Below are positions 1 through 64,000 of a DNA stretch of 64,000 nt, piece by piece. The stretch comes from Thalia democratica (Eukaryota). The notes under the pieces were generated by a model, which was not told the DNA's origin, made no database searches, and saw only the letters and a program-made list of their open reading frames with translations. Each line of letters starts with the position of its first letter. Position 1 is the first letter of the stretch. Made by a program: the position numbers and the translations under genes. Location of the stretch: contig OZ241832.1 of assembly GCA_965202585.1 (NCBI GenBank), positions 65,534,001 through 65,598,000 on the forward strand, in the 5' to 3' direction.

Positions 1-780
1 TTAACTGGACCTTTTCCCACATAAGGATAAACTTGTCTTGCATTGTATGAAAGATATATTGATGGATATTTTGAGTAGGAATGAAATTCATGTCATACGA
101 ATTTGAGGAATTGCTCAAGTTATATGAGTTTTGAATAAACCTAATTTGTGGAATGTTAAATAAATAAAATGCCTAACTAAACAAGAGTGCGTAAAGATGC
201 GAGAGGTTACTGTAGAGTGAATCTATGCTGCAACGATTTTAGATATGGGAAACTATTTTCGCTTAATATTTATCTTAGTTTATTACCAACACGACTATAA
301 ATTGTTTTTAAAGACAACTTTTCAAAACGATTCGAACTAACTACAAATTTTAAAATTTAGTCTTTATTTGATGCAATTTCTGCAACACCTTTTAATTAAT
401 AATGCAGGGTTTCAAAAAATTAGCCCTTAGATTTATTTTTAGCTATCAGAAGGTGTTAATTAGTTAGACAACCAAAAAGGTAAATAACATATAAAGGAGC
501 GATACCTAAAATGGGGGGAAACTATATTTTTTCTTCTTGAAACTTATTACCTTTCCTACTTATACTGATTCCTATTAACTATGAGGGCGAAATATTTTAG
601 GAAGATTCTAGTTTTTTTACTTATAGGACAATTATAATAACTTTAACTACAGGTTATTTTATTCCTACCTTATATATACTTATACGTAAAACATGTATTA
701 AATAAAACAACAATTCAGTGTGCTCACAGTTTTATATAGATTCAAAGTTTCGATACGAATAAAATTAATACACAAATGTT

Positions 781-924
781 TTAAGTTGGGATAGGAGCGC
801 TTCATCCACACATCAGGTACTTTCCCTATTATGAAACTTTGCAACCAGGGCTTCCAACTCGCTGTTGGTGACGACCAAACATCTGATCGCCTTCCTCAGA
901 TTTATTAGCGTCACTCGGATTACT
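781..924 (-). pseudogene. DNAH: Axonemal dynein heavy chain C-terminal exon fragment (DNAH3/7/12-type), frameshifted and truncated
   Basis: Minus strand reads VIRVTLINLRKAIRCLVVTNSELEALV, then after a frameshift IGKVPDVWMKRSYPNLK. This matches the conserved inner-arm dynein segment KAIKGxVVMxxxLEAL...GKVPxxWxKRSYPSLKP. An inverted paralog lies at 62940-63130. Confidence 0.85.
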
Positions 925-1189
925 CTAAAAAATGTTAACAATTTAAAAACATTTACAAAAAAAAAGACTATCTTAAAACATTACAATTTTCAATATAATA
1001 ATTAAAAGTTATGACAATTTAGTTAAAAGCTACACTTTACAAACATTTTATACATACAACAACAGACTGGTAATAAATATTAAAAAAATAAGAGTTTTGT
1101 ACATAACTTTCCATTAAATTTAACCAATAGATAAACATCAAATTTTTAATAATTTAATTAAACAATGTTTTACAAATAACTCAACAAAC

Positions 1190-1345
1190 TGGTTGAATCT
1201 TTCCATTTCTTCAACACGAGAACGGTGTTCATGCTCTCCTCGTACATGACTGGGTATTTTTGCAACTTCCAAATCGAAGTCCTTTCAAGGAAGTTTACAG
1301 AGCACTTCTTCAGCGATGTCGTTTAAAACGTTGTATTGATCTGCC
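1190..1345 (-). pseudogene. DNAH: Axonemal dynein heavy chain exon fragment upstream of the 781-924 piece
   Basis: Minus strand reads DIAEEVLCKLP*KDFDLEVA, then after frameshifts KYPVMYEESMNTVL..EMERFN, the dynein motif KYPxxYEESMNTVLxQEMxRFN. It is followed by GT at 1189-1188. Confidence 0.85.
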
Positions 1346-2840
1346 AAAACACAAAACAGGGAGCGCGGGAAAAAGATCTTTTATATCTGAACAGAGAATT
1401 AAAAATTTGTCAGTTCAAGAAACAAATAAATCTCTAGAGGACAGTAACAATTTATAATTTGCTTGTCATGTCAAGACTCACGTAAAAGATGATTAATGTC
1501 ATGTTTGCAAGAAACTTTATAAGTGCCAAGACAATTTGAACCAACAAATTCTATCACACAGCTAATTATTTCAATGTCTGCCAGGAAGAAGTCTGAATTG
1601 TCAAAAGCTAGTGTATGATGAGAGGGAAAAAGATATATTATATATTATAAAAAAAATATAAAATATTGTTACAACAGGCACATGCTAACTCAAAGTAAGT
1701 ATAAACCTCATGAGTGCTGAGCACGTTTTTTATTTTAGAGAAATGTTTAATTATAAAATAACCCAAGCATAAGAATTTTCTAGATTGGATCAGATTTATA
1801 ATAGAAAATGTAAGATATTTTATAGTTTAACTCTTAGTCAAGTTTGAAAATAGAATATAATGCTTTCGCATGAAGACCTGAATTTTTTTTTGCTTAAAAA
1901 AACTGGACAATGGGCTTTAAAAATCATTAAGTAGCAGCTAAAACATCTACCTCAGAATGTCTGAATATATATCTCAGGGTTAATAAAGTTTCCAAAGTAA
2001 ATAACAAGCCCAGTTTTTAAAACAATTAAGGTTGGGTAAACTTGAAGAAAACCTTGCATAACTAATTTAGTGAGCGCAAGTACAAATCCATCAAGTCAAA
2101 ACATCCGATGTCTGACACTACAATAGCTAGAAATGCAGGATTTTAGCTAAATATCTGAATGAACAGCTTTTTTAAAACAAATTATGCGTACTTGTTTTGG
2201 TTTATAACTTATGTCTGGTGAAGTAAAGTTACTAGTTTACTGAAGATTCTCAGATACAAGCACCAGCAAAATGTATTTTTATTAGGTGAGATTACATTCA
2301 AAATCATTTAATCAAAGGCTATCAATATAGTATAGACATAATGAGAAGGTGGGAAAAAGCATAAAAAATTCAATTTTAAATGACAGCATAAATTGTTTGT
2401 GGCCGGCAAGAGTTGCTTTAAAAAGGCATAATGAAACAGAAAGTTCTTTAAATCCTGGTGGCTTCTATGCCAGCAAGCTGAATAGTGATCTTAAAGTTAC
2501 TTAGGAAGTAGTAGTGTGTTTTTAGGAGTGATATTCTGGATACATTTTAAAAATTGGAGAAAAAGTTGCTAAAAATCTAAGTGGTACGATTTACAAGAGT
2601 ACTTTATTAACCGTGACAAATAGATAAAATTATTAAAAATTAAAAGGTTTTTACTAGATATTTGTAAAAAGTGCAACTTTTAAAGCAAAAGTCGAATCTC
2701 ATTCTCAAAAAGAACCACTATTGAGTTAATTTAGCAATAATTTTGCGGTCACCGTTGTGCTACCATTGTGGTTACATGGTTTAGAGGGGACAAGATTTTT
2801 CAAGACTATATTTCAGGGACAATGTGCAGAGATGCCAACC

Positions 2841-3010
2841 GAATACTTGGGAGATGGCAACAGCAGATTCTGGCGTGGAGTCGTCGCTAGGTCCGGCGTG
2901 AGGGTAACTAGCTACATGTAACTACATGGTTAAAGAGGTGAAGACCCTGATGAAGCTGCAGCACGACCACATCGCTAAATTTTTCAACATCTTTCCGGAA
3001 TTTGGAGACC
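2841..3010 (+). pseudogene. Protein kinase N-lobe fragment (subdomains I-IV), degenerate
   Basis: EYLGDGNSRFWRGVVARSGVRVT resembles the Gly-loop and beta-3 strand. After a frameshift, EVKTLMKLQHDHIAKFFNIF matches the alphaC/L-x-H-x-x-I pattern. Ends at a GTAAGT donor at 3011. Confidence 0.65.
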
Positions 3011-3034
3011 GTAAGTTCAAGTGAGATCAGAAAT

Positions 3035-3600
3035 TCGATCGTTGCCAAAATAGAGCCACTTAAGGTTGACTGTAAATCCTATGTTGAAGTTCTTGAAACG
3101 ATCGTGTTAATTGTTATTCGCCATAACTACTGTAGTTAAAAAGTTATTAGTTTAAGATTGAACTAAATTGAAGATTCGGTAACATACATAGAAACAAACC
3201 TATGTTCAATTAGTTAAAAAATGTTTAAGTGTTTTCCATAATTTAAATTAATAATACGATTCAACTTTTAGGAGTATATTCGTAAAAATATGATTAAAAA
3301 CCCGTAGTATTAAAGAGTTACAGTTGTAGTTAAGCATTTTGCCAATATTGTGCACTCCAAAACAAAGCAAAAATACTTCAACTCTGAAGGTGATGCTAGC
3401 ATTGAACAATTTAGAACTTTGCTAACTATGGTCTAATGAATAAATTAAGTTCTAGAGCTTCAAGCGAAGTGATGATCGTTTGGACCAATTTTAATTTCAA
3501 AATATTAAAAGTTCCTGTCGAATCTTGGAAAGTTGTTGCAAGCATTATTTGAGTTGCACAATGGCCAGGCTGAAGTCGAACGAGGGTTTAGCATTAACTA
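3035..3600 (+). repeat. Arm segment ending in a hAT-like transposase C-terminal motif; inverted copy at 60150-60710
   Basis: 3546-3598 reads LFELHNGQAEVERGFSIN, similar to the HGQAxVERGFSxNK motif of hAT-like transposases. The whole segment aligns by eye to the reverse complement of 60150-60710. Confidence 0.6.
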
Positions 3601-3931
3601 AGATTAGAGGCAATGTCAGGAGCAGGGGTGGAGCGAAAAAGGTGCTGAAGTTAGCAATTGAAGAAGAAGATAGAAACAATTTCAGTGATGTTGCTTCTGT
3701 TTGGCCAAAGTGTACATGATGTTGTGGATCAAACTCATGGTCGAAAAAAAAAAGCATCGGTGACATTTTGAACCATTATAAAAAATCTGAGGAAATTCAG
3801 ACGAAGATTTAAGCTACTCGTTTGTAAAAAGTTGGCTGAAATCACCAAATACAAGGGATAAAAATAAAGTACTCTTGCTATACAAATGGCTATTAGAACA
3901 AAATGACTAAAATAGCAACGATAGAAATTTA

Positions 3932-3955
3932 AGGCCATAGGGGATGGTTAATGTT
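3932..3955 (+). mobile_element. Kolobok-like terminal sequence (orphan end)
   Basis: TTAA followed by GGCCATAGGGGATGGTT. Inverted copies lie at ~49545-49564 and ~57845-57866 (TTAA|GGCCATAGGGGGGTGG on minus). It resembles the 39040-39712 termini. No partner end was found. Confidence 0.4.
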
Positions 3956-5254
3956 TTTTGATCTAAATTTTTGACTGTATTATTATAAAGATTTTATAAA
4001 TGTAAATTATAATATACTGAACAAATAAAAGTTAGGATTATACAGGCTTTTATTCGTTGATAATTTGTTTATTATTGTTTTACAACAACCATATTCCAAC
4101 CTTGTATTTTGTGATGTTAGCAATATAAACGTAATAGAGGGAAATAATTAATTCTAATAATAATTCTTAATTATAGAAAGCTCATCTGATTTTTATGCAG
4201 TACCAGATCAACTGAAAATGTCAGATCAGGAAATCATTTTATACACAAACTCTGCTGACCATAATACAAGTGTGCATCAGACGAATTTAAACTATGATGA
4301 TCATAGATCATATAAAAATAGTGAGGAAATCTTTAAGGAGAAAAATTCCGATCAAGATGTAATAAGACTCATTGGCATCATTGGCAGACAAAATCCAGCA
4401 AAAATCTCAGTGGAAATACCAAAACTTTAAAAGAAAATCTGATCTCCTATTGAGATTTAACAGAGTCATTTCGATAAATTTCAAAATTGTTGAAAAAATT
4501 GTATGGAGAATCTGCATTAGGTAAAATCTATTTAACTGAATATTCCCCGTCAACCTTTCAACCAGTTAATCTTCCAACTTGCAATAATCCCAAAAATAGT
4601 GTGACAGAAAACCCCTTTGCAGTTTCGCCGAGAAAAGTTCGACAAGAAGCTAACCGCAATAGAATTTGCGATTTACGTAATAGACATGCTAATTGGAATG
4701 GAAAAATCCAGGATAACTAATTTCTAAACCAGAAGTTCTGGTAACAATCCTGTGTTTTTAAGACCTTGTTTTGTATAAAAATTGCAAAGGAAGAAGACTA
4801 CACCTACTACTTCTCTTTTCTTAGATTTAAAATATGTTCTATGTATGAAACCTTTAGTTTTTTTTTAACAGATGGAGAACAAGCCATGATAAACTCTTTT
4901 ACAGCTGTTTTCCTGAGAGTTCCAAACTAATATGCAGCATCCACATTGAAAATAACATAATAATAATTTAACAAAATATAAATGGCTTTTCAAGTAAAAT
5001 TGCTTTAAATTGCGAACTTGAAAATTTTATGTTCTCAGAAACTTTATTTTCGTTTGCTGATATAAAAAAAGATATTTTAAAACTGACAATGGATGATAGC
5101 ACGGCAAGATCTGTTAGTAATGTTATAGAAGAAATATTTAAGTGGAGAGGGGCCACATTTGAGGAGCATAAGTTGAAAGATTTTGGAGAGAACTTTTAAA
5201 CTTCCTCCAAAAAATATTTTAAATCTAAAGATTTTAGACGAACCCGAAAACACT

Positions 5255-5390
5255 TTCAAATTCAATGAAGAAGTCAGAAGTGAAGGAAATCATTTTGTCA
5301 AAGCGGTGGATAGTAATGGGAAGCTCGTTTGTTTTGTGCTCAAGCAAGAGCTCGAAGCAACCGTGCTCCCAATTCATTCATCTCACAAAA
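5255..5390 (+). repeat. Unidentified coding-like module 'EEVRSEGNHFVKAVDSNGKLVCFVLKQELEA', about 8 copies in the window
   Basis: Inverted copies lie at ~47975-48075, 56490-56630, 58340-58414, 60801-60897 and 61020-61140, with partial copies at ~46655 and ~55880. The reading frame is retained in several copies (ORF track 5183, 56475, 60932). Confidence 0.7.
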
Positions 5391-5540
5391 GTCCTGTTGT
5401 TAATAGATCTTTCAATTACGCCGTTGACAAATTTCTTTGGATAACCATTTTTTATGAACTTTTCTTTTAAGTTTGTGATTTCTTGCTTTTACAACAGTAA
5501 GGAGTGCACTTATAAGAAACTTAAAATAGTTCAAACTTCA

Positions 5541-5725
5541 AAATCATCCTGAAAGTACCTTACATTGGAAAGCCAAGTATTGAATATAAAAAGAAACGAG
5601 AAACTAGTAAACAACTATATTGAAGACTTCAAAGTTATTTTTACCACATTCAAAATTGGTAACTACTTCAGCAATAAGGACAAAACACCTGACGAAATGA
5701 AATCCAATGTGGTCTACAGATTTTA
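5541..5725 (+). mobile_element. Penelope-like element linker/endonuclease start, truncated
   Basis: Reads ILKVPYIGKPSIEYKK...DFKVIFTTFKIGNYFSNKDKTPDEMKSNVVY. It is the same family as 47335-47810, where the GIY-YIG domain is complete. Confidence 0.75.
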
Positions 5726-7399
5726 CTTAATTTAATATAATACCAAAATATAGAACATATATGAATGGAAAAAAAGAGAGAAAGGAACTGCCTAGAGACA
5801 AAAGCCTTCAGAGTGCAGAAAAATCTCAAGTAATTAGGACATTGCATGATGATGAAAAGGATCATGTGTCAAAGCGACGCGGGCATTAAATGTCTGACAG
5901 AGAGTTTATTATAAGGATTAAAAGGATAATATTGGTAAAATATCAGGGTTTTCAGCAATAATGCTTAAAAATTTTTCAGTTTGAAAAAATTACATGTGGT
6001 TAGCTTTATATTAGTTTGATGAAAAATGAAGAATAATATCTTCTTGAGATGTGACAGTGTCAGCCTTAATACTGTTGTTTTCGTGGTCAATTCGAAAATA
6101 CAACGCTATCTAAATTAGCCAAGGACGTACAACAATCAAAGTACAAGGTCAGTGAAAATGGAATGCCCGATATCAAAAAATCAGTTGTTGAAAAGGTTTA
6201 GCACATTAGAAAACTATGTAACAATATGCCATCCTACTTTGACAACATAAATTTAGAGAATTTATCTCAGCTCATCATTAAAGACATTCACGCATGAGTT
6301 TTACTTCAGTATTTTTTTTTGTTTATTTGTATATAAGTTTTTCGTGTGCCAACTGGATACAGTTGCCTTCATTCAAGGTGAGTTTGAAAAGACCACTTTG
6401 TTCAAGTTGGCCCGCGATGTAGAATAAAATAAATCATTTTAGTCTTAGTGTAATCAAGACCATGTGGTTATTTGAGCCAATGAAACATATTTTAACTTTA
6501 TGCATTGAAAATTTTAGATCAGCAGAAATCTAGTAGGATTTTTTTTTTGCTTCAACAACTGCAAGAGTTCCTGTAACTGAAATTGTTATCAACACTACGC
6601 AGTAGGAAAGGCCTGATAACTTAATAGATATCAAATGCAAAGATAAGAAAGTATCCATAGATTCTCCTTTCACCAAAGACTTTTAAATTTGACTAGTTTT
6701 TTTAGATTGACTGTTAATTTTTTTTCATGTTCAATTAACCTTGTTTTAATTGCTTTTTTCAGGAAATAGAAAAAAAGTTTCTGACAAATAGTTAAGCTAT
6801 AAAAACAAATCAAGATTGTAAAAAAAACATATTTTTCATGAAAGTTTTCCGGGTATATTATTAAGCAATCGGCGCCACTAAGTCCATTAATTTCTGCAAT
6901 AATGTTGAAATTTGTCATAAGTCAGAGAGTGTTTCAAAATTATTAAGCAGCAGAATCACATTTTGCAAACTTAAAGAGACATACAATGAGCCAACCACAG
7001 CTAGAATAAAATACTTAAGGGATCTCTCCATAAAGTTACAGATGTCAGAGTTCGGAGTTGCCAATAGTCCCTCCACCTGTTCTACTCCAAAGATGGTGTT
7101 GATCAATACAACGTTTGAAAGGTGCAGCAACCACAACTGAACAGCTACAGGTGTTAGAGTTTCAAAAGGTCTTCTAAAGATGGCGTTGATCAATACAATG
7201 TTTGGAAGGTATTCAAGTTTGACATCAAAAAACAGGTAAGACATTATTTAAGAATAAAGTTTAATAAGTAAATATTAATTTAGAAATATACACCAAACCA
7301 CAGAAAAAAAAATTCATGTGTGAGGGAATCTTGTCACTTTTTTAGCTTAACAACAAACATTGGAGAATGTTTTTTAAGAAAAAAAATGTTAACAAAAAG

Positions 7400-7830
7400 C
7401 TTTAATTGAAGCAAAAATTGCATAGCATCTTGCCATGGGTGGTAAAATGTCTTTCAGTTAAGTCTGACTAAATGCTTGAGAAGTTGTGTAAGTCATAATG
7501 ACTTTCAGAATGCAAGAATAAAATGTACTGCAGCAGTAAAGAACGTTCTCATAATTATATATAACAAGCAACTAGTTAAAGGTATCAGCTGTAGACCTTA
7601 TTCACTTTTTGTTGATGAGGTGACATGAGCTACTTTTAACAACAAAACTGTTGTATTAAAAAACATTTACTTTCAAAATTGTATTTATCAAGTAAAAACA
7701 ATAAAATTATTTTTTATTAAGTAACTGTAAAATTTGAAAAAGGGAATTCTAAAACCTGCATTTTTTAATGCTAAAAATGTAGAAAATGGAAGAGGGCAGG
7801 GAATGGCCTTAGCTCTAAAATATATTTTTC
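7400..7830 (+). mobile_element. Decayed hAT-like transposase remnant
   Basis: Broken frames give KGISCRPYSLFVDEVT (like the hAT FSLxxDExTD first catalytic Asp) and FLxxKNVENGRGQGMALALKYIF (like FLxFxxVxxxxGxGLA). There are many stops. Confidence 0.35.
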
Positions 7831-9451
7831 AGTTTTAATTTGATGATAAGAATCTTGTTGACTTATGTAATAAAAATTTCTTGCATTTTTAATGAACATT
7901 TGTATTAAAATAACAACTTAATTATTTGTTAACCTTGTAATGAAAATATTCTGGTTAGTTTTAATAAAACTTGCTCACTAATACTTTAGCCTAAAAACTA
8001 CCATTTAATAAAAGAGTGAGAGAAACTTAAAATCTTACATGAGTTGTTAAAAAAAGTTAACACATTCAAAGCTGTGTGAATAAAACACAATAGCAAACAG
8101 ACAGAGTTAGCTGTGGACTTTATGTCATTGAGGTAATGTGTTTGTGTATTATTTTTCATTTTAAACAAATAATGAAACACCTAGAAAAAGTTTCGAGTGG
8201 TTATGTAAAGAAATAACAATTAATAATTTACATGATCGGGTTCAATGTTAAAAATACAATTAAACTGGAGAAAACTTGTTTTGACAATAAAAATAAAAAA
8301 ATAACAGTTTGGTCAACCGCCCAAGACTGCACATATTTAAAACTTAGAATTCAAAAATGTTGCTGTTTTTAAGTTGAACGCTGCACATTTGTTTTATTAA
8401 TTATTTTTATTTAATATTAGATACTGAAATTTCAATATCTTGTTCTAACATAAACTTTAAAGCAAAATGAGAAACCCAAAAGAGCTTTTAAAAAAATAAA
8501 TGATCAAAAATTTATTTTATATAAATTTATAGCTTTTTTCTTATAAAAGATGTAAGTTTGATAACTTAAACTTTCTGCTGAAAACAACCAGTATAAAACA
8601 AAACTGAAAATATTAAGACTCTTTGCAAGCTTTAATTAACTAGTTTGAACAGCAAAAAATATGTTTCTAAACACCTGACATTATGCTGTATTTAAAACAA
8701 AAAATTTTAAGACAAAGGCAACAAAATTAGATATAAATTTGTTACCTTTTGCACTGGATCTCTAATCAACACTAAATTGAATCAAGCTGTGGTGATTCCA
8801 GATTGGTTTTGTAAGCATAGTTTGACAATTTGAAGTGCAGGATCTGAAAATTTTATCTTACATAAGTGATTAGGTGCATAAAATGATAGAATCCAAATGA
8901 ACATTTTGTAGATTCTTTGAGAAAATTTTATACAAAAATCTATTTTTATATAAACAAACAAACCCTTACATATTAAATCAAGGTCATATAACAGTTAACA
9001 TATAAGAAAACTGACATTGATTATTACATTATTACCTTTAAATAGAAACTAATAACTTATAGTACTTCAATACTGTTCCCAATAATATAGAATGCTGGCT
9101 CATAAACACCTTTAAAAAAACTAATGAAGCTAGGCTTTAAAATAATAACCAACTGATAAATTAATATTTGTACTGTCAAATTAGGGGAAGGGATTAGAAC
9201 TTTATACAGGGTTACCAAAGGTTTTATGTTAATTTATTCCAGGTTTTTTAAAAACTTTTTTTTGTCCATTTTTAGTTTAAAATAAAACTCAAGTAAAAAA
9301 CAGTATAACAACATTGAAAAGATATTGAAAAGCTACTTAAAATGTGTTTTTTAATGAAAAATAAAAACAATGATTTATATATTTTTTGTATTATTTTGAT
9401 TAGATTTTTATATTATTACAAAAACAATGTATTGAAATGCTTGCTTATAAA

Positions 9452-10903
9452 CAGGGTTGCAAAAATCCCAGAAAAACCAGGAATTTGAAAACTTAAGGAC
9501 TTGAACCCTGGAGTTTGAGAAAATTTATAAAAACCTGGAATTTTGAACAAAAACCCTAATAAGTTTTGAAAAACCCAGAATTTGAAACTATTTTTACATG
9601 TTAAGTTATACTATTTTTTAACTTTTAAAAGTTTATTTCATAAATTCAAGAAATGTATAACAAGAAATAAAACAGTTTTAAGATCATCTTAGTTGACCCT
9701 TTCATAGGTTACCTCAGAACTTTGAAATGATCTTGTTGTTTTACAATTTAGTTATATTGGTATAAAGCACAAGGTAGCTAAGGTAGCTTAGTAAAAAGTG
9801 ATTAAACCAAGGTGGCCACTTGTTTTTAGAATTTACTTTCAGGTTTTCAATAGTACAAGTTTCCTTGATTCTTTTAGTGGAAATTCTTTGGTGGTTTGGA
9901 AAAAAGTTATTTGGTTAACTGAATGAGACAGTAATACTCTATTAAATCTTTTTATAATAATTTAAGTTCTAATTAATGTATTTTTAGTGTATTTCCTATT
10001 TAACCTAAATTTAATTATTTCTAATGTAACAGCTTAAGAATTTTTTTAAGTATCAAATTTAAAGTTTTTTTACCAAACTTTTCAAGTTCTATACAAAATG
10101 GCTACCATGTTAAAATAAAACAAGGCTACATACAAAGTGTTTTACCCTCTCCCCTCTTTAACTTTGAATTCATTGTTATTAGGCATGAATATTTTTATTA
10201 ACTAAAAACAACTCAAAACAACCATAACAGAATTTACTAACTTAGTAGCACTACTTAGTAGTATACATACTAATTGTTTCCAAGACATTATTATTTATAA
10301 CATTTTTCTTGTTTTAGGTTTTAAATTTCAATTTTAATAAATTTTACCTTATATTTACAAGTGAAACATAAAGCCAAAGTGGTAAAACAATTGTTTTTCC
10401 AAAAAAAGCAAAAATTTAAGTCTTACATCTAACTTAATAGATAAAACTTTAAAAATTGAAACTACTTAACAAATATATGGATTTTATCTCAGAATTCAGT
10501 AAGTTCACTAATAATCTTTCTTTTTTTTTGTCCTTTTAGTCAGAGTATTTAAAGATTATTAACAAAATATTCTCCAGGTTTTTAAAGTTAAACAATTTAG
10601 GGTCTATTATTGGTTAAAATTAAGTTTAAGGTAAATTAACTGTGTTAAATAGTATAAAAACATTGAAAAGATACTGTAAAGGTACTTTAAATGGGTTTTA
10701 AAACAAAAAAAAATTGATGATTACAAAAAAAAATAACGAGACAATATATATTAGGTGTGAATTAAAATTTTACTATTTCTTCCGTAAAATTTTAATTAAA
10801 TTCAAGGTCTATAGTGAATTTTGTTCAAAATTCCATGTTTTATTCATAATAATTTGTCAAATTTCAGGTTTTTCCAGGATTCCGGGTTTTTTTGGCAACC
10901 TTG
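9452..10903. mobile_element. Non-autonomous DNA transposon with CAGGGTTGC termini
   Basis: The left end CAGGGTTGCAAAAATCCCAGAAAAACCAGGAATTT matches the reverse-complemented right end CAAGGTTGCCAAAAAAACCCGGAATCCTGGAAAAACC. The homologous end in the right arm starts at 38294. No clear TSD. Confidence 0.6.
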
Positions 10904-13324
10904 TACTAGGGATTAAACAGTAATTAAGCTTTCTAGTTTTAAAATTTATAAAATTTTTAGATGCCAAAAAGCGTGAACAAAACAAACAAGGGTGGTTTTG
11001 ACACAAAAACTATTTATTTCAAATCAGAAAGAATTCCTTAAGTACATTTAATTATATAATATAGCAATCTAATAATTAAATATCTTAGTTAAATAGTTAC
11101 CTGTAGTAATACAAATAGTATATTTATAAATAAATCATGTTTAATTTCTACACAACAATGAACTCCAAACGTCCATTTATTAGGTTTATAACTTTAAGTG
11201 ATGAACAATACTTTTATTTTTCTATTACAACAATAAGTTTAATAAATCATAAATACTTTGAAAAATTTCAAAATCTTCAAAAAAGTAAATGAACTCACAA
11301 TCACATACATCCAAACATCAATGGCCATGTTGTAGTGCATCTTAATACATTGTATGTGTATGGATTGTACATTAACAGAGTTATGGAGGTTAACTTTTTC
11401 TTTTCCCTTTAATTATTTTTAACCTTTGAACTTATGTCCTAATTAAAAAAACAAAATTTCAATCACTTGAACAAATTGGTGTTTTTGTAAAAAAAAAATT
11501 GAAATGAAACTTTGAAGTTTGGCAAAAATTAAATTATTATTTTTTTCAATTTACACAATTATTAATGATATGATATCAAAATTTAAAAAAAAGGAAAATA
11601 TATATTTTAGAATTTTTCATAAAAGCTTTTTACACTTTAAAAGTGCTATTTTTAGTTATGTAAAATTATACGATGTATAAATAAGTTTAAAGCTGTTTTT
11701 AGATGAATAATAATTCAATCAATTTTAAATAAATTAAACTAAACAAGAGTTTTTAGCTGTAGAAAAAATGATCGAAAAAACTTAATACCCTCTTCATATT
11801 TAAAATTAACGTTGTTTTATTAGTTACTGGTTATTTATGACAGCAAAGGTTCAAATTGTGGTAATTCTGCATCAACTTTAAAATTTGATTAGTCTGCTTT
11901 CAACGTTTCATAATTTTTGCCGTTTCTATTTTGCTAATAAATTTTAGTTTTTTATCTAAGTACTTTGTTGTTAAGTGTAATAAACGAATATAAATCAAAA
12001 CTTTACACGTTTTAATTCATGAAGATATACTTTGCAGATAGTCTATCATTTTTTACTTTCAAATAGTTATAAGTTTACCACTGGCCAAACTTGTTATATA
12101 TATAAATCATGTTTTTTTATTGATTTTAATAAAAAAATAAGAAATATTAAAACTTAAAATCATTTGGTACTTAATAAAATATATTATTATTTTCTTTGTT
12201 TTCTACTGCATTTATAAGTTATTAAACCTTAAAATTAACTTAAGTCATGTTGACCTTTCAGAAACATATATCTTTTATAAAGCAGCTAAATTTCAAATTT
12301 TGAGTTTATGTGTGTATGTTTATCAATTTTTTAACTCGTATTGACGTTAAGCATGCAATGATAATAACTTTTAGGTAAATATTTCAAAATAATAATATTA
12401 ACTTTTTCTCAAGTAAGAACTTGTACAAAATAGAGAAGAAACTCTTCTAAAATGTAATGGATAACATATCATTTTGTTTTAACTGTAGAATATTATTTTT
12501 TGAAGCTATTTGTTTCATCGATATCAAAATTGTTAGTCGTTTCTATACTTTTACTATCTAAGTACTTATCATAGTTTTAGTGATTTAAAACAGTATCATT
12601 CAATCTAATTTTTAATTGTTAGTAATTTTGTGATAACTTGATAAAAATTCTAAGCGTGCTATAACTTGAAAATACAATACAAATTACCTAAAAGTAAGAC
12701 ATACACTAACTTTTAACTAAAAGAAAAATATTTAAAATAAAATATTGAAAAATTAATTCTAATAAGAGAGTAAAATTAAATTTTGTAAATGCTTTTTTCA
12801 AAGAAAAAGAGGCGTTTAGTTTTTTTCAATCATCATTTCTTAGTTTTTTAATTTTGTAAAGGTCTTATAAACTTATCATTACACTCGATGAAGCTATTAT
12901 CACACACTGAGAAAGAACTACTAAAATAAAAACTCAACATTAAAACTTTCTGTGATAATTTGAATAAAGCTCAAACTCAAATCTAGAAAATAATTTTGGT
13001 TTGCTAATGAAATTAAAAATAGTAGTAATATCACATTGATGATCACTAAAACTAAGACTAAACTTTTTTAATAATTTTTTCAAGACTTAAACTTTTGTTT
13101 ATTATTATTATCATAATTCATTTTGCACAGCTTATAAAAAGTTAAAAACCGCTTTAGTCTGTTTCAAAAACTTTAACTTGATAATATAAATGACATATGT
13201 TATAAACAAATTAATAAAACTTGAAACCAAAAGTAACAATTTTCTCGTAACTACTTAAAAACGTAGTAATTTCGTAATTTTTTTTTTTTCGTTGAGTAGT
13301 AAAAAGTATGAAAAAAAAAGTTGA

Positions 13325-13796
13325 AGTTATTTTTTTAAGTGTTTTGTTTTTAAATAAAAATAAGTATTATTTATTTTTTTTAATATACTATATTGATATA
13401 ACATAACAAGTTCGCTAAAATTTTTTCAAACTTTATACTTAAGTATAAAACGATAAACAACATATTTTATTCTACCAAAAAAGAAACACTTTTAATCTTC
13501 AATAAAAAACTATTAAAGTAAATTAAGCTGTTCATATGCTGTGTAAACAAACATATAAAAAGTTATTTTTTTAAGTAATTTGTTTTTAAATAAAAATAAG
13601 TATTATTTATATTTTTTTAATATACTATATTGTTATAACATAACAAGCTCGCTAAAATTTTTTCAACTTTTATACTTAAGTATAAAACGATAAACAACAT
13701 ATTTTATTCTACCAAAAAAGAAACACTTTTAATCTTCAATAAAAAACTATTAAAGTAAATTAAGCTGTTCATATGCTGTGTAAACAAACATATAAA
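13325..13796 (+). repeat. Tandem duplication, 236-bp period, 2 copies
   Basis: AGTTATTTTTTTAAGT starts at 13325 and 13561, and the copies are near-identical to ...AAACATATAAA. Confidence 0.9.
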
Positions 13797-13959
13797 TTAA
13801 TTTGCAAAACAAAAGTTTTAATTATTAATCTAATTTTGTCAGAAGTTTTTACACATTTAATCTGTTTAAAACCCAAGAAAAACAAATTTGAAGATTTTCG
13901 GTCAAACATTTATGTATTATTGCTAATAACAAATAAATATTTAGCTGCAATATATATTG

Positions 13960-14780
13960 TTTATGCAACATTACCGCTTATAAATGCGAGCAAAAACAAG
14001 TTTATTTGAGAAAACAGGAACAAGCTTTAATTCAACTACTTTTCACCCAGTAAAATTAGTTTGTATTGCTTTTTTAGATAAATGTAAAATTATCGCTTAT
14101 ATTCCCGGTTTTAAATAACGATTTTCCAAAGATGAACAAAATAGTTGTTCTAAATTCGCTTTCAGTACTTATACTATAAGTTATGTTGTAAAACAAAACT
14201 TTTTAGTACTAAATTCATTCTGTAAGAATTATTTACTCATTAAATATGTTTCAAAACCAAAAATAAAACAGTTTTTTTTTTAATTTCCGGTCAAACGTTA
14301 TTGTATGATTACTTATACGAGTAAACATTAAGATCCAATATTTATATTTTGTGTAACATTACCGCTTAGAAATGCGAGCAAAAACAAGTTTATTTGAGAA
14401 AACAGGAACAAGCTTTAGTTCAACTACTTTCACCCAGTAAAATTAGTTTGTATTGCTTTTTTAGATAAATGTAAAATTATCGCTTATATTCCCGGTTTTA
14501 AACTACGATTTTCCAAAGATGAACAAAATAGTTGTTGTAAAATAGCTTTTAGTACTTAAACTGTAAGTTAAATTGTAAAACAAAACTTTTTAGTACTAAA
14601 TTCATTCTGTAAGAATTATTTACTCATTAGATATGTTTCAAAACCAAAAAAAAAACAGTTTTTTTTTTAGTGTCCGATCAAACATTATTGTATGATTACT
14701 TATACGAGTAAACATTAAGATCCAATATTTATATTTTGTGTAACATTACCGCTTAGAAATGCGAGCAAAAACAAGATTTT
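13960..14780 (+). repeat. Tandem duplication, ~388-bp period, ~2.1 copies
   Basis: TTACCGCTTA...GCGAGCAAAAACAAG recurs at 13971, 14359 and 14746. Each unit also has ATCGCTTATATTCCCGGTT (14092, 14479). Confidence 0.9.
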
Positions 14781-14843
14781 ATTTCAACTACTGATCACCT
14801 ATTAAAAATCATTTGCATCGCTTTTTTAAATAATTATGAAGTT

Positions 14844-15057
14844 ACCGCTTATATTTGCGGTTTTAATTGGTTTATGAATATGCAAAAGATTTTGTAAACA
14901 CCGTTACAATTTTATAATTGCTTTCAGTATTTATATCATCACGTGATGCTGTAATTTGTTGTGTGACGTAAGCAGGTTTCTATAAAAAGTATTCTTGACA
15001 AAATTGCGACAGAATTGACTATAAAGTAGTAATTCTTACATTTATTGTAAAATATCG
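14844..15057 (+). promoter_or_regulatory. Multi-box cassette copy
   Basis: ACCGCTTATATTTGCGGT 14844; TGACGTAA 14964; TTGCGACA 15004; TATAAAG 15020; ATATCG 15052. Confidence 0.6.
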
Positions 15058-15885
15058 TTTAACTCTGTGTTTTAGTTTAATTTATTTAAACTTCTGCTTT
15101 TTTGTAAAATTCAATAAGATTTATATTATTTGTGTAATGTTTTATGATTTATCGTTGACTCTACAATATACCTATAAAAATTTTTACTTTTTAATAAAGT
15201 TCTAGCCATTATAAAAAAATTTAAAAAAAATCTCAACAATACTACTATAACACAAATAAAAACAGAAAAAAAAGAAACTAGTAAAATTTCTTGCTTATGT
15301 TCATAACACGGAACCAATTAATTATATAATAAAAGTATGAGGATTTAAAATTCACATAAAAATTAAGCACATAAATTTATCTATTAATAAATTGTAAATA
15401 TGTTCTAATTAAGTTTTATTAACATAGTTTACTTTATTATTAAATTTAATTTGCTGACCTATACTAAATTTAAAATTAATCGACTGTAACAGTTTATTAA
15501 GCTACTAAAAATTAAACATATAAATTCTATATTTCAAAAATATTTACAATAAATCGTAAAAAAGTTTTTATTAAGTTTTATTCTAATACTTTAATTTATT
15601 TTAAAACTTTGCGGTGAACTATGAAAATTTTCAAAAATCAAAACTTTGAGAAAAATAAGTTTTAAGCAGTTTTTTTTGGCAGTTACAACCTTTTAGTTGT
15701 GTTTAAAAAAAACGATCTAAAATAAAAGACTACTAATAATAAAATAATACTAACAGAACTAGTTACTTATCAAATTTGTATAAAAAGAAAAATTCCTAAT
15801 TGCTAACCATTTGCAGATCACAATTAAGCATCAAGCAGATTTTTTTTTACAAATTTAATTTATTTAAAAATTTATTTTGATAATT

Positions 15886-16128
15886 ACCGCTTATGCTTGC
15901 GGTTTTAAATAGATTTTTAGGTTGAACGATATCTTACAACACTGTTGCAAATAGAAAGTTGCTTTTAGTATTTATAATTTAACGCGATGCTGTAGATTGC
16001 TGGTGACGTCAGAGAAACAAAAGTTTTAGAAAATTTAAATTTTTATACAATTTGCGACAGATTTGATCATAAAATAGTAGTTGTTACTTTTTCCAGTAAA
16101 AAATGTTTGAATATGTTTGAATATGTCG
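15886..16128 (+). promoter_or_regulatory. Multi-box cassette copy
   Basis: ACCGCTTATGCTTGCGGT 15886; TGACGTCA 16004; TTGCGACA 16052; CATAAAA 16068; ATGTCG 16123. Confidence 0.6.
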
Positions 16129-17879
16129 TCGTATTATATAGTTAACAAAATTAGTCTAATTTTCCTAAAATGGTAAAATATTACATGAATTATACTAATT
16201 TTTATTATTAAAAGTGTCTGAAAGCAAAGCTTAAAAATAAGACTTAAATATAAATCTACATAAAGCCTTTTTTAAATTATTGAAATTAAGTTCAAATAAA
16301 AAAATATAATAAATATTTAATTCAAAACATATATTGAAAGTTTTATTTTATAGCAGGCACGTGGCTTGGTACGTTTCTACTTATACTTATATGATGCGAA
16401 AAAACTTGCTTTTTTTTCAGCTTAAAAAGAATCTGCTTTCTTAGCTTTAAGTACTCATTTAAACTTAGTTATGCACTCCTGAGAGATAATTTCGACATGT
16501 ATGTGCTCTCTAGCACAGTACAGTAAAGATTAAACGAATTAAATACATCCAAATTGTAACATTTAGCGTGTTAAAGCTTTTATTTGTCAAACAAATGCAT
16601 TGCAAAATTGATGCTAATGGAAGCTGTAGCTTCAAAAATCAAAATCATACAATTTTATGTTACAAAAATTTGCATAACTTGTTGTTACTATTGACTACGT
16701 TAAATGTATGATTTTGAATACAATATAAATGTTATTTGTTATGCAATGAGTTAAATTTTGATTTTTTTATACTTATTTAAATGAATGTTTTCTGGGTTTA
16801 CACAAGTGGCAACACATAAAGAGTCATAGTGGGTGTGGAGAAAAATAAATTGTATTGTATACAGTTATCACTCGTACTTCAACATTTCATTTTTGATGTA
16901 TTAACATAACTGCATAGTTTCAGATTAAATTCAATAACATTGGAGGTAGTCTGAGTTACTGGTTCCCGCTAGGACGTTATCTGCCGTCATTTCAGATGTT
17001 TTAATTTTTGTAGATTCTTTTTGAGGTAGCTAGTTATGTTTTATAGTATTTAAAACTTAAAAAAGAAATTAAGAATTAGTTAACATAACGACTTTGATTC
17101 AAAAATCTAATCATAAAATTCTATTAAAAAATAGTCTCGGAAAAAAACAACAACTAAAACTTAATAAAAGAACATTATTTTTAGTTGAACAAAAGTAAAA
17201 CTCGACAGTAAATACATTACATAGATTTATAATATTAAAAAACATTTAAAACAGCTTTATTATATTCAAAAAAAAAACTAGTATATTTTTGACTTTTACA
17301 TAAACATTTAATTTCATATCAAAAACATCAGTGTTGCAAAATTAAGACTACTAAAACGTAAAAAAACTCACTTTTACTAGTAGACATAAAGTAAAACTCA
17401 TCATCTGTATAACTTGTGATTTAAGTTGTTGGCATAACAAAATAAATTGTTTAATCGCTTTCTAAATATATGGTTTTTAAAGAACGGTTGATTTATTTGA
17501 GAATATTGCCAACTATTTTCTTTTTAGTTATGTCTGCAATTAATTCTTATATTTGTACTCAGCTGCCTAAAACTAAACTACATAAAAAATCAATGCTTTT
17601 AAAATACCAAACCTAAAACTCAGTTTAAAAAATTAAGTATTTTAGTAAGTTGTGTCTTACGAAATAAATAAAATGACTCAGTTCTTTCTTTTTCAATATA
17701 TTTACATCAATTTTCGTCAGGGAAAAACAATTGAAACAATAAACTAGGATAAAACACAACCAATATATATTAAAAAAATGTACTAATTAATCAATCAACT
17801 TCATGCAAGCGTAATAAAAATAAGTAAAATTTAAAATTAAACAAAATGGCTTTTAACTAAATAAGGCAAAAGTGTAATC

Positions 17880-18210
17880 AAATTTTTAATTTTACATAAT
17901 TTAGGTTTATTTTAATAATGGCTTGTAGTCTTATTAATTTAAAGTATTTGAATGTTGTCGCATCGCATAATACTTAATTTTGAAATCTCAAAATTGTTTC
18001 CACAACAAGCATTAATTACTAAATGTTCTTATAGCTGATTTTTTCATCGCATTATTGACTGCTACGCTCATTTTATCTTTTTTGTAACTGATTTGCGATA
18101 TAATACATTTTGGAACATGCTCTTTTATTCTTGTTTTTAGGTGACGGAAAGTTTGTCCAATATAGCTACTTTCACAGTAGCACTTAAACTTTGTATTCTA
18201 TAAGTTTTCT
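17880..18210 (-). mobile_element. Penelope-like GIY-YIG endonuclease remnant
   Basis: Minus strand reads FKCYCESSYIGQTFRHLKTRIKEHVPKC. Confidence 0.8.
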
Positions 18211-18965
18211 TCGTGCTTTAAAAAGATCAAGTAGAAAAATTATTAAATTTGTTCATTAAATCTTATGTTTTATTTAAATTTATATTAATTTGTTTATTGA
18301 ACTACAAAAAAGTGCTCAAAACATTTGATCTTAAAGCCTAGTGTACAAAGGAACCTATCGGTTATCGGATACACTACTTAGATAACGTGATCGTTCAGGA
18401 CATTGTTCAAAAATATTAAAATTGTTTACAGCTTAAGTAGTTTCGACATAACTTTTATAAGATCCTTACTAAGCAAAAATCTAATGCAATTACCAAAAAT
18501 TACTAAACTTTGAATGTAAAAAACGTACAGTTTATGTTAAATTTCAAATTGAGATTTTTCTTTTAATTTGTAAATCGCTAAAAAATTGTTTAAACAATAA
18601 ATATATGAACTAAACTTTGTTACTTGATAGAAATGTTACTTTAGCTTTAAGTATATCTTATAGGTTTAATTTTTAATTTATTAAAATCTACTGGCTATAA
18701 CTATGTAAACTTTCTAAAACTGTATTTTTATACCAATCGATTTTCTTATTTAAAAGAAATTTATTTGAATAAGTTTTAAAAACAATGTTTTATGTTCAAA
18801 CTTTAATTTAACTAACTTAATTTTTAGTTTAATTTAACAAACTTTGTTATATTTTATTGATTAAATACTTTTTTTTTAACAAACTACCAACAAGAAAATA
18901 AAAACCACACAACAACCTTACAATGAGTTTTGTTCGGTCGGAGCTAATAAAATAATTTTATGTAA

Positions 18966-19140
18966 ACCGCTTATGTTCGCGGCTTTAAAAAACACTTCAA
19001 TTCCGTATCTATTTAAAAATTGTATTAACAAAAACGTTATCTGTATTTATAATATTTGTGAAGTGATCTACTGTGTTGTGACGTCAGCAATAAAGAGAGA
19101 AAAATCATCAGCGTTACGGTTGAATGATTAGCGATAGAAA
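18966..19140 (+). promoter_or_regulatory. Multi-box cassette copy
   Basis: ACCGCTTATGTTCGCGGC 18966; GTGAAGTGATCTACTGTGTTG then TGACGTCA 19079; TAGCGATA variant at ~19129. Confidence 0.55.
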
Positions 19141-19539
19141 TTACTCTTATTAGATAATCTGTTACTAGTTCTCATATTGCTTAAATAAGTAGCATATTTC
19201 TAACTTTTTTTTTAATAGTCATAAAAGTTTTATATGATTCATTTTCATTACGTTTAACTTTCTCTTTATTTAAATCATAACTGTAAATAAATAACAATTG
19301 TAAAGCTTTTTAAGCTTTTGTTTAAGTATTATATCAGTATATTTAAACACAAAGTTGCTAAAGTGGTTATGCTGCTTTTTTGTTTTCATAAATAGTTTTA
19401 TAAAATTTTACGTATGTTTTAATTAATTTTAGTTTCAATTTAATTAAAACAACTTATGTTTTGTTAACTACCTTTTGCTCATTATTATTACTTTAACAAT
19501 GATAATTTTTTTATTATATAAGCTGGATTTTATACTTTA

Positions 19540-20520
19540 TGTTTTAGTTAGTAAACAGCCTTAAGAGTTAAGCACGAAATATATTTTATTATAAAAATTT
19601 GAGTTATGTGTACCTTTGAAATTAATTATTTTAAAACTAGATATCTCATATTTCCTAGCACAACCTTTATTGTTTATCAAATATTCTGCAATTGAAGATC
19701 TTGTAGCTGCGTTTTTGGTTGCTGTTGTCTTGATTTCAGATTCTTCTTCTGTAAATTTCAACACGAACGTAAGTAAACTTTTCTTGATACTCGTTTCGAA
19801 AATCTTCGAAGTTTGTCCAGTATAGCTTGTTTTTTTTTTTAGAAGCAATTAAATTTGTATACAACACAACTTTTGTTTAAATCTGGTATCAAATCCTACA
19901 ACTGCACTTTTAATACTGTTTTTGAGACAAATAAAATTCTTGAATTAACTTGATTGTTAAATTTTTTTTGTTAAATTGTTTACTTTATACTCAAGCACAC
20001 GTGGTGTTTCTCCAATATATGGTAATTTCAAAACTACTGGTAACTTCTCTAGTCCGTATATCTTAGGTTTGTCTAAGTTATTTGCATGTGATCTTATGAT
20101 CCTCTTAATCACATCTGGTGTGTATCCATTTTTTAATAGAGTGTCTTTTATTCTCTTCACCTCATAATGAAAGAGTTCTATTGAACAGATTTGTAGGCTA
20201 TCAAGGTATAGTTTCTTTTGTTAACTTTACTTTTGGCTTCTTACTTCAAAAATATTGGTAGTGTAAGTACTAACCAGTTAAAGTTGTTTTCCGTAGGAAC
20301 TAACACTGACAATCGTTAGGAATTTTGTTTCATCTTTAATATCTTCAATAGATCTAAAGTGGCCGTTAGTTGCTTTCTTCTACTTCTATAGTGAAAGTTA
20401 TCTCTTCATGTAAAGAATTATTTATTTTATGGAAAATAATTGTTTTATACTCATTATTGCATATAACTAAAAAATCATCGATGTATCTAATGTACACAAC
20501 CTGTGACGACAGCAATTTTA
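19540..20520 (-). mobile_element. Penelope-like element remnant (RT C-half, linker, GIY-YIG)
   Basis: Minus strand reads VVYIRYIDDFLVI (RT catalytic motif), LLKNGYTPDVIKRII...LKLPYIG (PLE linker) and SYTGQTSKIFET (endonuclease), with frameshifts. Confidence 0.85.
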
Positions 20521-22585
20521 GGTTCTAAAGGCTATCTCTATATTTTTAAACAAACCAGAACTGTTCAAACAAAAAGAATTTGATTACAGAGTGTAATTAT
20601 TAACTTAAATTAGCCATTTTGTTTCCTTTAATAATATTTTAGTTTAATGGTTATTAACATTGATTATTTATTGCGCTTATTAATCACTTTGTTCGTTTTA
20701 ACTCTTTTTTGTGTTTAGTGAAAAAGTATTCATAATTCTATGCTCTGTTATACTGCGAGTTTTTGAAGAAAAGAAGAGAAATACGTGTTTAACTGTTACA
20801 AAAAAGATTAGAGAGTGTTACATATTTGTTATATATCTAATTAAAAGAAAATAACGTTCTAGCTGTTTATTATATAAAGCTGCCGAAGTATAAATAGAAT
20901 ATTGAAATATAAATATAGGTAAAATAGAATATTTAAAACAATATGAATTTAAAAACATTTGTACAATCTTATATGAGTAGTCATTTTACTTAAATTACAT
21001 ATAAGGAATAAATCAAGTTTGGTGTTTAATTGATTTTATACATCTAAAACAGCAAAATTAATGTTGTCACTTTCAATAAATAAATGTACTAAAATCTTTA
21101 ATTATTAAAATTAGGTTAATTAAAGTTGAAGCGCTTTAGTCAATATTCTTCCAGTTTAACTATAAAAAAATAGTTTTAAAAGAAGAGCTTTTTATTTAAA
21201 GGAATATTAATGTAGAAAAAAAGAATTAAAATTTTAATTATTTTTCTAGGGTACTGTGTTGATTAGTTTTTTTTATTGTTGAGAATGAAGAAAGTTTAAA
21301 ACATAGAAAGGTATGCTATGCGACCATAACTTCACTAACTTTAATTTTTTTTTCTTTTGTAAAAAGGTTATAAAAGTAGAAATTAATAGCCTAACAGTTG
21401 TAAAGTATTGAGTTATATTGTTTTAACTTGTACTACTTAGTTCTTAAAGGTTATGTCAAATTTTTATCTAGTTTTCTATATTGTAAAAACTTTAAAGTTT
21501 CTATTTAGAGTTAGTTTAGACTTTGTTTATCTTTAAATGTTATTAAGTTGTAGAATTTAAATGTTTATCAAATGTTTTACAATAAATGATTAGTGTGCCT
21601 TAAAGTTATTTTAAAGGTATGATGTCATTTTTAAACATATAATCAATTAAGTAGTAATAAAAATTAGCGTAACCATTTTTAATACTAATAAAAATTAGCA
21701 TCTGTTGAGTTATCTTGGCAAAATATATTTTAGATTAAATAGTACTTACGAAACACGTAAAAACTATATACTTATATGTTATAGCTTTTTGATTAAACAA
21801 AACTTGCTTTCATAAAATAATAAGGAATAACTAAAACTAGATGTTATTAGAAACTGAGGTTAGCAACAATTACATAATTGTAAGTTATTAACTTATATTT
21901 TAAGTTGCAACTATTCATCTGTTTCAATATTACTTTTAATATCAGTAGCTGAATAAAACTAAACTACAGACTAGTAAACTAATTTTCAAAATATAAAATT
22001 TTGATCATTACAGATAAACAAACAAATACAAAGGCAGTGATTTTAGTTCAACGTTTTTTTTTTCTTTTTCATTAAAACATGTGATTTACTAAAAGCATAA
22101 AACAAACCGTATTAAAACACTTGATAAGTTTGTAAATTTAAAGAAGTTAAATATACTCTATCAGAATCTTACTACTTAAAATCAACTTAGATTCGAAGTA
22201 ACTTATAATTTGTTAAAAATGAATTTTAACAAATGTAAATAGATAACATTAAACTTGTACTATGTAAATAAACTTTTAGTTTCAAAAGTATATATAAAAT
22301 ACAAACATAATTTGAATAAATGTTTAATTTTTTACCTTTTTTTTTCAACCAAGATACTCCCAAACTTGTTTTCATAAATGCCTACTTGGCGGAAATAAAA
22401 ACTATAGTCTGCCCATTATTAGATTTTACACTTTTACTTTTTTACCGCCTTACTAGTTATTGCTCCCTGCCTTTTGAAGAATTTCAACAAGGAGTAATTT
22501 GGCCACATTAGGAAACCCTCGTTTAACTTCTGCACAAATATTGCAATTTACAATATCTTGAAGTTTTACTTTTAATATAAAAGTC

Positions 22586-22795
22586 TGGTGTTATTTGCTC
22601 TCTTCTTTTGCCACAGGTTTCCTTGTTCATAAAGTACTGATTTACATGCGTTTTTTATTAGACCTAAATCTTCAGTAGGTACGCTAGTAAAAATACCAGC
22701 AAATTTTAGTGATTTTGTTACCAATTCTTCGCTGATAGAAGGATAAAAATCGACTACATCAAACTTAAAAAAGCTGTACGTTTGTTTTGGGCAAA
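22586..22795 (-). mobile_element. Inverted 5' segment of the PLE at 22796-24290
   Basis: Minus strand reads YSFFKFDVVDFYPSISEELV...KSVLYEQGNLWQKKRANNT, the RT region directly upstream of the plus-strand ORF. About 35 bp (22586-22620) is the exact reverse complement of 22796-22830. Confidence 0.9.
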
Positions 22796-24030
22796 AACCT
22801 GTGGCAAAAGAAGAGAGCAAATAACACCAGCTCTCTTTTTGATGTAGCGCAGGGATCGTTTATGAATGCAGAGTTATGTGAATTAGTAGGTCTTTTTTTG
22901 TTAGATGGGTTGAAGAATATCTTTGGTTTAGAAAGAGTTGGGTTGTACAGGGACGATGGTCTAGCTGTACTGCCCAATTCTTCTGGCTTTATAGTTGAAA
23001 GGCTAAAAAAACAAACGCACGCCTTCTTCAAGTCTATGGGGTTAAGAGTCACTATTGAATCACCAATGTTGACGACTGACTACCTGGATGTGAAGCTCAA
23101 CTTGCATGATCTCTCCTATATGCCTTATAAAAAGAAAAACTCAAAAATTATGTATATAAATAAAAATTCTAGCCACCCAAAAAATGTTATAAACCAAATG
23201 CTAAAAATAATTAATAAACGTTTAAATAAAAGATCAAGCAACGAAGAAAACTTGTTAAAGACAAAACAAGATTACGAACTAATAATGAAAAAATGCGGTT
23301 ACAATGATAAACTTAATTTTGAAACAACGGAGCAAAAAAACAAAACGACCAATAAAAGTAAAAGAAAGCGAAATATAATTTGGTGTAATCCCCCATTCTG
23401 TACTTCAGTTAAAACAAACATCGGCAGAGAATTTATAAACCTAGTAAAAAAACATTTCAACAAAAATAACCCATTATCAAAGATATTTAACAAACATAGT
23501 ATGCGAATCAGTTATTCATGTATGGCGAATTCGGAGAGATTAATCAAGTCACATAATCAAAGGATTTTAAACAAAAGTAATTCAATCAAAAATCAGTGTA
23601 ATTGCGCCGGTGGCTGTAAATACAATTTGAAGGGGAGCAATTGCCGGTCAGAGAACATTATTTACAAGGCAACAGTTAACTCTGACCTTGAAAAGAAGTT
23701 CTACATCGGCCTATGCTCCACTCAATTCAGATTTCGGTATGCCAACCATAAAAAATCCTTTAAGGTGGTGTATACGAAAATGAAACTGAGCTTTCGAAGT
23801 ATGTTTGCGGCCTTAAGCGCAAAAACATTGATTTTAAATTAACTTGGGAGGTGATAAAAAGAGCACAGCCAATAGCAGATGGTAACAACCCTGTTTGTAG
23901 GCTGTGCTTAAAAGAATCAACAGCCGTTATGTATGCGTTAAAAAAGGAAGGTTGTTTAAATAAGCGAAGCGAATTTTTATCGTCTTGTCGACATATAAAA
24001 AAGCTTCTTTTAAAACACAACAAATTTTGA
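22796..24030 (+). pseudogene. Penelope-like element RT (C-half) plus GIY-YIG endonuclease, 5'-truncated, one frameshift near 23765
   Basis: QGSFMNAELCEL, GLYRDDGLAV (RT), CNC..C..LKGSNCRSENIIYKA..FYIGLCSTQFRFRYANH (GIY-YIG). The shifted frame gives YENETELSKY...WEVIKRA...CRLCLKE...LNKRSEFLSSCRH, ending at TGA 24028-24030. Confidence 0.92.
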
Positions 24031-24209
24031 AGCATTTTATAGTCAATTAACTGTTGTTTTCGTTAATTTTAGTTGTTTAATTAGTTAGAAGGTAGATCGA
24101 TTTTTGTACTGAATATTTGTAATGTACAATATTATGTCATACTGTTTTTTGTTTTTTTGCATAACTTTTGTATCTTTGTTTAGTACAGTGCTTTTTATTT
24201 TGAATTTAA

Positions 24210-24266
24210 CTGGCTGATGATCAAAGCTTTATGAAAAATTAAAGCTTTGTGAAACATATGTTCCAG
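24210..24266 (+). ncRNA. Type I minimal hammerhead ribozyme in the PLE 3' pseudo-LTR
   Basis: ctgg-CTGATGA-t-caaagcttt/aaagctttg-t-GAAA-catatg-TT-ccag. Stems I and II pair, stem III is palindromic, and the predicted cleavage triplet is GUU. Confidence 0.85.
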
Positions 24267-24411
24267 AATTTTTAAAATCGCCATTTGAATATATATATAT
24301 ATATATATATATATTGATTTAAGTTATTTAACTTCATAAATCAAATCTTTCACACGGAGCCCACCTTAAGGGCTTTTTTAATAAAAAGTTTTATTTCAAG
24401 ATATAAAACTT

Positions 24412-24450
24412 GAAGAACTAGAGTTTCGTGCTTATGCACTCATCAACTTC
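24412..24450 (-). ncRNA. Minimal hammerhead ribozyme, core variant
   Basis: Reverse complement: gaag-TTGATGA-gtgc-ataa-gcac-GAAA-ctctag-TT-cttc (C3 to U). Confidence 0.75.
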
Positions 24451-25080
24451 AAAACAAGTTCAAAAAAAAGCACAAAACAAAAACACACAAATGAAAGTTA
24501 AAAAATTTAGCATAAATAGATTATGACGTTATTTTGAAACTATCAAAAACCATGCAAAACGGCTTGTGCAAAAATTAATTTACCAATCGACAATAAACTG
24601 GCAAAAATTCATAAAACTTCAGTGAGTAACTATATTTTATGACAGATAATTGAAAGAGATAAAGGTAAAATTAAGATAAAAAGCTAAATAAAAATTGAAA
24701 TTTAAACTGTTATAAGATGAAACTAAAACTTGTTAAATTTTAAAAGCGATTTTTTTATATGTCTACAAGATGATACAAACTCGCTTCTTTTATTTAGGCA
24801 TCTCTTGTTTTTCAGTGTATATACAACGGATGTTGCTTCTTTGAGACACAGCCTACATATTGGGCTGTTGCCGTCAACTATAAGTTGTGCTCTTTTTATA
24901 ACTTCCCAGGATATTTCAAAGTAATTTTTGCCAGTTTATTGTCAATAGGTTAACTAATTTTTGCACAAGCCGTTATGCATGATTTCTGATGGTTTCAAAA
25001 TTACGTCATAATCAAATTGTGCTAAATTTTTTAACTTTCATTTAAGTGTTTTGTTTTATACTTTATTTTGAGCTTGTTTT

Positions 25081-25119
25081 GAAGCTGATGAGTTCATAAG
25101 AACAAAAGTCGAGTCCTTT
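25081..25119 (+). ncRNA. Minimal hammerhead ribozyme, probably inactive
   Basis: gaag-CTGATGA-gttc-ataa-gaac-AAAA-gtcgag-TC-cttt (G12 to A). Confidence 0.7.
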
Positions 25120-25246
25120 AAGTTTCACATTTTGAAATAAACCATTTTATTAATATATATATATATATATCAAACTTGAACACCTTCTACAGAGCTCACT
25201 TGAAGGGCTTTTAAATAGATTATTAGTAAAACACGATTTTAAAATA

Positions 25247-25292
25247 CTAGTACATATATTTCATAAAACTAAACGCTGTAATCATCAGCTAG
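25247..25292 (-). ncRNA. Minimal hammerhead ribozyme
   Basis: Reverse complement: ctag-CTGATGA-ttacagcgtttagttttat-GAAA-tatatg-TA-ctag. The core is intact and stem II is weakened. Confidence 0.75.
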
Positions 25293-25325
25293 TTGCGTTT
25301 TAAATGCTTGTAATTTTAAATGGAA

Positions 25326-25371
25326 TTAGCCGATGATTAAAGCGTTTAGCTTCATGAAACATACATACTAG
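25326..25371 (+). ncRNA. Degenerate hammerhead, inverted partner of 25247-25292
   Basis: ttag-CCGATGA-ttaaagcgtttagcttcat-GAAA-cataca-TA-ctag. Confidence 0.6.
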
Positions 25372-26019
25372 TATTTTAAAATCGTATTTTTTTAATAAAC
25401 TATATATATATATACTTTTGTCCATAATTTTTTTTTTGGACAGAAAAGCAAGTAGGCTGAAAAAATGTTTTTTCTAAGCTATTTTCGTCTATTTCTAAGG
25501 GAAATAAATATTATCATAACATAAAATTACTGTTCTTAAACTTTTATTTTTAACTAAGGCACTTGAAAAAGTGGTATTTCTTTTAATAACTACACATTTT
25601 TAATATTCTAGTGTGCATGGAATTTCTTTCCCAGTAATTTAGTGTGCAAATAAAAAGGCTGACGGCCTGTATTTTATACCATTAATATCAAAAACAGCTA
25701 AAAGCTTAATTTTGAAATTCTAAATTAAAGTTATAAATTAAGATCCTTTTGATCTCTTCACATTATTAAAAAAATCAAATCTTATTTCAAACTTTCACCT
25801 AAAAACTAGTCAACAAACAAGCATTCAGATGTACTGTTTTATTTATGAGTTTTTTTCACTAAATAAGCTTTAATATCCAGCAAAAGTTTCTGTAAACAAA
25901 CACATACTATCTGAATTACGATTTATTTAACTGTTGATGTAAAAATAAGTCAAAAGATTTTCAACTAGTACTTGTCACAAGTAAGTATTCGATTAAATTG
26001 TTAGTAATAATGTTAAGTT

Positions 26020-26250
26020 ACCGCTTATGTTCGCGGTTTCAAAATGGTATGTTTTAAGTGCAGATTACAATACGCTTAAACAAGTTGTATGGTATAAGAT
26101 TGATTTTACATATAATCAAACTTGTGAAGTTATGTATTGTGGCTGACGTCATTAAAATAAAGAAACTTGATTTGCTTGACTAACTTTGAAGAGATTTGCT
26201 TATAAAAAGTGAATAGTATTACATTTTCTCAACATTGTTTGACTATGTCG
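26020..26250 (+). promoter_or_regulatory. Multi-box cassette copy
   Basis: ACCGCTTATGTTCGCGGT 26020; GTGAAGTTATGTATTGTGGC then TGACGTCA 26144; TATAAAAAG 26201; ATGTCG 26245. Confidence 0.6.
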
Positions 26251-28261
26251 TTTGATTTTATTGAGAATTTTTATTTAATCAACTTAAAATATTACACGTA
26301 GTTTATTCAGATTTTTATGGTATTCGCTCATTTTAAAGTTAAGCTAATACTTTAATATTAATACTAGTTAAGAAAACACTTAATATGAAATAAATTAGTT
26401 TTATGAAAACAATAGTATTGAGTGGATTTCAGTGTTTGAAATAAAAAAATTACATGACACTTACAATTGAAGTATTTAGTACATTAGTAATACTAAAAAA
26501 CTATTATTTTTTAACAACTACAACGGCTACAAAATATATTTCAAAAGTTTCAAAAAAAAAGTCAAAAACTTGTTATAACTTGTTTTTGTTTTGAAATTAA
26601 ATATTTTGAAAACAATATACATTTTAAGAAAGATATTAGTTGTTTACTGTTTTATCTAATTCACATTTTTTGTAAAAAAGTTTTAAATATCAGTTAATAT
26701 CCATTAACAATATCTGCATTATTTATAATTAATTAAAACTTACTTGTTTCTTTGTTTAAAACTTATAATTTTATTTGAGTATTGTTAAAGTTTTAGCAAC
26801 TTGCAAATGTTTACTATCTTTTAAACTAAAATAAAATAAAACAAAATTGTTTAAGATCCGCAGTCCGCACACTATAGAAAACTTCTTTCTCAGGGTACAA
26901 ATAAATAAAACCTTATAGCAATCAATTAAAATATATAACATTAAATTAGAATTTTGATACAACAAGTATAAAAAACTGTAACTATATACTATCAAAAATA
27001 GTCATATATTTTACTAAAAATAATATTTTTTTATTTCAAAAACGAATAATTTAGTTGAAAATTACATGGCTGAATGCGTGATTATATTTAGCGAACCGTC
27101 GATCTACAACCGTTTCATATTTTTACTAATAATAAAAGTGAGTTTTCTGACCGCTGATACAGGAGTAAATTAAACTAATAATTGTGGTTAAATATGTATA
27201 CCGGTTTTTTTAAGGCTTTTAATGTAGACCTTATGTTATACATTTCCGCTTTTTTAGGTTGTTTATTACTTGTATTACTTGTTTATTATTTTTTGCAGTG
27301 AAATTTTTAGATTTTAAAGTGTTATGAAATTACTTAAAGCTTGCTAGTTTTAGTTTTTACATTTTATCAAAAATTATTATAGATTAATTATAAATTTTTA
27401 ATGTTTTTAGTTATAATTTTTACTATAATTTTCAACCAACAAATATTATCTACTAACACTTAGCTTATATTATTTATAATATTTTATCTTACAAAAGTAT
27501 ACTGAAATAGTTCTAATGCTAAAACCAGTAAGTTAGTCTAAGTGAAATTTATAACTTTAATAGTGATATTAAATTTTTTAAAATTTACTAGTTTTAGTTT
27601 TAAACTTTTATATAAAAAATATCATCGTTTAAAATAAAGTTACCCAACACTTTTGGTTATTGTGATTAATTATGTATTTAAAATAATAATTATTATCTAC
27701 TAAACACTATTGAAAACTTTACCTATACTAATCTTTATTCTTTAACTCTTGTCTCTGATTTATAATTTTTTTTTAATTCAAAATGAATATATTTCACCCA
27801 ACAGTTAATACTTACTAACTATATTTGAGATATATATACCTTTGCTAACATTTATTTAAAAAATTTAAATAAATTTTAAATCAATATCTAATTAAAAAAA
27901 TTAAAAATCATGAAGTTTATAATTGATAACTATTAAAACTGCTCCTTTAGTAAGTAAGCAAGCAGTAATTGAATAACTTTGCAATAAACTAAGCCTATAG
28001 TTTAAATTAGAGTCTCCAGATGATAATAACAATAATTAAACTAAGTGGTAAATATTTTGATCTCCTGTTTTGAACCAAAACTCACCTGTAAAATTACTAT
28101 GATTAACTGATAAAACAAAATCATTAGATTACAGAGAAGTTCAGATAACAACAAAAAACGTGCGACGCATCCAGACATCTAAATTTATTTGTATCGGTAC
28201 TTTATTGCACATCAAGTAGCTTTATGTGCAATAAGAAAGCAATTGAAATTATAAAATGTTG

Positions 28262-28461
28262 ACCGCTTAAACTGCGGTTTTAAATTGATGAACTTGAAAA
28301 TTTTTGAAGAAAAGCTTAATCTGTAATAAATTATTTTGAATAAGTATAAAATTTGAGAAGTTGTGTATTGTGTGATGACGTCAGTAGCGAATGTTGAAAT
28401 TCGTCGCAAATTTACTTTTACTTATAAAGGCTTGTTAAAAATAAAGTAGTTTTTTATATCG
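28262..28461 (+). promoter_or_regulatory. Multi-box cassette copy
   Basis: ACCGCTTAAACTGCGGT 28262; GAAGTTGTGTATTGTGTGA then TGACGTCA 28376; inverted GTCGCAAA 28403; TATAAAG 28423; ATATCG 28456. Confidence 0.6.
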
Positions 28462-28873
28462 GTTTTAAAATAGTTTTTGCAAAAAATCCTCAATTAAGTT
28501 CATCAAAATTTATCTTTTTTATTTCTCTATTTTTTTTTTTGTATTTTATAAAACACTAACTAAAAACCTTATATTTAAAAACTATTTACAATTGCAATAC
28601 TTTAAATCAGTTCATAATTTTTTTGCTGAAACCTAGTATAATATTAATGAAAATTTTTATTATAGATTTTTTTAGATAATTTTATTAAAAGTATTTATCA
28701 TATTCACTTTTAACCACACTTAAAGAAAAAATGTAGTATATACTACTAGTGATTAGTTTTCGTGTTGTTAATAAAAAACGAAGTTAAATCGTTTATAATC
28801 AATTTATTTTAAAGAAAACTTTTACAGCAACTTTATGCTAACCTGAAGAAAGCAGTTGTAGCTATGAAATTTG

Positions 28874-28992
28874 ACCGCTTTTACTTCCGTTTTGTATTGA
28901 TGACTTTAAAGTTCATTTTAATAAAATATTCATCTTCATTATATTATTTTGAATAAGTATGACGTTTGTGAATCGATGTATTGTATGAACAA
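28874..28992 (+). promoter_or_regulatory. Degenerate cassette copy
   Basis: ACCGCTTTTACTTCCGT 28874; TTGTGAATCGATGTATTGTATGAAC about 95-115 bp later; the CRE is lost. Confidence 0.4.
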
Positions 28993-30459
28993 GCTTCTTG
29001 TTTAATTAAGCTTATTAATAATTATTATAGCAAGTGTTTACAATAAAAAATTTTTAGTATTTTACTTTCAAGTTTAATTGAAAGTTTTACAAAAACTTTT
29101 AACTTGATAAAAAATTGTATATAGCTACTCAAATGACTTTGTAAAAACTTATTTGAAATTAAAGTTATTTAGTAATATATCATACATAATTAAAAAACTC
29201 TGTTTAAACAATTGTTAATTAACATTGATTGGGAAGAAAACTTGTTTAAAAAGTAAAGAAACGTTACCTTGTTTTTATTAGTTTATGAAACACATAAGAA
29301 ATTAACAAATCATTTTTTGGTCAAGGAATGTTTTTTGATCTTTTCAGTTCTATTTTAAAGCTTAGTTTTTTAAGTCCAAGTAAATGATTGTGTTTTAGTC
29401 TTGTTCATAGTTTGTAAAAATTAAAAACTGTAGTAAAGAACAACTTGAACTAAATATTGACTTAATAACAAAACCAAAAAAAAATTAGTTGTGAATTAGT
29501 AACAAAAAAATTAACATTTTTACAAGTTGTTGTGGAAAGCAAGAGGAAAAATTAAATTTAAAAATTACTTTTAGTTTTATATCAAATAAGTTTTTTAATG
29601 TAAAGTTATTATAAACTGATAATTAAAAAGCTTAAAAATTTTTTTTACATAAATATTTAAGCATCCGAGATAATTTTATTACATCTTTGTTTTTATTTAT
29701 AACATAGTTTTAATCTATTTAGCAATTGTAGAAACCTTGTTAACATCAACTAGTCAAAATATCTAAACATTGGTGCTTTTAGCTAATTAGTAAAACTAAA
29801 AGTATTATTAAAACAAATTGAAATTATATAAAACGCGACAGCTTTAATAAGAGGTAAAACTTAATAACTTTTCTGTCTAATTACACCTTGTAACAGTTTA
29901 TTAACAATACTTTTTTTCAAATAAAATATGAATAAAAAGTTGTTTTAAGTTATTGTTGAAATAGTTCAAAGATATAAAAAACTTATATTATAAATATTTT
30001 ATTTTGTGCTGTATAAGCATTTATAAGACTTAAAATATTTAATTTAAGAATTGCACTTTTAATAAAATCTGTAACCTTTTGATTGACTAAGGTAAACTTA
30101 CTATCTGTTTTTAATAGTTTGAATGAAAACATAATTGATAATTAGTGAAAAGACTTATTTTATTTGTAACAACTTTTCTAAGGTTATTGCTTATAGAAAA
30201 AAGTTTTTTGATGATAAACACTTAATTCAAAAATTTATTAGTCACGAAGTTTGTTATCAATTAATATTCAAACTACGTTTATAGTAAGTAATCAAGTAGT
30301 AATTGAATAACTGCGTAATAAAGTAAACCAGAAGTTATTATAAAAACAAAAACCATGCCATGCGTCTGGCTGGACATTTAAATTTATTTGTATCGATATT
30401 TTATTGCACACAAAATAGCTTTATGTGCTAAAGAAAGCAATTGAAACAATGAAATGTTG

Positions 30460-30915
30460 ACCGCTTGAACTGTGGTTTTAAAGTGGCGATTCAGTATTTG
30501 AACATTATCTTAAAAAGTAGTTTAAACTTAAACTAAAGGGTAGAATCATTTTGATTCAAAGTAAACTATATTAACTTCGATGAACTGATTGAAACATATT
30601 CATGTTATTTCAGAGAATTTTTTGTTAAAACAAATATAAACAAAGCATCCAGACGTTTAGGTTTATTTGCAATGAAATTTGATTTTACTGCGCAACAAAT
30701 AGTTTTAAGTGCTGAAGAATTGAAACAATGAAATGTTGACCACTTGAACTGCAGAGTGGCAATTCAGTATTTGATGATGAACATTATCTTAAAAAGTAGT
30801 TTTTGAAAAAATTTGTGAAGTTAATGCGAGATGACGTCATCAGCGAAAATTAAAATTTGTCGCAAACTGATTATTTATAAAAGCTTGTTATAAAGAAAGG
30901 TAGTTTTTAATGTCG
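30460..30915 (+). promoter_or_regulatory. Cassette copy with a locally duplicated first box
   Basis: ACCGCTTGAACTGTGGT 30460; ACCACTTGAACTGCAG 30739; TGACGTCA 30832; inverted TGTCGCAAA 30858; TATAAAAG 30876; ATGTCG 30910. Confidence 0.55.
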
Positions 30916-32724
30916 GTTGTTAACGTATTTTGCGCAAAAAAATCGTCAATTAAGTTTATTTAAGCTCACCTGTTTTTTTCTTGTTCTTTTTTTTTTGTAT
31001 TTTTTACGACACTAACTAAAAACCTTACATTTGAAAATTATTTACAACTGCTATACTGTAAATCAGTTTGTAAACTTTTTATTTCAAAACTAATATAATA
31101 CTTTAGATAAACGATATATTACATTTTCTACGTAATTTTATCAAAAATATCTATCGTATTCACTTTTAAACATTTTTCTGCTTTGAACTAAATAATTAAC
31201 CTTCTTACACTTAATTGAAATTTTTCCTTAAACAGCTTAAAATGATTTACTTTGTTTTACTACAAGAATGTTTAAACTTTTTGTTTTTTATATAAATAGC
31301 AATTTTAAGTATTATTAGTTTTCAAGATAATAATGAAAAACTTAATTAAATCAATTATACTTAGTTAATTTTAATCAAAAAGTTTTACAGTAACTTTATG
31401 CTAACCTTCGATTTTAGTTATAAGCAAACTTAACTAATAGTAAAAACATTTTTGTTGCAAATAAACAATTTGTTGAGCATTATAAGTTCACGTTTTTGTA
31501 TTCTGCTTGTAATACAGTCTAAAACTTTTTTTAAATATAATAAACGTGACTTTTTATTTGGTTTCCTTTATAATATTTAATTGATTATTTTGCCTGACGA
31601 ACATTTTTTTTAATTGATCTATAAGGTATTTAATTGCATGAGTGAAGTCATTGCATGATAAAGTATAAATGCATCAAAATTTGTATAGAACTCCAGTTCG
31701 AAACGTTTTGTCTTTAAAAAAAAAACTGTTACTTTTTTGTTTAATTTACTAAAAAGAAAAAAAATAAAATAAAAACCTTGTCTCATAAGTTGTTTTTATT
31801 TGTATACAAAAAAATAAGTACTAATTATTCAATCTAAATTAAGAATCAATAATATAAGTTTTAGTTATAAAAAAGTAATTTATTAAGCAAGTTTTGTTGT
31901 ACACAAATGTAGTTGTAACTGTTTTTTTTTAATTTTTAACTTTTTGGTGGTTTAATAGAGTTATACCATAAAGTTTCTTAAAATATTTGTTTTTTTAAAG
32001 AACATTCAGTTCGTAATAAGATTTTTAATTTTGCTGCATTAGATTTAAATTTCTACAAATTATATTCTGAAATTTTTAATTTTTATATTCCTACACTTGC
32101 GTTTTGCAAACTTTCACTTTATATATTTCAAAGTTGTAGATGATATGTAGGATACTTCTTAAGAGATGTGTTTTGAATTTTTTCAAAAGTATAAACGTTA
32201 ATTTTGGAATATGTAAAGGATTTTTTTCTTTAAAGCCATAAAAGTTTTTGATAACTTTTGTTTTTCATAAAACTACAAAAATAGCATTAATTCGGTCTTA
32301 GTTAAGTCCTTTGCTTTGTTTTACTTTTAAGAAAAAGTTTGTAGATTTAGTTGCATCAACGTTTGATTTTATCACACAACTAATACCTTTCTATTTTGAA
32401 GAAACTAGATGAAGCTATAAACTATTTAACATTTTACAACTTGTCCTATAAGAACTTCGTGGACAAAAGTCTTTTGATTTAAAAGTTAAAGGTTTACAAA
32501 AACGTTATATTTTTTTTTAATTGGTAAAGTTTATAAAGTTTGTAGTTCAACGCAATCAATGTTTCATTTTACATTTTAACTTGTCTATATGCTTAAATTT
32601 TTAAATATAAAAAACAATTTTTTAATATAAATAATACTTTGTGAACTTTATTTATTACAAGCAAGGAATTTTTTTTTGTAATTGAAATATTTTTTTTACA
32701 TTAATAGAAATTAGGTAAAGCTAG

Positions 32725-32845
32725 CTGCAATTGAAACAGCTTAAAATATAAGATGAACATTGGATATTCATAGCACTGATTTATAAAATAACTTTTCATA
32801 TATATATTTATCAATGAAGTGGTGTATTGTGTTGTGACGTAAGCA
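32725..32845 (+). promoter_or_regulatory. Partial cassette copy
   Basis: TGAAGTGGTGTATTGTGTTG then TGACGTAA 32835; the first box has decayed (ACAGCTTA). Confidence 0.45.
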
Positions 32846-33446
32846 AAAGCATAAACAATTAAAATTGACGCTTTTAATAGAAATGAGATTGATTTTATTT
32901 CCTTTTTTAAAGTTGCTTGTTATATTACGCTGATAATTAATAAGTGTAGAGAATACTTGTAGAAATATACATTAGTAACTAAAATTTTACTGCTTACCTT
33001 AAATTCAATTTTTTTTTCAATCATTAACTTGATAAAAAATATTATTGCTGCCAAACTGACTTTGTTTTCATTTATTTAAAGTTAAAGTTGTTTGACTTTA
33101 TGTCATACATAATTAAAAATATTTTTTTTAATATTTTAAAATAATACTAAATTGGAACAAAACTAAGTAAAAAACTTAAACTTAATTTTTTAGTTCTTTT
33201 TAAAAGCTTAGTTTTTAAATCTCAAGTGATTTTTAGTATTTTAGTCTTTGTCAACATTTAATTTAACTATTTGAAAAAACATCTTAACGTTTGTTAATAT
33301 AGGTATAAATGTTGTGTTTACAACTTTTATGTTTACCAATAAAAAGTGAGACATTTTGTTGAGTAAAAATATATTGAACTAAATTTGCAACTAGAAATTC
33401 TCATTTACGAACTTTAACGTATATTGCAAGACTTGATGTAGTTATT

Positions 33447-33566
33447 GTCGCATATTTTGCGGTTGAAAATATTTATTTGCAGAAGTGAAATCATGCAAGC
33501 ATGTGTAATATATTCCACAATAAAATTTAATATCAATGAATTGATGATTTGTGGTGTGACATAAGC
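33447..33566 (+). promoter_or_regulatory. Degenerate cassette copy
   Basis: GTCGCATATTTTGCGGT 33447; TGAATTGATGATTTGTGGTG then TGACATAA 33557. Confidence 0.45.
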
Positions 33567-34374
33567 AGCAAATATTCAAACTTCTGTTGGAAATTAACTT
33601 TTATTTTAATATTTATGTTTAACAGAAACGTTAAATTTTTATTTTTAAGTTAATTCTAATGTAAAAATATAAGTTTTTATGAATTTTAAAGTATACAAGA
33701 GCTAATTTTTAGGCAAGTTTTAAACTGTTTTTTTATGATTAAAAAAAACTTTAAATGTATTTTATTATTGTTCATTTTTAAATTTACCAAGTATACAATA
33801 CTTTTATCCTAATTAACTATAAATTTTTTACTCACACAGCTTTGAATTTTTTTATAATCTCAACTTATTTATTAAATAGTTTCTTTACTTTTATAAGTTT
33901 ATTTGATTTTGAAAGGTTTTTAATATTTTACTAAAGAAAAAAAAACTTATTTAAACAGCAGAAAAACTACAAATAGTTTTTGATATTTTATAAAAGTAAA
34001 GCCTAAGGAATTAGTTAATATTTCAAGTATGAATAATTACTAACTTAATTTTTTATAACTTTTTATTAATTTATTTTTGATTTTATGATGAAATTTAGTT
34101 AAATGCAATTAGTTTAGAAAAATCTAGTCAAAATTGATATTAAAGTTTTATTTAATTGTCATTGTGAGCAAAACTAAGTACAACGATTGATCTAACAAAT
34201 TCAAAAAAAATGATACAATGTAACTATTTTGTTAAACTTATATTAACTCCTTTTTTGTGTTTTGATTAATATTCAATTTACTTAAACAATATACAAATAT
34301 GAAAAATTAAATTAGAAAGCAAAAATTTAAGATATCTGTAGAAATTGAGAAAAATATTGTATATAATATAACAA

Positions 34375-34492
34375 ACCGCTTAGAATCGCAGTTTTAAATT
34401 GAAAAATTAACTAAACCGAGCTAAAATTAACACAAAATTCGCTGAACAACAATATTTTATCATTGAAGCCATGTATTTGTGGTGTGATGTGA
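34375..34492 (+). promoter_or_regulatory. Degenerate cassette copy
   Basis: ACCGCTTAGAATCGCAGT 34375; TGAAGCCATGTATTTGTGGTG then TGATGTGA 34485. Confidence 0.45.
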
Positions 34493-35554
34493 GTAACGAA
34501 TATTTAGATTTCCATTTGAAATTTTGAACATTATATTTACTTTTTTTTTATAACTGAAAAATTTATGTTTGTAAAAAAATAGTGAAAAATTCTAAATAAG
34601 ATAAAAACAAAAAAATCTTCTAAAAATTACCATAAAATTACTGAAATTAAATTGCTGTAAAACTCAACTGTAAGATAGCTTAGATTAGCTGATTAGAACA
34701 AAAACTCGACGAAAAATCACAAAACAACTTTTTTGTACGAAACCGTAAAATTACTGTGACTGACAAATTAAAAAAAAAAATAATAATAATGTGCCACTTT
34801 TGTAGAAGTAGTTGCATCAAGATTTGATTTTAGTACACAGAAAATAACTTAATGTTTTGGAGAAAAATGAAACTATAAAACTTTTGACATTTAAAATTGG
34901 TTGTATAAGAATTTTACGAAAAAATGTATTTTGAACATAAAAACTTTAATTTGTTTAGAATAGGTAAAATTTAAAAAGTTTGTAATTTTAAACAACCAAT
35001 GTTTCGTTTAGCATAATAAGTTTTTTACATGCTTAAATTTTGAAAAGTTGAATTTAAAAAGACAATTGTTTTTTTAATATTTTTTCAAATATTATATTAA
35101 AGCTAACTTTTACTTATGCATCTAATCTCCAAACTTTAAGCATTTTTATTAATTTTTTAATGAAAATCATGGAGATAAATTAAAATAATTATCTTCTTTG
35201 GTTTTGTATAAGTTTTTTTTTATTCAAATATTTATAACAAATTTATTATTACAGATTGTTTTTTGTACAAAAGCACTTAAGCTATCGAGTTATTTTTTAC
35301 ACCTTTTATTTTTCTTTTTATACAACATTACATTAAGTAATTATAAAAAAAATTAATGTATATGTAAAACTAAAAGTAGAATTAAAAACTATATGTTATG
35401 CAACAGTTTTAACAGATCAAACTTTATAAGTTTCAAATCATTGTACACGTTGTACAAAATATTAAGTAAATATTTTTTCGAAATTAAGTTTGAATAAAAC
35501 TTGTATTAACTATTTAACTGACAAAACTATTTAGAATATACGTTCGTCTTAAGC

Positions 35555-35910
35555 TTGAATACACAAGTTTGGTCACTCTATTTCAAAAAAGACATTAACA
35601 AAATTGAGTCTATGCAAAGAAATTTTACCCGTTTGTTATGTAGTCGTTGTAACATATCCATTAGATCATATAATGATAGATTGGTTAAAGTTGGATTGAA
35701 ATCTCTAGAATATAGAAGATGGGATACTGATTTATTTACGCTTAGTAATATTATTAATAGCAATCATAAGGTTTATTTTTATTTAAAAATAAAATTTTAA
35801 AAACAGTCAGTGGCAAGGTTCATTTTTTCACAGAGCAAAGACTATGTGGAAAAAGTTACCACAGGATGTGGTATCGTGTGAGAGGGTGGAACATTTTAAA
35901 ACTAAAAAAA
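35555..35910 (+). mobile_element. CR1/L2-type LINE 3' fragment
   Basis: VWSLYFKKDINKIESMQRNFTR...SYNDRLVKVGLKSLEYRR..DL matches the CR1 RT C-terminal pattern WSPxxKKDIxxLExVQRxFTR...Y..RL..LGLxSLExRR. Confidence 0.85.
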
Positions 35911-36969
35911 AAATTCAATAGTATAAACATTAATAATATGCAGTAACTTTCCACAAAAAACAAAAGATAAAAATAAACAAATAAAATTTTTGTTATACTT
36001 ATTTTTGTGATTTTTGTGATTTTTTTTGCAATATTTATTTATTTCGTTTCCCTACGCCTCCCCCCTTACAGACTATTAATTTTATTTTATTAATTTTGTT
36101 TAAATGTGTTCGTATGTACTAAATTGTCGCCTTTTATATCAAGCAAATAAGTTTAAACTTATTAAGGAGTTTTTTATAAATTTATCTTGGTTTAATGTTT
36201 TATTTATGTTTATCTTCGTTGAGTACAAATGTATTTCATTTTATTTTTATTGTTCTCATTGTGTGTCCTGTTTTAAAGCTTAGGTTTTGATGCCTGAGTC
36301 CAACATTGCACAACACACTATATATTAAAAATAATAAAACAGATTTTAAGATAGAATAAACTTGTACTAAAAATATTTAATTTTGTACTGTGAATGAATT
36401 TATGAAAACTTTATTTAAAACTATTGATAAATTCTGTTCCCTTCCAATTGACTAGTAGTAAAGTAACTATTTATTTTCTAAAGTTTGAATGAAAACATAG
36501 CTGATAATAAGTTAAAAAAAACTTCTTTTATTACAAAAACTTATTTCAAGTTATTGCTTAAAGAAATAAAAGTTTTTTGATGATCAATATTTATTTAAAA
36601 AAAAGAAGTTGATTATTAATAAATATTCAAACTGCGTTTTTAGTAAGTAAGCATTAATTAAATAAGTTTATAATAAAGTAAACCTTTACTTCTAATACGA
36701 GTTTCTAGGTTTTAAAGACAATAACTAAACTAACGAAAAAATATTTTAATTACCTAACTTAGACCAAAACTCACCTATGAAGTCATCATGATTAACTTTT
36801 TAAATGTAAACTTCTAAACAACTGTGATTATATGATTGAAATAAAATTTTAATATTATAAAGAAACTAATGTTATTGATGCAAAAACATACAATGCATCC
36901 AGACATTAAGATTTAGTTGCATCTATATTTTATTGCAAATAAAACAGCTTTATGTGCAGAAGATATTAT

Positions 36970-39900
36970 ATGTCTATACTTAATTTTAATAACTTTCAAA
37001 CGCAGTAGTAAATAAATAAAATAAAATATTTTATTAAGTACCAACTGAATTTAAGTTCGTAAATTTTCTTCTGGTTTTTATTAAAAGTAATAAAAATAAT
37101 GATTTATAAATGTTTATATAAAAAGGTTGGCCACTGGTAAACTTTTAACTATTCATAAGTAAAAAAATGATAGACTGTCTGCAAATTGTATCTTCATGAA
37201 TTAAAACAATTAAACTTTAATTTATAGTTGCTTAAGAACAAAGTTGTTTAAATAAAAAACTAAAATTTATTAACAAAATAGAAACGGCAAAAGCTATGAA
37301 ACGTTGAAAGCAGACTAATCAAATTTTAAAATTGATGCAGAATTACCACAATTTGAATCTTTGCTGTCATAAGTAATCAGTAACAAACAAAACAACGTTA
37401 ATTTTAAAATATGAAGACGGTATTAAGCTATTTCGATCATCATCTTTACAGCTAAAAACTCTCTAGTTTAATTTTTTAAAATTGACTTAAATATATTTTA
37501 TCTGAAAACAGCTTTAAACTTATTTATACATCACAAACTTTTAAATGATTCAAAATTCTAAGGTGTAAAAACATTTAATGAAAAATTCTAAAAAAAATTA
37601 TTAAACTTTTTATTTTGAAATTTTGATATCATATCATTAACGCTTGTACAAATTAAAAAAAGTAAAAACTTAACTTTTGCTAAACTTCAAGTTTCATTTC
37701 TAAATTTTTCACAAAAACACCAATTTGTTCAGCTGATTGAAAATTTGTTTTTCTAATTAGCACATAAGTTCAAAGGTTAAAATCAATAGAAGGAAAGGAA
37801 AAATTAAATCTTACTAACTCTGTTTCATCCATACACATACAGTGTATCAAGTTGTACTACAACATGGACAATGATGTTTTGGATGTATGTTATTGTGAGT
37901 TTATTTGCTTCTTTAAAGATTAAAAAAATTATGAAGTATGTTTTGATTTATTTAACTTATTGTTTTTGAAGAAAAATATAAACATTGTTCATCAATTACA
38001 AATTAAAAAGTAAATAATGGATGTTTAAAGTTCATTTGCTGTGTAGAAGTAAAACAAAATTTGTTTATAACTAGTTTGTTTTAATTACTACTGGTAACTA
38101 TTTAATTAAGATATTTGAATATTAGATTGCTTTATTTGATTAAATGATTGTACTGAAGGAATTCTTCTGATTAGAAATAAATAATTGTTGTAGTTAAAAC
38201 CACCCTTGTTTGTTTCATCACATTTTTTGGCATCTAAGTGTTTTAAAATTTTAATACTAGAAAGCTTAACTACTTTGGATATATTCCCTAATACAGGGTT
38301 GCTAACAAATTTGACAATAATACTCTGACTAAAAGCATAAAAAATAAAACATTTAAAGTGAACTTACTAAATTCTGAAGATTTATAAAAAATGCTGGTCA
38401 TATATCTGTAATTTAGTTTCAGATCAAAGATTTTAATCTCCTGAGTAAGTTTAAGATTATGTTTTGTTAAAACAATTACTTGACCACTCTGGCTTTAAAA
38501 ATTTTCACTTGTAAATAGGATGTTAAGTTTGTAAAGGTTAAAAAATAAAAATAATAAAAACCTATGTAAATAATAATGTCTTTGAGACAATTTGTATTGT
38601 TTGCATACTAACATCTTACTTAATTAATTCTGCTTTGGTTTATTTTTAATCCTTTTTAGTATTTATGCTTATTAACAGTGCATTCAAGGCTGTAGAGGTA
38701 GAGGGTAAAACACATTGGATTATCCTGGTTTAGTTTAACAGGGTGGCCATTTTATGTGGAATTTTATAAAAATGGTTAAAAAGCTTTGAATTTGATACTT
38801 TTAGAAAATCCTAAAATTCTTAACAAGATTACAAGAAAAATAATAAGTTTTAGATAAGATAAAAAATATTCAGAAAAACACATTAGTTTCAACTTTATTT
38901 ATCATAAAATAAATTTTTAGAAGCATTACAGAAGCATTTTAGTTATCGAATACCTTTTTCTCAAATGTTACTTCTTGAAAAATTTTTTACTAAAAGAAAA
39001 AAGAAAGCTTGTACTTTTGAAAACCAAGAAATTTATTAAAGGCATAGAGATGGGAGTGGGCTCAGACATTTTTTTACTAAATATAACATTGGATCTTAAG
39101 TGAAAGCTTGAAGTACAAACTATAAGCCAGTTTTTATAAAATTCTAAAATCTTATTTTACTTTTGAGATATGGTAATTTTTATAAACAGTTTCTGATACA
39201 AACATATGGACTGAAAATTTTTTGAAGTCAATTTTCTCGGAAATTTAAAAAAATCACTAAAAATATATCTTCTTCATATTTTGAGCTAGAGACCTCAACT
39301 TTAGGAAACGTTCCATTTATAGCTTTTTATAAACTTTGAGTGTTGGAGTTTTCAAAATATAAGAAAATAAAAATTTTAGATAAAAAAAGCATTATGAAAA
39401 TTTTATTTTTCAAATTTAAAAAAATCCTGCTCTCAATCTTTTTACAATTTAATTATAAATTTTCTTAAAAATTTGAAGAGGATTACTTAAAAAATGTAGG
39501 AAAATATAGATTAAATTAAATGGTCCCTTTTTTTTGCGTTTTTAATTTGTGCCCTCTATTAGGAACCTACTGAGGTCAACAATTTTGATCGCTCATATCT
39601 CAAAAGTTACTTCAAATGTTTTCAAGCAGTTAAAACTGTCTGATATCTCAAGAGAAAAAACTCTATAAAATAAGATCAACTTGTAAAAATCCAGGTTAAC
39701 CCTCCTATGCCCTTAATTAGTTGTTACTTTTGACTAAGCTACTTTGTGCTTTCAACCCATATAACTGAATTTTAAAACAACCAGATCATTTTTAAAGTTT
39801 TGAGAAAGGGTTGACTAAAATATTCTTCAAAACTATTTTATTACGCGTTATACATTACTTGAACTTAAAAAATAAAATCAAACAGTAAACAAAAAACATG

Positions 39901-42380
39901 GCTTTGAAATGCTTGCTTATAAACAAGGTTGCCATATAATATAATAATAAAATTAAAAAAAAAACAGATCACTTTCAAAGTTCAGAGGTAAACCATGAAA
40001 GAGTTAACTAAAATGGTCTAAAAACTATTTATTTCTTAATATATATTCCTTGAACTGGTAAAATAAACGTTATAATTTAAAAAATAACATGGTTTTGAAA
40101 AGATTTTTATAAACTTTTTTAATAAAAATCCTGGAATTCTGGAAAAACCTGGAACTTTGAAATTTATGATTAAGTCAACAAATAGATAAAAAACTTTTTT
40201 TTATAGAAAAACACATTTCAAGTAGCTATACAGTATCCTTTCAATGTTGTTTTACTATTTGGGACAGTTTTCTACCTTGAGTGTAATTTTAAACTATAAA
40301 TGGACAAAAAAGTTGTTTTAAAAGAAATTGGAATAAATTTAAATAAGTTTTTTTGCAACCATTTATAAACAACCATGTATTCTTTCTAATATTTTTACAA
40401 ACAGTGTACAAATATTAATTTACCATTTAAATGTTGTTCAAAGCATAGCTTAATCATCAAGTTTCTAAATGTTTTTTTAGGAGCCAGGATTCTGTATTTA
40501 AATTATATTATTGAAAATGTACTTGAACTTTTAGTTTCTATTTATTGGTGTGTAATCATTTCAAAGTATTTTATTAGTTGACCTTAAATAAGCATAAAAA
40601 CCTTTGAGAAATCTGAAAAAATTTGAGAAATTTTGAAAAAAACCTGGAATTATAACAAATTTCACATCATCAAAAGTAAAATTTTGATTTGACTCAAAAA
40701 ATCTTTCATATAAATAAAATTTTTTTGGCATCATCCAAAATTTTTTTATAAGATAACATATTTAAAGTAGCTTTACAGTATCTTTTCAGTGTTTTTATAT
40801 TATTTAACACAGTTTCATATCTTAAACTTAACTCTAAACTAAAAGTAGACCAAAAAGTGTTTACTATTAAAAACCTGGAAAAAAAATTGAAAAACAAGTG
40901 GCAATCTTGTATATATATATCTATACATAGAGACAAAATATTCATTTGGATTCTATCATTTTATGCACCTAATCACTTATGTAAGATAAAATTTTCAGAT
41001 CCTGAACTTCAAACTGTCCAACTATGCTTACAAAACCAATCTGATATCACCACAGCTTGATTCAATTTTGCCCTGATTAGAGATCTACTGTGAATCTTTT
41101 TGGTATTCCTACGTACTTCATAAGGTAACAAATTTACATCTAATTTTGTTGCCTTAGTCTTACAAATTGTGATAAAATTTTATAATTTTTTAAACAAATA
41201 AAACTTATTGATGTGCTACTTTCAACTTAAAAACATCAATATTTTCAAGCTCTAAGTTTTAATTATTTGCAGCCTTTGGTAGTTGACCAAACCGTTATTT
41301 TTTAATTGTTTTTATTAAAAGCAATTTTCTCCAGTTTTTCAAGTAGCTCATATAAAATAAATTATTAAATGTTATTTCTTTACATAACCACTTGAAACTT
41401 TGTGTAGGTGTTTTATTATTTGTTTAATTAGCAATAATAATACACAAACACATAATTTCATTGACATAAATTCCACAGCTAACTCAGTCTGTTTGCTTAT
41501 TGTGTTTTATTCACACAGATTTGAATATGTTAACTTTTTTTAACAACTCATGTACAATTTTAAGTTTCTCTCACTCTTTTGTTAAATGGTAGTTTTTAGG
41601 CTAAAGTGTTAGTAAGCATGTTTTATTTAAACTTACCAGAATATTTTCATTACAATTTATTACAAGGTTAAAAATAATTAAGTTGTTATTTTAATTAAAT
41701 ACAAATGTTCATTAAAAATGCAAGAAGTCTCAATTACATAAGTCAACAAGACTTTTTAACATCAAAGTAAAACTGGAAAATATATTCCAGAGCTAAGGCC
41801 ATTCCCTGCTCTCTTTTATTTCTTACATTTTTTAGCAAAAAAATGCAGGTTTCTGAACTCCCATTTTTATATTTAACAGCTACTTCTGAAAAAATATTTT
41901 TATTGTTTTTTATATAATAAATACAATTTTGAAAGAAAATGTTTTTTAACAAAACAATTTTGCTGTTAAAAGTAGTTCATGTCACCTCATCAACAAAAAG
42001 TTAATAAGGTCTACAGCTGATACCTTTGTTTATATTAGTTTGATTTAATTAGTTGCTTGTTCTATATAATTATGAGAACGTTCTTTACTGCTGCAGTACA
42101 TTTTATTCTTGCATTCTGAAAGTCATTATGACTTACACAGCTTTTCAAGCTTTTAGTAAGGTATTTACTGAAAGACATTTTACCACCCATGGCAAGATGC
42201 TATGCAATTTTTGCTTTATTAAAGCTTTTTGTTAACAATTTTTTTCTTACAAAACAGTCTCCAATGTTTGTTGTTAAGCTAAAAAAGTGACAAGATTCCC
42301 TCACACAAGAATTTTTTTCTGTGATTTGGTGTATATTTCTAAATTAATACTTACTTTTTAAACTTTATTCTTAAATAATG
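36970..42380. repeat. Right inner arm of the inverted duplication (partner 7245-12240)
   Basis: Collinear reverse complement of the left arm with indels and one arm-specific insertion (39040-39712). Confidence 0.9.
39040..39712. mobile_element. Kolobok-like non-autonomous element, 673 bp
   Basis: TTAA|AGGCATAGAGATGGG ... CCCTCCTATGCCC|TTAA: TTAA on both sides and 5'-RR termini as in Kolobok. It is absent from the homologous left-arm position (~9800-9840). Confidence 0.7.
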
Positions 42381-43098
42381 TCAAACTGTGGTTGGCTCAT
42401 CGTATGTCTCTTAAAGTTTGCAAAATGTGATTCTGCTGCTTTATTATTTTGAAACACTTTCTGATTTTTGACAAAATTTTACAATGTTGCAATAATTAAT
42501 GGAATAGTGGAGCCCATTGCTTAATGATATACCCGGAAAACTTACATAAAAAGTATGTTTTTTTACAATCTTGTTTTGTTTATATAGCTTAACTATTTGT
42601 CAGAAACTTTTTTTTTCTATTTTCTGAAAAAGCAATTAAAACAAGGTTAATTGAACATAATCAAAAAGTTAACAGTCAAACTTTAAACTCTTTGGTGAAA
42701 GGAGAATCTCTGGATACATTCTTATCTTTGCATTTGATATCTATTAATTTATCAGGTCTTTCCTACTGAGTAGTGTTGATAACAATTTCAATAACAGGAA
42801 TTCTTGCAGTTGTTGAAGCAAAAAAAAAATCCTACTAGATTTCTGCTGATCTAAAGTTTTCAATGCATTAAGTTCAAATATATTTCATTAGCTCAAATAA
42901 CCACATGGTCTTGATTACACTAAGACTTAAATGATTTATTTAATTCTACATCGCGGGCCAACTTAAAGAAAGTGGTCTTTTCAAACTCACCTTGTATTAG
43001 CAACTGTATCCAGTTGGCACACGGAAAACTTATATACAAATAAACAAAAAATATACTGAAGTAAAACTCAAGCGTGAATGTCTTGAATAATGAGCTGA

Positions 43099-45602
43099 TG
43101 TAACCTACAGATGTAGGTACCTTTAATACTAAACTTAACTTATACTAAATAATGATACTAATAATAAGGCTACTCTATATAAAATTAGGCATGACATGAG
43201 TTAATATATTTTATATAAAGAACTATTGCAAACACTAACAAATACATAAAGAACATCAAATTGAGAAAATACTTTAAATGTGGTCAAAACCTTTCACAAG
43301 ATTTAATCTAGCAAGAATATACTTTAAGAATGTATAAAACAAAATACAATTGAACTACTTAGAATGTAAATAAGAAATACTTTTATAAATAATACTAATA
43401 AAAAAATACTTTATAAAACACAACAAAACAATATAAATGTCTATTCTTCATTATCATGTTTACTGCAGCAGGCTGTGGCTAGAATCTCCCCTGTCTGTCT
43501 GTTGTATCAGCTTATATATAACATTCCCTAACTCAATGTTGCATCAGGGTTTCTGGTCTGCACTTTATTTTCTCCTTTGTCAACTGTATTAAACTTGCAT
43601 CAGTATAAAACGTGACCTTGCGAGCTTTCTCTTAACGCTTGGATGAACTTTTAGCTCAAAACTTCCAACCAAATCTAAACAGTAATCAAGTGCAACTTGA
43701 TATCCTGTTACACTTCCTCTTCTCCACTGTTGAAAGAGAATCGTCACTCTACTTCTCCTCTGCCTTTTTGTTGGAAGATAAAAAACACTCTTTCTTCATA
43801 AACAAGAAAAAAAATTACACATTTAAAAATTTGAATTGGTCTCAAAACTACTCATGTTTTTCATACAAGATTTAAAAGCAAATTAGAAAATAAAACAATT
43901 AAACAATTTTTAACAAATGGTAATTTAGTTCTTAAACTTTTATACTTTTGATAATCAAAAAAAAAAAGTTAATGTGTTTTACTAGCTTCAACAATTTATT
44001 TAACTTTAAAAACAATATTAAACATGAGTCACATTCTACTATAAAGATTGCAGTATTGAAAAACAGGTAAATTACAAAAATACAAAAAAAAACACTCAAA
44101 TGTCATGCCTATGCAAACCCCTATAATACAAACTCCAAAAATTTTCAGCATGTTATGGGTTTTGCTGTCTTAGTTATTAATAAATATTTTCTTTTTTATT
44201 GTGCTATTAAGATTAAAGAGCCTTAGATAAATATAATATCACTCACTTTCAAATAAAATTGGTCACCACTTTTAAGACTTATTTAAACTTATACCTTGTT
44301 AGTTTATTTTTTTTTGATTTTTTGTACTAAAATTTGTCAGATCAACTTTGACTTTTTGGACAATAATTATGTCAGTTACATTTTGACTTTTTGTACTAAA
44401 TTTTGTTAGACCTACTTTGACTGTTTGGAATAATATTTTGTCAGTTCAATTTTGACTTTTTGTTCATAATTTTGTCACAACTACTTTGACTTTTTGGACA
44501 ATAATTTTGTCAGTGCAGTTTTGACTTTTTGTTCATAATTTTGTCACAACTACTTTGACTTTTTGGACAATAATTTTGTCAGTGCAGTTTTGACTTTTTG
44601 TTCATAATTTTGTCACAACTACTTTGACTTTTTGGACAATAATTTAGTTAGTTCAATTTTGACTTATTAGTTTTCCTAACCCCCTATTCATTCTAGTTAT
44701 GGGTACAAACTCAAAGGCTTTTAAATGGGCATATGGTAAATGTAAGTGTTGCTTCTTAAAAATTAAATGCACAATTTGTTGTAAAATTTCTTTAAATCTA
44801 CTACTAAATAAAATGCAGTATATAAAAAAATTACAAAAATATAGGAATGTGAGATAAAATTGTGATATATATTGCTTTCAAATAAAAGGTAACAAACTAA
44901 TAAAATTTATTTGGGTAAAATAGTGTCTTGGTAATGTTTAACTGTTATTTGAAAGACTGGTTTTTCTTTAAACGAGGACGCCAATTGTAACCTACAGATG
45001 TAGGTACCTTTAATATTAAACTTAACTTATACTAAACAATGATACTAATAATACTTAGGCTACTCTATATAAAACTAGGCATGACATGAGTTAACATATT
45101 TTATATAAAGAACAATTGCAAACACTAACAAATACATAAAAAACATCAAATTGAGAAAATACTTTAAATGTGGTCAAAACCTTTCACAAGATTTAATCTA
45201 GCAAGAATATACTTTAAGAATGTATAAAACAAAATACAATTGAACTACTTAGAATGTAAATAAGAAATACTTTTATAAATAATACTAATAAAAAAATACT
45301 TTATAAAACACAACAAAACAATATAAATGTCTATTCTTCATTATCATGTTTACTGCAGCAGGCTGTGGCTAGAATCTCCCCTGTCTGTCTGTTGTATCAG
45401 CTTATATATAACATTCCCTAACTCAATGTTGCATCAGGGTTTCTGGTCTGCACTTTATTTTCTCCTTTGTCAACTGTATTAAACTTGCATCAGTATAAAA
45501 CGTGACCTTGCGAGCTTTCTCTTAACGCTTGGATGAACTTTTAGCTCAAAACTTCCAACCAAATCTAAACAGTAATCAAGTGCAACTTGATATCCTGTTA
45601 CA
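43099..45602 (-). mobile_element. Complete non-autonomous LTR retrotransposon (TRIM/LARD-like, Gypsy-type TSD)
   Basis: LTRs 43099-43712 (614 bp) and 44986-45602 (617 bp) with TGTAAC...GTTACA ends and a 4-bp TSD, CTGA. On the minus strand a PBS-like TGGCGTCCTCG (44983-44973) lies 2 nt after the 5' LTR and a PPT GGAGAAGAGGAAG (43725-43713) abuts the 3' LTR. The empty site GAGCTGAGATAAATTC is present in paralogs at ~55285 and ~6265. No internal ORF. Confidence 0.95.
44333..44665. repeat. Minisatellite of alternating 34/35-bp monomers (69-bp higher-order unit) inside the LTR element
   Basis: TTGACTTTTTG recurs at 44452, 44521, 44555 and 44590, with alternating GTTCATAATTTTGTCACAACTAC and GGACAATAATTTTGTCAGTGCAG variants. 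Confidence 0.9.
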
Positions 45603-47124
45603 CTGAGATAAATTCTCTAAATTCATGTTCTCAAAGTAGGATGGCATATTGTTACATAGTTTTCTAATGTGCTAAACCTTTTCAATAACTGCTTTTTTGA
45701 TATCGGGCATTCCATTTTCACTGACCAGTTCTGACTTGTTCAACTTAGCATCAAAACTTATTGTTTAAAAATTTCATGACTTCATGCATTTGTAGTGTCA
45801 GACATTTAAGTTTTGACTTCATGAGTTTGTATTTGCTTTCACTATGTTGGTTTTGCAAGTTTTTCCTGAAATTTACCTTAATTGTTGGAAGTTGTTAAAA
45901 AAACTTCTACATAATTCGTTTACTGAACTGCATTGGTCGTTTGCTTGTCAGTAGTTATTTCTATTAAACAAAAATGTTAATCTTTAACAAATGAGATTTG
46001 AATGATATCACTGTACTGACAGAAAATATTAAATAGAACATCACATTTAAATTTTTCACTGTAGATATTATTCAGCACCACTAACCTCTCATCAATGGGG
46101 CTCATATGTAATTGACCAAACTGGCAACTGCTCAGTTGCGAATGGAAGTTAGCGAAGGTTATACGTCCTTGGCTAATTTGAAGAGAGTTGTATTTTCGAA
46201 TTGACCACGAAAACAACCGTATTAAGGCTGACTCTGTCACATCTCAAGAAGATATTATTCTTCATTTTTTCATCAATCTAATATAACAACTACATGTAAT
46301 TTTTTCAAACTGAAATTTTTTTAAGCATTATTGCTGAAAACCTGATATTTTGCCAATATTACCTTTGCTTTAATAATCTGTCTGTAAACCATTTAATGCC
46401 CTCCTCGCTTTAACACATGATTCTTTTCATTATTAGATAATGCAATGTCCTCATTACTTAAGATTTTCTGCACTCCAAAGTCCTTTGTCTTTAGGCAGTT
46501 CCTTTCTCCCTTTTTTTCCATTCATGTATGTTCTCCATTTTGGTATTATATTAAATTAAGTAAAATCTGTAGATTTCAGATAATTATTGTGAGGACATAA
46601 TCTCCAAAATCTCTTTTGCTCCTCCAATGTGGCCACCTGTCAAAAATCTTTCCAAACAAACGAGCTTCTCAAACAATGCTTTGACAAAAATTTAGTAAAT
46701 ATCTAAAATATTCTAACTGGCTCCCTTTTCAATATATAGACTATCCATGATTTAGGGATCAAGTCAACTTGATTTTGAATTTTGAAAATTTTTGAAAATT
46801 TTTAGTTAAGAACAAATCAATTTACTTAAACATATACGTATTGGTCTGATTATGAAGATTGGCTTTCTTTTGAAGGAGGTAACAGATGTCTTTTTTAAGT
46901 TTATTAGTTCGCCTGTGTTTTGACTACTTCGTTTTGTAGGAAAAAGTTTCTTAATGCAGTTCTTAGGTTTTTTATTCCAATAAAATTCTGGTTAAAAACT
47001 GGCTGCATCGCAATTTAGTGTATAATTCATTTTTATAATGTTCTTTAAATCAAATGCAGGAGGGGGATGTTGGAACTTATAAATACCAATTTAGAGAGAT
47101 TTAGATTTATAGTTTATTAAATAA

Positions 47125-47166
47125 TTTTGACACTTTTTCGACTTTCCATTAGTCATTTTCAAAAAA
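47125..47166 (-). ncRNA. Possible decayed hammerhead 3' of the PLE endonuclease
   Basis: Reverse complement: tttt-TGAAAA-t-gact-aatggaa-agtc-GAAA-aagtg-TC-aaaa. Stem II, GAAA and UC are present but the CUGANGA core is mutated. Confidence 0.4.
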
Positions 47167-47334
47167 AAAAACTGCAAAGTAACTAAAAGTTAGTGTTAAT
47201 ACAACTTAATGTACAATAAAACATAAATAATAAGATATATATCTATCAGCTATATAACAAAATTAAAAATACAGTGCAACTACAGTTAACATAAGTTTTT
47301 ATAAATTGTTAAAAGGAAAGTATACATAACTTGT

Positions 47335-47810
47335 CGAAAATTCCTTATGTGTGCGCAATACCCGGTTTAGTTAGTTTTTTGTCCAAAATTGGATTATAAC
47401 ATTTAATTAAAATAGCTTCGCTAATCATGGTCTCAAATTTGTATCTGCATCATTTTAAATTATCAAAGTTTTTAACAGTTATTCTTTCATCTTGACAAAG
47501 TTACAGTTACTAATGTGGTCAGATACAGCTATTTTACCTTTAAGATGTTCTTTGACTCTTCCTATCAGTGGTCTTGATGTAAATCCGATGTATTGGATGC
47601 TCTTGTACTTAAAGCATTTATATTCAAAGACCACATTGGATTTCAATTCGTCAGGTGTTTTGCCCTTGTTGCTGAAGTATTTACCAATTTTGAATGTGGT
47701 AAAAATAACTTTTAAGTCTTCAATATAATTGTTGAATAGTTTCTAGTTTCTTTTTATATTCAGTACTTGGCTTTCCAATGTAAGGTACTTTCATGATGAT
47801 TTTGAAGTTT
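47335..47810 (-). mobile_element. Penelope-like GIY-YIG endonuclease region
   Basis: KVPYIGKPS...TPDELKSNVVFEYKC..KSIQYIGFTSRPLIGRVKEHLKGKIAVSDHISNC...ISEAILIK, with frameshifts. Confidence 0.85.
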
Positions 47811-50519
47811 GAACTATTAAGTTTCTTATAAGTGCACTCCTTACTGTTGTTAAAGCAAGAAATCACAAACTCAAAAGAAAAGTTCATAAAAAATGGTTAT
47901 CCAAAAAAATTTGTCGACGACGTAATTGAAAGATCTATTAACAACAGGACTTTTGTGAGATGAATGAATTGGGAGCGCGGTTTGCTTTGAGCTCTTGCTT
48001 GAGCACAAAACAAACGAGCTTCCCATTACTATCCACCGCTTTGACAAAATGATTTCCTTCTGATTTCTTCATTGAATTTGAACATGTTTTCACGTCTAAA
48101 AGCTTTTGATCCAAAATTTTTTTTGGAGGAAGTTAAAATGTCCTCTATAAAATCTTTCCACTTTTTTTCTTCCTATGTGTCCCCTTTCCACATTAATATT
48201 TCTTCTATAACATTACTAACAGATCTTGCCGTGCTATCATCCATTGTCAGTTTTAAAATATCTAGTTATATATCAGCAAAGTTAAATAAACTTTTTGAGA
48301 ACATAAAGTTTTCAGTTCGCGCTTTAAAGCAATTTTATTTGAATAAACCATTTATATTTTCTTAAATTATTATTATGTTATTTTCAATGTGGATGCTGCT
48401 TGTTAGTTTGTAACTCTCAGGAAAACTAAAAGGTAAATTGAGTAAAACATGGCTTGTTCTCCATCTGTTATGAAAAAAACTAAAGGTTTCATACATTGAA
48501 CATATTTTAAATCTAAGAGAAAAGAAGTAGTGGGTGTAGTCTTCTTCCTTTGCAATTTTTATAAAAAACAAGGTCTTAAAAACACAAGATTGTTACCAGA
48601 ACTTCCGGTTTTCACCTTTTTATGTTTAAAACAAATAGCAGTCAAAAAAACAAGTTCCTAAACTAAAGGTACTTTCAACACTTAAAACTAAATAAAAGAT
48701 CAGCAGTGCAACTTATCATGTCAATAAATTGATCTTCTCTTAAAATCATAACAGACAGGTTCTGTTCTTTAAAATTCTTTTGCCTAGGACTAAATCTCTA
48801 CGTAGCGTTTTTTAATTTTGTGCTTTTCAATCCTGAGTCACCAAGTGTTTTTTTTTCTTACTCTTAATGTTAAAAATTATATCTACTTTTTTTGTTAATA
48901 ATGAATCTACCCTTATCCTTTAAAAGTTTTTAGGCTGTTCTCCTAAATATTGGAAATTGTTTATCATGGATTTTTTCATTCCGATTAGCTTGTCTATTAC
49001 GTAAATTGCGTATTCTATTGCGGTCTGCTTTTTGTCGAAGCTGCACAATCTTACCATTAACAATAACAAAAGGGTTTTTAAATAATCTGTCACACTATTT
49101 TCGGGCTTATTGCAAGTTGGAGGATTAACTGGTTCGAAGGTTGCATATTCATTGCATGCAGATTCTTCAGACTGAGTTTCAACAATTTTGAAGTTTTTCA
49201 GAATGACTCCGTTAAATCTCAATACGAGATCAGATTTTCTTTTAAATAGTTTTGGTACTTCCACTGAGATTTTTGCTGGATTTTGCCTGCCAATGATGCC
49301 AATAAGTCTTTTTACATCTTGATTGGGATTTCTCTCCTTTAAGACTTCCTCACTATTTCTATATATTTATTTCCCTCTATTACGTTTATATTGCTAACAT
49401 CACAAAATACAAGGTTGGAATATGGTTATTGTAAAACAATAACAAACGAACTATAAAAAAATAAAAACCTGTTTAATCCTAACTTTTATTTTTTCAATAT
49501 ATCATAATTTACATTTATAAAACCTTTATAATAGTACAGTAAAAAATTTATATCAAAAAACATTAACCACCCCCTATGGCCTTAATTTTCTATTGTTCCT
49601 ATTTTAGTCATTTTGTTCTAACAGCCATTTTTTATAGCAAGAGTACCTTATTTTTATCCCTAGTATTTAGTGATTTCAAACAATTTTTTACAAACGAGTA
49701 GCTTAATTCTTGGTCTGAATTTTCCTCAGATTTTTTAAAATGGTTCAAAATGTCAACGATGCCTTTTTTTTTCGATCATGAGTTTGATCCACAACATCAT
49801 GTACACTTTGGCCAAACAGAAGCAACATCACTGAAACTGTTTCTATCTTCCTCATCAATTGCACCTTTTTCGCTCCACCCCTGCTCCTGTCATTGCCTCT
49901 AGATGCAACCTCTTGCAGCTGTTCTGTAGTAGAGGCTTCCGTTGGCTCGGGGTGGATTAAAGGCATTTCAGTATCAGCATTTCTAGATCCACGTGATTGA
50001 GACAAGGCACCAAAAGTTCTTTCAAGAGATTTCATCCCAGCAATAACTTGATCAAAAACCTAGGCAACTTTCATACAGTCTTCGCATTAAATAGACTTGC
50101 TGGATGGTGAATTTTGACATTTATGAATTCATACTACCAAATAATTATGTTAGTTTCTAATTGAAATAGAATATTTTGTATTTTTATTATTATCTAGTTG
50201 ACTAAAATAGTTTTTATTAATCATTTTGTTTTGAATTATTATAAATTTAAATTGGTTTCCTTATTATGAATTTTTCTTCATATCAACCTACTTATATTGA
50301 AATTGTTTTTCTGATTAAATAAGATTTACTAGATAGTTTTTTTTCAATTCTGCTTTGTTGAATTCTTGTAGTGAGATGTTTTACCTATATTTAAATAATA
50401 TGTTCTTGTCATTTAAGTAACCCACATGCATTTATCAAAACTAAGATGCAATGTTCATTTTTTTTACATGCAGAGTAGTAGTTGTATTTTTGACACAAAC
50501 TTAAATAAATACACTGAAT

Positions 50520-51360
50520 GAAAGTACCCCGGTGACATTCCGCCAGTACTTTTACATTTATTGCACCTTTTTCAAAATCCACAATTCATGTTTGTGGATT
50601 CAACTTTCTGTCGAATGACCTCTAGCACTCTTTCTTAGGTTTGTTGAAATATGTTAGGTAAAAATGGGTATACAAGCGGAACCATGGTTTTTTCTTCACC
50701 TGCCGGTATTTCTCCATGTAAAGTGTATAACTGGCTAAAGAAGTTTGTCGGAGCTGTTGAAAAAGTATCATCTGAAAGTATAGTTGAACACTTGACTTTT
50801 GACACCTGCTGGTGTTTCTCCATGTACAGTGTATAACTGGCTAAAGAAGTTTGTCGGAGCTGTTGAAAAAGTACCATCTAAAAGTATAGTTGAACACTGA
50901 CTTTTGACACCTGCTGGTATTTCTCCATGTACAGTGTATAACTGGCTAAAGAAGTTTGTCGGAGCTGTTGAAAAAGTACCATCTAAAAGTATAGTTGAAC
51001 ACTGACTTTTGACACCTGCTGGTATTTCTCCATGTACAGTGTATAACTGGTTAAAGAGGTTTGTTGGAGCTGTTGAAAAAGTACCATCTGAAAGTATAGT
51101 TGAACACTTGACTTTTGACACCTGCTGGTATTTCTCCATGTACAGTGTATAACTGGCTAAAGAAGTTTGTTGGAGATGTTGAAAAAGTACCATCTGAAAG
51201 TATAGTTGAACACTGACTTTTGACACCTGCTGGTATTTCTCCATGTACAGTACATAACTGGCTAAAGAAGTTTGTTGGAGCTGTTGAAAAAGTATCATCT
51301 GAAAGTATAGTTGAACACTTGACTTTTGACACCTGCCGGTATTTCTTCATGTACAGTATT
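50520..51360 (-). mobile_element. MULE/Mutator transposase fragment
   Basis: Minus strand reads STILSDGTFSTAPTNFFSQLYTxHG...MVPLVYPFLPN...IVDFEK, matching the MULE DGTF..P..F.QLYTIHG..VPLVYALL and DFE motifs. Confidence 0.85.
50697..51356. repeat. Tandem array of 105/106-bp units, ~6.2 copies
   Basis: CACCTGC starts at 50697, 50803, 50908, 51013, 51119, 51224 and 51330. Confidence 0.95.
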
Positions 51361-52379
51361 TATAGCCACACCCATTTTTCTTCTTATATATCAATTAATT
51401 GTTTATCTTAGCAGTAAACTAAATTGATTTTAGCTTTTTCAAGCAACTACAAATAGTACTAACTAGTAAAAGTAAAGTTATAAATAAATAACAGAGTGAA
51501 ACTAATTTATAAAATAACTTCTAAACCTCTAAAATTGTCTTTTATTAGAAGATCAAAAATGCTACCTCTAATAAGCATACACACTGCACTTGTTAGAAAC
51601 AGTTTGCAAATAAGCTTGTACAAACTTAAAAATTGTTAAGAATACAATTGTATTACAAAGGCAAGTTAACCTTGAGGCTTAATAATGTTTCTGTAAATCA
51701 ATAAGACTTCTTGACTAAACCTTTACCCGGTTTAAGCATGCAGAAGTCTATGTGTTTTAAATATAACTGTATTTATCACCAATTGAAACACAAGCTTGAA
51801 TGTCCGCTCTTGGTCTAAGATTCCACCGATAGTTCCGCTGAAAAATAGTTCAAATATTTAAAAAATGTTCGCATATTGACATATCAATAATACCTAACAG
51901 CTTGAATATCAAGCATTTTTCGTGACTCATCATTTATTTCGTAGTTTGAGTACATACTTCTATTTGTTACCTTAAACGTTTTAACATGTTTAACAATAAT
52001 AGTAATAGCTAATGACTACAACTAAAACGACCAAAAAAAAAAGTTGAACTTACTTTTGTTGGTATGATAAAAAACGAAGTTTTTTTTCTAGCGTTTTTGT
52101 TCAACTTCGTTTTGCATTGGGTTATGCCGTCTTCAATGTTAATAGTGTTAACTAAATCTTAATCATTTCTTTTGTATAAAATGTTATAATTTAAACAATG
52201 TTAAAACTGGGAGTAACTGTTATTCTTCAATAATTCAATATTTAGTATAAAATTAATATACTTATTTTAAACAACAAAAGCACTTACTCAAATCTTTCGC
52301 AAAGTCCACGAATAAAGTCGTCAGATAGCCGAAAACTTCTTCTATGGGGAAACCCCCTTTTTCTTCTAGCTGTGGTTGG

Positions 52380-52950
52380 CTCATCGTATGGCTCTTTTAA
52401 GTTTTCAAAATGTGATTCTGCTGCTTTATTATTTTGAAACACCTACTGACTTTTGACAATTTTCAAACATTACTGCAGTAATAAATGGAGTTAGTGGCGA
52501 CCATTGCTTAATAATATACCCAGACAACTTGTATAAAAAATTTGGATCATTTTCCAATCTTTGTTTTGTTTTTATAGATAAACTGTTTGTCAGAACTATT
52601 TTTCTATTTCCTAGAAAAAAGCAATTTAAAACATTTTCTATTTATTATTAGTTGTAATCAATTAAAAAATTATAAAGCTATTAGAAAACCAATCAAACTT
52701 TAAAGTCTTTGGTGAAAGGACTAGGATACTTCTGGATACTTTCTTATCTTTGCATTTAATATCTATTAAGTTATCAGGTCTTTCCTTCTGAATAGTGTTA
52801 ATAACAATTTTAGTTATAGGAATTCTTGCAGTTAATGAAGCAAAAAAAATCCTACTAGATTTCTGCTGATCTAAAATTTTCAAAAACATTAAGTTAAGAT
52901 ATATTTCATTGGCTCAAATAACCACATGGTCTTGATTTCACTAAGACTTA
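52380..52950 (-). repeat. Extra inverted copy of left-arm segment ~6430-6995
   Basis: Reverse-complement match. It is also a direct paralog of 42385-42930 and 54830-55120. Confidence 0.8.
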
Positions 52951-53199
52951 ATTGGTTTTTTCACTTTATTGATTTTGTCCTTAATTAAAACCATCAGTAG
53001 ATGATTTTGGCTAATACTTAATTTGTTGCGGATGATTTCTAATATTTCCTCTTAAACTTTTAGCTGTATTATATTGAGTTCTTGCCATTTGAATTGTTCT
53101 AACAGAGTTTATTGATTTTCGATTTGGGTTGGTTTTTTTTATCCAGAAGGTCTTTTCTGCTACAGACTTCTGCTCTCTGGTTGGTAAACTTCTATGATA

Positions 53200-53605
53200 C
53201 ATTCATCCAGGTCTTATAATAATATAATAGTAAATTTTTCTCTATAAAAAACTAGTGTATTAGCAAATGACATTTTTACTGAAGCTTGTTTGAAAAAGTT
53301 GATATAACTAATATCAGTTTATACGTCTTTCTACTAAATAGAAGAACGTTGTCTTTTCAAATTCACCATTCAAAAAACAACTATCAAGGCGGTTACACTG
53401 CAAAAAAGCAAGCTGAACGACAATTTTTGATTGTGGAATTTCGGAAGAAACTAACATAATTGGTGTTTGGGTCTACATAGCGGGCCAACTTGAAGAAAAT
53501 GGTTTCTTTAAACTCACCTTGTATGAAAACAACTGTATCTAGTTGGCTACATGGCGGTTGACAATTACACTCATCAAGAAGACTTCCATCATCATTTTTC
53601 ATCAA
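53200..53605 (-). pseudogene. Unidentified exon-like fragment with an internal protein repeat
   Basis: DECNCQPPCSQLDTVVFIQGEFKETIFFKLAR is followed (after a frameshift) by QCNRLDSCFLNGEFEKTTFFYLVEK. Short derivatives lie at ~6345-6420, 42950-43020 and 55140-55212. Confidence 0.4.
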
Positions 53606-54440
53606 GCAAATATGTTTTCGCGAAACACTTTTACAGAGTTTTAGATCAAAGTGTGCCTTGATTGTAATTTATTAGGGAAAAGTTATTATGCAGGCCCGTA
53701 TGTTTAATCACTCAATCTCTGCTCTTCATCAGAGTAATCCGCATAAAAACGTTTGCCAAGTTCTTTATCAGAAGTCAACATCCCTAAGTTCATTTTTATA
53801 TTTATATAAGTGCTGATGCGTGTTAATTTAGTGAGATTGTTACCAGTTATATGTACTGGACAATAGGTCATACATCTATTATTATTATTACTAGCAATTG
53901 TTTGATCTTTTAAATTATGTTATTATATAATTTTGTATACATACATGTAGTCTTTAATTCTTCCTCTCGATATATACCAAAGTTCATCTAAGGATATCAG
54001 GAAATAGTCATCTAACAGTATAGGATTACACTTAGTTGCGTAATCGGACAGTCTGTAAATCTATACTGTAAACTTACACCTCCCATTTTTTTTAATAATA
54101 TTCCAATTATTATTGACCAGTTGGATTAAATAAAAACATTTTTATTTTGGATTTCTTTGTCCTTTAACTCACTGAATTGCGCAGCACGGAAACCCAATTT
54201 TCTTTTACCAGTTATTAACATTTTAAGTTTCCTAATTTTTGCTTATATAATTTATCACCACTTTTTTACATGGGGTTGACAGATTAACATTTGTAATATA
54301 ACAGACATGAATACAGAAAAAATTTAGTAATTTATAACATACAGACTAACATTTACATTCTTAACAAATCATTTCATTCTTTTTTTGGAATATTTAGATA
54401 TCTTCTAACTTAATTTTTAAACTTCTAATTTTAGTCTAAA

Positions 54441-54794
54441 TATTTGATGATTCTTTCGAGAATCTTTTAGTAGCGTTTGTGGTTGCTATTGTATTTTGTA
54501 TTGTGTTCTTATTGTGTTCTATAAATTTTAACACACATTTAGGTATTTGTTCTTTGATTCTACTCCTGAAATTTTTTGAAGTTGGTCCAATACAGCTTCT
54601 TTCGCAGAAGCACTAGGATAAATTACTATTCAACTTTTTTTTTAAATTTGATATCGGATATGCGTTTTGTTAACCCAAACTGGCAGTATTGTATGCATAT
54701 AAATAGACTTTGATTCTTCCTCTAGGTATTACGGGTTCTTCATTCACGTTGTTTTTAAGTAGATCTTTGTTAATACTGAAGCCTAGTTTGACCT
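54441..54794 (-). mobile_element. hAT-tail/PLE-endonuclease chimera, copy 1
   Basis: Paralog of 58415-58930 and 59656-60180. Confidence 0.65.
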
Positions 54795-54829
54795 AACTTT
54801 TTTTTTTCTTTTTCCTGAATTAAAACAAG

Positions 54830-57800
54830 CTTAATTGAACATATTAAAAATTAACAGTCAATCTAAAAAACTAGTCAAATTTAAAAGTCTTTGGTAAAAG
54901 GAGAATCTCTGGATACTTTCTTATCCTGCATTTGATATCTTTTAGTTTATCAGGTCTTTCCTACTGAGTAGTGTTGATAACAATTTCAGTTACAGGAATT
55001 CTTGAAGCAAAAAAAAAATCCTACTAGATTTCTGCTGATCTAAAATTTTCAATGCATTAAGTTTAAATATATTTCATTGGCTCAAATAACCACATGGTCT
55101 TGATTACACTAAGACTTGAATGATTTATTTAATTCTACATCGCGGGCCAACTTAAAAAGAAAGTGGTCTTTTCGAACTCACCTTGTATGAAGGTAACTGT
55201 ATCCAGTTGGCACACGGAAAACTTATATACAAATAAACAAAAAATATACTGAAGTAAAACTCAAGCGTGAATGTCTTAAATAATGAGCTGAGATAAATTC
55301 TCTAAATTCATGTTGTCAAAGTAGGATGGCATATTGTTACATAGTTTTCTAATGTGCTAAACCTTTTCAACAACTGCTTTTTTGATATCGGGCAATCCAT
55401 TTTCACTGACCTTGTACTTAGGTTGTTGTACGTCCTTGGCTAATTTGGATAGCTTTGTATATTCGAATCGACCACAAAAACAACTATATTAAAGGCTGAC
55501 ACTGTCACATCTCAAGAAGATATTATTCTTCATTTTTCATCAATCTAATATAACGCTAACTACATGTAATTTTTTCAAACTGAAAAATTTTTAACCATTA
55601 TTGCTGAAAACTTGATATTTTGCCAATATTACATTTGCTTTAATAAACTCTCTGTCAGACATTTAATGCCCTTGTCGCTTTGACACATGATTTTTTTCAT
55701 CATACTGCAATGTCCTCATTACTAAAGATTTTCTGCACTCCGAAGGCCTTTGTCTCTAGGCAGTTCCTTTCTCCTTTTTTTATTCATCTATGTTCTATAT
55801 TTTGGTATTACATTAAATTAAACAAAATTTGTAGATTTCAGATAATTATTGAAAGGACATAATCTCCAAAATCTTTCCAAACAAACGAGCTTCTTGTTAC
55901 TATCCACCGCTTTGACAAAAGTTTAGTAAATTATTACTAAAATATTCTAACTGGCTCCCTTTTCAATATATAGACTATCCATGATTTAGGGATCAATTCA
56001 ACTTGATTTTAACAGTTATTTTTTCATCTATACAAATGTACAATTACTAATGTGGTCAGATACAGCTGTTTTACCCTTAAGATGTTCTTTGACTCTTTCT
56101 ATCAGTGGTCTTGATGTAAATCCAATGTATTGGATGCTCTTGTCCTTAGAGCATTTATATTCATAAACCACATTGGATTTCAATTCGTCAGGTGTTTTGT
56201 CCTTGTTGCTGAAGTAGTTACCAATTTTGAATGTGGTAAAAATAACTTTGAAGTCTTCAATATAATTGTTTTATAGTTTCTAGTTTCTTTTTATATTCAG
56301 TACTTGGCTTTCCAATGTAAGGTACTTTCATGATGATTTTGAAGTTTGAACTATTAAGTTTCTTATAAGTGCACTCCTTACTGTTGTTAAAGCAAGAAAT
56401 CACAAACTTAAAAGAAAAGTTCATAAAAAATGGTTATCCAAAGAAATTTGTTGACCACGCAATTGAAAGAACTATTAACAACACAACTTTTGTGAGATGG
56501 ATAAATTGGGAGCACGGTTTGCTTCGAGCTCTTGCTTGAGCACAAAACAAACAAGCTTCACATTACTATCCACCGCTTTTACAAAATGATTTCCTTCAGT
56601 TCTGACTTCTTCATTGAATTTGAAAATGTTTTCAGGTTTGTCTAAAATCTTTGGATTCAAAATATTTTTTTTGGAGGAAGTTAAAAAGTCCTCTCCAAAA
56701 TCTTTCCACTTTTGCTCCTCAAATGTGGTCACCTCTTTACATTAATATTTCTTCTACAACATTACTAACAAATCTTGCCGTGCTATCATCCATTGTCAGT
56801 TTTAAAATATTTTGTTTTATTTCAGCAAACGAAAATAAACTTTCTGAGAACATAAAGTTTTAAGTTCGCGCTTTAAAGCAATTTTACTTGAAACTAAATA
56901 ACATTTAAAACTAAATAAAAGATCAGCAGTGCAACTTATCATGTCAATAAATTGATCTTCTCTAAAAATGATAACAGACAGTAAGTTTGTTGACTTTAGA
57001 TAAATGATCTTTAAATAAATAAAATTTTGTACAAAACCGTCGCCTAGTTTTTAAAAAATGTTTTCTACATCATTTGCTTGGTTCTGTTCTTTATATCCTG
57101 TTACCCAAGATCGAGTCTGTACTTAGCGTTTTTCATTTTTTTGCTTTTCAATCCTGAGTCACCAAGTATGTTTTTTTCTTTCTCTTAATGTTAAAAGTTA
57201 TATTTACTTTTTTTAAAGATAATAAATCTACCCTTATCCTTTAAAATTTTTTAGGCTGTTCTCCTTTATGTTGGAAATTGTTTATCCTGGATTTTTTCAT
57301 TCCGATTAGCATGTCTATTACATAAATCGCTTGTTCTATTGCGGTCTGTTTTTTGCTGCACAATCTTGCCATTAACAATGACAACAGGATTTTCTGTCAC
57401 ACTATTTCGGGCTTATTGCAAGTTGGAAGATTAACTTGTCGGAAGGTTGACGGGAAATATTCAGTTTAATAGATTTTACCCAAATTAACAGTTTAATCCC
57501 AATACGAGATCAGATTTGCCTTTGAAAAGTTTTGGTACTTCCACTGAAATTTCTGCTGGATTTTGCCTGCCAATGATGCCAATGAGACTTTTTACATCTT
57601 GATCGGGATTTCTCTCCTTTAAGACTTCCTCACTATTTCTATATATTTATTTCCCTCTATTACGTTTATATTGCTAACATCACAAAATACAAGGTTGGAA
57701 TATGGTTATTGTAAAACAATAGTAAACAAATTATTAACAAATAAAAGCCTGTATAATCCTAACTTTTATTTTTTCAATATATCGTAATTTACATTTATAA

Positions 57801-58200
57801 AATCTTTATAATTATACAGTCAAAAATTTAGATCAAAAAACATTAACCACCCCCCTATGGCCTTAATTTTCTATTCTTCCTATTTTAGTCATCCATTTGT
57901 ATAGCAAGACTACCTTATTTTTATCCCTTGTATTTGGTGATTTCAACCAATTTTTTACAAACGAGTAGCTTAAATCTTCGTCTGAATTTTCCTCAGATTT
58001 TTTATAATGGTTCAAAATCTCGATGCTTTTTTTCGACCATGAGTTTGATCCTTTCCACAACATCATGTACACTTTGGCCAAACAGAAGCAACATCACTGA
58101 AATTGTTTCTATCTTCCTCGTCAATTGCAAACTTCAGCACCTTTTTCGCTCCACCCCTGCTCCTAGTATTGCCTCTAGAAGCAACCTCTTTTTGTAAACC
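54830..58200 (-). repeat. Near-complete extra inverted copy of the left-arm mosaic ~3600-6760
   Basis: Same segment order as 42620-49930 but without the LTR insertion. Confidence 0.85.
56015..56340 (-). mobile_element. Penelope-like GIY-YIG endonuclease fragment
   Basis: Direct paralog of 47480-47810 (SNVVYEYKC..QYIGFTSRPLIERVKEH). Confidence 0.8.
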
Positions 58201-58414
58201 CTGATATTTTGCCAATGTTACTTTTTAATAAAATAGCTTTTTACTAATTGAACTTTCATGTTCTAAAATTTTTCTACTACAACAAACCTGCTATTACTCC
58301 CCGCTTGAAAAGTCTTTCGAGGACTTTTGTGTGATGAATTGGGAGCACGGTTTGCTTCGAGCTCTTGCTTGAGTACAAAACAAACGAGCTTCCCATTACT
58401 ATCCACCGCTTTGA

Positions 58415-58930
58415 CTGGGTATCATTAAAATTCAAGGAATAAAATAGTTTTTGTTTAAATTTTTCCAGCAAACTTAAATGTGACTTTTGAACTTCATATT
58501 ATTCATTTATATTCATACTTTTTGAACATTGTAATTGCATTTAATATTAGATATTTGATGATCTCTCGACAATCTTAATTAATTATAAATGTTCAGCTAC
58601 TGAGGATATTTTAGTAGCTTTTGTGGTTGTTATTGTCTTAATTTCAGATTTTTCTTCAATAAATTTCAACACACATATAGGTATATGTTCTTTCATCCTA
58701 GTTCTGAAATTTCTAGAAGTTAGTCCGATGTAGCTTCTTTCACAAAAGCACTTGAATTTACTACTTAAATTTTTTAATTGGATATCGGATATGCATTTTA
58801 TCTGCCTCAAGCGGGCATTGTTTTTTGAATACATTAATCTTTTATTCTTCTCATCGGTATTACGGGTTCTTCTTTCATATTGTTTTCAAATAGATCTTTG
58901 TTAATACTAAACCCTTGTTCGACCTCAGAC
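58415..58930 (-). mobile_element. hAT-tail/PLE-endonuclease chimera, copy 2
   Basis: GFSINKDLFENNMKEEPVIP is joined to FKCFCERSYIGLTSRNFRTRMKEHIPICV. Confidence 0.7.
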
Positions 58931-59655
58931 TTGCTGGCCTGCAGTAATAAATCTTTGAGCTAGTTTTGCTCAAAACAAAAAATATTTCTTAACTTGAAAT
59001 ATGTCAGCTCACTTAACATCATCGTCGTTGAATTCCTGCAGTGTTTTAATATAGTGAGCTTGTTAACACTTATATGTACTTGATACTAGATCATGGATCT
59101 ATTATTAATATCGCTAGTAATTATTTGACCTTATAAATTATTACTCATATCACTCTTTAGGTGGTAGGTGACAACATACTTTTTACTTTTGTAGTCCCAC
59201 TGACCGCAATCATCATATAACTTAAGCTTTTTGAACTTATGTAGTTTTGCATGTCAGCTACAAATTTAATGTTGTTTTTCAATATTTTTGCCACACATCC
59301 ATACACTGCCTTACAATTTTTTTACATAAAATAAAAGTCTTTATTCTTAAAAACTTTTATGAGGCTTTAAATGCAAATTTTGATCAGGACTATCAGTTTT
59401 CCGCATATATCATAACTTATTATTTCCTTCATCATGTTTAAAAATTACTTTTTCACTAAACACTACTATTATTACCTAAATTATTCTTTTTATTACTCAA
59501 TTCATTTAAGACCTTTCCTTTTTTTATTTACAATTATTATCTTCTACAAAGACTTTTTTTCAAAAGTTTCAGCTCTTTCTTTAGTACTTAAACTTTCCTC
59601 CCCAGAAACAAAAATAATATAACCTACTTAATTCTTTAAACTAGAAAACTTAGTA

Positions 59656-60180
59656 GGGTATCCAGTAAATGGGAGAAAATAATTTTGTTTAAAGTTTTCC
59701 AGCCAACTTAAATGTGACTTATGAACTTCATATTTTTCATTAAAATTCATACTTTTGAACATTGTAATTGCATTTAATATTAGATATTTGATGATTCTTT
59801 TCACAATCTTTATTATTTGTTAATTTTTCAGCTACAATATCTTTTAGCAGCGTTTGTGGTTGCTTTTATCATAATTTCAAATTTTTATTCTATAAATTTC
59901 AACACACATATAGGTAAATGTTCTTTCATCCTAGTTCTGAAATTTCTAGAAGTTTGTCTGATATAGCTTCTTTCACAGTAGCACTTGAACAAATGTAATT
60001 TTTTTTTAATTGGGTATCGGATATGCATTTTATCTACCCCCAACGGGTAGTATTTGTATGAATACATCAATCTTTTATTCTTTTCATCGGTATTACGGGT
60101 TCTTCTTTCATATTGTTTTCAAATAGATCTTTGTTAATGCTAAACCCTCTTGCGACCTCAGCCTGGCCATTGTGCAACTC
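59656..60180 (-). mobile_element. hAT-tail/PLE-endonuclease chimera, copy 3
   Basis: ELHNGQAEVARGFSINKDLFENNMKEEPVIP is joined to FKCYCERSYIRQTSRNFRTRMKEHLP. Confidence 0.7.
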
Positions 60181-62723
60181 AAATAATGATTGCAACAACT
60201 TTCCGAGGAAGATTCGGCAGGAACTTTTAATGTTTCAAAGTAAAATTGGTCCAAATGATCATCACTACGCTTGAAGCTCTAGAACTTAATTTATTCATTG
60301 GACATATAAGCTAAGTTCTAAATTGTTCAATGCAAGCATCACCTTCATAATTAGAGCATTTTTGCTTTGTTTTAGAGTGCACAATATTGGCAAAATGCTT
60401 AACTACAATTGTAAATCCTAACTTTTCAATACTATGGGGTTTGAATCATGTTTTTACGAATATACTCCTAATAGTTGAGTCGTGTTATTAATTTAAATAA
60501 GGGAAAACAGTTAAACATTTTTTTAACTAATTTAATATAGGTTTGTTTCTAAGTATGTTACCAAATCTTCAATTTAGTTCAATCTTAAACTAATAACTTT
60601 TTAACTGCAGTAGTTATAGTGACTAACAATTAAGGCCTAATACGATCGTTTCAAGAGATTCTACATAGAATTTATAGTCAACTTTAAGTGGCTCTAGTTT
60701 GGCAACGATCGAAGCAAAAATTCTGTCGATCTATAATTTTGTTTCTGGATAAGCTATGGTGTCCTGGGAATTATCCTCACCTGTTGATTCAAGAAAGAAA
60801 GCTTGAGCTCTTGCTTGAGCACAAAACAAACAAGCTTCCCATTACTATCCACCGCTTTGACAAAATGATTTCCTTCACTTCTGACTTCTTCATTGAACTA
60901 TTCAGCTTGCTGGCAAAGAAGCCACCAGGATTTAAAGAACTTTCTGTTTCATTATGCCTTTTTGAAGCAATTTCTTGCCGATCAAAAACAATTTATACAA
61001 TCTTTTGAGCGATATATTGTGAGCACAGTTTGCTTCGAGCTCTTGCTTGAGCACATAACAAACGAGCTTCTCATTACTATCCACCGCTTTGACAAAATGA
61101 TTTCCTTCACTTCTGACTTCTTCACTGAAGTTGAAAGTGTTTTCAGGTTCGTCTAAAATCTTTAAATCCAAAATATTTTTTTTTCGGAGGAAGTTTGAAA
61201 GTCCTCTCTAAAATTTCACACAGGCTAACTAATTTAGTATGTGAAAATCATTAAATTACAGCATGAAACAAGCCTCAAGTAACATATTTTAAAAGACTGG
61301 TCATATTTGTTTTCGGTGTGGTACTTTCAGATACTCCATTTGTAATCATGTGTAATGTCTCTTGAAATTTTGAACATATAAATAAAATTTTAAGGAATAG
61401 TATAAATCAACTGGTAGTTAAGTTGATAATTTTAGAAATAAGACTAACATTTAAGTTGGTGTTTTCTTTTTAACTTGACCATATTTCTCTTTTCCTACCT
61501 TTCTGCGTTTAATTGCTCGTGGTTATCTTCAGCATCTTGCTCAACTCATTTTCAAACCCTTCGTTTTTATAAAAAGATAAGCGGTTTTAACACTGTTCAC
61601 TGGAATAAATGGAGAATTAATTTTATACAATCTAAGTTTTCGTATATCAAAAACTGGTGTATTAACAAATGGACTTGTACTCTCTTGATGAAACTCTAAC
61701 CATTCAACTATGAATAACCTCAAAATCAGTATGTATTTTGTCAAATAACTTTTTAATTATATTTTATACAGACTTCTGCTGCATCTGTTGATTTAGAAAT
61801 ATTTATAATAACATAATTGTTCTTGTAACTTGTAAATGTATCTACAGTAATTTAAAAAAATTATGCGCATTTTTAGATGATCCTTACGCTTTGCCCACCT
61901 TCGATCACCAAAGTATGTCAATCTCTTACTTTTGTTTCTGGATCAGCTATGGTGTTCTGGAAATTGTCAGTTAGTTCAAGAAAGAAGGAATAGCCTCAGT
62001 AACAGCTATTTTATAGGCTTAACATAAAAACGGGTTTATAAAAAAATGTTGATTAAAAAATAAAATATAAATTGATAAATTAGTCAACTTATTATTCAAC
62101 CTAATAACCTTTTCTTTTAATTTTTTAAAGTGTAAAAGTTGAAAAACCTAAACTAACCAATAATTTGTTGAAAAATTTTCTGATTCTTCAACTTCCTGTT
62201 GAAATCTATTTATTTTTGTGGTCATTGAAGCTAATCTGTACATAAGTGATTGCAATATTTACCGTTTTTCTATATTGCATCATAAACGAGTGGTCTTAAC
62301 CTTTTTAAATGTTGTGCAGGTTTAATTACAAAGGAAAAATATAAAGTAATTTCGAAAAAGCATTTATAAGTTATTTTGAGGTCTTATTGTATAAATTATT
62401 TGTAGTAAGCTGCAATTTATTATATCTGTAGCACATGGTAAAAGCAATTGATATTTAGTAGTGCAACTCCTTTTTATACTTAATTTCAATTAAATACAGT
62501 TATTAAAGTACAAATACTTATTCATTAACTTAATATACCGATGTTGAAAAACAACTCTTTCTTTTTGTTTAAGAAGGCAGTCAATCAATCTTTGCTTTTC
62601 ATCAGAGTAATCCGCAAAAAACATTTACCGGTATCTTTTTGAACTGACATTTTAGTTCTCTGTTTAATATTCAGAAACAAAAGATCTTTTTCCTGCGCTC
62701 ACTTAGGTTTGTTGACAAATCAG

Positions 62724-63130
62724 ACGACATCGCTTTTGAACGAAATTCTTAGCAAACTCCCCAGAGACTTCAATTTGGAAGTTGAAGTAATGCCAAGTCA
62801 TGTACGAATCATGAACACCATTCAAATGTAGAAGAAATGAAAGATTTAACCAGTTAGTTACTTTCTAAATTGTTTAAATTTATATAGTATTATTAATTAA
62901 AATATCATTTAGGTTTTAATAATTTGAAAAAATTTACAGTTTGCTGCGATTAATAAACCTGAGGAAGGCGATCAGAGGTTTGGTCGTCATGAACAGCGAG
63001 TTGGAAGCCCTGATTGGAAAGTTTCATAATAGGGAAATCACCCGGTGTGTGGATGAAGCGCTCCTATCCCAACTTGAAACCGCGGGGAAGCTACATCACC
63101 AATTTCCTTGCCCGGCTCAAATTTCTACAG
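62724..63130 (+). pseudogene. DNAH: Axonemal dynein heavy chain two-exon fragment (DNAH3/7/12-type), inverted paralog of 781-1345
   Basis: EILSKLPRDFNLEV...RFN, then an 87-bp GT..AG AT-rich intron (62853-62939), then LLRLINLRKAIRGLVVMNSELEAL and, after a frameshift, IGKSPGVWMKRSYPNLKPRGSYITNFLARLKFLQ with a GT donor at 63131. Confidence 0.9.
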
Positions 63131-64000
63131 GTAAATTTATGTATGCTATGATTTTTTTTTCTCAAGGTAATATATATATGTATGAAACCCACAGGGTTGA
63201 TACGACCAGGGTAAGTCGAAAATTTTTTGGATATTCAGCTTTGTTTACAAATTTTACTTAAAACTTTTAGGTAAATTGATGGTATGTTTTGTTTTCATAT
63301 CTAATTAATATCATAAATCACATAACAACACACATTTATTGTGGTAAAACAAAAAATTGTTTTCATTCATTTTTAATTCAATACAATTAAATTCTAACAG
63401 GAGTGATTTGGTCAAGTTCCTGAAGTTTTGTTCGAATATCTTCCACTAATCTCTTGACGACTGAACAAACCACTGTGAACGTTTTTACATTTTAACTGTA
63501 ATTTTATTTCATTCGTATCGAATCTGTGAATCTATATAAACTGTGAGCACACTGAATTGTTGTTTTATTTCACCAGCATAGCTACTAAGAATAAGATGGA
63601 AATTATTGATTGTCATTGAAAAATTGGCCTACTTAAGTCGGTATTAATTAAAAAGCAATTCATTATGATTAACGCTTATTTCAGGAAAATTTAAATAGTA
63701 TCTTGTTAGAATTAGTCTTCAATTTAAAAAATAGACTTTAAAAACTTATACTGACCAGAGTTATATAGTTCCTATAAATGACATTAACTGCTTTTTCTAG
63801 GTAAGTAATATATGTAGATAAGTCTATTGCAGGTTTCCAGTAAATTTCATGAGCAAATTAGTTCAGCAGCAAATAGTTTCACAACTTCATTAGATTACTT
63901 ACTTATAAAAGAGTGTTACATGGTATACTTGAAACGTTTTTAAAGCGCCATTTGTTTAAATAAAGTTAGAGAATATAAGTTTTGCAATAAACTGAAATAT

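Follow-up and report, generated by a model that had tools for sequence, protein, structure and literature searches.

A tandem array of promoter-like, hairpin-bearing cassettes in Thalia democratica: a candidate family of short non-coding RNA genes

A stretch of 64,000 nt of Thalia democratica DNA (assembly GCA_965202585.1, contig OZ241832.1; this stretch is the window, and positions are given within it) carries at 13.9-34.5 kb an array of nine full and two partial cassettes plus several decayed copies, embedded in very AT-rich host DNA. The unit is a promoter-like block, then a variable spacer, then a short hairpin, and about ten diverged copies extend over 20 kb. The cassettes most likely represent a family, not described before, of very small genes for non-coding RNA; more specifically, their sequence leads us to give an about even chance to the array being a cluster of some ten diverged, tandemly duplicated minus-strand mini-genes for short non-coding RNAs, driven by snRNA-type/CRE-TATA promoters. 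The initial annotation had described an array of about ten promoter-like cassettes with no ORF, and on both counts it was right: the copies are there, and no ORF family or conserved exon lies downstream of the cassettes in the window. The anatomy of the units, their spacing, their pattern of conservation and their lack of coding capacity are direct observations.

Profile scans of the 64-kb window with nhmmer reproduced the first-box starts of that annotation (14844, 15886, 18966, 26020, 28262, 28874, 30460/30739, 32722, 33447 and 34375) and recovered further decayed cassettes inside a 387-bp tandem repeat at 13902-14784; all cassettes share one orientation, and the scans found none on the other strand or beyond the array. 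The features are as follows, each cassette being named by its first-box start.

11195-12226, no strand: inverted repeat of 1 kb that brackets the array, left arm; 82% identity
12001-36000, no strand: domain not depleted in CpG (obs/exp 0.77-1.13), coinciding with the array
13902-14784, no strand: 387-bp tandem repeat of decayed cassettes, 2.3 copies, 92% alike; hairpin arms, TATA-like box and CRE mutated
14829-14976, minus: cassette 14844; hairpin 14844-14861, TATA-like box 14927-14936, E-box-containing box, CRE-like TGACGTAA 14964-14971 (plus-strand coordinates)
15004-15057, plus: extras of 14844; TTGCGACA 15004, TATAAAG 15020, ATATCG 15052
15871-16016, minus: cassette 15886; hairpin 15886-15903, TATA-like box 15968-15977, CRE 16004-16011
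16052-16128, plus: extras of 15886; TTGCGACA 16052, ATGTCG 16123 after a 10-bp tandem duplication
18951-19091, minus: cassette 18966; hairpin 18966-18983, TATA-like box 19043-19052, box 19057-19075, CRE 19079-19086; plus-strand extras decayed
26005-26156, minus: cassette 26020; hairpin 26020-26037, box 26125-26141, CRE 26144-26151
26201-26250, plus: extras of 26020; TATAAAAAG 26201, ATGTCG 26245
28247-28388, minus: cassette 28262; hairpin 28262-28278, box 28356-28372, CRE 28376-28383
28401-28461, plus: extras of 28262; TCGTCGCAAA 28401 (inverted, TTGCGACA-like), TATAAAG 28423, ATATCG 28456
28859-29000, minus: cassette 28874; truncated, decayed duplicate of 28262; 3' hairpin arm, TATA-like box and CRE gone
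30446-30515, minus: cassette 30460; hairpin block alone (ACCGC/GTGGT), no promoter block
30726-30843, minus: cassette 30739; hairpin damaged by a 6-7 nt deletion (GTTTTAA lost), no minus-strand TATA box, box part-deleted, CRE 30832-30839 intact
30857-30915, plus: extras of 30739; TTGTCGCAAA 30857, TATAAAAG 30876, ATGTCG 30910
32707-32847, minus: cassette 32722; replacement hairpin AGCTG/CAGCT 32723-32741, box 32815-32831, TGACGTAA 32835-32842; no plus-strand extras
33432-33569, minus: cassette 33447; hairpin 33447-33463 (GTCGC/GCGGT), CRE-like TGACATAA 33557-33564; no plus-strand extras
34360-34498, minus: cassette 34375; hairpin 34375-34392 (ACCGC/GCAGT), CRE mutated (GTGATGTGAG); no plus-strand extras
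36985-37998, no strand: inverted repeat of 1 kb, right arm, partner of 11195-12226

The start of the hairpin lies 109-124 nt from the start of the CRE (mean 115, sd 4.5); this is the interval that had been reported as 110-124 bp between the first box and TGAAGT, and the first-box pattern proposed at the same time, ACCGCTTA-N-GCGGT, has no exact match, the real hairpin loop being 7-8 nt. The broader claim, that boxes and spacing are kept while the DNA between them is barely alignable, stands: mean pairwise identity is 65% in the hairpin block and 63% in the box plus CRE versus 36% in the spacer, and unrelated AT-rich pieces aligned identically give 27% (sd 3.5). Distant copies can be aligned over two blocks of 32-40 bp only, and the spacer is almost randomised in sequence, yet constant in length at 115 ± 4.5 nt. 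The survival of CpG-containing boxes in AT-rich DNA is likewise evident, with 5.2 CpG per 100 bp inside the blocks versus 1.1 outside.

Counts of the boxes in the window follow the array. All seven plus-strand TGACGT[CA]A sites lie inside cassettes, TGAAGTnnTGTATTGTG at ≤2 mismatches occurs four times versus 0.36 expected, and the CRE, TGACGTCA, is a perfect palindrome in six copies. ACCGCTT occurs 18 times on the plus strand and twice on the minus strand; 12 of the 18 fall within 13148-34375, and 11 of those 12 are hairpins of cassettes or decayed cassettes. The other six plus-strand sites are part of an unrelated repeat at 48-61 kb. The array was built by tandem and segmental duplication, and the neighbours of its 24-kb domain are CpG-depleted (obs/exp 0.20-0.41 at 8-12 kb and 36-44 kb). 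The public runs for the organism, X1 and X2, consist of even-depth genomic DNA only.

The features common to all full copies read best on the minus strand, in the order CRE, CACAATACA-nn-ACTTCA, a TATA box after 5-9 nt, an interval of about 70 nt, a linker rich in U and A, and a hairpin of 5 bp. The CRE-box block and the hairpin block are retained in the nine full copies and the TATA-like box in eight of them, starting 32-38 nt from the CRE and 67-77 nt ahead of the stem. A TATA-like box that follows the conserved box by 5-9 nt, with the hairpin some 70 nt further on, points to a promoter directed toward the hairpin. The arrangement persists in copies that have no plus-strand TATA or ATRTCG, and decayed copies (28874 and the 387-bp repeat) have lost hairpin arm, TATA-like box and CRE jointly. 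On sequence grounds the units look like snRNA-type mini-genes whose head varies and whose tail is constant. Relative to the start that the TATA box predicts, the conserved box (GTCAC..CACAATACA..ACTTCA) has its centre at about -40 to -55; an initiator-like TACA at +26 to +31 is present in only five of eight copies (post hoc, p ~0.005).

From this layout we infer transcription, its strand, its polymerase and the RNA ends. The promoter would be external: the CRE TGACGTCA would precede the predicted start by about 60 nt, with the box CACAATACA-nn-ACTTCA at about -45 and the TATA box at about -29. The predicted transcript of about 60-70 nt would begin with a head of 25-40 nt that is free to vary, continue with a conserved U/A-rich single-stranded linker, AAUUUAAAA, and close with a terminal hairpin, GC-rich and 5 bp long (CCGC-loop-GCGG), that carries a conserved trailer of 10-12 nt. 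Since runs of T4-T6 lie within the predicted RNA in seven of eight copies, Pol II (snRNA or paused-Pol-II style) is likelier than Pol III, and given Pol II the hairpin block may serve as a 3'-end or protein-binding handle. A Pol III-class snRNA gene was considered, the TATA-like box being present in 8/9 copies, but these internal runs speak against it, as does the lack of a terminator: the cassette copies have no consistent T run following the hairpin.

Folding is consistent with an RNA hairpin: minimum-energy folds include the conserved stem for eight of eight minus-strand RNAs versus five of eight plus-strand RNAs. Copy 32722 has replaced both arms with another complementary pair, AGCTG/CAGCT, in the same place, where a stem of at least 5 bp with at least three GC pairs is expected by chance in 1.2% of 30-nt windows; as a single compensatory copy it is weak statistically. 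G-T wobble evidence on the transcribed strand is tied at 2:2.

Among known systems, the snRNA-type (SNAPc-dependent) genes U1, U6 and U7 come close: their promoter is external, as predicted for the cassettes, and has a box some 45-55 bp and a TATA box about 29 bp upstream. In snRNA genes the centre of the PSE lies about 50-55 bp before the start (PMC1761439), and the cassette box occupies a PSE-like position; PSEs are poorly conserved between taxa, and the comparison is one of placement. Upstream activator sites and same-orientation clustering are shared as well, and reference titles on sea urchin U6 name a CRE/ATF site and an E box in some snRNA genes. A further likeness, predicted for the cassettes, is a short product with a U-rich single-stranded stretch and then a terminal hairpin. 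Unlike snRNA genes, the cassettes match no Rfam snRNA, their head is unconserved between copies, and the linker AAUUUAAAA departs from the canonical Sm site (RAU4-6GR); searches of the cassettes gave no match to Rfam or to tRNAs.

U7 snRNA resembles the predicted product in its length of about 60 nt, its guide-like, single-stranded 5' part, its U-rich site and its single hairpin at the 3' end. It differs in that its one 5' sequence is conserved and complementary to histone pre-mRNA, and in its special Sm site, AAUUUGUCUAG; the cassettes have neither, and the Rfam U7 model does not match them. A spliced-leader RNA gene was rejected, as the head is unconserved and no GU donor stands at a fixed place in the cassettes; the 16-nt Ciona leader, in what we take to be its sequence, is nowhere matched exactly in the window, and within the cassettes it gives no hit. 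CRE/TATA Pol II promoters of CREB targets share the palindromic TGACGTCA 40-60 bp from a TATA box, which the cassettes have on both sides, but the cassettes have no downstream gene or ORF and come as about ten arrayed copies, each with a fixed hairpin partner. Non-autonomous Helitrons and MITEs likewise consist, in many copies, of short conserved blocks that include a hairpin and are set apart by unrelated AT-rich DNA; the cassette blocks, however, are fixed in spacing and are not the ends of variable-length elements, TIRs, TSDs and a CTRR end 10-12 nt past the hairpin are missing, and the stem is just 5 bp. A transposable element (SINE, MITE, LTR or Helitron) was rejected for this window, where no termini were seen and the alignable part of distant copies is confined to the two short blocks.

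The initial annotation read the cassettes as a selected Pol II promoter or enhancer battery that drives non-coding or very short transcripts. As plus-strand promoters with starts at ATRTCG, they would have the hairpin palindrome at about -205, the box and CRE at about -90, TTGCGACA at about -50 and TATAAAG at -32; we consider this model unlikely. A selected, promoter-like non-coding family with conserved boxes is indeed present, but the core plus-strand elements occur in five of about ten copies, and the full copies have the minus-strand layout instead. The continuation of the best copies into TTGCGACA, TATAAAG and ATRTCG is beyond chance: all three TTGCGACA sites of the window are in cassettes, 5 of its 12 plus-strand ATRTCG sites fall 78-119 nt beyond a cassette CRE, and the elements are present in three separate lineages. 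ATRTCG follows TATAAAG by about 32-34 nt in three copies and by 45 and 55 nt in two, and it is of the ATA type (ATATCG) in two of the five, as had been stated. The geometry would also resemble that of the vertebrate snRNA promoter, with its distal element at about -220, PSE at about -50 and TATA at -30, and GTTTTAAAT after the hairpin is, we presume, loosely similar to an snRNA 3' box. Against this, the core elements are missing in 28874, 32722, 33447 and 34375 and decayed in 18966, while hairpin and box are still kept; cassette alignments show no conservation between lineages past ATRTCG; and the tight hairpin-to-box spacing, compared with which the distance from CRE to ATRTCG is far looser, is left unexplained. 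The next hairpin lies 0.3 to 7 kb away, which also counts against the model, in which the hairpin with TTTT(AAA) could double as the terminator of the preceding unit. Plus-strand Pol III is ruled out because T runs directly follow ATRTCG. The plus-strand set is non-random yet not required by the minus-strand mini-gene model, in which TTGCGACA, TATAAAGTAGT and ATRTCG beyond the CRE of five copies might act on the same promoter as distal enhancer elements or else mark a second, divergent start.

A bidirectional promoter, in which the palindromic CRE serves both the minus-strand mini-gene and, in five complete copies, a plus-strand non-coding transcript, would account for the positioning of both TATA-like boxes, which is beyond chance, and for the six perfectly palindromic CREs. 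It needs two unproven transcripts, and half of the copies do without its plus-strand part; we regard it as distinctly unlikely.

The hairpin arms are also compatible with a palindrome at the DNA level, as they form two inverted TGYGGT (Runx-type) half-sites. TGYGGT is present in seven of ten 3' arms, and both CpG-to-TpG changes (30460 and 30739) leave the Runx consensus intact. The array could then be an enhancer cluster with no dedicated transcript, pairing Runx-type half-sites with a CREB/ATF-bZIP composite at enhanceosome-like fixed spacing, the shared orientation coming merely from tandem duplication; the retention of CRE and CRE/PAR-type variants (TGACGTAA) and the absence of CpG depletion across the domain would fit. 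Copy 32722, however, keeps its pairing with no Runx core, so a Runx site does not explain its AGCTG/CAGCT arms; a TATA-like box at a fixed distance from the box is a feature of core promoters, not enhancers; and there is no obvious target gene within the 64 kb of TE-rich DNA. We judge this explanation improbable. A non-functional remnant, whether a decaying macrosatellite or the interior of a transposon, is highly improbable: duplication built the array, the 387-bp repeat of dead copies was recently amplified, and the 1-kb inverted repeat brackets the array in a TE-rich window, but neutral decay would not hold two CpG-rich blocks at 63-65% beside randomised DNA, distant copies, unlike those of TEs, align over these two blocks only, and direct reading of the cassettes found no TIRs, TSDs, poly-A tails, A/B boxes or Helitron CTRR ends.

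Within the preferred reading of minus-strand mini-genes, the head may be mere spacer, because its divergence between copies does not exceed that of neutral flanks, and the analysis found no sign of targets for the predicted RNAs. It is rather unlikely, though conceivable from the sequence, that the cassettes belong to a very large lineage-specific family of individually promoted guide-RNA genes, with the variable head as guide and the constant U/A linker and hairpin as a handle that a dedicated RNA-binding protein or Integrator-type 3' processing would use. PMC6317315, PMC6436959 and PMC7917550 describe nematode piRNA promoters as using the snRNA-gene machinery (SNPC-4/USTC), with short transcripts terminated by Integrator. 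The type-I piRNA (21U-RNA) mini-genes are likewise individually promoted and clustered, with a transcribed part that varies by copy; they differ in a capped precursor of about 28 nt versus a predicted RNA of about 60-70 nt with a constant hairpin tail, and in thousands of independent loci versus about ten copies in the window, and the Ruby motif CTGTTTCA, which in nematodes precedes the 21U sequence by about 40 nt, is absent from the cassette alignments. If it exists, such a guide-RNA family would be a chordate-side counterpart of the nematode piRNA mini-genes.

The array described in the initial annotation is confirmed, and its list of copies agrees with our profile scans. Between 13.9 and 34.5 kb of the window the scans recover nine full cassettes, each a promoter-like block, a spacer and a short hairpin, which are named here by hairpin start; profile scans of the 64 kb found no cassette beyond the array or in the opposite orientation.

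Cassette copies recovered by profile scans (window coordinates)
14844, 15886, 18966, 26020, 28262, 28874, 32722, 33447, 34375: hairpin starts of the full cassettes, one orientation
30739: partial cassette copy, same orientation as the array
30460: hairpin-only fragment, same orientation as the array
13902-14784: decayed cassette copies inside a 387-bp tandem repeat, same orientation as the array

The cassette motifs are far in excess of chance. The window has 7 plus-strand TGACGT[CA]A sites (CREB/ATF-type, hereafter CRE), every one inside a cassette; TGAAGTnnTGTATTGTG has 4 matches against 0.36 expected, and the hairpin-to-CRE distance is 115 ± 4.5 nt. GC content, about 30% in the flanks, is 21-24% over 10-42 kb.

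On the minus strand all full copies share one order: CRE, box (the conserved block adjoining the CRE), TATA-like box and hairpin. The CRE is followed after 4-5 nt by the box CACAATACA-nn-ACTTCA, replaced in the 14844/15886 lineage by an E-box-containing variant; the TATA-like box starts 5-9 nt past the box; three copies have TATAAATA there, and most of the remainder a sequence of ATAAA(A/T)A type. From there it is 67-77 nt to the stem, of which the final 9-13 nt are a conserved U/A-rich stretch, AATTTAAAA, and the free stretch, or variable head, measures 37-52 nt in the window cassettes. The stem itself is 5 bp (CCGC/GCGG) with a loop of 7-8 nt, followed by a conserved trailer. The best-supported reading of this layout, and to our minds roughly an even call, is a cluster of snRNA-style minus-strand mini-genes whose heads vary and whose hairpin tails are constant. 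With the start placed about 29 nt past the minus-strand TATA box, the CRE would fall at about -60 and the conserved box between about -40 and -55, and the predicted RNA would be about 60-70 nt long; in animal snRNA genes the proximal sequence element has its centre about 50-55 bp before the start (PMC1761439). The conserved stem appears in the minimum-energy fold of 8/8 minus-strand versions vs 5/8 plus-strand versions. Five of 8 copies have an initiator-like TACA/GCAA 26-31 nt past the TATA box, a post-hoc observation that is only suggestive of an initiator, and T4-T6 runs inside the predicted RNA are evidence against Pol III.

The initial annotation had instead proposed a Pol II promoter or enhancer battery on the plus strand, and the elements on which it drew, on the far side of the CRE, are genuine but confined to some copies. 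The window has three TTGCGACA sites, all inside cassettes, with one TCGTCGCAAA variant in addition. The distance from TATAAAG(TAGT) to ATRTCG is about 32-34 nt in three copies; in two more it is 45 and 55 nt. Of the 12 plus-strand ATRTCG sites in the window, five are found 78-119 nt past a cassette CRE, a non-random placement (binomial p ~1e-5, counting only three independent lineages); the elements are, however, absent from 28874, 32722, 33447 and 34375 and decayed in 18966. Downstream of ATRTCG there is no conservation between lineages, and RNAalifold found no supported structured RNA on the plus strand upstream of the hairpin. We consider the plus-strand battery unlikely. In the frame of the minus-strand mini-genes, the same elements would occupy positions from about -110 to -190, the place expected for distal snRNA promoter elements; alternatively, the palindromic CRE may drive a second, divergent start. 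A bidirectional promoter of that kind, which the palindromic CRE and the placement of both TATA-like boxes would favour although half of the copies do without the plus-strand part, strikes us as quite improbable.

The hairpin may be an RNA stem or a DNA palindrome. Its pairs were counted by hand (MAFFT misaligned copy 32722 in the short hairpin alignment): four copies keep the perfect ACCGC/GCGGT pair, pairing survives only as G-U on the plus strand in 30460 and 33447 and only as G-U on the minus strand in 18966 and 34375, and the G-U strand test is a draw because two variants favour each strand. In copy 32722 the corresponding position is taken by another stem, AGCTG/CAGCT, which is fully complementary and of a quality that 1.2% of random 30-nt array windows reach; this replacement, a single case, favours a structural role. 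The arms are also inverted TGYGGT half-sites, so that the Runx-type reading of the initial annotation fits the sequence, and since both CpG-to-TpG arm variants retain this consensus, the arms may instead act as a DNA-level palindrome. An array of factor-binding sites and nothing else, which would accommodate these half-sites and the CREs but not the stem of 32722, which has no Runx core, has in our judgement little chance of being right.

Mean pairwise identity in the nine-copy alignment is 65% for the hairpin block, 63% for the box and CRE block, 48% for the TATA-like segment adjoining the box and 36% for the spacer; unrelated AT-rich pieces put through the same procedure give 27% (sd 3.5). 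BLAST alignment of distant copies is confined to two blocks of 32-40 bp, CpG density in the blocks is five times that of the rest of the array, and in the dead copies (28874 and the 387-bp repeat) a hairpin arm, the TATA-like box and the CRE are lost together. Boxes no better kept than the DNA between them would have spoken against the initial annotation, but at 63-65% vs 36% they are better kept; the cassette boxes are under selection. A non-functional remnant, to which the dead copies might point and the block conservation would not, is very improbable. The similarity of distant copies in blocks only, unlike the decay of a transposable element, disfavours that origin too, and no Helitron, MITE or SINE termini were found in the cassettes.

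Further identities were searched for and rejected. When all ORFs of at least 18 aa in 11-40 kb were compared with one another, their similarity, present in every frame, was at the DNA level only, and the 1.2 kb downstream of each cassette hold no ATG ORF of at least 50 aa, which bears out the earlier description of the array as without ORFs. Rfam returned no match at gathering score in the window, nor at E up to 5 in 12-38 kb, and no tRNA was found. The cassettes contain no conserved exon or donor of a spliced leader, and the 16-nt Ciona spliced leader does not occur in them. The head is not hypervariable, its divergence being no greater than that of the flanks, and the variable heads have no significant complementarity to targets within the window. 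A metagenome pattern scan gave 17 matches, all GC-richer than the array and 0/17 with the conserved box, which we read as chance. Run searches for RNA evidence yielded X1 and X2 only, and over 25.9-31.4 kb these are genomic DNA contigs at an even ~38x depth.

The array and a domain with sharp boundaries and no CpG depletion coincide: CpG observed/expected is 0.77-1.13 over 12-36 kb (window 12001-36000), while at 8-12 kb it is 0.26 and at 36-44 kb 0.20-0.41. Since CpG is retained inside and depleted immediately outside, the composition suggests that 12-36 kb is unmethylated in the germ line, an island within DNA that is methylated elsewhere. The domain boundary lies roughly at the arms of an inverted repeat.

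Features in and around the array (window coordinates)
4.9-5.5 kb and 47.8-61.2 kb: repeat family of at least 6 copies, with ...CCACCGCTTTGACAAAATGATTTCC... and short GIY-YIG-like ORFs
11195-12226 / 36985-37998: inverted repeat of ~1 kb bracketing the array, 82% identity over 1049 bp
13324-13796: tandem duplication of 237 bp, 97% identity, just upstream of the 387-bp dead-cassette repeat
19.5-25.4 kb (19500-25450): insertion of ~6 kb splitting the array, carrying a long ORF and inverted duplications of its own
22585-22620 / 22830-22795: perfect 36-bp inverted repeat in the insertion
22769-23839: open frame of 357 codons in the insertion
23823-24028 vs 24929-24725 and 24378-24609 vs 25153-24923: inverted duplications in the insertion
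28170-28262, 30365-30460, 30644-30739, 36893-36990: conserved upstream segment of one sub-family
50625-51359, minus strand: open frame of tandem ~33-aa repeats (CSTILSDGTFSTAPTNFFSQLYTVHGEIPAGVKSQ-like units)
62700-63050 (62.7-63.05 kb), plus strand: two short exons with resemblance to an axonemal dynein heavy chain (C-terminal part)

The end of the array next to the 237-bp duplication has undergone recent amplification. In one sub-family conservation also takes in the 100-150 bp upstream of the hairpin, in plus-strand terms (GCATCCAGAC ... TTGCACA-N11-TGTGCAA), with no supported RNA structure found in this segment; its 36.9 kb copy is hairpin-less. The 357-codon frame has no significant Pfam match, and its C-terminal part looks GIY-YIG nuclease-like by eye. 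Outside the array the window holds transposable-element debris and the two dynein-like exons, the first matching residues 3957-3988 of PDB chain 8glv_Fm at E = 0.25 and the other recognised by eye only; 38-62 kb, which is rich in TEs, showed no recognisable upstream dynein exons. Copies of the repeat family at 4.9-5.5 and 47.8-61.2 kb explain the ACCGCTT matches beyond the array, and one of its ORFs (56031-56270, minus strand) matches Pfam GIY-YIG at E = 0.001, below the curated cut-off. The tandem ~33-aa repeat frame has no meaningful Pfam match.

We found no description of such a cassette family in the literature on tunicates. To our knowledge, nematode piRNA genes are so far the sole users of snRNA-style promoters for varied short RNAs. 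These mini-genes, the nearest described analogue in logic, use snRNA promoter machinery and Integrator (PMC6317315, PMC6436959, PMC7917550); none of their defining motifs is present in the cassettes. Even on plainer readings the array is a clear case of selection on promoter grammar, with box sequence, order and spacing all retained in otherwise saturated, extremely AT-rich DNA. If transcribed as predicted, it would be a tiny RNA gene family in which housekeeping snRNA-style promoters drive varied short sequences on a constant hairpin scaffold; it would then represent a second independent co-option of snRNA promoter machinery for a diversified small-RNA repertoire, and one would then have to ask what is recognised by the variable heads.
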